A stretch of 47,319 bases of DNA, taken from positions 1 to 47,319 of the forward strand of contig NJBI01000025.1 in NCBI GenBank assembly GCA_005222975.1, in the 5' to 3' direction. Under the pieces are notes generated by a model. That model was not told the origin of the DNA. It ran no database searches and worked only from the letters and a program-made list of their open reading frames with translations. How positions within the stretch are numbered: position 1 is the first letter of the stretch; each line of letters opens with the position of its first letter. This stretch comes from Promethearchaeota archaeon Loki_b31. GTDB lineage: Archaea > Asgardarchaeota > Lokiarchaeia > Sigyniarchaeales > SOKP01. The translations under genes and the position numbers were made by a program. Shown here piece after piece: positions 1-47,319 of the stretch.

Positions 1-228
1 AAAATCTTTAAGAAAATTGGATTATAGAAGCGACGAAATTTAAATCTGTATAGAAAAGGTATAAAACGAGTGAATTCTTTAAGAAAATTAAAAATGAGTA
101 AAATCAAAAAAAATTAAAATTTACTCAAATAGTTATTTAAAAATCATTTGATTTTAAGTTGATTAGAACTTTTGTAAATAAGTTATTTACAATCTTAAAT
201 CAGAATTTAATTGTTTTAGTTACACGAT

Positions 229-609
229 CTATCTATTTAAAACTTTTTTTATGTAATCACGAAGTTCATTGCCCGAAAACGGTTTTGTAATGTATCCATC
301 TGCGCCTAATTCTTTACCTTTTTCAATATCTTCCTTAAAACTCTTAACTGTGAAAAGGACAACTCGGATATCCTTATAGTCTTCCTTCGTTCTTATATGT
401 CGGAGAACCTCAAATCCTGACAGCCCTGGCATCATTAGATCAAGGAGTATTAGGACGATCTCCTCGTGTTTTTCTTCAAGACCCTTTAAGCATTCTTTCC
501 CATTGCTACAAGTAAGTGTCTTAAAACTATCAAGTTTTAAAAATCTTTCAGTAAGATTGACGATATCTGGCTCATCGTCACAAATTAGAATAGTATTTTT
601 ATCTGACAT
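229..609 (-). CDS. Single-domain response regulator receiver (CheY-like)
   Basis: ILICDDE acidic pocket, phosphoacceptor in LLDLMMPGLSG, conserved Lys in GADGYITKPF. Confidence 0.93.
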   Translation of the reverse strand: MSDKNTILICDDEPDIVNLTERFLKLDSFKTLTCSNGKECLKGLEEKHEEIVLILLDLMMPGLSGFEVLRHIRTKEDYKDIRVVLFTVKSFKEDIEKGKELGADGYITKPFSGNELRDYIKKVLNR

Positions 610-751
610 GTTAAACCTCGATTGTTTTTAATAAAACTTTATTTTTTTTTAATTTGGCATTTAACTTATTCTTATGACTACATATATATTTTATCTACTT
701 ATTTAATAATTTATATATATACTTTTTAGCATTTTTAAATACTGCAAATTT

Positions 752-1408
752 ATGTCAAATCGCGAAGGTACGCCCAAGTTTCCAGATTCCTACATCGGTG
801 ATAAATCAATAGAATACGATAATTCAACATGGATGGAAAGAAATCAAAAAAAGACAACTTTATTATGTTTACAATATTTACGCGATGATAAGTTGGATAA
901 TCTCGGTAATTATAACGTTTTAGATGGTAATCATTACATTATTGTGGATTTGGGTTGTGGCTCAGGCTTTTCTTCGGAAATCTTAGTGGATAGCGGCCAT
1001 CGAGTTATTGGTATCGATATTCTAATCGATATGCTCTCGAAAGCAAAAACTAAAAAAAAAAACTTAGAAAATAAAAAAAATCTAGAGCTAATATTAGCTG
1101 ATATTAATTATTTACCTTTAAGAAAGGCTTCAATTAACCATATTATTTCAATTTCTGCTTACAATTTTATAATTTATGGAACAGAAACAATTCGAGACAA
1201 ATTTAAAACTGTTAATAATACAGCAATATATTTGAAAAAAATTTTGAAACCAAAAGGAAGAATAATAATCGAATTTTACCCAAAAGACGAAAAGGAATTA
1301 GAAATCTTTATATCTTCCTTTAATAATAACGGTTTTGATGGATTTATGATTAAAAAGAATCCTGCTCAAAAAGCGGGTCAGACTTACTTATTATTAAAAA
1401 AACGGTGA
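752..1408 (+). CDS. bud23: Class I SAM-dependent methyltransferase, Bud23/WBSCR22-like (SSU rRNA m7G methyltransferase-like)
   Basis: Motif I VDLGCGSGFS; recalled similarity to yeast Bud23 along the whole catalytic domain (Y..ST....Q.K.T; ISISA; FYPK; GF.G). Confidence 0.75.
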   Translation: MSNREGTPKFPDSYIGDKSIEYDNSTWMERNQKKTTLLCLQYLRDDKLDNLGNYNVLDGNHYIIVDLGCGSGFSSEILVDSGHRVIGIDILIDMLSKAKTKKKNLENKKNLELILADINYLPLRKASINHIISISAYNFIIYGTETIRDKFKTVNNTAIYLKKILKPKGRIIIEFYPKDEKELEIFISSFNNNGFDGFMIKKNPAQKAGQTYLLLKKR

Positions 1409-1414
1409 GAAAAT

Positions 1415-2512
1415 ATAGGAACTTGCATATTTTGTGGAAAAACAGGCAAGTTTATCTCCGATGTGCTACAAGTATGTCGAGATTGCATTCTAAACAAAAA
1501 TTGGGAAGTCGTTGAACCACATATTTTAGCTGTTCATAAACAAGTTAGAAATTTAGTAGATTTGCCGTCCAAACCTCCAAAAGCAGATGATATGGATGCT
1601 GAATTAAAATGTAACCTTTGCATTAACGAATGTATTCTTTCTAAAACTGACATAAGCTATTGTGGGCTGCGAAATATACCGAAAAGTCAAAGTGGGGAGT
1701 TACCATTACCTTCTAGATCAAGAGGTTATATTCATGGGTACCTTGATCGAATACCAACTAATTGTTGTAATGCATGGTTTTGTAGCGCAGAATATGATAC
1801 ATACTCTTACGCCGCGTTTCTTTATGGTTGCACATTTTCGTGCCTTTTCTGCCAGAATAGTAGCCATAAGCAATTTCAGAAGCGATATCTATTTGATAGT
1901 GAAACTTTAGCAAATCAAATAGTAAAAAATGAAAAAATTACTTGTCTATGTTACTTCGGGGGAACTCCCGAATCCCAATTACCTTTTTCTATTAATTTAG
2001 CAGAACTAATTTTAGAAAAAATAGAAAATAAAGATGAAAAGAGAAAATTTAGGATATGTTGGGAATGGAATGGAAGTGGAAGACAAGATTTAGTAGAAAA
2101 ATGCATGAGACTCGCAATAAAAACGGGCGGAAATATTAAATTTGATTTAAAAAGTTTTAACGAGAAATTAAATTTAGCAATGTGTGGTGTCAGTAATCGT
2201 AGAACACTTGATAATTTCAAATATCTCGCAGAAAACTATTTTAGTACTCGGGAAAAAGAAATGCCAGAACTGAGTGGTTGTACTTTAATGGTTCCAGGTT
2301 ATGTCAACCATGAGGAAGTGGAACTGATTTCTAAGTTTATTAGTGAAATCAACGATAAGATACCTTATAGCTTGCTGGTTTTCCACGGAGACTATCAAAT
2401 GAAGGATTTAGGTATTACTCCAAGGAAACAAGCAGTAAAATGCCTAGAGATAGCTAAGGAATATCTTAAGAATGTGAACTTAGGAAATAAGTTCCTTTTG
2501 GGGCTTTCCTAA
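1415..2512 (+). CDS. Radical SAM protein, PFL-activase-related family with N-terminal Zn-binding CxxC pairs; probable ATA start
   Basis: CTFSCLFC radical SAM motif, FGGTP, MVPGYV. Frame is open upstream of GTG1463 and adds CIFC, which pairs with CRDC. GGTGA Shine-Dalgarno at 1404-1408 precedes ATA1415. Confidence 0.85.
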   Translation: MGTCIFCGKTGKFISDVLQVCRDCILNKNWEVVEPHILAVHKQVRNLVDLPSKPPKADDMDAELKCNLCINECILSKTDISYCGLRNIPKSQSGELPLPSRSRGYIHGYLDRIPTNCCNAWFCSAEYDTYSYAAFLYGCTFSCLFCQNSSHKQFQKRYLFDSETLANQIVKNEKITCLCYFGGTPESQLPFSINLAELILEKIENKDEKRKFRICWEWNGSGRQDLVEKCMRLAIKTGGNIKFDLKSFNEKLNLAMCGVSNRRTLDNFKYLAENYFSTREKEMPELSGCTLMVPGYVNHEEVELISKFISEINDKIPYSLLVFHGDYQMKDLGITPRKQAVKCLEIAKEYLKNVNLGNKFLLGLS

Positions 2513-2660
2513 TCTTCTTTACAAGCATTTCTTGGTTTGAGTTAATACATATTTTCTAACGATCTTGTGAAACTATCATTATCTTTTTTTCCATAATAGT
2601 TATTAAATAGGAAAAACTAGGATAACCTTATTATTAATTTTAAAAAAAAGTTGCTTAAGA

Positions 2661-3761
2661 ATGAAAAGAATTAAGAGTGTTGATACAATTCGCGGATTAT
2701 GCATACTTCTCATGATTCTTGGACACCTAATGGATTGGTGGATTATACCCGACGATAGATGGTTAATATTTATATTGTTTGCATTTTTAGCGCCTATAGC
2801 TGCTACAGGATTTATGTTTATTTCAGGATTCAGTGCTATTTTATCTTATAAAAGGAAAGTTACAAATATAGAAGGTTCAAATGGACTTACTATACGCAAA
2901 GTTAAAAGCATATACATTATTAGAGCTTTGTTATTATTAATAGTAGCTTTGCTCTATAATACAGCAATAGCTTTTGGTATTCCCGATCCTACTTGGATTT
3001 GGGCGTGGAATATTTTACAAACAATCGCGATTTCGCTCTTATTGGGGTGGCTTTTCTTAAATACTTCAAAAACATTTAGGGTTTTGGTTGGAATTGTATT
3101 ACTAGTTAGCAATCAATTTATTTCACCCTTTTTGCTACTCTATGAGGGACAAACTAATATTTATGGGCTGTTATTCTATATTTTATTCCATCCTTTAGAG
3201 CAATTTACAATCTTGTCTTATTTTTCAATTTTTCTCATTGGAACTGTAGTGGGAGATTTATTTTTTGATGTTAACAAAATTAGCGATCAAGAGGAAAGGA
3301 AACATGCGATAAAATATGTGTTTATAACGCCTTTATTGTTAATTGGGATAATTTCAGTGTCGTTTAGTTTCATTTTTCGTTTTCCAGATATTTTATTTCG
3401 TAGAACCTTTTCTTCGCTGGTTTTTTCTATTGGTTTTATTCTAATTTTTCTTTCAATACTTTTATATATTGAAGAATTCGAAGTTATTAAAACAAAAAAA
3501 AGTTATAGATTTTTCTTTTATTACTCTTTTTACTCTTTTACTATTTATTTGGCGCATGATCCTTTGTATTTTATATTTTTTCAACAATTAAACGCTTTGA
3601 CTATTTGGATAGGACTCGTAGGAACTACATTTTTGATAACGCTATTACTCAAAGGCGTTTATAAAAAATGGGGGAGAAAAGCCTCTTTAAAAACTCAATT
3701 AAGCATCCTAAGTTTAGTAATACTAAAGATAATAGAAAAAAAAGAAAGTAAAAATAATTAA
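2661..3761 (+). CDS. HGSNAT/DUF1624-like multipass membrane acyltransferase
   Basis: N-terminal RIKSVDTIRG..MILGH motif, F.FISGFS, WNILQTI, about 10 hydrophobic segments. Confidence 0.8.
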   Translation: MKRIKSVDTIRGLCILLMILGHLMDWWIIPDDRWLIFILFAFLAPIAATGFMFISGFSAILSYKRKVTNIEGSNGLTIRKVKSIYIIRALLLLIVALLYNTAIAFGIPDPTWIWAWNILQTIAISLLLGWLFLNTSKTFRVLVGIVLLVSNQFISPFLLLYEGQTNIYGLLFYILFHPLEQFTILSYFSIFLIGTVVGDLFFDVNKISDQEERKHAIKYVFITPLLLIGIISVSFSFIFRFPDILFRRTFSSLVFSIGFILIFLSILLYIEEFEVIKTKKSYRFFFYYSFYSFTIYLAHDPLYFIFFQQLNALTIWIGLVGTTFLITLLLKGVYKKWGRKASLKTQLSILSLVILKIIEKKESKNN

Positions 3762-3881
3762 TTTGGCAATATTTTTTTTTCAATAAAAGTTAAGTTCCTA
3801 GTTTTAAGCTATGAATGATAAAATTTATTTAATTTTAATAATTTCTAACTCTAATTACTTCAATTAAAAAATGTTAAAAAA

Positions 3882-4187
3882 ATGCAACGAGCAAGAATTA
3901 GACTTTCTTCTACGAAGCTTCCAGCGTTAAAAGCCGTATGCGATCAAATAGAAAGTGTATGTAAAAATCAAGGCATTAGAAAACTTGGACCAATCCCCTT
4001 ACCTACAAAGAGATTACGCGTACCCGTATTAAAAGCACCTTCTGGTCAAGGAACTGCGACTTGGGCGAAATTTGAAATGAGAATCCACAAACGCCTTTTT
4101 GAAATAATTGCGAACGAGCGCTCGATGCATCTTATTATGAAGATCCAGATTCCAGAAACAGTTTTAGTCGAAATTGAGTTAATATAA
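3882..4187 (+). CDS. rps10: 30S ribosomal protein uS10 (archaeal type)
   Basis: ARIRLSS, GPIPLPTKRL, archaeal-type APSGQGTATW, FEMRIHKRL. Confidence 0.97.
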   Translation: MQRARIRLSSTKLPALKAVCDQIESVCKNQGIRKLGPIPLPTKRLRVPVLKAPSGQGTATWAKFEMRIHKRLFEIIANERSMHLIMKIQIPETVLVEIELI

Positions 4188-4259
4188 TCAAACTTCTTTT
4201 TATAATCTAGATATATTCCATTATAAGAAATTAATATTAAAGGAATAAATTATTATTGT

Positions 4260-4487
4260 ATGCCTTTAACATCATATCATTTAGGCCCAGGGTTAATGAT
4301 AGGATTGTTGTTTCTTAATTTCATCGATTTTCCTACATTCTTAATTGCTAGCATAATTGTTGATATAGAACCCTTTATAGTCTTATTTTTTAACTTAGAT
4401 TATCCGCTTCATGGTTTTTTCCACAGTTTCTTAGGAGGAACTATTGTTGCACTTCTCTTGACGGTGATAATGAGCAAAATATTCTAA
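4260..4487 (+). pseudogene. N-terminal fragment of an archaeal membrane metal-dependent hydrolase-like protein
   Basis: MP.T.YHLGP...VDIEP...YPLHGFFHSF motif; stops at 75 aa, whereas I recall this family being about twice as long, and no continuation is visible. Confidence 0.55.
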
Positions 4488-4620
4488 AAAGATACAGGCG
4501 ATTGATTAGTTTACAATGTGGGCACATACAAACATTAATCCGAATTGATCTAAGAAAACACATAAAATGCTCAACATTGCAGAACGCTTTAAAACTGCAA
4601 AAATTGTTCAATTAAGATTT

Positions 4621-5727
4621 TTAATATGAATTTAAATCCCTAGATCTTTCTTCTAATTTATTCGCTAATTTTGAACTTAAAATGCTTATTAACACTTTTA
4701 AAGAGGCATTTTTTCCCCATTTTTTATAAATGCCTTTGAGTAATAGCGCTATCAAAATTATAGTTCCTACGAAGGCTATCCAGATAGTAAAAACGTTTAA
4801 TTGAAGAAAAAATATAAAATATAACGGATTATGTGCCAAATAAATAGTAAAAGAGTAAAAAGAGAAATAATAGAAAAATCTATAACTTTTTTTTGTTTTA
4901 ACAACTTCGAATTCTTCAATATATAAAAGTATTGAAAGCAAAACTAGAACTGTACCTATTGAATATACCATCGAAGAGAATGTTCCATGGTATAAAAAAT
5001 CAGGAAAGGAAAAAATTGCACCAAATATCATTAAGATTATTCCAATTAACAATGAAAATTTTATAAAATCATATTTTATCGCATGTTTCCTTTCCTCTTG
5101 ATCGTTAATTTTATTAATTTCAAAAATAACATCTCCTACTACAGTTCCTATAAGAAATACAGAAAAAAAAGACAAGATAATATATTGCTCTAAAGGATTG
5201 AATAAAATATGATAAAATACCCCATACATATTAGGTTGACCCATATATGAGGTTAATAATATTAAAATACATTGATCAGCAACTAATAAAACAATTCCAA
5301 GAACAATCCTAAATGTTTTTGAAGTTTTAAGTAGAGGCCACATCAGAAGAAGAGAGACAGCAATCGTTTGTAAAACATTCCAAGACCAAATCCAAGTAAG
5401 ATTATTTATCGCAAAAGCTATTACAGTATTATAAATTAAAGCTATTATTAATAATAATAAAGCTCTAATAATGTATTCATTTTTAATTTTACGCATAGTG
5501 AATTCATTTAAATTTTCAGCTTTTATAACCCTCCTTTTATATGATAATGTAGTGCTGAATCCTGAAATAAACAAAAATCCCGAAGCTGCTAATGGAGCTA
5601 AAAGTTCAAAAAGTATTACTTTCAACCATTTATCTTCATATTTTAACCACCAATCGAACAGATGTCCCATAATCATCAGGAAAATACAAAATCCGCGAAT
5701 AGCATCAATACTTTTAATTCTCTTCAT
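4621..5727 (-). CDS. HGSNAT/DUF1624-like membrane acyltransferase, close paralog of 2661..3761
   Basis: Collinear with the first copy (MKRIKS.D.IRG; DQEERKHAIKY; KTKKSYRFF; KKWG..ASLK). Confidence 0.8.
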   Translation of the reverse strand: MKRIKSIDAIRGFCIFLMIMGHLFDWWLKYEDKWLKVILFELLAPLAASGFLFISGFSTTLSYKRRVIKAENLNEFTMRKIKNEYIIRALLLLIIALIYNTVIAFAINNLTWIWSWNVLQTIAVSLLLMWPLLKTSKTFRIVLGIVLLVADQCILILLTSYMGQPNMYGVFYHILFNPLEQYIILSFFSVFLIGTVVGDVIFEINKINDQEERKHAIKYDFIKFSLLIGIILMIFGAIFSFPDFLYHGTFSSMVYSIGTVLVLLSILLYIEEFEVVKTKKSYRFFYYFSFYSFTIYLAHNPLYFIFFLQLNVFTIWIAFVGTIILIALLLKGIYKKWGKNASLKVLISILSSKLANKLEERSRDLNSY

Positions 5728-6123
5728 AATTTATGAAAAACATAATTTTTTTATGAAAATGATTAAAGTTATACTATTTTTCTATTTAATAATTTTTATT
5801 AAATAACTTTCTTTCTTCTTTTTTCTATTATCTTTACTAAACTGGAGCTTAATTTTCTTAATTTAATTGTTTAATATCTCCCCTTTTTTTATTAAAAGAA
5901 GTCCAAATAGAAAAAAAGTTAATAGAAAAGCGATATAGATTTTGATATAATTAAAACTATAATTTTTAAATGTTTTAATCAGATTTAAATCGTTAGACAC
6001 TCTTATTTTTAATAGTGGTACATTTGAAACAAAAACAAAAGAAGGAAGTATTGATGAAGAAGGCAAATATGGAGTATTTTCTGAGCATATAACATTGTTG
6101 AAACCACTGAATTTGGAGTTTCA

Positions 6124-6318
6124 ATAGAAACTATTGAAATTAAAGCAAAAGTAAAAGCTGAAAGTCCAAAAGCTCTTTTATTGATATTAGATTCCGGTGA
6201 AGAATTTTGGATTCCTAGGAGTACGATATATAGTAGCTATGATTTGAAGAATAAAAAAAAGTTGCAAAAATTTATTGTAGATAAATGGATAATTGAAAAA
6301 CATAAAATACTCAAATGA
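6124..6318 (+). CDS. Small hypothetical protein (64 aa) missing from the ORF track; ATA start
   Basis: Reads (M)ETIEIKAKVKAESPKALLLILDSGEEFWIPRSTIYSSYDLKNKKKLQKFIVDKWIIEKHKILK*; GGAG at 6115-6118; its TGA overlaps the next ATG (ATGA at 6315-6318). Confidence 0.65.
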   Translation: METIEIKAKVKAESPKALLLILDSGEEFWIPRSTIYSSYDLKNKKKLQKFIVDKWIIEKHKILK

Positions 6319-7571
6319 TTAACTCTAATAACAGTAAAAAATTTTACGCTAGACCGATTTTCGTGAATTCTGTATTATTAGTTGTAAATATAGGTCTATT
6401 TATTTTTAAGTTAATATTTGCTGATTTAAGCGGTAGTTTGGCGCTTAAAGCGGATGCTTTTGATAATCTTACAGATATAATTATGGTGTTTGCTGCTTTA
6501 GTTGGAATCACTTACGCAAAAAGAAAACCAAATGAAAAATTTCCTTATGGATATTACAAAATAGAAAATATAATCAGCTTAATTATATCACTAGTCATCT
6601 TTTATACAGCGTATAATGTAATTCTTATTTCGTTCTCCGAAATTTACGCTCACTTTGTTGGACTTCCAAAACAAATAATAACTTCTCCTGTTATTTTTAT
6701 TTTCTTAATCATTTCATTAATTATTTCCTTCTCAACAACCTTATATTTAAGGGTAATAGGAAAACAGACAAACTCACCCATAATTCAATCTCAAGCAAGC
6801 GAAAAGTTCTACGATAACCTTATCTCGTCTTCAGTGATAATCGGTTTTATAGGCGCTTTATTCGGCGTAAATTTTTTAGATTCAATAATTAGTCTACTTA
6901 TTGCTTTACTAATTATTAAAGGTGGATACGATATTTTCTTAACTTCTACTAAAATATTATTAGACGCTATAATTGATTTTGACCAAAGAAATGAACTATA
7001 TAATGTGATTAAAAACTTTCCAAATGTTAAAGAAATTGAAAACTTTGAAATTAGATCTTATGGGCGATATATTTTTTTGGAAGTAGTAGTAATTTTAAAT
7101 AAAGAACTTCATTTGCATCAAATTCAGTCGTTGAAAAATGCGCTGTCAGATAAAATCAAAGCAGAATTCCCTAAAATCTTTAAAATCATTATTATATCTC
7201 AAACTCTGCCAAAAGAAGTTATAAAAATCGCTGTGCCTTTAGCGAACAACGAAGGTTTAAGTTCTAAAATCTCCGAGCACTTTGGAGAAACGTCTTTCTT
7301 TGCTATCTTGGAAATGCAAGAAGAAAATAATTTTCTTGAATTAAAGAACTATAACATTCTACCAAACAAGTTTGCAGACGAAGAAAAAAGAAAAGGTATA
7401 CTAATTTCTGAATGGCTACTTTTAGAAAAAATCGATAAGCTTTATTTAAAAAATGAGTTGAAAAAGGGTCCACATTTACTTTTGGAAAAAGGTTTTGTTC
7501 AAATGGTTGTAACTGAGTTAAGTAGCATAAAAGACATTTTGGAACAAGAAAGACATATCCAATCCTCTTAA
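6315..7571 (+). CDS. Cation diffusion facilitator (FieF-like) with C-terminal NifB/NifX-like domain
   Basis: SLALKADAFDNLTD, FPYGYYKIE, six TM segments, ZT-dimer region, then KIAVP...ISEHFG...F motif. Confidence 0.88.
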   Translation: MINSNNSKKFYARPIFVNSVLLVVNIGLFIFKLIFADLSGSLALKADAFDNLTDIIMVFAALVGITYAKRKPNEKFPYGYYKIENIISLIISLVIFYTAYNVILISFSEIYAHFVGLPKQIITSPVIFIFLIISLIISFSTTLYLRVIGKQTNSPIIQSQASEKFYDNLISSSVIIGFIGALFGVNFLDSIISLLIALLIIKGGYDIFLTSTKILLDAIIDFDQRNELYNVIKNFPNVKEIENFEIRSYGRYIFLEVVVILNKELHLHQIQSLKNALSDKIKAEFPKIFKIIIISQTLPKEVIKIAVPLANNEGLSSKISEHFGETSFFAILEMQEENNFLELKNYNILPNKFADEEKRKGILISEWLLLEKIDKLYLKNELKKGPHLLLEKGFVQMVVTELSSIKDILEQERHIQSS

Positions 7572-7623
7572 TAAAAGATATTTACCTAGTTGTATTTTAT
7601 TATTTAATTAATCAAACTTTTAA

Positions 7624-8460
7624 TTGGTTATTATGGAACTTAGTCTCGATCTATTGAAGCAAATTGCTATAAATGTATTTGATGCCATACATCCTATCTT
7701 AGGCACTAAAAAGGCGGCAGAAAAGTCTCAGAGGGGCGCAGGTGGGGATATTTCAATGCAAATAGACCTTATTGCGGAAAATGTCGTTATTGACACTTTA
7801 GAAAATAAGAATGTAAATCTATTGTTAATTAGCGAAGAATTAGGCGAACAATATATAGGAAATAAAGAAAAAGCAATTAAAAGCCAAAATGTTTTAATTA
7901 TCGATCCTGTTGATGGTTCTAATAACGCAGTAAGAGGAATCCCATACTGTTCTATATCAATAGCCTATGCTATAGGTAGAACGATTAATGACATAAAGAA
8001 AGCAGTAATTCTTGATTTAAACACGAAAGATATTTATTGGGCAATTAAAGGCGAGGGTGCTTACTTAAATAATAAAAAAATTCATGTTTCTGATTTAGAC
8101 ATTACTGATAAGTGCTTTTTTGAGTTAAATCTCCCGATGAAAAACTTTTTTAAACACATAGATAATTTAAGACCAATATTTAGAAGATTTTTTCGTATAC
8201 GAGTATTAGGGAGTAGTGCTTTAACATTATGCGAACTTGCGAAAGGTAGCATGGAAGCTTTTGTTAATTTAAGAGAAACAAATCGATTGGTTGATGTTGC
8301 AGCGGGATTGCTAATCTTAAAAGAAGCTGGAGGAGAGATTTTTTCCCTTACTGGAAGTAAAATTGAAGGAGATTTATCTATTTATTTGAAATTCCCTTTC
8401 ATAGCTTCGAATGACAAGTTGGTTTCATTCTTGAAAAAAGAATTAAGTTCGTATTATTAA
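7624..8460 (+). CDS. suhB: Inositol monophosphatase / FBPase family protein (start possibly ATG7633)
   Basis: ISEE, IIDPVDGSNN, RVLGSSAL, DVAAGLLILKEAGG. Confidence 0.9.
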   Translation: MVIMELSLDLLKQIAINVFDAIHPILGTKKAAEKSQRGAGGDISMQIDLIAENVVIDTLENKNVNLLLISEELGEQYIGNKEKAIKSQNVLIIDPVDGSNNAVRGIPYCSISIAYAIGRTINDIKKAVILDLNTKDIYWAIKGEGAYLNNKKIHVSDLDITDKCFFELNLPMKNFFKHIDNLRPIFRRFFRIRVLGSSALTLCELAKGSMEAFVNLRETNRLVDVAAGLLILKEAGGEIFSLTGSKIEGDLSIYLKFPFIASNDKLVSFLKKELSSYY

Positions 8461-8477
8461 TAGCTTATTTAGATGTA

Positions 8478-9563
8478 TTAATCAGGAATATTTATAGGGT
8501 AAGTCCCGTATTTTCTCTTAATATTTTGCATAGCTTCAAATCTATCAACCGTAACTGCTGGGTTTATGCTATGTCCTGAACTAAAGATATATCCACCACC
8601 CGGTGCTAATTCTCGTATTAATTTTTTGGCGTAATCTTCAATTTCAGAAATCTCTCCCATTGCTAGCATGATAGGACTTAAATTGCCAACGAAGGTAATC
8701 TTATCGCCATACTTTTCGTTTAATTTAAATATATCGTAATCTGGGTTAGCAGTAGTAGATTCGATGGGATTGAGCGCATCAACTCCGCATTTTATAATGT
8801 CCTCAAAAATTTCCATTAAATCTCCATCTGAGTGTAATAATATTTTACAATCACGCTTATGAGCAGCATCGCATATCCGACTTATCCATGGAAATATATA
8901 TTTTCGGTATAAACGGGGGCTCATGAATAAGCCATTTTTAAATCCGTAATCATCCCAAAGTAACACGATTTGCGCATCGTTTTCAGCCAAGATTTTTACT
9001 ACCTCGAGCGTAAACGATCCTCGGTCGTCGAATATTCTTTTGATTTGCTTATCGTGCCCCAGTATTCTTGAAAAGGTTTCAATTCCAAAACCCTCCCAAG
9101 TACATTCCATAAGTGATCCTGTAGATGGAATAGAAAAAACTACATCGTTCATTTCTTTTTGAATTTTTCTTCCACTTTGAAATTGTACTAATCTCGATTT
9201 CAAGTTTGGATCTGGCTGTTCCCAACTTTCATAATCTTCAAAACTTTTAAAATGACCCCCGTGATAAGCGAGGATTTGAGTACCATCTTCATACTGTTCA
9301 AATCTCATTATTCGGCCGTATTCATCGATAAAACCTTTTCCCCCTTTAAGAAACGTTCGAGGGAAAAGACTCACGATGCTAAGGACTAAATCTATGCCAG
9401 CTTTATAGGAAAATTCATAGGAACCTTTGTATCCACCAGTTTTTCTTGGATCAATTCCATAATATTTTATGATTGTGTTATTTGTAAACGCACTTTCAAA
9501 AGCGGGAACCCTATCTGGTTCTTCGTGCTCGATTGTTTTTAGTATTCTTTCTGGAGCGTTCAT
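8478..9563 (-). CDS. Uroporphyrinogen decarboxylase-like (URO-D/MtaA/CmuA superfamily) protein
   Basis: EEPDRVP, DEYGR, WDDYG, LHSDGD, GGYIFSSGHSI. Confidence 0.88.
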   Translation of the reverse strand: MNAPERILKTIEHEEPDRVPAFESAFTNNTIIKYYGIDPRKTGGYKGSYEFSYKAGIDLVLSIVSLFPRTFLKGGKGFIDEYGRIMRFEQYEDGTQILAYHGGHFKSFEDYESWEQPDPNLKSRLVQFQSGRKIQKEMNDVVFSIPSTGSLMECTWEGFGIETFSRILGHDKQIKRIFDDRGSFTLEVVKILAENDAQIVLLWDDYGFKNGLFMSPRLYRKYIFPWISRICDAAHKRDCKILLHSDGDLMEIFEDIIKCGVDALNPIESTTANPDYDIFKLNEKYGDKITFVGNLSPIMLAMGEISEIEDYAKKLIRELAPGGGYIFSSGHSINPAVTVDRFEAMQNIKRKYGTYPINIPD

Positions 9564-9671
9564 TTTATCTTAAGTTAATAACATTTTATTAAAATCTTTT
9601 ATTAATTATTCATAATCTTTTAAATATATAAATTTTTAATTTTACAAGTTTGTAATAGAATTGATTTTGAA

Positions 9672-10271
9672 TTGAACGAGTTAAGAAGGTTAACAAGGGA
9701 ATTTTTTTCGAGAGATACGGTGTTAGTGGGCAAGGACCTCTTAGGAAAATATATCGTAAGAAAAACAGCGAAAGGAAGAATGATTGGAAAGGTAATTGAG
9801 GTAGAAGCCTATTTAGGCCCAAAGGATAAAGCGTGTCACTGTTATAATTATAAAAAAACTGAGAAAACAAAAATAATGTATATGAAACCCGGTACTCTTT
9901 ACGTTTATTATATCTATGGCACCTATTTCTGCCTTAATGTTATCACTGAACCAGAGGGGTTTCCGTGTTCTATATTCATAAGAAATTTGTATCCAATTGA
10001 TGGAATTGAATTAATGAAAGATAATCGGAATGTTAAAGTTGGTAAGAATTATAAAAATTTAGCGGATGGTCCAAGCAAGCTTTGTATGGCTATGAAAATA
10101 ACTAAGGAGAAGTTTAATGGCAAAGATTCTTGCGCTGAAAACTCAGTACTCTTTTTTACCGAAGGAGAGAAGATCGATGATAAACAAATCTTATTGGGAA
10201 AAAGAATTGGAATTGATTATGCTGAAGAAGATAAAGATAGACTTTTGCGTTTTATTTTGAATGAGGAGTAA
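9672..10271 (+). CDS. mpg: DNA-3-methyladenine glycosylase (MPG/AAG family)
   Basis: IEVEAYLG..DKACH, YVYYIYG.YFCLNV, DGPSKLC, KRIGI. Confidence 0.93.
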   Translation: MNELRRLTREFFSRDTVLVGKDLLGKYIVRKTAKGRMIGKVIEVEAYLGPKDKACHCYNYKKTEKTKIMYMKPGTLYVYYIYGTYFCLNVITEPEGFPCSIFIRNLYPIDGIELMKDNRNVKVGKNYKNLADGPSKLCMAMKITKEKFNGKDSCAENSVLFFTEGEKIDDKQILLGKRIGIDYAEEDKDRLLRFILNEE

Positions 10272-10387
10272 TAATTACAAACATGCTTAAATTTATATAC
10301 GATTTATTTGACTTTTTATTTAGAGTTAAGGTTTGTTTGACCTCAATTTTAGTAAATAATTAGGAAAAGTCAATTAGGTTGATTTAA

Positions 10388-10831
10388 GTGGTAAAAGATG
10401 CTTTAAAATTTTTTCACGCATATGTAAACGAGATGATTGAAGTTGGCGGAGAAAACCTCCCACGGGCCGTTAGCACAAAATTGGGAGCAAAATTAGCCGC
10501 TTTATACAAAGAAAAAGGTATTAACAATTTAACAACTGCTTTAGAAACTGCTTATAAAGCGTTAGGTGCCTCAACTTCAATTAAAAAAATAGATGAGAAC
10601 ACATATCTTATTCAATTAAAACATTCTAAGAAATTTTGTCCAATTGGCGGAAAAAGGAACCCAACAAGCGCAAAAACTATTCAAGATAGCATATGTTTTC
10701 CTTATACGAGGAGTTTTCTGACGAGTCTTTTTCCTGAGTTTCAATTTGAGACTGAAATTAAGGAGTGTATTGTTGATAATAGTAATTCTCACTGTAAATA
10801 TAAGCTGAAAGTAAAGAAGAGATCGTATTAA
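10388..10831 (+). CDS. V4R / methanogen-output-domain-like protein
   Basis: LGAKLA helix, FCPIGG, IC.PY, EC.V...C.Y pattern typical of V4R-like Cys-ligand domains. Confidence 0.6.
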   Translation: MVKDALKFFHAYVNEMIEVGGENLPRAVSTKLGAKLAALYKEKGINNLTTALETAYKALGASTSIKKIDENTYLIQLKHSKKFCPIGGKRNPTSAKTIQDSICFPYTRSFLTSLFPEFQFETEIKECIVDNSNSHCKYKLKVKKRSY

Positions 10832-10868
10832 TCTTAGGAAATGTTTTTTAGGAAGGAATAGAATAAAA

Positions 10869-11172
10869 GACCTGAACCTCGATTCCAATCCTGCTACTAT
10901 GACCAGATAATATGCTCCTCCACGACCTTACCATAAAGCGTGAACGCCTAAACTTACGATTGCTCCATCCCTGGCCTGATCGGGTTTGTTACTACGAGCT
11001 CGAGCCTTTCCTACAAAAGGCGCTACTCTGGCACCCACCATCATGGGGATACGCTTCGTCGGGACATAAAATTGGATAATAATTCTCATGAAACCTGAAT
11101 CCAGGCAATTTCCACTAATGAGGATTTTGCGGTCCGTCCAACAAAGGGACTTCAGACTACCCCAAACAGTCC
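10869..11172 (-). ncRNA. ffs: Signal recognition particle RNA (7S RNA)
   Basis: Minus strand has helix 8 CGAT-CAGG-CCA-GGGA-TGG-AGCA-ATCG (10982-10957), helix 6 GCCTTTT-GTAG-GAAAGGC with a GNAR loop, and long helix-5 pairing (GCCTGGAT.. with ..GTTCAGGT). About 304 nt, with a TATA-like TTTTTATT about 25 nt upstream and a T-run downstream. Confidence 0.92.
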
Positions 11173-11215
11173 ATACAAATAAAATGAATGGAAAAATAAA
11201 AATTTATTGATGCAT

Positions 11216-11377
11216 TTATTTTTCTAAGATTAACTCTTTATTTATTTTTCTCTTTAATATCGATAAAAATTCGCTCGTATCAGGAAAAACATAAGTTATA
11301 TATTTACCATCGTCGTCAACAGTTACTTCTTTGAAAAATTTTCCTTCTACTTTAACTTTCATGTCATTCAATATCAT
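11216..11377 (-). CDS. Possible 53-aa small protein upstream of the SRP RNA
   Basis: ATG-initiated ORF MILNDMKVKVEGKFFKEVTVDDDGKYITYVFPDTSEFLSILKRKINKELILEK* with protein-like composition; below the ORF-track cutoff. Confidence 0.4.
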   Translation of the reverse strand: MILNDMKVKVEGKFFKEVTVDDDGKYITYVFPDTSEFLSILKRKINKELILEK

Positions 11378-11486
11378 AAGTAAAATAAATTGAAAAAGGA
11401 TTCAAAAAATCACATAACATGGAAATAATATTTTATCAAACTTTTTGTAAAATCGTAAATAAGATAGCTTAAATTTAGTTAAATAA

Positions 11487-12344
11487 GTGTTAATAAAAGT
11501 TTTTAAAAAACAATTGATGATTAATATGTCTGGGAACATATTTATAGCTATATTCATAGTTTGTGTCACCACATTTGGCATTGCTATGATAGTGGTTTAT
11601 ATAACTAAGTACAAAAGACTTCCCATCGATGTTTGGAAACCAGGTGCAGCTTGGATTCGAGCTTTAATCTATTTTTCTTTTTGCAATATTGTTACGGCTG
11701 TTTCTGGCACGCTTGAACAGATACTAAACCAGCCCATATTCACTACGGCGCAAATTTCAAACCCCTTTTGGATAGCCTACTTTTCTTTCTGTGTTATTTA
11801 TGTTTTCATTGCATATTGGATTCTATGGTCTCGCATGACGCTCACTTTCAACCGTAAATACCATCTCGGTTTTGAGATCGTGTTTGGTGTTATATGGGGT
11901 TTCAGCACTGGAGGTCTGCTTCTTTCGTTTTATCACCTTTGGAGTCTAACCGTCGTACCTGGTTGGGCTAATTACCTACTTGGTTTCGCCTCCATGGGTT
12001 TATGGCAATATTTCATTCAAAATTACTTCTGGGACATCTATGTTAGCCCAGAGCACGACACTCCAAGGTCGATTATCGTCAAAACTGCCGTTTGTCACAT
12101 ACCCAATGTGGTTATTTGTTTGGGTTTTCTCACTATTTGGAACAACTATGCCATATACATCGCGATTCAAACGTTTGCTTTGCTCGCATCGACCATTTTT
12201 CAAAAGTTCCCCGCTCCTTGGGCTAAAGGTCACTTCCACGCTCCTATGGTCAAACCTGGAATTGGTAGTTATCCACGCGGTACAGGATATATAGGCGAAA
12301 TCGACAAAACCACTGGTAAACTGGTTGAATCCAATCCCACTTAG
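11487..12344 (+). CDS. Uncharacterised multipass membrane protein (true start probably a downstream ATG)
   Basis: About 7 hydrophobic segments, conserved-looking WDIYVSPEHD motif, GC-richer than neighbours. Confidence 0.75.
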   Translation: MLIKVFKKQLMINMSGNIFIAIFIVCVTTFGIAMIVVYITKYKRLPIDVWKPGAAWIRALIYFSFCNIVTAVSGTLEQILNQPIFTTAQISNPFWIAYFSFCVIYVFIAYWILWSRMTLTFNRKYHLGFEIVFGVIWGFSTGGLLLSFYHLWSLTVVPGWANYLLGFASMGLWQYFIQNYFWDIYVSPEHDTPRSIIVKTAVCHIPNVVICLGFLTIWNNYAIYIAIQTFALLASTIFQKFPAPWAKGHFHAPMVKPGIGSYPRGTGYIGEIDKTTGKLVESNPT

Positions 12345-12484
12345 GTTTTCACTTCTCACATCATGGCGTTTAGACCAAACACAGTGACTAATCCTATTAT
12401 GATAAAATGTCTTTTGTTTAGAGCTAAATTTTTAGCTTTTTAAGTATGAACTTGACTGGCTCTGTTGCTTTCTTTCATTACTTT

Positions 12485-13369
12485 CTAATTGCCATTCTTG
12501 TTGCTATTCACAACTAATGCGTTTACAATATGAGGTATGGCTTCACGAGGGAAACTATGCCCCATTCCATCCAAAATCAATAATTCTGCTCCGGGTATTG
12601 CTGTTGCGATGTCTTTGCCCGCTTCAACATGGTTAAGTGGATCTTCCCTCCCATGAATAACAAGCGTAGGCGCTCTTATTGCAGCAAGTTTGGGTTTTAG
12701 ATTACCGGGAACAGCCATTGCTGCTAATTGGCGAGTTATCCCTTCGGGATAATAACTACGATCGTACTCTTTTGCTCTATACTCTCTTGATTGATCCTCA
12801 TCATAGGCAAAAGTGCCGTGAATGAGACGACCGCGCTTGACCATTTCTTCAATAAATCCCTCGCGTTCGGAAGGAACGGGTGCAAAGAATTGCGCCAAGA
12901 TTTCTGGCTTCGGTTGCGGTAGATCGGGGTTTCCAGTCGTGCTCATGATTAATGTGAGAGATAGCACCCGAGATGGATGTCTATATGTTAGAACCTGTGC
13001 GATCATTCCACCCATGGAAGCACCGCAGACATGTGCTTTATCTATATTCAGAGCGTCCAAGACACCAACGGCATCACCAGCCATGTCCTCTAAAGTGTAT
13101 GGTACTTCGGGTATTTCTCCACGAGAATAGGCCGCATTAATCTCCAAAAAGTTCGGCAAACCGGCATCTCCAAATTTTGTTGACAAACCTATATCTCGGT
13201 TGTCGAATCTGATGACAAAAAAGCCACGATTTGCAAGACTTTCGCACATCTCATCCGACCAAGCAAGCATCTGGCTTCCCAGTCCCGCTATCAATAACAA
13301 CGGTTTTGAAATCGGGTCCCCGATTGTCTCATATTCAATCTCTGTATTATTTACAATCGCTTTTGGCAT
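12485..13369 (-). CDS. Alpha/beta hydrolase (esterase-like)
   Basis: RFDNRDIGLS, nucleophile elbow GASMGG, HGREDPL, GMGH. Confidence 0.93.
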   Translation of the reverse strand: MPKAIVNNTEIEYETIGDPISKPLLLIAGLGSQMLAWSDEMCESLANRGFFVIRFDNRDIGLSTKFGDAGLPNFLEINAAYSRGEIPEVPYTLEDMAGDAVGVLDALNIDKAHVCGASMGGMIAQVLTYRHPSRVLSLTLIMSTTGNPDLPQPKPEILAQFFAPVPSEREGFIEEMVKRGRLIHGTFAYDEDQSREYRAKEYDRSYYPEGITRQLAAMAVPGNLKPKLAAIRAPTLVIHGREDPLNHVEAGKDIATAIPGAELLILDGMGHSFPREAIPHIVNALVVNSNKNGN

Positions 13370-13523
13370 TGTAGATCTTCCTCAGTTTTATCATTAATCA
13401 ACTTAAATATGAAATGTAATTAATGATTAAAAAATATAAACTTTATGTAAAACCAAAAATAAGCTAGAATATAGTTCAATTATCATAAAATAATGAAATA
13501 TGAGTAAATTTTAATGGATTACT

Positions 13524-14627
13524 ATGTCTGAAAATATTATATATCTCGACGCAAAAACACTTGAAAGTTTCATGAGAGATGTTTTTATTGGGCTTGGGGT
13601 TCCTAAAGACGATGCCCACATTATAGCTGAAGTATTAATTGCTTCTGATATTAGAGGAATTGATACCCATGGAATACAACGTTGTAAAATGTATTTCGAT
13701 CGTATCAAAGCTGGAATGTACGAAGTAATTACAAAGATTGACATCGTTAAGGATGGACCTACTACGGCTCTTTGGGACGGAAATTGCGGAATGGGTCACG
13801 TTATTGCTTATAAGGCGATGAAAACTGCGATTGAAAAAGCGAAAAAGTATGGGCTTGGTTCTGTTGCTGTTCGAAATTCGACCCACTTTGGAATTGCGGG
13901 TTACTATTCCCTCATGGCTACAAAGGAAGGGATGATTGGCTTCGCAGTTACTAACGCTCGACCCTCAATGCCCCCTACTTTTGGAGTTGAGCCAATGTTA
14001 GGAACAAATCCGTTAACAGTAGGCGCTCCAACAGACGAAGAGTTCCCCTTTTTAATTGACTGTGCCACTACAATCGTTCAAAGGGGTAAGGTAGAATTAT
14101 ATAATAGAATAAATAAACCTTTACCAGATGGGGTGGTAATAACAGACGATGGTAAAACAGAAACTGATCCTGCTAAAATATTAGAAGGTATGAGTAAAGG
14201 GAAAGCTGCGTTATTACCCTTAGGTGGCAAAGGAGAAGGTACTTCAGGTTATAAAGGTTATGGTTATGCAACCTTAGTTGAAATATTATCTGCGGCTTTA
14301 CAAGATGGAATATATCTTAAAGATACGATAGGTATCGTTGAAAACGGCCAAAAACGCTTAAAAGTGGGACATTTCTTTCTAGCAATTAATATTGAAAGCT
14401 TCTTATCAATTGGTTCTTTTAAAAAAACAGCCGGAAATATCATGAAGGGATTGAGAGAGTCAAAAAAGGCTCCAGGCGAGGAAAAGATTTACACGGCGGG
14501 AGAGAAGGAATTTATTGCCGAACAAGAAAGATTAAAAACGGGAATTCCGATTAACAAAAGTTTACAAGAAGATATCAAAATTATGCGAAAGGAACTTCAT
14601 CTGGATAAATATGAATTTAATTTTTAA
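13524..14627 (+). CDS. Ldh_2 family (malate/L-lactate/sulfolactate dehydrogenase-like) oxidoreductase, copy 1
   Basis: RGIDTHG, RNSTHFGIAGYY, GTNP, GYKGYG, YTAGEKE. Confidence 0.92.
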   Translation: MSENIIYLDAKTLESFMRDVFIGLGVPKDDAHIIAEVLIASDIRGIDTHGIQRCKMYFDRIKAGMYEVITKIDIVKDGPTTALWDGNCGMGHVIAYKAMKTAIEKAKKYGLGSVAVRNSTHFGIAGYYSLMATKEGMIGFAVTNARPSMPPTFGVEPMLGTNPLTVGAPTDEEFPFLIDCATTIVQRGKVELYNRINKPLPDGVVITDDGKTETDPAKILEGMSKGKAALLPLGGKGEGTSGYKGYGYATLVEILSAALQDGIYLKDTIGIVENGQKRLKVGHFFLAINIESFLSIGSFKKTAGNIMKGLRESKKAPGEEKIYTAGEKEFIAEQERLKTGIPINKSLQEDIKIMRKELHLDKYEFNF

Positions 14628-14801
14628 AAAAGTATCCTTTATTTTTCTATAAATTTCTAATACTTTTTCTATAAAATTATCAAAAAAATCTCTAAAAATT
14701 ATTAAAATTAGAGTTACACGAACTTTCAACTTATATTCAATATGATTTTAATTAAATAGAAGGAATTCTAGTAAAATTCTATTGCATTCAAGGTAGTTTA
14801 A

Positions 14802-15935
14802 ATGACAAGTACAAAAAGTGACATAGTACCCTTATCTAGTGATATTATTTACATAGATTTTAAGACTCTCAAGAATTTTATTAGAGATGTATTCATTGGT
14901 CTTAAGGTAAATAAAGTAGATTCTGAAATAATTGCAGATGTATTAATTACATCCGATTTAAGAGGAATAGATTCGCATGGTATTCAGAGATGTAAGATGT
15001 ATTACGATAGGATTAAAAAAGGAATTTATAACACAAAAACTAAGATCAAGATCGTTAGAAAAGGTCCTACGACTGCGGTTATTGATGGTGGATGTGGGTT
15101 AGGACCGATTATAGGTTATAATGCTATGAAATTAGCGATTCAAAAAGCCAAAAAGTATGGACTCGGAGCTGTTGCAGTTAGGAATTCTACGCATTTTGGA
15201 ATTGCGGGATATTACTCTCTTATGGCTATAAAAGAAGGAATGATAGGGATTACAACCACTAACGCTAGACCCGCTGTTCCTCCAACATTTGGTGTAGAAC
15301 CAATGTTAGGTACAAATCCATTGACTGCGGGGGCACCAACAGACGAAAATTTTCCTTTTATGATTGATTGTGCTACCTCAATTATTCAAAGGGGTAAGAT
15401 AGAAGTTTATAATAGAGCGCAAAAACCGCTTCCTGAAGGAGTAATCATAACCAAGAATGGAAGAACGCAAAACGATCCTCAAGAAACATTAAAAAATTTA
15501 GAAGATAGTACTGCAGCTCTTTTACCGCTAGGGGGTGAAGGTGAAAATACATCAGGTTATAAGGGTTTTGGATATGCTACACTTGTAGAAATTTTATCAT
15601 CAGCATTACAAAATGGAGTATTCCTTAAAGATACAGCAGGAGTTATCGAAGAAGACCAAAAACGCTTAAAAGTTGGACATTTCTTTTTAGCAATAAATGT
15701 AAACCACTTTACGCCCTTGAAATTGTTTAAACGAACTACTGGGACAATTATGAGAACTCTTAGAAACTCTAAGAAAGCACCTGGTAAAAATCGAATATAT
15801 ACTGCTGGAGAAAAAGAATATTATTCTGAAAAAGTAAGAAAAAAACAAGGCATTCCAATTAATAAAAGTTTACAAGAAGATATTAAAACAATGCAAGAAG
15901 AACTGGGTTTATTTAGCTATAATTTTTCATTTTAG
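14802..15935 (+). CDS. Ldh_2 family oxidoreductase, copy 2 (tandem paralog)
   Basis: Same motifs; long identical blocks with copy 1 (PPTFGVEPMLGTNPLT; QKRLKVGHFFLAIN; GIPINKSLQEDIK). Confidence 0.92.
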   Translation: MTSTKSDIVPLSSDIIYIDFKTLKNFIRDVFIGLKVNKVDSEIIADVLITSDLRGIDSHGIQRCKMYYDRIKKGIYNTKTKIKIVRKGPTTAVIDGGCGLGPIIGYNAMKLAIQKAKKYGLGAVAVRNSTHFGIAGYYSLMAIKEGMIGITTTNARPAVPPTFGVEPMLGTNPLTAGAPTDENFPFMIDCATSIIQRGKIEVYNRAQKPLPEGVIITKNGRTQNDPQETLKNLEDSTAALLPLGGEGENTSGYKGFGYATLVEILSSALQNGVFLKDTAGVIEEDQKRLKVGHFFLAINVNHFTPLKLFKRTTGTIMRTLRNSKKAPGKNRIYTAGEKEYYSEKVRKKQGIPINKSLQEDIKTMQEELGLFSYNFSF

Positions 15936-15936
15936 A

Positions 15937-17379
15937 TTAAAAAAAAATTCCATCTGTTCGACCTTCTAAAGGTTCAGAATGGATAATAATTTCTGTTAGA
16001 TTTTCAATTTTCAGAGTTTCTTCTATTTGTTGCTCTAAATTTGAAACTATATTATGAACTTTCGAAATGTTTAAGGATCCATCAAAAAAAACATGGAGTT
16101 CGAGTGTACAAAAATCAAGTGCTGCCCAAAATTCTAAACCATGATATCCTTTAACTTCTGGATTACTTTTTAATAAGCTTTCTAAAGTTATCTGGAGTTC
16201 TCTTTTCTTTTGAGGGTCAATAGGAATACAGACTAAGTGATCAGTTACTAATTTTCGTATCATAGCATCTGATTCTATATGAGTAATTATTCGTGATATA
16301 GACGGAACTTGTTCCTTTAGTTGATTTTCAAACATAATACTTAATTCATGAGCTTCTTCTAGTGATAAATTCTCGTCAACGACTATTGCTACAGATAAAA
16401 AGTATTTATTTTTTATTCTGAAAATGTTTAAATTCCTAAAATCTGAAATCTCATTAAATTCACTTTTCATTGAATGAAGCAAGTTAATTATCTCTTCACC
16501 TATTGAAGATTCACTACTTAAAGGATTCATCTCAACTATACATTCTACATTATACGACGAAAAATATTTTTTACTCAATGTATGAATTGCTTTTGTAATT
16601 TGATTTGCATGAACGACAGATATATGATCTTCAACAGATAAGCGAACATCTAAAAATAATGTATTTCCACCAATTCTGACTTTTAATTCTTCAACACCAT
16701 TAACATGATCAAGATTAAAAACCTTTTCTTTGATTTCTTCTATAATAAGATAACTTATGGGGTTTTCATCAATTAAATCTTTAATTCCTTCTTTTGAAAG
16801 CTTAAATGCGGTGAATATTATCCATAAAGAGAGACCAATACTAAAAAATGGGTCTAAAAATTGGATACTGAAAAAGAGAGCTAAAATGAAATTAATCATA
16901 ACTACAATCGCTCTAAGAGAATCTTGGAACAAATTTAGTCCCAGAATTTTAAGTGATAAGCTACTCCGTTTCTTTCCTTGCCACATTAAAATTCTAGAAA
17001 AAGCTAAATTAATAATGAATGAAATAATTAACAGTTGAAACCCTAAATCAGGATTCATAATACCATACGCGTTGGTTAATATTGTTTGAACTGCTAAATA
17101 AATAATAATACAATATAGATTGATCAATATAATTCCTTGAATTAATCCCCCTATTGAATCAATCTTGGAATGCCCGTACATATGTTGGAAATCTGGGGGC
17201 TTTTGACTTATAACCAGAGAATAAATTGTTAGAAAAATAAAAAAAATATCAGTAAGCGTATCAACAGTTTCAGCTAAAAAACTAAGACTTCCCGTTAGGA
17301 TTACCCCTAGTAGTTTTAAACCTGACTGAATTAGGATTATGAAAAAAGTAATAATTCCTAATTTAATTTTTATGTCCAT
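15937..17379 (-). CDS. Cation diffusion facilitator with three tandem C-terminal ZT-dimer-like domains
   Basis: SLSFLAETVDTLTD, PPD..HMYGHSK; three repeats ending ISVVHAN/LSLEEAHE/LNISKVHN...IHSEP. Confidence 0.85.
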   Translation of the reverse strand: MDIKIKLGIITFFIILIQSGLKLLGVILTGSLSFLAETVDTLTDIFFIFLTIYSLVISQKPPDFQHMYGHSKIDSIGGLIQGIILINLYCIIIYLAVQTILTNAYGIMNPDLGFQLLIISFIINLAFSRILMWQGKKRSSLSLKILGLNLFQDSLRAIVVMINFILALFFSIQFLDPFFSIGLSLWIIFTAFKLSKEGIKDLIDENPISYLIIEEIKEKVFNLDHVNGVEELKVRIGGNTLFLDVRLSVEDHISVVHANQITKAIHTLSKKYFSSYNVECIVEMNPLSSESSIGEEIINLLHSMKSEFNEISDFRNLNIFRIKNKYFLSVAIVVDENLSLEEAHELSIMFENQLKEQVPSISRIITHIESDAMIRKLVTDHLVCIPIDPQKKRELQITLESLLKSNPEVKGYHGLEFWAALDFCTLELHVFFDGSLNISKVHNIVSNLEQQIEETLKIENLTEIIIHSEPLEGRTDGIFF

Positions 17380-17495
17380 TTTTTTCCTTTTATTTCTTTA
17401 GAAGTTGATTAAAAAACTTAAAGAAATACTGAGAAATAAATATTTGGCAATTAAATAAAATAAAATGAAATAAAATAGAAATATTTATAATATTT

Positions 17496-18725
17496 TTAGA
17501 GGTGTCTTGGAATTTTAATTTCGAGATCTGTAATTGGGTAGGATGCGCATGGATGGAAATAGTCAAATTTCTTATCCCCAGCTTTTCTCCAATCAGAAAC
17601 GGGACTTATATATACATCACCAGAAATAAGAAGAGAACGACAGAATCCACATTCGCCAGAGCGGCATTTTGATGGTGGATTTAAGTTTGCCCGTTCTAGA
17701 GCAACAAGAACTGATTCGGTTGCCTTTGCTGGTATGTCTTTAATCAAACTTCCAATGTGAGTCTTAATCTTAAATACCTTATCGGCTACATCTTGAGGGA
17801 AGTCTGGATTACTTAGAATATCTTTAATTTCACCAAATGCCTCTCTACGGACGCGCTTATGATGTAAATTGAACTTTTCTAATTCTTTTTCAACAAAATT
17901 ATACATAACTTGTGGTCCACAGATAAAAAATGAACTGTTGTTTACATCGCAATATTTTTCTATAATATCAGAAGTTAAAAAACCCAATTCAGATCCTTCA
18001 ACGGTAACTTCTTCACAACTTAAAACATGCACGACTTTAATTTTATCCGGGTACTTCTTTTCAAGCTCTTTAAATTCGTTGTAATAAATGATATCATCTT
18101 CTTCGCTACTTCCATACAGCAAAGTTAATTTTGCATCTAATTTATCATCAACAATTTCTTTAGCGATGGAACGGAATGGCGTAATTCCTGATCCTCCTGC
18201 GAGACCGACTATCTGTGTTAAATCCCTAAGAGGCTCGTAAAAAAAGAATCCCTCTGGTCCAGAACTTTCAACATTAGTTCCTACTTTCCAACTATCCCAT
18301 ATGTATCCAGTTAAAAATCCGGGTTCTTCTTTTCTAATCGTAATTTCGTAGAAACCTTTTAAAGCATCCGCAGGAGAAGAAGCTATTGAATAAGGTCTTG
18401 TGATTGCAATTCCATTTACTTCAACTTTTAAACTTAAATATTGACCCGCTCTAAAATAAGCCAATTCTTTTGTGTTTGAATCGGGATCGGGTTTGAGCTT
18501 AAATGTTTTAGTGGATTTTGTTTCGTCTTTGATTTCACTGATAACTAAGTATTGTCTTATGGGATGAAGTCGCACAGCAAGTTCATTCATTGGATCCTTT
18601 GTTATTGGCTCACTAGATGCCTTTTCGAACCTCTTTTTTCGGTTTGGGACTAATTTTGTAAACGCAAATAAATCTCTTGTGTTGCTTTTAATAATTATAT
18701 CAAATTTCTTTTTTTCTTCGCTCAT
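17496..18725 (-). CDS. FAD/NAD-binding FNR-type reductase with C-terminal [2Fe-2S] ferredoxin domain
   Basis: FRAGQY, RPYSIAS, AGGSGITPF, ICGPQVM, CRSGECGFC...HPC; ATG overlaps the upstream stop region (coupled). Confidence 0.9.
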   Translation of the reverse strand: MSEEKKKFDIIIKSNTRDLFAFTKLVPNRKKRFEKASSEPITKDPMNELAVRLHPIRQYLVISEIKDETKSTKTFKLKPDPDSNTKELAYFRAGQYLSLKVEVNGIAITRPYSIASSPADALKGFYEITIRKEEPGFLTGYIWDSWKVGTNVESSGPEGFFFYEPLRDLTQIVGLAGGSGITPFRSIAKEIVDDKLDAKLTLLYGSSEEDDIIYYNEFKELEKKYPDKIKVVHVLSCEEVTVEGSELGFLTSDIIEKYCDVNNSSFFICGPQVMYNFVEKELEKFNLHHKRVRREAFGEIKDILSNPDFPQDVADKVFKIKTHIGSLIKDIPAKATESVLVALERANLNPPSKCRSGECGFCRSLLISGDVYISPVSDWRKAGDKKFDYFHPCASYPITDLEIKIPRHL

Positions 18726-20290
18726 TTTAACTCACCTTTTTTATGTAAATCTTGTAAAGTTAGTAACGCAGCAGTTTCTCCATCCTTTAAAGCACTACTA
18801 TATCCGTGACATCTTTTGCCAAAACCTCCACAAAATTCAAGACCCTCAATATGTTTTTCGTCATTCATCGTCATCAAGCGTGGGACAAAAGAATCCCAAG
18901 AATCTGGTTCGTATCCATATACAACTCCATTATAACTTCTGGTAAATCTTGAAATGGTTTGAGGCGTAGCAACTTCAATCTCTTCAATATGTTCCTTTAT
19001 TGGAGCACCAGTGGTTTTTTCCAAAGTGTTAATAAGGTCTTCCGCGATTTTATTTTTTAATGTAAAGTAATCTTCGGGTTTTACATCGTCCCATACTCCC
19101 GGTAGAAAAGCAGTTGTAATCGAAATAATACACGTTCCTGGAGGTGAGCAGTCTGGGATTGCATTATTTAAACAAATTGTTGCTTGAACCTTAGGCGTTT
19201 CAAGGTTGTTCAAAGATTCATAAAGTTCATCAGTATTCATATTGTTATTAATAAAATAACTATAATCTTTGAGTCCTAATTCATCGGCCGTTGCATCTAA
19301 ACCCAAATAAACAACAAATGTAGAAACTCCATGCCGTCTAGCATTTATTTCCTTATAAGCAATTTCTGGAACTTCTGATTTAGGATGTATTAATTTGTTA
19401 TAAGTAAGCGTGGGGGAAGCGTTGCAAACTACATGATTCGTTTTAATCTTATCTCCTTTAGACGTTTCAACTCCGATAACTTTACCGTTTTCAACCAATA
19501 TCTTTTCTACTGCCGTGTTATATTCGATTTTACCTCCTAATTCTCTAATCCTTGTATCTAGAGCGGTAGTGTAGTCGTGAGATCGAAATTTTGGAATATA
19601 AGCACCTTTTAAAATATAACCATAAACCATAGCAGCAAAGATCGTAAAATTCAATCTACTCATTGGAAGTCCTAAATAAACCCAATACGCGTTAAGAATG
19701 CTCCTTGCTTTTTCTGGAATATTAAGGGCATTTTGAACATCCTCCACAGAATAAGCTGTAGTTTTAAGGAAATTTGAATGCTCCTTTAATAGTACATTTT
19801 GATCTGGGTGTCCTTTTGTCTGCCCTATATAAGACATTGCTCTATTAATGTCTTGAGCTAGGTTAAAAAGTTTTCTTACCGATTCTCTACTTCCCGGGAC
19901 TTCTTTTTCAATAGTATCAAGATAAGAATCGACACCAAAAGGCATTACTACATCAACACCTTCATCTGGGTCTGTTAAAATTAACCTATACGCTTCAGGG
20001 ACTTCTACGAACTCTGAATCTAGTTCATATTTTTCTAATAATCTTCTAGTGCCGCCCTTATCCGATGAAGACCCCCAATCATAAAGTTCATGAAGTGAAG
20101 TTTCAAATTCAAACCTTCCTCTCACAAAACTAGATGCAAATCCTCCCGGTAAGTTATGTTGTTCTAAAAGCAGTATTTTAACACCTCTCATTGCTAATTC
20201 TGCGGCGGCTACTAAACCACCATTACCAGCGCCAATTATTACAACATCATATGTTTCGCTAATTACTTGTCCAATGCTCTCATCACTCAT
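18722..20290 (-). CDS. Phytoene desaturase / retinol saturase-like FAD-dependent oxidoreductase
   Basis: DVVIIGAGNGGL, LEQHNLPGGFASSFVRGRFEFE, STFVVYLGLD, EVATPQT..RFT..YNG.VYG. Confidence 0.88.
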   Translation of the reverse strand: MSDESIGQVISETYDVVIIGAGNGGLVAAAELAMRGVKILLLEQHNLPGGFASSFVRGRFEFETSLHELYDWGSSSDKGGTRRLLEKYELDSEFVEVPEAYRLILTDPDEGVDVVMPFGVDSYLDTIEKEVPGSRESVRKLFNLAQDINRAMSYIGQTKGHPDQNVLLKEHSNFLKTTAYSVEDVQNALNIPEKARSILNAYWVYLGLPMSRLNFTIFAAMVYGYILKGAYIPKFRSHDYTTALDTRIRELGGKIEYNTAVEKILVENGKVIGVETSKGDKIKTNHVVCNASPTLTYNKLIHPKSEVPEIAYKEINARRHGVSTFVVYLGLDATADELGLKDYSYFINNNMNTDELYESLNNLETPKVQATICLNNAIPDCSPPGTCIISITTAFLPGVWDDVKPEDYFTLKNKIAEDLINTLEKTTGAPIKEHIEEIEVATPQTISRFTRSYNGVVYGYEPDSWDSFVPRLMTMNDEKHIEGLEFCGGFGKRCHGYSSALKDGETAALLTLQDLHKKGELK

Positions 20291-20565
20291 TTTAAAATCT
20301 CCTCGTTTTTTAAAAAAAACATAATATTAGTTCAATAAATTTTTGCATCTATTAATATATTATTCTGCTATTATTTAGTCAATTTTTAAAATATATTGAT
20401 TTTATTGCGGAAAGATCAAACTTTAAAAAAAGAGTCTGCTTAATTATTTGACAAAGAGATAAAATTTTTAATAGAAAACAATAAAAATTAAAATATGAAA
20501 AGAAAAGAATTATATTAGTACTAGTTTAAAACAAGAAATTTTTCGAATTTAAAGAGATAATTAAT

Positions 20566-23532
20566 ATGAATGAATTAGAAATTGATAAAGAGATTGAAAA
20601 TTTTAAAGAGCAATTAAATTTACTAGCTATGATATTCGATACACGTAGAAAAATGCGTAGAGAGATATCTAACGAAAAAACTGGATTTGTCTTTAATGCC
20701 AAATATCAGTTTACTACTAAAGATGATGAAGTTAATGTTTACGTAATATTTAAAGATGGAAAAATGACAGTCGGCGAGGGAAAAATTGAAGATCCCAACA
20801 TAACTATTTATTATAAAGATAAAGAGACTTTGGCAAATCTTTATAATAAAAGTGCTGAAGAATCTCTTGATTATCTTTTGACAAATGAAATGGGGTATAT
20901 AGGGAACATGTCTTACCTTACTAAATTCTCTTATCTTACCTCACTTGTTATGGCACCTAAAAAAAGGGACTATAAGGGTCCAGAAAATCGATTAATATAT
21001 CCTATCGAAGATATTGATAAGGGAAAAAAGAGCAGAAAACTAAGGAACGAGAGCTTAAATCGTAAGATCGATAATGTTCAAGTTTTAGAAGATCCGTATT
21101 TATCAAAATATACCTTAGATGATTTTCCACGCTTAAAATATTTGAAGAATAGACGATTTGCCTTAAAGCCAGTGATATGTGTTGAAAGAGCAAAACATTT
21201 GACAGAATATCATAGAGAGAATGGTTTTGAAGTAGATAATTCAGGAAATCCGATAGATCCCGAATTGCGCCAGGCAAGAGCAGTAAATCATATAATGTCA
21301 AATAAGAAACCAATAATTCATGATAAACATCTTATAGCAGGTTCAACTACTTCAAAAGAAGTAGGTATCCCCTTGTATCCGGAACTTATCGCGACGGGTA
21401 TATGGCCTGAACTAAAAACTATTGGTGAACGTGAGCTTAATCCTAATGATATCTCAGATAAAGATGCGGATATATTAAGTTTGGAAGTGTTTCCCTATTG
21501 GATGAAGCGGAATGTAAGAGAATATTGTAGAGCAAAAAACAACGATCCATTCTCGCAGCATTTAGAAGAAGGGTGGGTTTTTTATTTCATGATGAAAAAT
21601 AACGCGATTAGTCATACTGTTCCTGGTTTTCCAATGGTGCTTAATGAAGGGTTAGAAAGCGTAAAGAACAAAGCCAATAAAATGGAACTAAAAGCGGATA
21701 CAACTGAAAAGCAAAATTTTTATAAGGCAATTCAAATTGCAATCGATGGGGTTCTAGCGTATTCTAAACATTTAAGTGAAGAAGCCCTTAGATCTGCTAA
21801 TAATTTAGAAGAAAATAATCCAGATCAAGCTACTCGCATAGAGGAATTGAAGGAACTCTCTAGAATATGTGCTAAAGTCCCTGCTAAACCCGCAGAAACA
21901 ATATATGAAGCAGTTCAATCAATTTGGACTAGTTTTGTTTGTCTTCACTGTGAAAATGCAAATTCGGCTTTATCAATTGGTCGGCTTGATCAGATGTTAC
22001 AACCTTTCTTTTTAAAAGAAATCGAAAAAGCTGCAAATGATGAAGAAAGAAATCAAATTGTAAAAAAAGCTATAGAACTTGTAGGATCGTTATTTTTGAG
22101 GATAAATGATCACGATCCGGTAATGCCGAATGTAGGTTGGAAATTATTCGGGGGGAGCTCCTCTGACGACACAGTAACTATTGGAGGCGTAGATAGAGAT
22201 GGTAAAAATGCCGTAAACGATATGAGTTTTATTATATTAAAAACAAATGAAATGCTGGGTTTTCAGGATCCTAATATGAATGCCAGGTACTATTCTGGTA
22301 TTAATTCAAAGGAGTATCTAAGACGATTGTGTGAAGTAAACATCAATATGGGCGCTTCGCCTAGTATTCATAACGATAGAACTATGATTGAAGCGTTGGT
22401 CCATGAAGAATTCTCAATTGAAGACGCAAGAGATTGGGCGGCTACAGGTTGTGTAGAGCCCACAATTGTGGGTAAACATTATGGTCATACGAATTGTATG
22501 CTTTTAAACTTAGTCGCACCATTAGAAATTACGTTAAACAATGGTTTCATACCTTTAACTGGAGAAAAAGTGGGTCCTGAAACGGGTGATGTTCGAACAT
22601 CTTTCCCGACATTCGAGGACTTTCTTAATGCATATAAAACTCAACTCAGATATTTAGTAGAAAAATCAATTGAAATAAATAATTATTTAGGAGAAGCCCA
22701 TTGGTATATACATCCTACACCATTATTATCTGGATTCTTTGAGGGTCCTTTAGAACAAGGCAAAGATCTTATTCAAGGAGGAGCTATTTATAATACATCA
22801 GGAGTTGCCTTAGTGGCATTGACAGATGTGGTTGATAGTTTATTAGTTGTAAGAGATCTCATCTACAAGAAAAAAGAATTGAACTTTGCTACATTGATGG
22901 ATGCCATTGAAAATAACTTTGAGAATGGTTATGAATCAGTTTTACACAATATAGAACAAGTTCCAAAATTTGGGTCTGGTGAAAATGGTACTGTCGAACT
23001 TGCTCAAGATTTAATTGACTTCTGCTATGAAGCTTATCATTCTACTGATAATTATAGAGGGGGTAAATACTTAGTGGGATATTGGTCTATTAGTTACCAC
23101 GCAGGATTTGGAATGCTTACTGGCGCCTTGCCCTCAGGTAGAAAGAAAGGTAAATCATTAACACCTGGATTAACTCCCGCCCCGGGTACAACGGATATCC
23201 TATTGCCAAGTATTCAAAGTGTTGCGAGCTTAGATTATTTGAAAATGGCAAATAATGCATCTTATAACGTAAAATTAATACCTCATTCTGGAGATTCCCA
23301 TGAAGAAACATTAGATCTCTTTACAAGTTATGTGCAAAGCTTTTTTGATTTGAATGGGATGCAGTGGCAATTTAATGTCGTATCCACTGATACATTAAGA
23401 GATGCGATGACAAATCCGATTGATTACCGCTGGCTTTTAGTTAGAGTTTCCGGATATAACGCATATTTCACGAAATTAAATAAGAATATGCAATTAGAAT
23501 TTATTGAGCGGCATGAATATAAATCAAGATAA
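20566..23532 (+). CDS. Glycyl radical enzyme (eliminase-like GCVE) with N-terminal SCP2-like lipid-binding domain
   Basis: Catalytic ATGCVEP (Cys codon 22450), glycyl loop LLVRVSGYNAYF, GRLDQ, TIGG; N-terminal about 120 aa matches the SCP2 pattern (YQF...IFKDGKMTVGEG..EDPNITI...GNM..L.K). Confidence 0.9.
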   Translation: MNELEIDKEIENFKEQLNLLAMIFDTRRKMRREISNEKTGFVFNAKYQFTTKDDEVNVYVIFKDGKMTVGEGKIEDPNITIYYKDKETLANLYNKSAEESLDYLLTNEMGYIGNMSYLTKFSYLTSLVMAPKKRDYKGPENRLIYPIEDIDKGKKSRKLRNESLNRKIDNVQVLEDPYLSKYTLDDFPRLKYLKNRRFALKPVICVERAKHLTEYHRENGFEVDNSGNPIDPELRQARAVNHIMSNKKPIIHDKHLIAGSTTSKEVGIPLYPELIATGIWPELKTIGERELNPNDISDKDADILSLEVFPYWMKRNVREYCRAKNNDPFSQHLEEGWVFYFMMKNNAISHTVPGFPMVLNEGLESVKNKANKMELKADTTEKQNFYKAIQIAIDGVLAYSKHLSEEALRSANNLEENNPDQATRIEELKELSRICAKVPAKPAETIYEAVQSIWTSFVCLHCENANSALSIGRLDQMLQPFFLKEIEKAANDEERNQIVKKAIELVGSLFLRINDHDPVMPNVGWKLFGGSSSDDTVTIGGVDRDGKNAVNDMSFIILKTNEMLGFQDPNMNARYYSGINSKEYLRRLCEVNINMGASPSIHNDRTMIEALVHEEFSIEDARDWAATGCVEPTIVGKHYGHTNCMLLNLVAPLEITLNNGFIPLTGEKVGPETGDVRTSFPTFEDFLNAYKTQLRYLVEKSIEINNYLGEAHWYIHPTPLLSGFFEGPLEQGKDLIQGGAIYNTSGVALVALTDVVDSLLVVRDLIYKKKELNFATLMDAIENNFENGYESVLHNIEQVPKFGSGENGTVELAQDLIDFCYEAYHSTDNYRGGKYLVGYWSISYHAGFGMLTGALPSGRKKGKSLTPGLTPAPGTTDILLPSIQSVASLDYLKMANNASYNVKLIPHSGDSHEETLDLFTSYVQSFFDLNGMQWQFNVVSTDTLRDAMTNPIDYRWLLVRVSGYNAYFTKLNKNMQLEFIERHEYKSR

Positions 23533-23621
23533 ACCTTATGAAAGATATTTTTTTTATTCATTTTATCTAACTTTTTAATTTTTTTATCTTTACTTTTATT
23601 GACGATATTATATTCTCAACA

Positions 23622-24521
23622 ATGACAGATAAAACTCTATTAGTAGATATTAAAAGGAACGCTTTAGATGACGGTCCGGGAATAAGAACATTACTTTTTT
23701 TTAAAGGATGCCCACTTTCTTGTGTATGGTGCCAAAATCCTGAGGCTAAATCGCCATTTAAAGAAATCTCTTTTAATAAAGATAGCTGTAGTGAATGTGG
23801 AACATGTTTAAAAGTTTGTAATCAAGATGCTATAGATTTTTCAAATAAGTATCGAATAGATCGCTCTTTATGTAATCTCTGTGGTAAATGCATTGAAGTA
23901 TGCCCAAATTATGCCTTAGAATTTGTAGGACAAGAATATAGCATAAAAGAATTACTTGAAATTATATTAAAAGATAAAATTTTTTATAAAAATTCAGGTG
24001 GAGGGGTTACTTTTTCTGGTGGAGAACCACTTTATCATATAGATTACATAAATGAATTAGTAAAAGAACTCAAAAAAGAAGATATTCATGTATGTTTAGA
24101 GACCAGTGGATATTATAATCGAGACAAATTTTATGAATTTATTTTACCATATATCGACCTTATTTATTTTGATTTGAAAATTTACAATCCAAAATTACAT
24201 GCTAGATATTGTAAAGTTTCAAACGAGAGCATATTAGAAAATTTTGAAGATATCATTAAAAACAAATCAATAGAAATATTACCAAGGATTCCTCTTATTC
24301 CTAATATAACAGATACAGATGAAAATTTGAGTAACTTAGCTAATTATTTGAAAACCTTTAAAATAAAAAAAATAGGATTATTACCTTATAATCCACTCTG
24401 GCTCTCTAAACCAGAAAAGATAGGAATTAAACCATCCTATGACTATACTGCATGGTTAGATAATAAAGATAAAGAGAGAATTAAATCAATTTTTTCTGAT
24501 TTTGAATTTAACGATTTATAG
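23622..24521 (+). CDS. Glycyl-radical enzyme activating protein with ferredoxin-like insert
   Basis: DGPGIRT..FFKGCPLSCVWCQNPE, two CxxCxxCxxxC motifs, GGVTFSGGEP. Confidence 0.95.
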   Translation: MTDKTLLVDIKRNALDDGPGIRTLLFFKGCPLSCVWCQNPEAKSPFKEISFNKDSCSECGTCLKVCNQDAIDFSNKYRIDRSLCNLCGKCIEVCPNYALEFVGQEYSIKELLEIILKDKIFYKNSGGGVTFSGGEPLYHIDYINELVKELKKEDIHVCLETSGYYNRDKFYEFILPYIDLIYFDLKIYNPKLHARYCKVSNESILENFEDIIKNKSIEILPRIPLIPNITDTDENLSNLANYLKTFKIKKIGLLPYNPLWLSKPEKIGIKPSYDYTAWLDNKDKERIKSIFSDFEFNDL

Positions 24522-24679
24522 CTAAGCAATTTAATTTATTTTTTCTAATTTTTATATTTTCAAAATAACCTTGTCATAACATTTAAATAGATGAATCCCT
24601 ATACATATAACATAAGCATATCTTTTAAAATTAGAAAAGATGTTAGTATAACAATTACTTAAGAAAAAGGTGATATTGT

Positions 24680-25243
24680 ATGACTACTATTGCAGAAAAA
24701 TTAATAAAAGAATTAAAAACAAAAGCTTTAACAATTCTTCAATTAAGTGAAATAACAGGGATTGAAGAGCCTAAAATAAGGACTACAATTAATAGGTTAA
24801 AAGAAAAAACCATAGTACAAGAGTCAGGAATGTTTTTAGACAGATATAAAATATATAAACTATCAGACAAATTGTTTAATGCATCTTTCATAATGAGGAT
24901 GATAAAGAAGCTTGATGGTGTAAAAGCTGTCATTCTTATAAGTAATGTTGATGGTGCGCCAATAAGTAGTATACTTCCGGAAGGAATTAATGAATCCCGT
25001 TATGCCACAATGACTATAACTATGTTTAATTTGATGGAAAGAGCATGTAAAGAAATTAATAAAGGAAAATTTAAATTCTGTCATATTGATGGAGAAGATG
25101 GAAAACTTCTTATCATTTCCTTCAATAAAGGGTTAATTTTATCGATTTCATTCGATTCAACAGTAGATAATGACCTGATGTTTACATCCTATATCAAAAT
25201 TATTGATTTGATAGGTAATTCTTTATCTGATTTAATTCAATAG
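24680..25243 (+). CDS. Winged-HTH fused to a roadblock/LC7 domain
   Basis: N-term LTILQLSEITGIEEPKIRTTINRLKEK (wHTH); C-term GVKAVILIS..DGAPISS...G.F....IDGEDGKLLI (roadblock); AGGTGA SD upstream. Confidence 0.75.
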   Translation: MTTIAEKLIKELKTKALTILQLSEITGIEEPKIRTTINRLKEKTIVQESGMFLDRYKIYKLSDKLFNASFIMRMIKKLDGVKAVILISNVDGAPISSILPEGINESRYATMTITMFNLMERACKEINKGKFKFCHIDGEDGKLLIISFNKGLILSISFDSTVDNDLMFTSYIKIIDLIGNSLSDLIQ

Positions 25244-25350
25244 AGTTTTATTTGATGTTGAAGCTGGTTTTCAAGTTCTGAATGGTTAACTAAACAAAAA
25301 GGAAAAAAAAAGATTAAAGAGATATTTTCAGATTTTAAATTTAAAGATTT

Positions 25351-27147
25351 TTAAATCGGTTTACCTTGAGCATCCCACTTTCTAATTTGGTAATACTTTT
25401 CTAATAATCCTTCTAATGGAGGAATATTTCGTTTAGTTCCACCTTTTTCAAGGGGTGTATAAAATCTCTTCCCAAAATTATCGTCTGCTTTAGTGATCCC
25501 ACATTTAACATTAAAAACTCTTTTCATTTTAATGATCTTTTGTCCTGCTTTCATGAAATCATCAACTGTATATGCTCTTCCAGTGATTGCATTAAGCCCA
25601 TTTATCCAAGGTGTGAGTTTATGGATGAACCAGAACCCAAATATACATCCACCACAAGCAGAATACGCCTCACTTGCATCCTGAATCTTTATTACAGCTT
25701 CAGCAACATCATCCCCCGTTCCAAAACGCTCTACTTGTTCGGTTAAACCGATTTCTTCTTTTTGATTCATATAGGAAGATAAATGCATCGGTTCATAACA
25801 ATGATATGCACCTCGAGGTGTTGTTGCATAATCTAATGCCGTTAGATTATTTGCTCGTGGTTCATGAGCTGGAACCTCGAGTCCTTTTCCATGCATGGAG
25901 AGTTCTTCCGGTAATCCCTTTACTTCACAAAAAGATCTCACTCCTTCAGCTAAATCATCACCAATTCCTTCTCGATAAGCAATTTTTGTGAAGAGTTTTT
26001 CTATCGGTCCAATGGCACCCCAAATATTTTCCTCAGTAAATCCAAATTCATCTAAATTAACATCAATTAGCTTTCTTTCAATAGATTCAAGAAAACATCC
26101 TATTACTGCCCCAAGACTAATTGAGTCCAGACCAAGATCATTGACTATTAAATTCCATTTGATTAAGGCCTCTAAGTCGTTAACCAATAAATTAGAACCT
26201 AGCATTCCTAGGGTTTCATATTCTGGGCGAGTAACCCATTCTCCCTCATATTCCACGAATCCCCTGCAAGCCGTTGGACAATTAAAACAGCCATGCATTT
26301 TAACTTCTCCTCTTGCGTTTAATGCTTTTGCTCCAATTTTTTTAATCCCAATCCATCTTCCCACTGTATAGTTCTTAATAATAATATCTCCTACACTAGC
26401 CATGGAATCTATGTGGACTGGCGTACCTGAATCTGCCATTACCATTCCTAATGCGGATTTCTTTAATAATTCTCTAAGTTCTTTAGCTGCATCATTTACT
26501 TTATCTTTATCTTGAACGGGAACTTTACCCGTGCCACGAACTGCAATAGCTTTTAAGTTCTTGCTACCCATAACAGCCCCCATTCCGCAACGTCCAGCTG
26601 CGTGATGCTTATCATTGATTATACACGCATATTTTACTAAATTTTCTCCAGCAGGGCCAATAGTAGCTACTTTTATTTTATCGTTTCCAAGCAGTTCTTT
26701 TATTTTTTCATCAGTTTCTTGAGTTCCTTTCCCCCACAATTCAGAAGCGTCCTTTATTTCTACTTGTCCGTCGTTTATCCATAGATAAACAGGACTTTGA
26801 CTTTTACCCTTAATGATTAATAAGTCATAACCTGCGGATTTAAGCTCCTTACCAAAAAAACCTCCTGAAGATGCTTCCCCGAGGATTTTAGTTAGTGGTG
26901 ATTTTGCTGTAATAAAGTATCTACCACAGAAAGGAATTGCTGTGCCGCAAAATGGACCAACTGAGAAGATCATAAGATTATTCCCATCAAACGGATCAAT
27001 TTCGGGGTCTACTTCTCGTGTGAAGATCGCAGTTGCTAAACCCATTCCTCCGATTAAATTCACTTCATCTTCATCAGTGTAATCTTCATAGTCAATGTTT
27101 TTCGTTTCTAAATCTATTCTTAAAATTTTTGTGATTTTTATCACCAA
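25351..27147 (-). CDS. aor: Aldehyde:ferredoxin oxidoreductase (W/Mo) family
   Basis: KILRIDL, AKSPLT, IGPAGEN, AGRCGMGAVMGSKNLKAI, CFNCPTAC, PEYET, RGAYH. Confidence 0.93.
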   Translation of the reverse strand: MVIKITKILRIDLETKNIDYEDYTDEDEVNLIGGMGLATAIFTREVDPEIDPFDGNNLMIFSVGPFCGTAIPFCGRYFITAKSPLTKILGEASSGGFFGKELKSAGYDLLIIKGKSQSPVYLWINDGQVEIKDASELWGKGTQETDEKIKELLGNDKIKVATIGPAGENLVKYACIINDKHHAAGRCGMGAVMGSKNLKAIAVRGTGKVPVQDKDKVNDAAKELRELLKKSALGMVMADSGTPVHIDSMASVGDIIIKNYTVGRWIGIKKIGAKALNARGEVKMHGCFNCPTACRGFVEYEGEWVTRPEYETLGMLGSNLLVNDLEALIKWNLIVNDLGLDSISLGAVIGCFLESIERKLIDVNLDEFGFTEENIWGAIGPIEKLFTKIAYREGIGDDLAEGVRSFCEVKGLPEELSMHGKGLEVPAHEPRANNLTALDYATTPRGAYHCYEPMHLSSYMNQKEEIGLTEQVERFGTGDDVAEAVIKIQDASEAYSACGGCIFGFWFIHKLTPWINGLNAITGRAYTVDDFMKAGQKIIKMKRVFNVKCGITKADDNFGKRFYTPLEKGGTKRNIPPLEGLLEKYYQIRKWDAQGKPI

Positions 27148-27313
27148 TTTTTATTTTAATTGTAAATAATTCTGTTTACATGCTATTTATAGGTTTTCTT
27201 CGTGATTATGAGTTCATAATTAGGAATTCATAAATATTGGTCTACTGCAATTTAAAGTTATGTAAATTATTCCACTATATCAGAAAACTAAAACTAAAAC
27301 TAAATCATATAAA

Positions 27314-28417
27314 ATGAGTATAAGAAAAAATATTAAGTTAGTAGACCCAATTATGGCAAAAGTCTTCATACCATGGGTTTTAAGACATCCATCTTATGTA
27401 GTTACAACAAGAAAATTAATTAAATCCTTCAAAAATACAGTTGAATTACGTAGAAAAGCTAAAGAAGAAGGTTTAAAAGTTCCACCCTTTCTAATTCTGA
27501 GTATTACGAAACAGTGTAATTTACATTGTGCAGGGTGTTATGCTGCTGCCGCTGGAACCTTGAGCATCAAATCTGAAAAGCAATTAAATATAGATGCTTG
27601 GAGAAAGATTATAAAGGAAGGAAATGATTTAGGGGTATTTTGCTATGTAATTGCTGGCGGAGAACCATTCATGTTTCCTAATCTACTCGATTTATGTAGC
27701 GAGTTCAAGGATAGAGGTTTTTTAATTTTTACAAATGGAACAGCACTCAAAGAAACTGATTATGAGAAATTGAAAAAGTTAAAAAATGTCGCAATCATCG
27801 TTAGCATTGAAGGAGATAAAGAAGATACTGATAGCAGGAGAGGAGTGGGGGTTTATGAAAAGGTATTAAAAACTATTAATAGATTTAACAAAATTGGCAC
27901 AATAAATGGTATATCAGTGACAATCAATGGAATAAATTATAAAAAATGGATGAACCCTTCTATGATTGACTTTCTTATTAAAAAAGGTGTAAGAATAGGA
28001 TTCTTTTTAGAATATATTCCCACCAAGCATGATATTACGGAATCTTTAATGTTGACAGAAGAAGAAAGAACAGCATTCCGAAAACAAATATTAAATTATA
28101 GAGCGAATAAAAAGATTTATTTAATTCATTCACCCGGAGATGAAGAATATATGGGAGGATGCGTTTCAGCGGGAAGAGGTTTCGCTCATGTTACTCCATC
28201 TGGAGCTTTAACCCCTTGCCCAGTTTCTAGTATGACTACGCATAATTTAACTAAATCATCATTACGTGAAGGATTAGCTAGCGATTTTTTTAAATATATA
28301 CGGGAAAATGAACATTTATTGGAAACTGAAGGCTCTCCTTGTGCACTTTTTAGCCATCAGGAAGAATTGGCCTTAATTGCTTCCAAATTTAAAGCAAGTA
28401 AGGTAGGTACATTATAG
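27314..28417 (+). CDS. Radical SAM protein with SPASM/twitch domain
   Basis: CNLHCAGC, AGGEP, FTNG, GCVSAGRG...G.LTPCP. Confidence 0.9.
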   Translation: MSIRKNIKLVDPIMAKVFIPWVLRHPSYVVTTRKLIKSFKNTVELRRKAKEEGLKVPPFLILSITKQCNLHCAGCYAAAAGTLSIKSEKQLNIDAWRKIIKEGNDLGVFCYVIAGGEPFMFPNLLDLCSEFKDRGFLIFTNGTALKETDYEKLKKLKNVAIIVSIEGDKEDTDSRRGVGVYEKVLKTINRFNKIGTINGISVTINGINYKKWMNPSMIDFLIKKGVRIGFFLEYIPTKHDITESLMLTEEERTAFRKQILNYRANKKIYLIHSPGDEEYMGGCVSAGRGFAHVTPSGALTPCPVSSMTTHNLTKSSLREGLASDFFKYIRENEHLLETEGSPCALFSHQEELALIASKFKASKVGTL

Positions 28418-28463
28418 TTTTTTATATAATACTACTTTTTTTTAATAAAATGGTTTTGTAATC

Positions 28464-29429
28464 ATGGTTAACAATTTTAAATTTTCTGTACTTGATGGTC
28501 ATATCGATACAATTAAAAAAAGCTCAAGAGACAAACGTGACTTTTCAGTCCGTTCTGAAATTGGTCATTATGATTTACCTCGTATGGATGAAGGAAATGT
28601 GCAAGCTGCAATTTTTGCAATCTATCCAGCTTCATCGATAAATCGCATTCTTAAAGGTCTTGATTTATGGTTTAAATTTGTCTTTAATCCTCTTAATGGA
28701 TTAATGCAAATTAAAAGAATAGATGATTTCGCTAAAATACAAGCATCGGGTAAAAGGGGAGCTATCCTACATTTTGAGGGTGCTGGAGGGATCGATAAAA
28801 CTTTTCGCCTTTTAAGGATTGCATATCGTCTTGGGTTGCGAACAATGGGTTTAAGCTGGTCAAATGTCAATAAATTTGCTACGGGAGTGATGTTTAACGA
28901 CCCTCAAAAAGAAACTGGTCTAACCAAAGAAGGAATAAAATTTGTTGCTGAAGCTCAGGCTCTTGGTATCACCATAGATGTTTCTCATTTAAACGAACCT
29001 TCTTTTTGGGATGTTTATGAAATCACAGAAAAACCGATTTTTGCCTCACATTCAAATGCTCGCGCAATTGTTAATCATCCAAGGAATTTAACTGATGAGC
29101 AAATAAAAGCAATTCATGAAAAGCATGGAACCGTAGGAATTAATTTTGTGATGGGTTTTCTAAATGCTAAAGAACCAGGTATGTATAATTATAACCTAAA
29201 TTTTGATTCAATTAAAAAACATATTGACCATCTCGTCGAAATTGCTAGTATCGATATAGTAGCCATAGGTTCAGATTTTGATGGTGCAGCTACACCAACT
29301 TGTGTTAAAGATTGTTCTATGTTTCCCCGATTATGGGATTATCTTCTTGAAAATGGCTACAGTGAACAAGATATTGAAAAGATATCTCATACAAATTTAT
29401 TACAAGTTTTTAAGAAAACATGGAAATAG
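28464..29429 (+). CDS. Membrane dipeptidase (peptidase M19) family
   Basis: DGHID, HFEG, DVSHL, ASHSN, HPRN, GSDFDG. Confidence 0.93.
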   Translation: MVNNFKFSVLDGHIDTIKKSSRDKRDFSVRSEIGHYDLPRMDEGNVQAAIFAIYPASSINRILKGLDLWFKFVFNPLNGLMQIKRIDDFAKIQASGKRGAILHFEGAGGIDKTFRLLRIAYRLGLRTMGLSWSNVNKFATGVMFNDPQKETGLTKEGIKFVAEAQALGITIDVSHLNEPSFWDVYEITEKPIFASHSNARAIVNHPRNLTDEQIKAIHEKHGTVGINFVMGFLNAKEPGMYNYNLNFDSIKKHIDHLVEIASIDIVAIGSDFDGAATPTCVKDCSMFPRLWDYLLENGYSEQDIEKISHTNLLQVFKKTWK

Positions 29430-29475
29430 GTTTTAATTTATTAAAGAAAAAAAAAAAGATTTGTTTATTTTTAAT

Positions 29476-29802
29476 TTATTCTGGTGGCTTGAGCCCTACA
29501 ATATCCATTGCTTCGAAAATTGAAGACATAACTTCGATCTGATATTTATAGCCCTCAATACCATTTGCCATAAAAAGTAGGGTTTTATTTAGTAGGGCAA
29601 TATATTCTTTAAGTTTCCCTTCTTTGATTTCATCTGCGTTTACTACTTTGTATCCTTCTTTGGTTGCAACGACAGCATTATTTAGGAGTTCTTTAGAAAG
29701 AGATTTATCTGCTGGATATTTTTTCATAGCTTCAATGAACAATTTCCCTACCTCAGAGGCTTTAGCATGGGGAACCCATGCTGTAGTCATAACTATTACC
29801 AT
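29476..29802 (-). CDS. Hypothetical protein, probable small ferredoxin-like fold
   Basis: Clean ORF with AGGTGA SD; no recognisable catalytic motif. Confidence 0.75.
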   Translation of the reverse strand: MVIVMTTAWVPHAKASEVGKLFIEAMKKYPADKSLSKELLNNAVVATKEGYKVVNADEIKEGKLKEYIALLNKTLLFMANGIEGYKYQIEVMSSIFEAMDIVGLKPPE

Positions 29803-29906
29803 CTATATCACCTTAAATAATTAATATTTTATTAGATTCGCATCATTTTTTGACAAAAATGACAATTTTTATTTGTGTTTTATCTGTATAAAAATATTGC
29901 TGAAAT

Positions 29907-30773
29907 CTAATTCTTTGCTGGTGATGCATAACAATAAGCACAATTGTGTTTGCAACGAAATATTCCAGTATATCCCCCAATATCTTTAGACTTGAAACAC
30001 CCGCAACCTTTTCTTTGTCCTGTATCTTTTGCTTTTGAAATCTTCTCCCCTATGATTTGCTCGATTTTATTAGCGTCAACGCAATGAGCTTGTTCAATGC
30101 CATTTATTTCAAGTAAATCGGGTTGGCAACATGCTTTCATCTCCATTTCATATTTATTGCAAATTTCTAATAATTTGTTGAGAATATCTTTCTTTTTACT
30201 TAAAGGGGGATCAAGAGGGATAAATCCTCTTGCTTTCATTCGATTGTTTACTTTTGTATAAATTGTAGCGAAGGAAAATATCATTTCTTTCAGCCCAAGA
30301 GCAGAAACTTTTTCTATTATATATTCAAATTTGTCTAGGTTACTTTTTATTCTATTTTCATCCTTCTTTTTGTAAATGATTATAGGATCAAATCTAAAAC
30401 TTACAGCGTTGGAACCAAACTCATTGATCAACCATTCTAGTTGAGCAAATCTATCTCCCAAAGAAATCTTAATATTCTTCTCTAATTCAGAAGGTGAGTT
30501 AATCGTGAATTGAAAGTAATGTCCCATATACGATTTAAAGATTTGTTTATTTTTTTCATAAGTTTTTATCCATGCTTTAAAGTTTTTAGACCACCACACC
30601 CAACATCTTACATCTTCAGATTTCAACGAAACTCGAGACACTTGTTTTCTATTAAATGGATTAACCACATCCACATAACCGATCTGGATTTTATCAATTA
30701 CCCAATCCATTAAAAAAGCGGGAATATCTGTTCTACGAGAACAAGAAATTATAGGAGATTTTACAATTTTCAT
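29907..30773 (-). CDS. DUF1848 family protein
   Basis: IISCSRRTDIPAF, RFDPII, QRKGCGC..SKDIG.Y...CKHNCAYCYA. Confidence 0.9.
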   Translation of the reverse strand: MKIVKSPIISCSRRTDIPAFLMDWVIDKIQIGYVDVVNPFNRKQVSRVSLKSEDVRCWVWWSKNFKAWIKTYEKNKQIFKSYMGHYFQFTINSPSELEKNIKISLGDRFAQLEWLINEFGSNAVSFRFDPIIIYKKKDENRIKSNLDKFEYIIEKVSALGLKEMIFSFATIYTKVNNRMKARGFIPLDPPLSKKKDILNKLLEICNKYEMEMKACCQPDLLEINGIEQAHCVDANKIEQIIGEKISKAKDTGQRKGCGCFKSKDIGGYTGIFRCKHNCAYCYASPAKN

Positions 30774-30819
30774 TAAATCATTTGAATATTTTTTTTATAA
30801 TTTTTTTATATATTAGGCG

Positions 30820-32451
30820 CTATTCTCCCGATAAATATAAAAGCATTGCTGAAACGAATAAATCATTTTTCTCGCTCATAGGTAATTGCTCATCTATGCT
30901 CTGCAAACCATCAAGTGAAACTCTGAACTTTCTGAGGAGTAATTCATCAAAGATCATTAAATGAGGATTTAAAAATGCTGCGCCGTTTTTTGTTTCTTTT
31001 CGTAACAATTTTCTAAATTCCGGTTCTAGCCAGATTCTAAAAGGGCCAGGGCTATGTTCTGCTTTATGTTTTATGTTGAATTTATTTTTAAGATTAATAA
31101 TAACCTCAAAGACAGTTTCGCATATTAGTTTTAAATTTTTTTCATTTTCTTTGTAGAAATATTGAATTGGGACTGGTAGGCGCATATGTAATAGTAATCC
31201 TTGACCCTTCCGAAAGTTTATATGACCGTACCCAAAAATTACTTTATGGAACCCATGCTTTACAAATAGTTCATTTATAGTTTCAATGATATCTGGTAAG
31301 TTTTTTGGTTCGCTTAAGATATCTTCAAACCCTGGAAAAGCGATATAATCAGTAGATTTGTCTTCAGTTTGGACTAATAAAGCAAAAGAAGAGCGTTCTT
31401 GAAGATAATCCTGAAATTCTTCTTCGGTTAATATTTTCCAAGAACTCTCAGCCTGCTGTTTCATTACATCAATAAATTTATCAACATTATTCTTAGATCC
31501 TTCAATAAGGGCTGCCCATTTCACCTTCTTATTCTTTTTACTTTCTCCCCCAAGTTCGCTAAACTTTCCAGGGAGGTTTTCATCTGAAATTACAAATTCA
31601 CTAACTAAGGGAAAAATCTTAGAATCTAAAACTGATTGCAAACCCTTAAACGCTAAATTCAAATTATATCCATACATAATAGCTTGTTTTAGATTAGTTT
31701 CAGGACGATATAATCGAAATACAGCGCTCAGTATTACGCCAAAATAGCCATTTCCAGCGATAATCTTCATGAAAAGAGGATGATCTTTATCAATCTCAAC
31801 GATCGTTCCGTTTGGCATCATGACACGAATTTTCTCGACCCAATTTTCAACCGAACCCAATTTTCCTGAAGTTACTCCGCTTGCATTCGAAGCAATTAAT
31901 CCTCCTACTCTTACAGGTAGCTTTAAAGCACTCGCTGGTTGAACGGGAAAAACAAATTCCTTTTTGCTTTCAAATAGAGTACATTTAATTAGATCTGATA
32001 CTAAAACATTTTGATTAGACCGAACCGTACTTTTTTTTAAATCGAGTTTAATTGGTTCCTTATAGGAGCTAAAATCAACCATATCAACAATAATACCAAA
32101 ATTTCCATAACTTCCAGAAAGGCCCGTTTTTCCTCCAGCAAATGTAATGGGAATCTTAAATTTCTGAGAATTTTTTACTATAACTCGTAGTTGTGTCTCT
32201 ACTTTAGGTCTAAACAGAACGTAAGGTCTTATGTGCAGGTGTGAGGTATCTCGAATAACGCTAGCTTGTATTGGATCTCCAACAAGCATCACATAACCCG
32301 ATTGAATGAGTTGGTTATAATTTTTACTTTTTGATATTTTGGAGACCATTATGGAACTTAATTTAAAAAAACCTTCCCTTTCCATGTGGTCTAAAAATGG
32401 CTCCCATGGTAGTTTATCTTGAAGACCTTTGATCAAAGTATTTTTTTCCAT
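30820..32451 (-). CDS. FAD-linked oxidoreductase (GlcD/D-lactate dehydrogenase/VAO-like superfamily)
   Basis: GGKTGLSG, P.S...VGGLIASNASG, GYFGVI, C-terminal AEHSPG. Confidence 0.8.
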   Translation of the reverse strand: MEKNTLIKGLQDKLPWEPFLDHMEREGFFKLSSIMVSKISKSKNYNQLIQSGYVMLVGDPIQASVIRDTSHLHIRPYVLFRPKVETQLRVIVKNSQKFKIPITFAGGKTGLSGSYGNFGIIVDMVDFSSYKEPIKLDLKKSTVRSNQNVLVSDLIKCTLFESKKEFVFPVQPASALKLPVRVGGLIASNASGVTSGKLGSVENWVEKIRVMMPNGTIVEIDKDHPLFMKIIAGNGYFGVILSAVFRLYRPETNLKQAIMYGYNLNLAFKGLQSVLDSKIFPLVSEFVISDENLPGKFSELGGESKKNKKVKWAALIEGSKNNVDKFIDVMKQQAESSWKILTEEEFQDYLQERSSFALLVQTEDKSTDYIAFPGFEDILSEPKNLPDIIETINELFVKHGFHKVIFGYGHINFRKGQGLLLHMRLPVPIQYFYKENEKNLKLICETVFEVIINLKNKFNIKHKAEHSPGPFRIWLEPEFRKLLRKETKNGAAFLNPHLMIFDELLLRKFRVSLDGLQSIDEQLPMSEKNDLFVSAMLLYLSGE

Positions 32452-32594
32452 ACCAAGCCATGACTCTATTTAATTTCATCTATCTAAGCTTTCAATTTTC
32501 CTAAAGTAAAGGAGCTTATCAAGATTAAAATAATTGCTGTAATAAAAAATATTTCTAATTTAATTTTTTAAACCTTGTAATATTTAAGATTAAT

Positions 32595-33620
32595 ATGATC
32601 CCGTCTATTGAATGGACTCATGACAATAAAGTGAAAATGATCGATCAAACTCTATTACCGCATAAACTTGAGTTTTTAGAGTTTGAGGATTATAGAGATG
32701 TGGCAAAATCTATTAAAGTCATGAACATTAGAGGTGCTCCTGCAATTGGAGTTGCCGCAGCAATGGGAATGGCGTTAGCTACAATAGAATATAAAGTTCT
32801 TCCAAAAGAAGAATTCCTCAAAAGAATGGAGGAAGCTGCTGATGTAATACGCAGTACAAGACCTACAGCATCTAACCTTTTTTGGGCAGTAAATAGAATT
32901 TGGGAAATTTTAAGTTCTTTTCCAGACAACCCTTCAAATATTTCGGAACTTGTCGTCGAAGAAGCTAAATTAATGGCTCAGGAAGATGTAAATGTTAACA
33001 AAAATATTGGTAGAAACGGTGCTACTTTATTAGAAGATGGCGATGTTGTTTTAACTCATTGCAATGCGGGTTCGTTGGCTACAGTTCAATATGGGACGGC
33101 GTTAGCACCTATTCGAAGCGCAATTGAAGGTGGTAAAAAAATTAGCGTGATTGCTGATGAAACGAGACCAAGATTACAAGGAGCTAGATTAACTGCCTAT
33201 GAACTTCAATACGATAAAATCCCTGTAAAAGTGATTTCTGACACATCTTCAGGTCTATTAATGAGGCTTGGAAAAATAAACAAGGTAATTGTGGGGGCAG
33301 ATAGAGTAACTTCAGACGCAGTTTTTAATAAAATTGGAACTTACTTGGTTGCTTTAGCCGCGTACGATAATAAAGTGCCTTTTTACGTTGCAGCTCCAAC
33401 TTCCACATTATCTCTGCATGAAACCGTTGACGATGTTACTATTGAACAAAGAGATAGTAGTGAAGTAAAAAATGTACTTGGGAAGGTACAAATCGTCCCT
33501 GATGGTGTAGAATGCTTGAATTACGCGTTTGACATTACTCCCTTTAGATTAGTAACTGGTATAATTACAGAAGACCGCGTTTTTACACCAGAAGAATTAT
33601 TAAAAAAATATAAGAGCTAA
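32595..33620 (+). CDS. mtnA: S-methyl-5-thioribose-1-phosphate isomerase (eIF-2B alpha-like family)
   Basis: IDQTLLP, IRGAPAIG, TRPTA.NL, LTHCNAG.LAT, DETRPRLQGARLT, NKIGTY, AFDITP. Confidence 0.93.
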   Translation: MIPSIEWTHDNKVKMIDQTLLPHKLEFLEFEDYRDVAKSIKVMNIRGAPAIGVAAAMGMALATIEYKVLPKEEFLKRMEEAADVIRSTRPTASNLFWAVNRIWEILSSFPDNPSNISELVVEEAKLMAQEDVNVNKNIGRNGATLLEDGDVVLTHCNAGSLATVQYGTALAPIRSAIEGGKKISVIADETRPRLQGARLTAYELQYDKIPVKVISDTSSGLLMRLGKINKVIVGADRVTSDAVFNKIGTYLVALAAYDNKVPFYVAAPTSTLSLHETVDDVTIEQRDSSEVKNVLGKVQIVPDGVECLNYAFDITPFRLVTGIITEDRVFTPEELLKKYKS

Positions 33621-33677
33621 CTTTAAAAACATTATAAAAAAACTAAAAAGTTAAAAAAAATTATTTAGGATATTAAA

Positions 33678-33926
33678 ATGAAGCTTAATAAGAACGAAAA
33701 AGATGCGCTTTTTAAGTTGTTTATTTTTTCAGTAATTCAAATATTTTGTATAAATATTTACATAATCGTTTCTGCTCTCTCAGGAGATTTTAATTGGACG
33801 GTCGAAAGGATGACATCTTCTTTAGAAGGAATGGTTATTCAAATTATCAACCTAATTACACTGATTAATGGAATAATTATCTTTTTGTATATCCTTATAT
33901 TTTTAATATTACTCGTAAGAGATTAA
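33678..33926 (+). CDS. Small two-TM membrane protein
   Basis: Two hydrophobic segments; fills the gap between mtnA and dus. Confidence 0.65.
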   Translation: MKLNKNEKDALFKLFIFSVIQIFCINIYIIVSALSGDFNWTVERMTSSLEGMVIQIINLITLINGIIIFLYILIFLILLVRD

Positions 33927-33938
33927 TTTTCTCGTCTC

Positions 33939-34919
33939 TTAATTATCAAAAATCTGTTCGAAAATATCTCGTAATTCATCCAAAGTTTTTGCTCTAGAAA
34001 TTTTTATCCTAATGTCGGTTGAGGTTTGAATATTTTTTGTTAGCCATATCGAATTTCTTTTTAATTCCATAAATTTGTATTTTTCAATAGGGTAAGGAAA
34101 CTCGATATTCTCATCTATATAGTTATTTATGCAATGTTCGTAAAGATCAATATGTTTTTTCATTTTAATTAAATTATTATTAAAAACCAGTTCTACTCCT
34201 TCTTTTAAGTAATTATTAATTTGATGAAAAATTTCAGGATTTCCCATAGTTCCTCTCCCAATCATAATAGCATCAACTTTTGTAAAATCTAAAAACTTTT
34301 TCGCAGATTGAGGACTGTAAATGCTTCCATTTCCAACTACAGGTATTTTTAATAGATCTTTAAATTTTTTAACGGCTTTTAAATTAAGAGCGGTGTCATC
34401 GAATCGATCTTTTACCGCTCTTCCATGAATTATTATGAAATCAATGCTCGAATTATTAACAATCTTCGCTAATTTATCGATATTATCTGAATTCTTGAAC
34501 CCTGTTCTAACCTTTAAGGAAACTAAATGCGAGGAGTATTTTGTAGCAACTTTAATTAAACTACTTAAATTTTTCAAGTCATTAAGTAGATATCCTCCTT
34601 CTTTTGCCTTAATTGCTCTTTTAGATGGACAGCCCGCATTTATATCCAAAACATCAAATTGATAGCTCTCAAGAAAGTCAATTGATTCTCTTAAAGCTAT
34701 TGGATCGGAACCAATTAACTGCACGCTTATAGGCCTCTCCTTCTCAATTTTGTATAAATTACTTAATATGGAGCGAGGATTATTTTGAATTCTTTTAGTG
34801 TAAAGCATTGGAACACTTACTAACCCTATTTTACCAAACATTCTACAAAATTGCCTATACGGTGCCGTAGTTACTTCTTGCATAGGCGCAAGAACCAAGA
34901 AATTTTTAAAAAACTTCAT
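33939..34919 (-). CDS. dus: tRNA-dihydrouridine synthase family
   Basis: LAPM, VQLIGSDP, DINAGCP (catalytic Cys), KVRTG, IHGR, GNG.I, MIGRG..GNP. Confidence 0.92.
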   Translation of the reverse strand: MKFFKNFLVLAPMQEVTTAPYRQFCRMFGKIGLVSVPMLYTKRIQNNPRSILSNLYKIEKERPISVQLIGSDPIALRESIDFLESYQFDVLDINAGCPSKRAIKAKEGGYLLNDLKNLSSLIKVATKYSSHLVSLKVRTGFKNSDNIDKLAKIVNNSSIDFIIIHGRAVKDRFDDTALNLKAVKKFKDLLKIPVVGNGSIYSPQSAKKFLDFTKVDAIMIGRGTMGNPEIFHQINNYLKEGVELVFNNNLIKMKKHIDLYEHCINNYIDENIEFPYPIEKYKFMELKRNSIWLTKNIQTSTDIRIKISRAKTLDELRDIFEQIFDN

Positions 34920-35397
34920 TTCATTTTCACATTATATTTTAACTTTATTAATTTTGTTACTGTTTTCTACTTTAGCTATTTATTGACACCCTCAGAATTA
35001 ATCGAATTACTAAATCAGGTGAAAAAAGAAGTCGTCCGATGGTGCATATTTGTCTCGACAAAAACATTTTTATCCTGAACTAATGGAATTACCTCGATGG
35101 TTTGAGATCGTAAATAAAAAAAGCGAATATAATGTTTTATTGGATGTTTTTGCGCTAGCTCTTGTTCCTATTAGATAAGGTTTAATAAAAATAAAAAAAG
35201 AATAGAAAAAAATAAATAAATGATTCAAAAAAAATTAAAGCTCAAATGGTTGATATAAAAAGGATAAATTGTGGCGATACATTAAACCAACTAAGTGAAA
35301 AGATTTAAATACTGCCATATAATTGTTATTCCATAGAAAGATAAAATTCGACCGTAGTATATCTTTTGAAAAATTAAAAAATTAATAGAAATAAAAT

Positions 35398-35545
35398 AGG
35401 GAAAATATAACCGTGACTCCTGCACCGCCCTGGATTTTTGTCTTTTGGTAGTGCGTAAAGCACTCATTTCGCTACTCCCCCTATTTTATTTTTGACCTTC
35501 TTATTAGGTCTTGGTCACAGGAGTCGTCTTTTTCCTTCCCTCTTC
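35398..35545. other. GC-rich multibranch stem-loop element; candidate ncRNA or element end
   Basis: GACTCCTG (35415-22) pairs with CAGGAGTC (35518-25); internal hairpins AGTGC-GTAAA-GCACT and GACCT-TCTTATT-AGGTC; pyrimidine tract follows. Confidence 0.4.
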
Positions 35546-35797
35546 TTTTCCTTGTTTTTGATTTTTTTGAATTGTAATTCCGAAAAATAAACTAGAAAAA
35601 AACTGTTGATGGTCTTTTATCCAAGGGTAATTCGTTGAATCCGCTAGTTTTAGCTGTTTTTATCGATGGGTAACAAATTGTTACGGACCGAAAGATATAC
35701 AAAAAAATATCTTATCAAGAAATATCTTAAAGAATTTAGAACTTTTTCATTAAAAAGAAACTTTTTCTTTAAATACCCTCTTTCGTAACATATAGAC

Positions 35798-36082
35798 ATG
35801 AAAGAAGATACAGTAGTCGTGAAGATCGAGTTTTACGACCACGGGCTCGGAAGAGAGCAAGTTATTTACGGAGAAGTAAAAGCGAGCAAGATAGATCGGT
35901 TCGAAACCAACGAGGATTCTTGGATTACTCTGAGCGACTCTTATAGATCGCTAAGCGTGCCTAAGATTGACGTCGTGTGCATAAGCGAGTTCAAAGATGG
36001 AGAAGTTAAATATAGGAAAGGCGAAGAAAAAGCGATAGCAAGCAAGAATTCCAAAGATCTCGTTGGAATATCAAGTAGTTAA
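35798..36082 (+). CDS. Hypothetical protein
   Basis: ATG ORF of 94 aa with the CpG-rich codon style of the island. Confidence 0.65.
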   Translation: MKEDTVVVKIEFYDHGLGREQVIYGEVKASKIDRFETNEDSWITLSDSYRSLSVPKIDVVCISEFKDGEVKYRKGEEKAIASKNSKDLVGISSS

Positions 36083-36094
36083 AATATTATAATA

Positions 36095-37495
36095 TTAGGC
36101 TTTTGGTAAGGGTTCACCACAGACTCCGCAAAACTTCAGTTTAGTGGAGCACATTGAACTACAAAAGGGGCAGATTATTTTTTTTACTCTTATTCCCTCT
36201 ATGCCCATCGAGCGTACTATTTGAGTCACAAACTCCTTCCTTTTGGCAGAATCTTTGCTGTTTTTTAATCCTGGGTGCTTCGCTAAGTCAACTCCTTCAG
36301 GCGATAAAATTATACTCCCATACTTTCCAACTTGAATTTCGGTTCCCGCTCTGCCCTTCTTCGCGTACCCGTTTAAGATTTTTACTAGCTCGTTTACGTT
36401 GAATTCGTTTCTCGCAAAAACTTTCGAATGTTGACCCCATAATACTACTCTGATATCGCCGGTAGGATCGTGGAGTAAAAAAGAAGCCCCTTGCCCTTTG
36501 TTCCCATCGGCTCTTTCAAACTTAAACTTGCTGTATATCTCTTTAATTCTCCCGTAGATCGTAATGGATTTCATGTTAGGCTCGATGTCGAAGATTTTTA
36601 ATTGAGAGTCGTTAGGAGCGAAACTAAAATCCTCGTCTTCTACTATTTTAGGAGTTTCCAGAGCTTCCAATTCTCTGACGAAACGGACCAAATACCCTAA
36701 CCCGCTAAAACTTTTGCTTAAAAACTTGATTATTTCGGTTTTTCCCATTTTCTGACGCACGGAACCGCTTTCTAACGAAGAGAACGCGAACTTAACGAAA
36801 TCATACCTTAACGATTCAAACTCGCTCTTAAATTGGGAAGTAATTCGATAAACCACGGCTTCCTCGAGGTAAGAATTAAAAATACTATCGATTTTATTGC
36901 TTGAGGTTAGTTGTTTTATCTTTTCGGCGATTTTGACTAATGAAGTAAAACGAAATTGCGGGTCAAAGTAAACGCATAGATAAAAGCCGAACTTAAAAAC
37001 TCCCTTCGTAAATTCTCGCATGGCTTTCGGCGTAATTCCCTCCTTAAAGCTATTGTTAAAGTGATACAAGCTGCGGATGAGGATGTTGTCGTAATCAAAC
37101 TCGAGAGCAGTAATCTCTGGCAATTCTTCGCGAAGGTTCTAACCGTAAAGAAGAGCTGAATTATCTTGTAGTTTTAAGTCGAGTAAATTCCATTCGTAGT
37201 TGGCAAAAGATTCCTTTCGAAATTGTTCACGGTTTTTAACTCCTTCTACGCTATTAAATCCTATCCAGATTCCTTTATCCCCTACTTGCTTTTTCTCGTA
37301 CCTCACTTCGGTCCAGTCTTGTTTTGGGATATATTCTAAAGAGTCAACGATTACGACCAAATCTACGTCGTTCTTGATCCAATTGGGGGGAAGGTTATCG
37401 TCGAAATAACTTCCAATTCCGAACACGCTGACTATGTGGCCCGAAAATCGCGATTCGAGATCTTCTAAGAGGTTCTTGATCAAGGGATCTTGCAT
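36095..37495 (-). pseudogene. Pol-beta-like nucleotidyltransferase + helical domain + RPA-like OB fold + zinc ribbon, interrupted by one in-frame TAG at 37139-37141
   Basis: ORFs 37139..37534 and 36095..37123 share a frame (LLYG*NLREELPEI); GS...DVD NTase motif; OB motif LHDPTGDIRVVLWG; CPFC...CGVCG. Confidence 0.7.
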
Positions 37496-37607
37496 ATAAT
37501 TTTTACTCAAAACGAGCCTCTTTAATTTTAACAATTTTATCTAAATTATGAATTAATTAATATTAAAATATATAAGTATAAGAGTTACTCGATTTACTCG
37601 CTTTTTC

Positions 37608-38450
37608 TTACTTATGCTTATTCCATAGAAACTTATTTTTTTCGAGAGAACTTTGCAACCTTTTCGCTTTCTTGTAAACGGAATCGTCTTCAACGACTCC
37701 AACGTCTCCAGGGTCGTTAATCTTATCGTAGACTTTTTCTATGTAGAACACGCATTTTTCCACGTGAAAAAGAGCTTTATCGTAGTCACGAGCTCCAAAA
37801 CGAATAGTGCAGAGTGAGTAATGGACTTTAGACCTACAACTAAACAAGTGAACCGATTCCTCTAAGGCATCGTATATCCTTAGAGCTTGGGAATACTTGC
37901 TTAGCGCCTCGGTCGTGCGGTTTAACTTGTGATAGGCGCAAGCGAGCTCGTATAGAATGTCAGCAATCGTTTCTAAACAACCGAATTCGGAGAGTAACCT
38001 CAGAAATCTAATGTAAGTGTCCACTGCGCCAGAATATTTTCTAGATTTATATTGACAATCCCCTAAAACCCAAAACAATTGAGATAGCTCATCTGCAAAA
38101 TCTTCTCTATGGGGGCCATCGATCTTTAAAAAGCGCTCGCACAGCTTAACTGATCTCTCGCAATAACTTATGGCTTTATCGAGGTCTTTTAAGAGCCTAT
38201 AGTTGAAGCTAATAGAACCCAATATAAACAATTGTGCCCAAACCTTCTCGTCGCTTTCGTAAAACTTAAGCAATCTTTCGTAAGCCTGTATAGCTTCGGG
38301 CAACCTGTTCTTAACGCAACACAAACTCGCTTTTAATTCCAGCGCTTTCACGTTATCGGGCTCTTTTTCAAGTATTTTAAGTACCAATTCTAACGAGCCT
38401 AAATAATCTCCTTTTTCATCTAACCTTACGGCATCTTCTATTAAGCTCAT
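37608..38450 (-). CDS. Tetratricopeptide repeat protein
   Basis: Repeated TPR-like units (EAIQAYERLL; KAISYCERSV; EALSKYSQAL; KALFHVEKC). Confidence 0.85.
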   Translation of the reverse strand: MSLIEDAVRLDEKGDYLGSLELVLKILEKEPDNVKALELKASLCCVKNRLPEAIQAYERLLKFYESDEKVWAQLFILGSISFNYRLLKDLDKAISYCERSVKLCERFLKIDGPHREDFADELSQLFWVLGDCQYKSRKYSGAVDTYIRFLRLLSEFGCLETIADILYELACAYHKLNRTTEALSKYSQALRIYDALEESVHLFSCRSKVHYSLCTIRFGARDYDKALFHVEKCVFYIEKVYDKINDPGDVGVVEDDSVYKKAKRLQSSLEKNKFLWNKHK

Positions 38451-38468
38451 AACACATACCTTTTTTTA

Positions 38469-39686
38469 TTATTTTGATATATTTTCTAACTCGTCTAATT
38501 TTTTTAACACCCAACCTCTAAACTCTCGAAAATTTCCTATTGGCGGTATCGGAACCGATTCTATCTGCTTAATCTGCTTAACTTTTTTAACGGGGGATGG
38601 AACCGTTTTATGACCTTCTTCTTCTTTCCGAATAGCTTGGATTGGATTCTCGCGCTTAAAATGCGAAGAGCTTACCGTCGCAGGTTCGCTTCCTCGCTCT
38701 GCGTCAAACTGTGGGAGAGGATAAGGTAAATCGAGTTTGTTTAGGACCATCTGGAACTCCATATGGTCGTCCTCCGTTAAAGAGAAATCGGCGGTTGCGC
38801 GAATCCACTTAGATACGAATTCTTGGGGGATTCCTTTTTCCCAGTGGTGGTTTCGCAAGTAATTGTATAACATCTTGGGGTAGAAAAGCTGTGGTACTTC
38901 TAAATTGGCGGGATTTACTTTATCAAAGCGATAATTGTGAATTAATTGTATAAACTTCTGTCCGATCTTTCGGTTGACTTTCATTATAATCTCGTACTCG
39001 TTAGAAAAGTCTTTTTCTTCTTCTGGCTCGGAGTTTGCATCTCTTCCCGGAAGTTGTTTCGGCCTATCGAAGTTCGGAATCTCGATATCGTAATACAATC
39101 GGGTAAAATCTAAAATCTTGTCCCAATAGATTTGGTTGTAATCCCGAAGGAGTTTAGGGAGGTTATCGGGGTTGCTATTTTCGTTAAGCTGGAGATATAT
39201 CTTAGTCGCTATGCTCTTTATCCGTATCATCTCGTCTAGTAATAACTGCTTGTCGGGATACGAGCGAATTAAGTGCTTTTCGAAAGATAAATCTTGCTTC
39301 TCGGGCTCGTAATTTACAAAAGTCTTGCTCTTCTTGTTGTAAAAAACGAATCTGGTACCGTTTGCCAAACTTTCAACGATTTCACGGGTATTTACTACGC
39401 AGCGCACTTTAGTAGAGTTGATTAATTTCTCGATTTCTTCTGTCTTTGGGTTTAATACGAAGTAAAATGTAGGTTGCTGCGAATAGCTACTGGCTTCGAA
39501 CTCGATTATCTCGTTTAAGTTGTGTATAGCTGCGGAATCGAGGTCTACTACATCGTGTCCGACAGCAAAAACTTGGAGAGAACGAAGGTGTTTCAAATCG
39601 ACGTAGGGAAATATCACCAGGTTCTTTTGCTGGAAAAATAATATGTTTAGAAATTCTGGCGTAAAAAAATCGTATTCAGTATCCAT
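38469..39686 (-). CDS. Hypothetical protein (405 aa)
   Basis: Long ORF with AGGTGAG SD; no recognised motif. Confidence 0.8.
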   Translation of the reverse strand: MDTEYDFFTPEFLNILFFQQKNLVIFPYVDLKHLRSLQVFAVGHDVVDLDSAAIHNLNEIIEFEASSYSQQPTFYFVLNPKTEEIEKLINSTKVRCVVNTREIVESLANGTRFVFYNKKSKTFVNYEPEKQDLSFEKHLIRSYPDKQLLLDEMIRIKSIATKIYLQLNENSNPDNLPKLLRDYNQIYWDKILDFTRLYYDIEIPNFDRPKQLPGRDANSEPEEEKDFSNEYEIIMKVNRKIGQKFIQLIHNYRFDKVNPANLEVPQLFYPKMLYNYLRNHHWEKGIPQEFVSKWIRATADFSLTEDDHMEFQMVLNKLDLPYPLPQFDAERGSEPATVSSSHFKRENPIQAIRKEEEGHKTVPSPVKKVKQIKQIESVPIPPIGNFREFRGWVLKKLDELENISK

Positions 39687-39852
39687 TTGTCAAAAACTCA
39701 CCTGCTACAAAACTTTTTTTTATCCTTATTTTCTTTAATTCTTTCGCTATCATACCATTTTACCACAATTCTACGACAACTTTATCGCTATTTTACTAGA
39801 TTTTTGCTAAAATTTTACAACTATCTTAAGACTATTTTCTTTAATTCTATGA

Positions 39853-40548
39853 TTACCCTCTAAAAAAATCGAAAATTACTTGGATCATCAAGTCTTCGAA
39901 GCACTGTCTAACGCTCTCTCCTTCTAACGCTACGGTTGGGTAAACTACCAGCGATCCGTCCTCGTACGCCTCGGACTGAGGTAAACCGAGTCCTTTCTTA
40001 AAGTCTTCTATGGATATTGGGTTTTCTAAATCTCTTTTGTTGAGCTGTATAACGTATGGTATTTGCTGATCTCGCGTGAAGCTCGTCAGCTCTCGGAAAC
40101 TACGTTTGTTTTGCTCCATCTTATCAGGGTCGGAATCTGCAACGAAAACAACTCCATCAGCACCGTCAAGTACGTACTCGCGGGTAGATAAAAAGCGTTC
40201 TTGCCCCGTAGCCGTCACAATTTGCGTAATTACGTTGTACTTTACTTTAGCGAGGTTCAAGTAAAAGGACAATCGAACCGAATCTTGCCATAGAGTTCTT
40301 CCATCGGTCGTCTCGATTGAATAGCCCTTATTTAATTTCACGCCATCGAACTTTTCGCGCAACCTAAAGTAATTGGTGGTCTTTCCAGACTCGCCGGGAC
40401 CCCAGTAAACTACTTTGAACTGAAGTACCTCTTTTAAAGCGTTTGAACCCGACTTTCCGCTAAAACCTAACTGTTCCTCTCCCTCTCCCTCTTCTTTTTG
40501 GCTTTCTTTTCCTCTGCTACTTTCCTTTTTTTTCGAATCTACGATCAC
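39853..40548 (-). CDS. mglA: MglA-like small GTPase
   Basis: KVVYWGPGESGKTTN (G1), GRTL (MglA intrinsic Arg position), TATGQ (MglA TVPGQ-type G3), GADGVVFVADS, NKRD (G4). Confidence 0.85.
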   Translation of the reverse strand: MIVDSKKKESSRGKESQKEEGEGEEQLGFSGKSGSNALKEVLQFKVVYWGPGESGKTTNYFRLREKFDGVKLNKGYSIETTDGRTLWQDSVRLSFYLNLAKVKYNVITQIVTATGQERFLSTREYVLDGADGVVFVADSDPDKMEQNKRSFRELTSFTRDQQIPYVIQLNKRDLENPISIEDFKKGLGLPQSEAYEDGSLVVYPTVALEGESVRQCFEDLMIQVIFDFFRG

Positions 40549-40571
40549 GGTTTAATTAACCTCGCTCAAAT

Positions 40572-41105
40572 TCAAGTGGATTGAAACACTTTTTTCTTCA
40601 ATTCTCTAAGGTGCATCTTTAGCTCTTGCTCGGTCATCTTCAATTTATTCATGATCATCTGGTCTTTAACGATGGCTTCTTTGATTTTGGAGGCGAACTT
40701 TCTCATTTGTAAGATAAGAACCCCGATGTTAACCTCGTTGTCTACCAAAAGAACTACTAAAATCTCTCTTTTCCCTTTTTTATTGAGCACCACGTCTCCA
40801 ATTGACTTGACGTAAAGCTGTAAATCTTTGTAAATTAAAGTTGCTCTGACTAAAGAGTCGGTTTCGAAAAAATCTTGAGCTTGCCGAGCCACTCCGTACA
40901 GGGCGGCACCGATCGAGCTTAAGTCCCAGTAATTTAGCTTACGGTCGAACCGGGAGTCGATGGCTACGATCTTTGCGTCTTGGTCGATGGCTATTAGCCC
41001 GTAAATGTAACCCCTCCGGGTCAGCATTCCATAATTGTACCTAACTTCGTCTAACACTACGGCAATCTCGTTCTCGTACAAGCTTTTTGGCACGAATAAA
41101 GTCAT
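40572..41105 (-). CDS. Roadblock/LC7 (MglB-like) protein with C-terminal helical extension
   Basis: GLIAIDQDAKIVA..LSSIGAALYGVARQ...VNIGVL.LQMRK pattern; directly upstream of mglA. Confidence 0.7.
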   Translation of the reverse strand: MTLFVPKSLYENEIAVVLDEVRYNYGMLTRRGYIYGLIAIDQDAKIVAIDSRFDRKLNYWDLSSIGAALYGVARQAQDFFETDSLVRATLIYKDLQLYVKSIGDVVLNKKGKREILVVLLVDNEVNIGVLILQMRKFASKIKEAIVKDQMIMNKLKMTEQELKMHLRELKKKVFQST

Positions 41106-41181
41106 TTTTTATTTTATCACCAAAATTTTATAGTTTTATAGTTAGAAACCAAAATATAACTCGAGTATTTAAAGGAAAAAG

Positions 41182-43403
41182 GTGCGACATGAAAGTCTTA
41201 TGTCCGAATACAGGACTTGAAAAGAAGGAAACATAAAGGTGATTTTCAAAAACTGATATTGAGATGACTGATAATGGCTACTTGTCCATGCATCATTAGT
41301 AATGGTGATGTGTGAAGCGGCAAGGACAATGTACCGTCAGCGCTTAGCTAAAAAGCGGGCTGTGGGCTAGCCAAAGAACCTAAGGGAAACGACAGTGAAG
41401 GTGCGATAAACCTCGTTATTATAAATCGGCGAAATTTAGCTGATACGCCGAGACCAAAATGGTGAGTTGCCAGGTAGGAATGGTCTTTTCTCGTCTCTTT
41501 GTCATCCATTGCGCAACCGGGGGAAAGCATCTCCCTAAGGGTTCTATTGAAAGTCGGACATAGGGAACTTGGTAAACCCAATAAGCTCCATACACGTATG
41601 TGGAATGGTATCTTGACCGTGAGGAAAGGGTAAGGCTTAGTGGGCAGAGGATGCTGGAAAAAGCGAAAGTCATGCTGTAATGGCGTGGATAGGGCTATAG
41701 TAACGTACGAACTATAGAGATACCTGACTCGAAAGGGTGCTGACTTCCTAAGCAGGTCTCAACGAAAGAAACATATTGAGAAATCTTAACTGGAGGTGAA
41801 GTTAAACGATGTGTGAAAGCATTGAACAGAACAAAGGGCATGTGGTAGATTGGGATAATATCCAATGGGATAAGCCCAGACGACATGTAAGACGACTTCA
41901 AGAACGGATCTTTCGAGCAACCCGTAATAAGGATTGGGCGAAGGTTAAAAACCTTCAGAAGCTCCTTGTTATATCACATTCTGCGAGGCTTTTAGCTGTT
42001 AGAAGGGTCACGCAGGAAAATAAAGGCAAATATACGCCAGGAATTGATGGGCAAATTTACGCGACTTCACAAGCACGTATTGAATTAGTAGAAGATGTCC
42101 GTCAGACCAATATATTTAATTATAAATGCAAACCGCTTAGACGAGTTTATATTCCGAAGAGTAGCGGAGATAAACGCCCCCTGGGTATTCCAACGGTTAA
42201 GGATCGAGTCATGCAAATGCTTGTGAAACTGGTATTGGAACCCGAGTGGGAAGCACGGTTTGAACCACATTCATATGGTTTCAGACCTGGACGGCGATGC
42301 ATGGACGCTATTTGGCAAATCTGGACAAGTATTAAAATACAAGGAACGCAAAAACGAAGTGCTTGGATTTTGGATGCGGATATTTCTGGATGCTTTGATA
42401 ATATTAACCATGACGCATTGCTTAAAAGAATTCCCGTATTTCGGGAAACTATAAAGCAATGGTTAAAATCGGGTATAATCGAGTTTGGAAAATACTTTCA
42501 GACCAAATCGGGTACGCCACAAGGTGGCATAATAAGCCCCTTACTTGCAAATATTGCACTGGATGGCATGGAAAGGCTCTTTGGAGCGGAAAACTCCAAA
42601 GGAAATTACACTACGCCTTCATCGAGGCGAGGAGAGAATAAAAAGCTGAGCTTGATTCGGTATGCAGATGATTTCGTGGTGACAGCTCCGTCGAGGGAGA
42701 GAATTACAAATTATGTGCTTCCGACACTTCGAACCTTTCTTAAAGAGAGAGGGATGGAATTAAACGAAGCTAAGACACAAATTATGCACCGAGATGATGG
42801 GTTTGATTTCTTAGGATTTACTATCCGTCAATATCATAGTAAAGCGAGGAGAGTATGCTTAGCAAAGCCTTCTAAGAAGGCTGTTAAGCGACATTTAGAA
42901 CACATAAAGACCGTGATTTCAAGGAATAAGCAAATGAGAGCAGACGAGCTGATTTCTAAGCTAAACCCGATTATTAGAGGTTGGGCTAACTATTATTGCT
43001 ATAGTAGCGCAAAGGAAACATTTAATTACATTGATTATCGTATATGGAAGATGCTGTGGCAGTGGTGCTTACGACGTCATCCAAAGAAAGGAAAGCAATG
43101 GATACGGTATCGATATTTTATGAATATCGATAATAAAACGTGGATTTTTGGAGAACGGAAAGAAAATACTTTATTATTTAGTAGATCTTTCCGAGCGGGC
43201 GTACGATATACTCCCGTGAAGGGATATAACAGTCCCTATGATGCGGGTTTGCATGAATATTGGAGTAAGCGTTATAGTAAATCCTGGCGGGAAACAACGC
43301 CGATGTGATCGAGGGTTCTTGAGGCGCGAGCCCCGTGCAGGGAAACCTGCACGCGGGGTTCCTAAAAGAGGAAGAGGATAGCAATATCCTCTCCTTATTT
43401 AAC
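41182..43403 (+). mobile_element. Group II intron (IIB / chloroplast-like class probable), apparently complete
   Basis: 5' GTGCGACATGAAAGTC; domain I closing pair TATGTCCGA/TCGGACATA; domain V GAGCCCCGTGCAGGGAAACCTGCACGCGGGGTTC; domain VI hairpin GAGGATA-GCAA-TATCCTC ending TTTAAC at 43403; IEP in domain IV. Confidence 0.9.
41809..43308 (+). CDS. ltrA: Group II intron reverse transcriptase/maturase, no HNH endonuclease domain
   Basis: VRRLQERIF, TPGIDG, RPLGIPTVKDR, SYGFRPGR, GTPQGGIISPLLANIAL, RYADDF, GFDFLGF, LNPIIRGWANYY; ends after SPYD..L.EYW..R. Confidence 0.96.
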   Translation: MCESIEQNKGHVVDWDNIQWDKPRRHVRRLQERIFRATRNKDWAKVKNLQKLLVISHSARLLAVRRVTQENKGKYTPGIDGQIYATSQARIELVEDVRQTNIFNYKCKPLRRVYIPKSSGDKRPLGIPTVKDRVMQMLVKLVLEPEWEARFEPHSYGFRPGRRCMDAIWQIWTSIKIQGTQKRSAWILDADISGCFDNINHDALLKRIPVFRETIKQWLKSGIIEFGKYFQTKSGTPQGGIISPLLANIALDGMERLFGAENSKGNYTTPSSRRGENKKLSLIRYADDFVVTAPSRERITNYVLPTLRTFLKERGMELNEAKTQIMHRDDGFDFLGFTIRQYHSKARRVCLAKPSKKAVKRHLEHIKTVISRNKQMRADELISKLNPIIRGWANYYCYSSAKETFNYIDYRIWKMLWQWCLRRHPKKGKQWIRYRYFMNIDNKTWIFGERKENTLLFSRSFRAGVRYTPVKGYNSPYDAGLHEYWSKRYSKSWRETTPM

Positions 43404-43719
43404 TGACAAACATGTAAAATATAATTTAGAGGAACAAAGGAAGGCAAGTTGTAAATCCCGCAATTAATCTAGTTATAATGCCAGTAATTAAAGAGATTAT
43501 TGATTTTTTTGTAATCCTTCCTTCTTTATTAATTATCTGTCATAGATTTTATAACCATATCAGGAAAGATTTTGTTGAGAATATATTTGGTTTCAGGTTT
43601 TTCGTTATAGTATTTAATAACATTTTTCTTGAAATCTTTCAAATATTAAGTGAAAGAGATAAGTCACTTTGAGAATGATTTGAAGAAAGATTTAAATTAT
43701 TTCTAAAATCTTTTATATT

Positions 43720-44706
43720 ATGGCCTCAAATCTAGATATATCTTCCTCGATTTATTCATATCTACCATTTTCAGATGATCGAATTCAATTTTTAGATATT
43801 AGTGATTGGACTGGTCAAGCTATAAAACTTAATCGTAAGTTCTATACAGATTTGATAATGAAAGGTATGAAAATGGAAACTTCTTTTCCTGATAAAAAAA
43901 AAGAAATGATAATAGAGCATATTAAGGAAAGAACAGAGGGTGTAGAAGGAGTATATATTCTTATTGGAGATGGAGAGGATTTGGAGGATGGAATAGCTTA
44001 TATTGGCGAAACAGGAAATTTTAAGCAAAGAATGAGTACATATTTCAGTGGGACTTCTAAAGAAAACGAAGATAAGGATTTTTGTTCAGAAATCTTCTTT
44101 TTTTCAAAAAGAGGAAAATTAGGTGGAGCAGGGTTAGGAGAACCACTTCGAAAAGCAATTGAAACGAAATTAATTCAAAAGTCTAAAAAGATCAAACGCT
44201 ATAAAATATTAAACTCTCAGGAAAATTATTCTGGTAAATTAAGCCTAATTCAACAAGATGCTGTAGAACATTTTTATTGGAGTATTAAAATAATACTACA
44301 GCATATCGGAATTACACTCCTTAAAGAAAAAATCAAAGTAATAGAAGAGGATACACGCAACTATTTTATTTGTACAGAAAAAGGTGCTGATGCGAGGATG
44401 TATATGGGTGATACGGGATTCGTTGTGCTTAAAGATTCAATAATTATTAAAGAACATACTCCATCATTATCAAGGCAAAATAAAAAGGTTTGTGGTCTTC
44501 GAGAACAACTGAAAAAAGAAGATATCCTTAAAGAACAAGGAGATAAGCTCATATTATTAATAAATCAAGAATTTTCATCAGCTACAGCTGCAGGTGAATT
44601 TGTCACTGGTGGTCATTACAATGGATTTGATATATGGAAAAAAGAAGAGAATCCTAAGATCACTTTAGGACAATTTCTTAATAATGAGTCTTCTTATAGT
44701 ACATAA
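43720..44706 (+). CDS. GIY-YIG nuclease family protein with C-terminal DUF4357
   Basis: DWTGQA, GVYILIG...AYIGET...R, E..LI; C-term GFVVLKDS...FSSATAA..FVTG...NG..IWK. Confidence 0.85.
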   Translation: MASNLDISSSIYSYLPFSDDRIQFLDISDWTGQAIKLNRKFYTDLIMKGMKMETSFPDKKKEMIIEHIKERTEGVEGVYILIGDGEDLEDGIAYIGETGNFKQRMSTYFSGTSKENEDKDFCSEIFFFSKRGKLGGAGLGEPLRKAIETKLIQKSKKIKRYKILNSQENYSGKLSLIQQDAVEHFYWSIKIILQHIGITLLKEKIKVIEEDTRNYFICTEKGADARMYMGDTGFVVLKDSIIIKEHTPSLSRQNKKVCGLREQLKKEDILKEQGDKLILLINQEFSSATAAGEFVTGGHYNGFDIWKKEENPKITLGQFLNNESSYST

Positions 44707-44848
44707 TATAAGTATAAATTATATAAGAGAACATTCTTGAGGTTATAGTAGCAAAAAAGGATTTATTTTCTTTGGAAATGATCCTATTCTAACAAAATCT
44801 CAAAAGCTAAAAAATCTTAAGAAATTTAGGCCTGTTTTAAGCTTTTTT

Positions 44849-44878
44849 AAATTTTAATCTTATTTATTTTATTTATTT
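44849..44878 (+). repeat. 30-bp direct repeat, copy 1 (upstream of the LRR-TIR gene)
   Basis: AAATTTTAATCTTATTTATTTTATTTATTT, identical to 46529..46558. Confidence 0.8.
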
Positions 44879-45037
44879 TTTATTTTTCCAGAGATATAAA
44901 AATCTTAAATATAGATTAGATATTAGATATTAGATATTAATTATTGGTAGACAGAAATATTTAAAATAGTCAATTCAATAGTTATTCAGGTTTAGTCTCA
45001 AGAAAAAAGTTGCTTTAAAGTTAGAGATCGATTTAAA

Positions 45038-46513
45038 ATGTCTGTTAAATATAAAGGTAAAGAATATAAAGTTCAGTTGAAAAAAAGCTCATTGATAGAT
45101 TCAACTGAATTATTTAAGACTTTAAATATAACTCATCAAGGTATTTCTAATATTAATGATATTATTGGATTAGAAAATCTTTTAGATTTGCAAGTGTTAA
45201 ATTTAGTTGGTAATAAAATTACCGAAACAAAAGGATTAGAAAGCTTTTCAAATTTAAAAGTATTAAAGCTTAACGGTAATAACATCACCGAGATTAAAGG
45301 ATTAGAAAATCTTTTCAATTTACAAGAGTTATATCTATACTATAATAAAATAACTGAAATTAAGGGGTTAGATAATCTCTCCAATCTACAAGAGTTATAT
45401 TTAACCTATAATAATATTACTGAAATTAAGGGGTTAGATAATCTCTCCAATCTACAAGAGTTATATTTATCCCATAATAATATTACTGAAATTAAGGGGT
45501 TAGATAATCTCTCCAATCTACAAGAGTTATATTTATCCTATAATAAAATAGCTGAAATTAAGGGATTAATTACCCTTTCAAATTTACAAATATTGGATTT
45601 ATCTTATAATAAAATTGATGAAATTAGAGGTATGAGCAATTTAAATAAATTAACTCAGCTTAGACTTTTAGGTAACCCCATCTTTAAATGGGCAATAAAA
45701 CATTTTAAAATTAAATCAAATGGTGAAGTTGAAAACATTCCAGAATTGGTTAAGTATTGTCAGCGTGATGAGAAAGAAAAGGATGAAGTTGTTCAATATA
45801 AAAAAGATCAGCAATTAAAGTATGACCAAACTATTCAATATATAAAAAATCTGCCTTCGATATATTACGAAATAGATTTTGAAGAGTTAAAAACTAAAAC
45901 AAAGATGGAGATAAATGAGCTTAAAAATATTATAGAGGAACTGATACTAAATAAACAGATTGAAGCTAAAATTAGGGGAAGTACAATTTTTTTCGCAAAA
46001 TCGTCATCTTCAATAGGAAAGGTTAAAAAGCGTAAAGAAATAATCCCTCAACTATTGGAGAAAGACGAGTATAACGATGCGAGGGCTTTAAACGAAGGTT
46101 ATGGGACGGAAGTTAAATTTTTTAAAGTGTTTTTAAGTTATTCTACCTTAGAGATTTTTTTTCAAATTAAAAATATAGCTAAGATTTTGAACAGTTATCC
46201 TGAAATTAAAGAAACTTTATTTTGGGAAGCGAATAGTGGGGAGAACATCGTCGAATACATGGAAAAAACACTTAAGAAGTGCAACATTTTCGTTCTTTTT
46301 TGTTCGAAAAATTCTCTCAATTCTAAGGCAGTAACTGACGAATGGCAAGCAGCCTTCCAATTAAGAAAGAAAGGATCGTTAAAAATTATACCGGTTTACG
46401 AAGACGAGAGATTCGTTCCCGCTTTATTAACTCCATTGCTAAACGTTAGGTTTTTAGAGGGTGATTTTGTTAATTTTATTTTAAGTTTACGCAAAGAAAT
46501 CTTGAGAGAATAA
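45038..46513 (+). CDS. SDS22-like LRR + PCI/winged-helix-like + TIR domain protein
   Basis: About 8 22-aa LxxLxLxxNxIxEIKGLxxL repeats; YYEIDFEEL...IEELILNKQIEAKI; TIR KVFLSYS...FVLFCSKNSLNSKAVTDEWQAA...IIPV with Glu retained. Confidence 0.9.
   Translation: MSVKYKGKEYKVQLKKSSLIDSTELFKTLNITHQGISNINDIIGLENLLDLQVLNLVGNKITETKGLESFSNLKVLKLNGNNITEIKGLENLFNLQELYLYYNKITEIKGLDNLSNLQELYLTYNNITEIKGLDNLSNLQELYLSHNNITEIKGLDNLSNLQELYLSYNKIAEIKGLITLSNLQILDLSYNKIDEIRGMSNLNKLTQLRLLGNPIFKWAIKHFKIKSNGEVENIPELVKYCQRDEKEKDEVVQYKKDQQLKYDQTIQYIKNLPSIYYEIDFEELKTKTKMEINELKNIIEELILNKQIEAKIRGSTIFFAKSSSSIGKVKKRKEIIPQLLEKDEYNDARALNEGYGTEVKFFKVFLSYSTLEIFFQIKNIAKILNSYPEIKETLFWEANSGENIVEYMEKTLKKCNIFVLFCSKNSLNSKAVTDEWQAAFQLRKKGSLKIIPVYEDERFVPALLTPLLNVRFLEGDFVNFILSLRKEILRE
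45353..45550 (+). repeat. Three tandem 66-bp LRR-coding units with an identical 51-bp core
   Basis: ACTGAAATTAAGGGGTTAGATAATCTCTCCAATCTACAAGAGTTATATTTA starts at 45353, 45419 and 45485. Confidence 0.95.
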
Positions 46514-46528
46514 AGAACGAGAATTTTC

Positions 46529-46558
46529 AAATTTTAATCTTATTTATTTTATTTATTT
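46529..46558 (+). repeat. 30-bp direct repeat, copy 2 (just after the LRR-TIR stop; probably a T-rich terminator)
   Basis: Identical to 44849..44878. Confidence 0.8.
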
Positions 46559-46688
46559 ATTGTTTGCTTTTGTATGTATTACATAGGAAAAGTCTACCAC
46601 TCAATGATTTTAAATAGTTCGCAATTTCTATTGTAATATAGGACAAAAAAAACAATTTCATTATATTTAACAGGGGAAAAAAAGATTT

Positions 46689-46913
46689 ATGAATGAGCTC
46701 TATATTGATTTGCTGGAATTAATAAAGGAAGATTACTTCACAAAAGAGATAATAGCCCTTTTGGAAGATAGATACGATTTTTGTGCTTATGGAAGCGTTA
46801 TTGAAGGGTTGTCTGAATTTAAAGGTTATACTTCTCCTTTTTTAAGGTATCTGGAAAATGCTTTTATGCCTAATATTTGTTGTTTAGATTTCAGAAAACG
46901 GATAATTTATTAA
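46689..46913 (+). CDS. Small hypothetical protein
   Basis: ATG ORF of 74 aa, protein-like composition. Confidence 0.55.
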   Translation: MNELYIDLLELIKEDYFTKEIIALLEDRYDFCAYGSVIEGLSEFKGYTSPFLRYLENAFMPNICCLDFRKRIIY

Positions 46914-46968
46914 TTTTTCACAATAAAGATTTTTTCTTCTAAATGTTCCTGATTTAAATCTATTCATT

Positions 46969-47193
46969 ATGGTAGTATTCGATTATTTCGAAGAGGTTTT
47001 AGGAGGAATTGAGTATTTAATCGCACTTGGTTCGATTATGGGCTTATTTGGGATCTTAATTGGGATGATTTGCCTAATTTGGGGCGGTCAGCGGTATCGA
47101 TATAAGATGATTGGCGTTATTATCGCGTCCATCGGACTTTTGGCTGTGTGTGGGCTTAACACGGGGATTAAATACTTCAGGATTTTTAGATAA
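46969..47193 (+). CDS. Small two-TM membrane protein
   Basis: Two Gly-rich hydrophobic helices joined by a basic loop (GGQRYRYK). Confidence 0.65.
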   Translation: MVVFDYFEEVLGGIEYLIALGSIMGLFGILIGMICLIWGGQRYRYKMIGVIIASIGLLAVCGLNTGIKYFRIFR

Positions 47194-47319
47194 AAAAAAA
47201 AGAGAATTAGAGAATAATTTGTTAAATAAAGGTCTGAAACTCCATACTTCTACTTTCTTTTTTAAAGTTAGTAAAGATTAAATTATTCTGATAATTTTTT
47301 ATGGAAGTAGCTATGTTTG

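What the first reader, a model, noticed from the sequence alone, without database searches (positions are those of the whole stretch)
20566..24521. SCP2-fused glycyl radical enzyme: candidate undescribed anaerobic lipid C-O lyase/dehydratase system
Seen: a 988-aa GRE with about 190 extra N-terminal residues containing an SCP2-like domain, an intact GCVE and RVSGY, and an adjacent activase. Active-site-region segments (ENANSALSIGRLDQ, LFGGSSSDDTVTIGG, YWSISYH) differ from those I recall for PFL, CutC, HypD, IslA and diol dehydratases. Known: GCVE marks 1,2-eliminases, and SCP2 binds sterols, acyl chains and isoprenoids; I know of no characterised GRE with SCP2. Inference: radical elimination on a hydrophobic substrate, for example cleavage of glycerol-ether lipids (H abstraction at the carbinol, loss of the vicinal alkoxy group) or dehydration of hopanepolyol/hydroxy lipids, giving an aldehyde or ketone.
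Basis: partly seen in the sequence, partly recalled or inferred. Interest (0 to 1): 0.85.

Follow-up and report, generated by a model that had tools for sequence, protein, structure and literature searches.

The report
Glycyl radical enzyme with lipid-carrier domain
An Asgard archaeon encodes an oxygen-sensitive radical enzyme fused to a lipid-carrier (SCP2) domain, part of an undescribed enzyme clade that probably cuts C-O bonds in membrane-type lipids without oxygen, though no substrate has been tested.

Summary
ORF 20566-23532 encodes a 988-aa glycyl radical enzyme (GRE) with an intact GCVE Cys loop and RVSGY Gly loop, followed by its activase.

- **SCP2 domain.** Residues 1-135 fall below Pfam's SCP2 threshold. 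An alignment-based model nevertheless matches only SCP2 proteins at the top of two independent structure searches (Foldseek E 5e-6; VIA-align Z 10-12).
- **Docking.** The domain is predicted to dock on the catalytic barrel next to active-site loops.
- **Distribution.** The family (62-97% identical, active-site motifs almost invariant) occurs in Asgard archaea and Desulfobacterota, including Desulfatibacillum species whose membranes are mostly ether lipids.
- **Split relatives.** A sister clade carries the SCP2 module as a separate ~150-aa gene between GRE and activase.
- **Neighbours.** These recur across lineages: aldehyde:ferredoxin oxidoreductase, enoyl-CoA hydratase, acyl-CoA dehydrogenase and a long-chain acyl-CoA ligase-like gene.
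- **Not a fumarate adder.** The enzyme lacks the Cys-loop and Arg signature of fumarate-adding enzymes and reaches no curated equivalog cut-off.

Best reading (about 0.5): a radical 1,2-eliminase acting on a lipid alcohol, giving an aldehyde. Ether lipids or long-chain vicinal diols are the leading substrates; none is shown. I found no paper describing such an enzyme. First readers of this scan flagged the same family in other genomes, unchecked.

The parts
20566..23532 (+). SCP2-fused glycyl radical enzyme gene (988 aa, P0001)
   Evidence: ORF and translation; Pfam PFL-like and Gly_radical; full-length AF2 model pTM 0.89, mean pLDDT 82
20566..20970 (+). N-terminal SCP2-fold domain, residues 1-135
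   Evidence: Foldseek and VIA-align top hits are all SCP2 proteins; weak Pfam SCP2 match; strongly conserved in 39 homologues
20971..21120 (+). Linker, residues 136-185, low model confidence, with conserved YKGPEN and EDPYL stretches
   Evidence: pLDDT 54-66; conservation; the split-type GRE starts to align at residue 173
21121..23529 (+). GRE catalytic barrel and glycyl radical domain, residues 186-988
   Evidence: Pfam; best solved relative is A. fulgidus PflD 2f3o, E 5.5e-111
21613..21615 (+). His350 codon; aligns with His164 of glycerol dehydratase
   Evidence: alignment; invariant
22450..22458 (+). Cys629-Val630-Glu631 of the Cys loop
23443..23457 (+). Arg960-Val-Ser-Gly963-Tyr964, glycyl radical motif
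23622..24521 (+). GRE-activating radical SAM enzyme (299 aa, P0002)
   Evidence: TIGR02494 290 bits over cut-off 174; directly downstream in 36 of 56 related loci
25351..27147 (-). Aldehyde:ferredoxin oxidoreductase family protein (598 aa), likely consumer of the GRE product
   Evidence: Pfam AFOR_N and AFOR_C; within 5 kb of the GRE in 18 of 39 archaeal and 4 of 17 bacterial loci
18722..20290 (-). CrtI/carotenoid-isomerase-like FAD oxidoreductase, divergent neighbour; link to the GRE uncertain
   Evidence: NCBIfam and Pfam; the pairing falls in only one of the 20 lineages defined at 80% identity
17496..18725 (-). PaaE-like FAD/NAD(P)H reductase with a 2Fe-2S domain, overlapping the CrtI-like gene by 4 nt
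   Evidence: Pfam and NCBIfam; co-occurs with the CrtI-like gene

Best explanation
This is a glycyl radical enzyme of the eliminase (Cys-x-Glu) type that has gained an N-terminal SCP2-fold carrier domain docked on its catalytic barrel.

Shown here: the fold, the catalytic motifs, the dedicated activase, and the conservation of the fusion.

Inferred mechanism:
1. The activase installs a radical on Gly963, which is passed to Cys629.
2. The SCP2 domain holds the hydrophobic tail of a lipid and presents its oxygenated head to a polar pocket (Ser531-Asp535, Asn643, Tyr839-His845).
3. The thiyl radical takes H from a carbinol carbon.
4. Glu631 deprotonates that OH.
5. His350 protonates an oxygen leaving group (OH or O-alkyl) on the next carbon.
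6. The product is an aldehyde.

Inferred downstream steps, from neighbouring genes: AOR oxidises the aldehyde to an acid, a long-chain acyl-CoA ligase activates it, and an acyl-CoA dehydrogenase and an enoyl-CoA hydratase process the thioester.

Most likely substrates: glycerol ether lipids (archaeol, mono- or dialkylglycerols) or long-chain vicinal diols/polyols. The substrate is not shown.
For: - GRE hallmarks and activase are present.
- Glu at Cys+2 and the His that aligns with GDH His164 are invariant.
- The SCP2 fold is found by two aligners.
- Docking: complex prediction of residues 1-140 against 186-988 scored 0.87 (best control 0.01). That mark was reached by 58 of 80 solved complexes and 2 of 110 mismatched pairs. 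The runs agree in at least 69% of contacts, and partner pLDDT is at least 81. The interface includes core residues 521-527, 664-666 and 851, next to active-site loops. Own alignments were used, so these counts hold only roughly.
- The full-length model has pTM 0.89.
- Rosetta-stone evidence: a ~150-aa SCP2-like gene lies between GRE and activase. In 57 of 67 metagenome loci with enough upstream flank, a GRE 3' end lies directly upstream. Fused and split GRE cores form one clade.
- Neighbours recur among the 20 lineages defined at 80% identity: ECH in 9, AOR in 5, ACAD in 3, acyl-CoA ligase in 2. Tight operons include L067 (ligase-ECH-AOR-ACAD-GRE) and L064 (activase-ECH-GRE-AOR). The ligase scores best against long-chain fatty-acid-CoA ligase models.
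- Carriers D. aliphaticivorans and D. alkenivorans have membranes mostly of ether lipids, as archaea do.
- RNA-library contigs 95-97% alike cover the GRE in two studies.
Against: - No biochemical data exist.
- In Desulfatibacillum the gene stands alone, with no activase or AOR nearby.
- Split-type operons carry no recognisable lipid genes, only an unknown ~800-aa protein and DUF6765.
- AOR and ECH are common genes, and much of the Asgard synteny is shared descent.
- Glu at Cys+2 also occurs in GRE decarboxylases (from memory).
- No NCBIfam equivalog cut-off is reached, so the chemistry is extrapolated.
Confidence: 0.5

Rival explanations
1. The SCP2-like module is a structural or activation-related accessory, as the small subunits of benzylsuccinate synthase or 4-hydroxyphenylacetate decarboxylase are. 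The enzyme would then be an eliminase for a small soluble alcohol.
For: The module docks at a fixed, conserved interface. It exists as a separate small subunit in a sister clade whose operons hold no lipid genes. The active site is rich in polar residues. Pfam SCP2 is sub-threshold.
Against: The top structural matches are lipid-binding SCP2 proteins only. Neighbours include a long-chain acyl-CoA ligase-like gene, a 602-aa ACAD, ECH and a V4R-domain protein. No small-molecule transporter or microcompartment genes were seen in the flanks examined.
Confidence: 0.2
2. The enzyme does other radical chemistry on a hydrophobic substrate, such as decarboxylation of a lipid acid or a C-C or C-N cleavage, rather than C-O elimination.
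For: Glu at Cys+2 is not exclusive to eliminases (from memory: HPAD Cys503/Glu505). The active-site residues match no characterised enzyme. The acyl-CoA genes nearby fit acid metabolism in general.
Against: Similarity to decarboxylases is much lower. NCBIfam gives indoleacetate decarboxylase 270 bits and HPAD 192 bits, against HypD 423 and CutC 399. In the PDB, HPAD 2y8n scores E 8.6e-35, against 1e-102 to 1e-111 for dehydratases. The His that aligns with the GDH/HypD general acid is kept. Recurrent AOR points to an aldehyde.
Confidence: 0.12
3. The enzyme is an alkyl- or benzylsuccinate synthase-type enzyme that adds hydrocarbons to fumarate, as was proposed for PflD-like GREs of Asgard archaea.
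For: PflD-like GREs of Hermodarchaeota were read this way (PMC8163825). A carrier domain for alkanes would make sense. Carriers include the hydrocarbon degraders Desulfatibacillum.
Against: The Cys loop is G-C-V-E-P with Cys644 at Cys+15. Fumarate adders have C-M-S-P, and their fumarate-binding Arg sits at Cys+15 (BSS C493/R508, MASS C477/R492). No small beta or gamma subunit ORFs flank the gene. Similarity to MasD (E 3.6e-56) and TutD (E 2.2e-49) is far weaker than to dehydratases. That paper's sequence sets do not contain this family's motifs.
Confidence: 0.04

Closest known systems
Archaeoglobus fulgidus PflD / PFL2 (PDB 2f3o)
   Same: Best solved relative by sequence (E 5.5e-111). Same GCVE loop, same conserved His, archaeal.
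   Different: 776 aa with no SCP2 domain. Its active-site stretches differ: ENYEQAIS, FSGQATNQ, and Asp rather than Asn at Cys+14. Its own substrate is unsettled.
B12-independent glycerol and propanediol dehydratases (1r8w, 5i2a) and HypD (6vxc)
   Same: GRE eliminases with a Cys-x-Glu loop, the aligned His and an adjacent activase. They make aldehydes or eliminate water from a carbinol radical.
   Different: They act on small soluble substrates and have about 790-840 aa without a carrier domain. GDH His281/Ser282 become Ser/Ala here and Asp447 becomes Asn. All NCBIfam equivalog scores are far below cut-off.
Choline trimethylamine-lyase CutC (5fau; long form 9f3w)
   Same: Eliminates a vicinal leaving group from a carbinol radical to give an aldehyde. 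Some forms carry a long N-terminal extension.
   Different: The leaving group is an amine, and the extension has not been reported as SCP2 (from memory). The TIGR04394 score is 399 against a cut-off of 1050.
Enzymes with fused SCP2 domains: alkylsulfatase SdsA1 (2cfu), MFE-2 SCP2L (1ikt), UbiJ (6h6p)
   Same: An SCP2 fold attached to, or working with, an enzyme that handles long hydrophobic substrates. These are among the top structural matches.
   Different: None of them is a radical enzyme. Here the domain is N-terminal to a GRE. Sequence identity is only 11-17%.
Fumarate-adding GREs (BSS 4pkc, MASS 9o8u)
   Same: GREs that act on hydrophobic substrates and have accessory subunits.
   Different: They have a different Cys loop, the fumarate-binding Arg is absent here, and their accessory subunits are FeS proteins, not SCP2.

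Membership tests
Glycyl radical enzyme superfamily | PFL-like ten-stranded barrel domain | tested here: met
   PF02901 E 4.7e-154, residues 191-849
Glycyl radical enzyme superfamily | C-terminal glycyl radical motif RVxG[FWY] | tested here: met
   R960-V-S-G963-Y964; PF01228 E 1.5e-22; invariant
Glycyl radical enzyme superfamily | Catalytic Cys in the Cys loop | tested here: met
   Cys629 aligns with GDH Cys433
Glycyl radical enzyme superfamily | Cognate radical SAM activase | tested here: met
   Adjacent gene, TIGR02494 290 bits against cut-off 174
GRE 1,2-eliminases (GDH, PD, HypD, CutC, IslA) | Glu two residues after the catalytic Cys | tested here: met
   G-C629-V-E631-P, invariant
GRE 1,2-eliminases (GDH, PD, HypD, CutC, IslA) | His of the first barrel strand (GDH His164, HypD His160) as acid for an oxygen leaving group | tested here: met
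   His350 aligns with it in GDH, PD and HypD. The catalytic role is taken from memory of the literature.
GRE 1,2-eliminases (GDH, PD, HypD, CutC, IslA) | Reaches the curated score of a characterised equivalog | tested here: not met
   HypD 423 against 1100; CutC 399 against 1050; HpsG 366 against 1000; subfamily TIGR01774 535 against 678
GRE 1,2-eliminases (GDH, PD, HypD, CutC, IslA) | Elimination reaction giving a carbonyl product | not testable with these tools
   Only indirect evidence: AOR recurs nearby
Fumarate-adding enzymes (X-succinate synthases) | Cys loop C-M-S-P with the fumarate-binding Arg at Cys+15 | tested here: not met
   C-V-E-P here, with Cys644 at +15. Reference features come from PMC12358834 and a MAS sequence in a supplement of PMC8163825.
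Fumarate-adding enzymes (X-succinate synthases) | Small FeS accessory subunit genes beside the catalytic subunit | tested here: not met
   The GRE is flanked directly by the CrtI-like gene (275-nt gap) and the activase (89-nt gap). No conserved small ORF was found in 56 loci.
SCP2 sterol-carrier fold (PF02036 clan) | Pfam gathering score | tested here: not met
   18.1 bits against 21.3, E 0.003
SCP2 sterol-carrier fold (PF02036 clan) | Alpha/beta SCP2 fold | tested here: met
   Foldseek best E 5e-6 with 36 SCP2 hits. VIA-align Z 10.2-12.1 for nine SCP2 chains, next unrelated hit 6.1.
SCP2 sterol-carrier fold (PF02036 clan) | Hydrophobic ligand tunnel and lipid binding | not testable with these tools

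The most novel reading that the evidence does not exclude
A whole clade of glycyl radical enzymes, with SCP2 either fused or as a separate small subunit, carries out anaerobic radical C-O cleavage of glycerol ether membrane lipids.

Proposed route for archaeol or alkylglycerols:
1. H is abstracted at the free carbinol carbon.
2. The vicinal alkoxide leaves, giving an alcohol plus a 3-alkoxypropanal.
3. AOR oxidises the aldehyde and a CoA ligase activates the acid.
4. ACAD forms 3-alkoxyacryloyl-CoA.
5. ECH hydration gives a hemiacetal that releases the second chain.

This would be the first enzymology for anaerobic breakdown or recycling of archaeal and bacterial ether lipids in sediments.
Probability: 0.2. 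Interest if true: 0.92.

Novelty: new variant of a known kind. Interest (0 to 1): 0.78.

Why it matters
Every characterised GRE eliminase that I know of acts on a small soluble molecule. A GRE with a built-in lipid carrier would extend this radical chemistry to membrane-type substrates.

How ether lipids (archaeol, GDGT precursors, bacterial alkylglycerols) and other refractory lipid alcohols are degraded or recycled without oxygen is an open question in sediment biogeochemistry and biomarker interpretation. This family offers a concrete, clonable candidate, with cultured carriers (Desulfatibacillum) and a predicted downstream pathway.

It also bears on claims that Asgard archaea activate hydrocarbons through PflD-like GREs. 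This family, at least, lacks the fumarate-adder signature.

The fused and split SCP2 module defines a large uncharacterised GRE clade, with at least 351 metagenome contigs for the split form alone.

Tried and rejected
- phmmer of residues 1-195 against PDB sequences found nothing.
- An apparent tandem 991-aa "second GRE" upstream in seven Asgard loci is alanyl-tRNA synthetase.
- A "GCVY" GRE of D. alkenivorans, suspected to be AssA, is closest to glycerol dehydratase, so it gave no fumarate-adder reference.
- The first attempt to scan metagenomes with a 39-row alignment of stand-alone SCP2-like proteins failed for lack of a conserved stretch. A 14-row alignment worked.
- The contig of P0134 was too short to show neighbours.
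- I first assumed the Hermodarchaeota "Ass/Bss" genes were this family. Five family motifs are absent from that paper's sequence files, so they are other PflD-like GREs.
- Literature searches for glycyl radical with SCP2, sterol carrier or ether lipid found nothing relevant.
- All reads laid were assembled contigs, so expression level, transcript ends and uncovered parts say nothing.
- The CrtI-like/PaaE-like pair looked like part of the system, but it falls in a single lineage at 80% identity. Shared descent therefore explains it as well as function does.
- The nearest NCBIfam hits of the ACAD (acryloyl-CoA reductase, 3-sulfinopropanoyl-CoA desulfinase) are far below cut-off and were not used as evidence.


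Full report
**The gene and its catalytic apparatus**

The window is AT-rich (about 30-34% G+C around the locus). ORF 20566-23532 (+) encodes 988 residues. Pfam places a PFL-like barrel at residues 191-849 (E 4.7e-154) and a glycyl radical domain at 866-969.

The Cys loop reads T-G-C629-V-E631-P and the Gly loop reads R960-V-S-G963-Y. Both are invariant across 40 homologues.

The next gene, 23622-24521 (+), is a GRE activase. It scores 290 bits on TIGR02494 (cut-off 174) and carries CxxxCxxC plus two ferredoxin-type Cys clusters.

**The N-terminal domain**

Sequence evidence for SCP2 is weak. PF02036 gives E 0.003 and 18.1 bits, under the 21.3 gathering score, and phmmer finds no PDB relative.

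I aligned the first 200 residues of 39 homologues; the region is strongly conserved. I then folded that alignment (mean pLDDT 76; 83-92 over residues 1-90 and 111-120).

- Foldseek returns 36 hits at E <= 1e-3, essentially all SCP2 proteins or domains: UbiJ-SCP2, A. fulgidus AF1534, alkylsulfatases SdsA1/PisA1/YjcS, MFE-2 SCP2L and insect and yeast SCP2.
- VIA-align against 48,161 chain representatives puts nine SCP2 chains on top (Z 10.2-12.1, rmsd 2.6-5.1 A over 106-116 residues). Scores then drop to 7.3 and 6.1.
- The ESM Atlas feature search points to small proteins of which 16-27% carry PF02036 (a lead only).

Residues 1-135 therefore adopt the SCP2 fold. Residues 136-185 form a low-confidence linker.

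**How the domain sits on the enzyme**

The full-length AF2 model has pTM 0.89.

Residues 1-140 were folded as a separate chain against residues 186-988.

- The complex scored 0.87 against a best control of 0.01.
- That mark was reached by 58 of 80 solved complexes and 2 of 110 mismatched pairs.
- The runs agree in at least 69% of contacts, and partner pLDDT is at least 81.
- My own alignments were used, so the calibration holds only roughly.

The contact set on the core includes residues 277-286, 305-323, 335-337, 521-527, 664-666 and 851. Several of these lie a few residues from active-site loops: the His loop (344-350), F528-D535, the Cys loop region (629-648) and Y839-H845. This supports, but does not show, a fixed docking site at the side of the barrel from which the active-site loops emerge. 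I could not inspect coordinates, so a tunnel remains untested.

**The family**

A search of 5.8 billion proteins found 337 relatives. The best 120 are almost all 982-1003 aa and 62-97% identical over the full length. Named sources are Lokiarchaeota/Promethearchaeota, Thor-, Hermod- and Freyarchaeota, Desulfatibacillum and Desulfomonilia.

A scan of GTDB species genomes with the N-terminal alignment gave 67 loci. About 45 are from Asgard archaea. The rest are from Desulfobacterales, Desulfosudaceae, Desulfatibacillum, Thermodesulfobacteriota and Bacteriovoracaceae. The nearest locus (97%) is a Promethearchaeia MAG, so the window is from a Loki-type Asgard archaeon.

The active-site stretches are practically invariant from archaea to bacteria: KNNAISHT, ENANSALSIGRLDQ, FGGSSSDDTVT, GCVEPT..GKHYGHTNCMLLN, GYWSISYH. 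That argues for a single conserved substrate class.

Desulfobacterota also hold paralogous ~1000-aa subfamilies at 41-47% identity with related motifs.

**A split form and a common clade**

phmmer of residues 1-185 against 1.84 billion representatives found 135 hits. Many are stand-alone ~150-aa proteins.

One of them (P0142, 36% identical to the N-terminal domain) lies between an 820-aa GRE and its activase. That GRE is 40% identical to residues 173-985 of P0001.

A metagenome scan with 14 such proteins gave 351 confirmed contigs. Among the best 80:

- 57 of the 67 loci with upstream flank have a GRE 3' end directly upstream;
- 48 of the 71 loci with downstream flank have an activase directly downstream.

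On a FastTree of the catalytic cores, 13 fused and 34 split GREs form one clade (support 100, branch length 0.49). That clade excludes the 13 non-SCP2 GRE paralogues of three genomes. Fused and split forms are each monophyletic.

Caveats: this is FastTree only, the outgroups are limited, and no characterised reference sequences were included.

This is Rosetta-stone evidence that the SCP2 module is a functional partner of this GRE clade.

**Placement among known GREs**

The best solved relative is A. fulgidus PflD (2f3o, E 5.5e-111). It is followed by propanediol dehydratase, HypD, glycerol dehydratase and CutC (1e-106 to 1e-95). MasD (3.6e-56), TutD (2.2e-49), HPAD (8.6e-35) and PFL (8.8e-26) are much further away.

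No NCBIfam equivalog cut-off is reached.

Against glycerol dehydratase, Cys433, Glu435 and His164 are conserved. His281/Ser282 become Ser/Ala, and Asp447 becomes Asn.

The fumarate-adder signature is absent. BSS and MASS bind fumarate with an Arg at Cys+15 (C493/R508 and C477/R492; PMC12358834). A MAS sequence printed in a supplement shows C-M-S-P...K-H...R. This family has C-V-E-P...K-H...Cys644 and no small-subunit ORFs.

The published Ass/Bss reading of Asgard PflD-like GREs (PMC8163825) concerns other proteins. This family's motifs are not in that paper's sequence files.

**Genomic context**

I called ORFs in 56 loci that carry the full gene and clustered them. Names were then assigned by Pfam and NCBIfam.

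| Neighbour | Occurrence |
|---|---|
| Activase | 36 loci (directly downstream) |
| AOR | 23 loci; within 5 kb in 18 of 39 archaeal and 4 of 17 bacterial loci |
| Enoyl-CoA hydratase | 14 loci; within 5 kb in 4 archaeal and 9 bacterial loci |
| 602-aa acyl-CoA dehydrogenase | 5 loci |
| Acyl-CoA ligase | 4 loci |
| CrtI-like / PaaE-like pair | 21 and 19 loci |

Collapsing the GREs at 80% identity leaves 20 lineages. Of these, ECH is present in 9, AOR in 5, ACAD in 3 and the ligase in 2. The CrtI/PaaE pair is present in only 1.

Tight same-strand arrangements are informative:

- L067: V4R protein, 831-aa GRE, long-chain acyl-CoA ligase-like, ECH, AOR, ACAD, SCP2-GRE;
- L064: activase, ECH, GRE, AOR;
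- L054: ECH, then ACAD overlapping the GRE start.

Phosphoesterases (Metallophos in one Asgard subclade, HAD in some bacteria) sit nearby in a few lineages.

In Desulfatibacillum the gene stands alone.

In this window AOR (25351-27147) is convergent. The CrtI-like/PaaE-like pair is divergent across a 275-nt gap.

**Reading**

The combination of features has one simplest explanation: radical 1,2-elimination at the oxygenated head of a lipid, followed by oxidation, CoA activation and beta-oxidation-like steps. The features are:

- an eliminase-type Cys-x-Glu loop;
- a conserved His at the position of the dehydratase general acid;
- a polar pocket;
- a docked lipid-carrier fold;
- recurrent neighbours that take an aldehyde to an acid, a long-chain acid to a CoA ester, and a CoA ester through dehydrogenation and hydration.

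The two cultured carriers, D. aliphaticivorans and D. alkenivorans, have membranes mostly composed of alkyl glycerol ethers (PMC5552659), as all archaea do. Glycerol ether lipids are therefore the leading candidate substrate.

A speculative route accounts for ACAD and ECH:

1. Loss of the vicinal alkoxide (or hydroxide) gives a 3-alkoxypropanal.
2. After oxidation and CoA activation, dehydrogenation and hydration give a hemiacetal.
3. The hemiacetal releases the remaining chain.

Long-chain vicinal diols and hopanepolyols fit the first step equally well. None of this is shown.

**Expression**

The locus, or close relatives of it, occurs in marine sediment, subsurface and cold-seep metagenomes.

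Contigs from libraries recorded as metatranscriptomic, 95-97% alike, cover the CrtI-like gene, the GRE and AOR in one study, and the GRE in another. This is compatible with transcription in situ. Contigs cannot exclude DNA carry-over and give no expression levels.

**Novelty**

Full-text searches found no paper linking GREs with SCP2 or ether lipids. First readers of this scan flagged the same family in other genomes; those notes were unchecked and are not evidence.

I rate this a new variant of a known kind: a GRE eliminase scaffold with a new, conserved lipid-carrier module, and probably a new substrate class.

Noticed in passing
G000:C48:16489-18432 (locus L087); also L088, L089, L090 and L092: The window's 3.5-Mb Asgard genome holds six full GRE genes. 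One is a trans-4-hydroxy-L-proline dehydratase equivalog (1293 bits, cut-off 1100). That is an unusually rich GRE complement for an archaeon.
   Followed up: partly
L095:3290-7340; loci L096-L175: Split architecture: an ~820-aa GRE, a ~150-aa SCP2-like protein and an activase, often preceded by an unknown ~800-aa protein and followed by DUF6765. It occurs in at least 351 metagenome contigs and is an uncharacterised system in its own right.
   Followed up: partly
protein P0224 (985 aa; found): This fused paralogue has GGAMQP in place of GCVEP and LLVGISGY in place of RVSGY. Lacking the catalytic Cys and the Arg of the Gly motif, it is probably a catalytically dead GRE.
   Followed up: no
L067:437-13674: A Desulfobacterales operon with two GREs: V4R-domain protein, 831-aa GRE (GCVEPTGDGNTFGCTS type), long-chain acyl-CoA ligase-like, ECH, AOR, ACAD, SCP2-GRE and an AF_1327-like protein. 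The same 831-aa GRE type also lies near the SCP2-GRE in L060.
   Followed up: partly
window 17496-20290 (-): The CrtI/carotenoid-isomerase-like flavoprotein overlaps a PaaE-like FAD/2Fe-2S reductase by 4 nt, and the pair is divergent from the GRE. It is conserved only within the Loki-type clade and is duplicated in L028 and L030.
   Followed up: partly
window 24680-25243 (+): A TrmB-like winged helix is fused to a Roadblock/LC7 domain. One contig of run X15 joins 24540 to 25216 and skips this gene, and most related loci lack it. It is therefore a strain-variable insert between the activase and AOR.
   Followed up: no
window 13524-15935 (+) and 15937-17379 (-): Two tandem Ldh_2 (malate/L-lactate dehydrogenase family) genes and a CDF cation-efflux gene with an extra dimerisation domain are syntenic with the GRE locus throughout the Loki-type clade.
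   Followed up: no
window 29907-30773 (-) and L060:13657-14646: A DUF1848 protein lies within a few kb of the SCP2-GRE in ten loci, including one bacterial locus. In the window a FAD_binding_4 oxidase (30820-32451) follows it.
   Followed up: no
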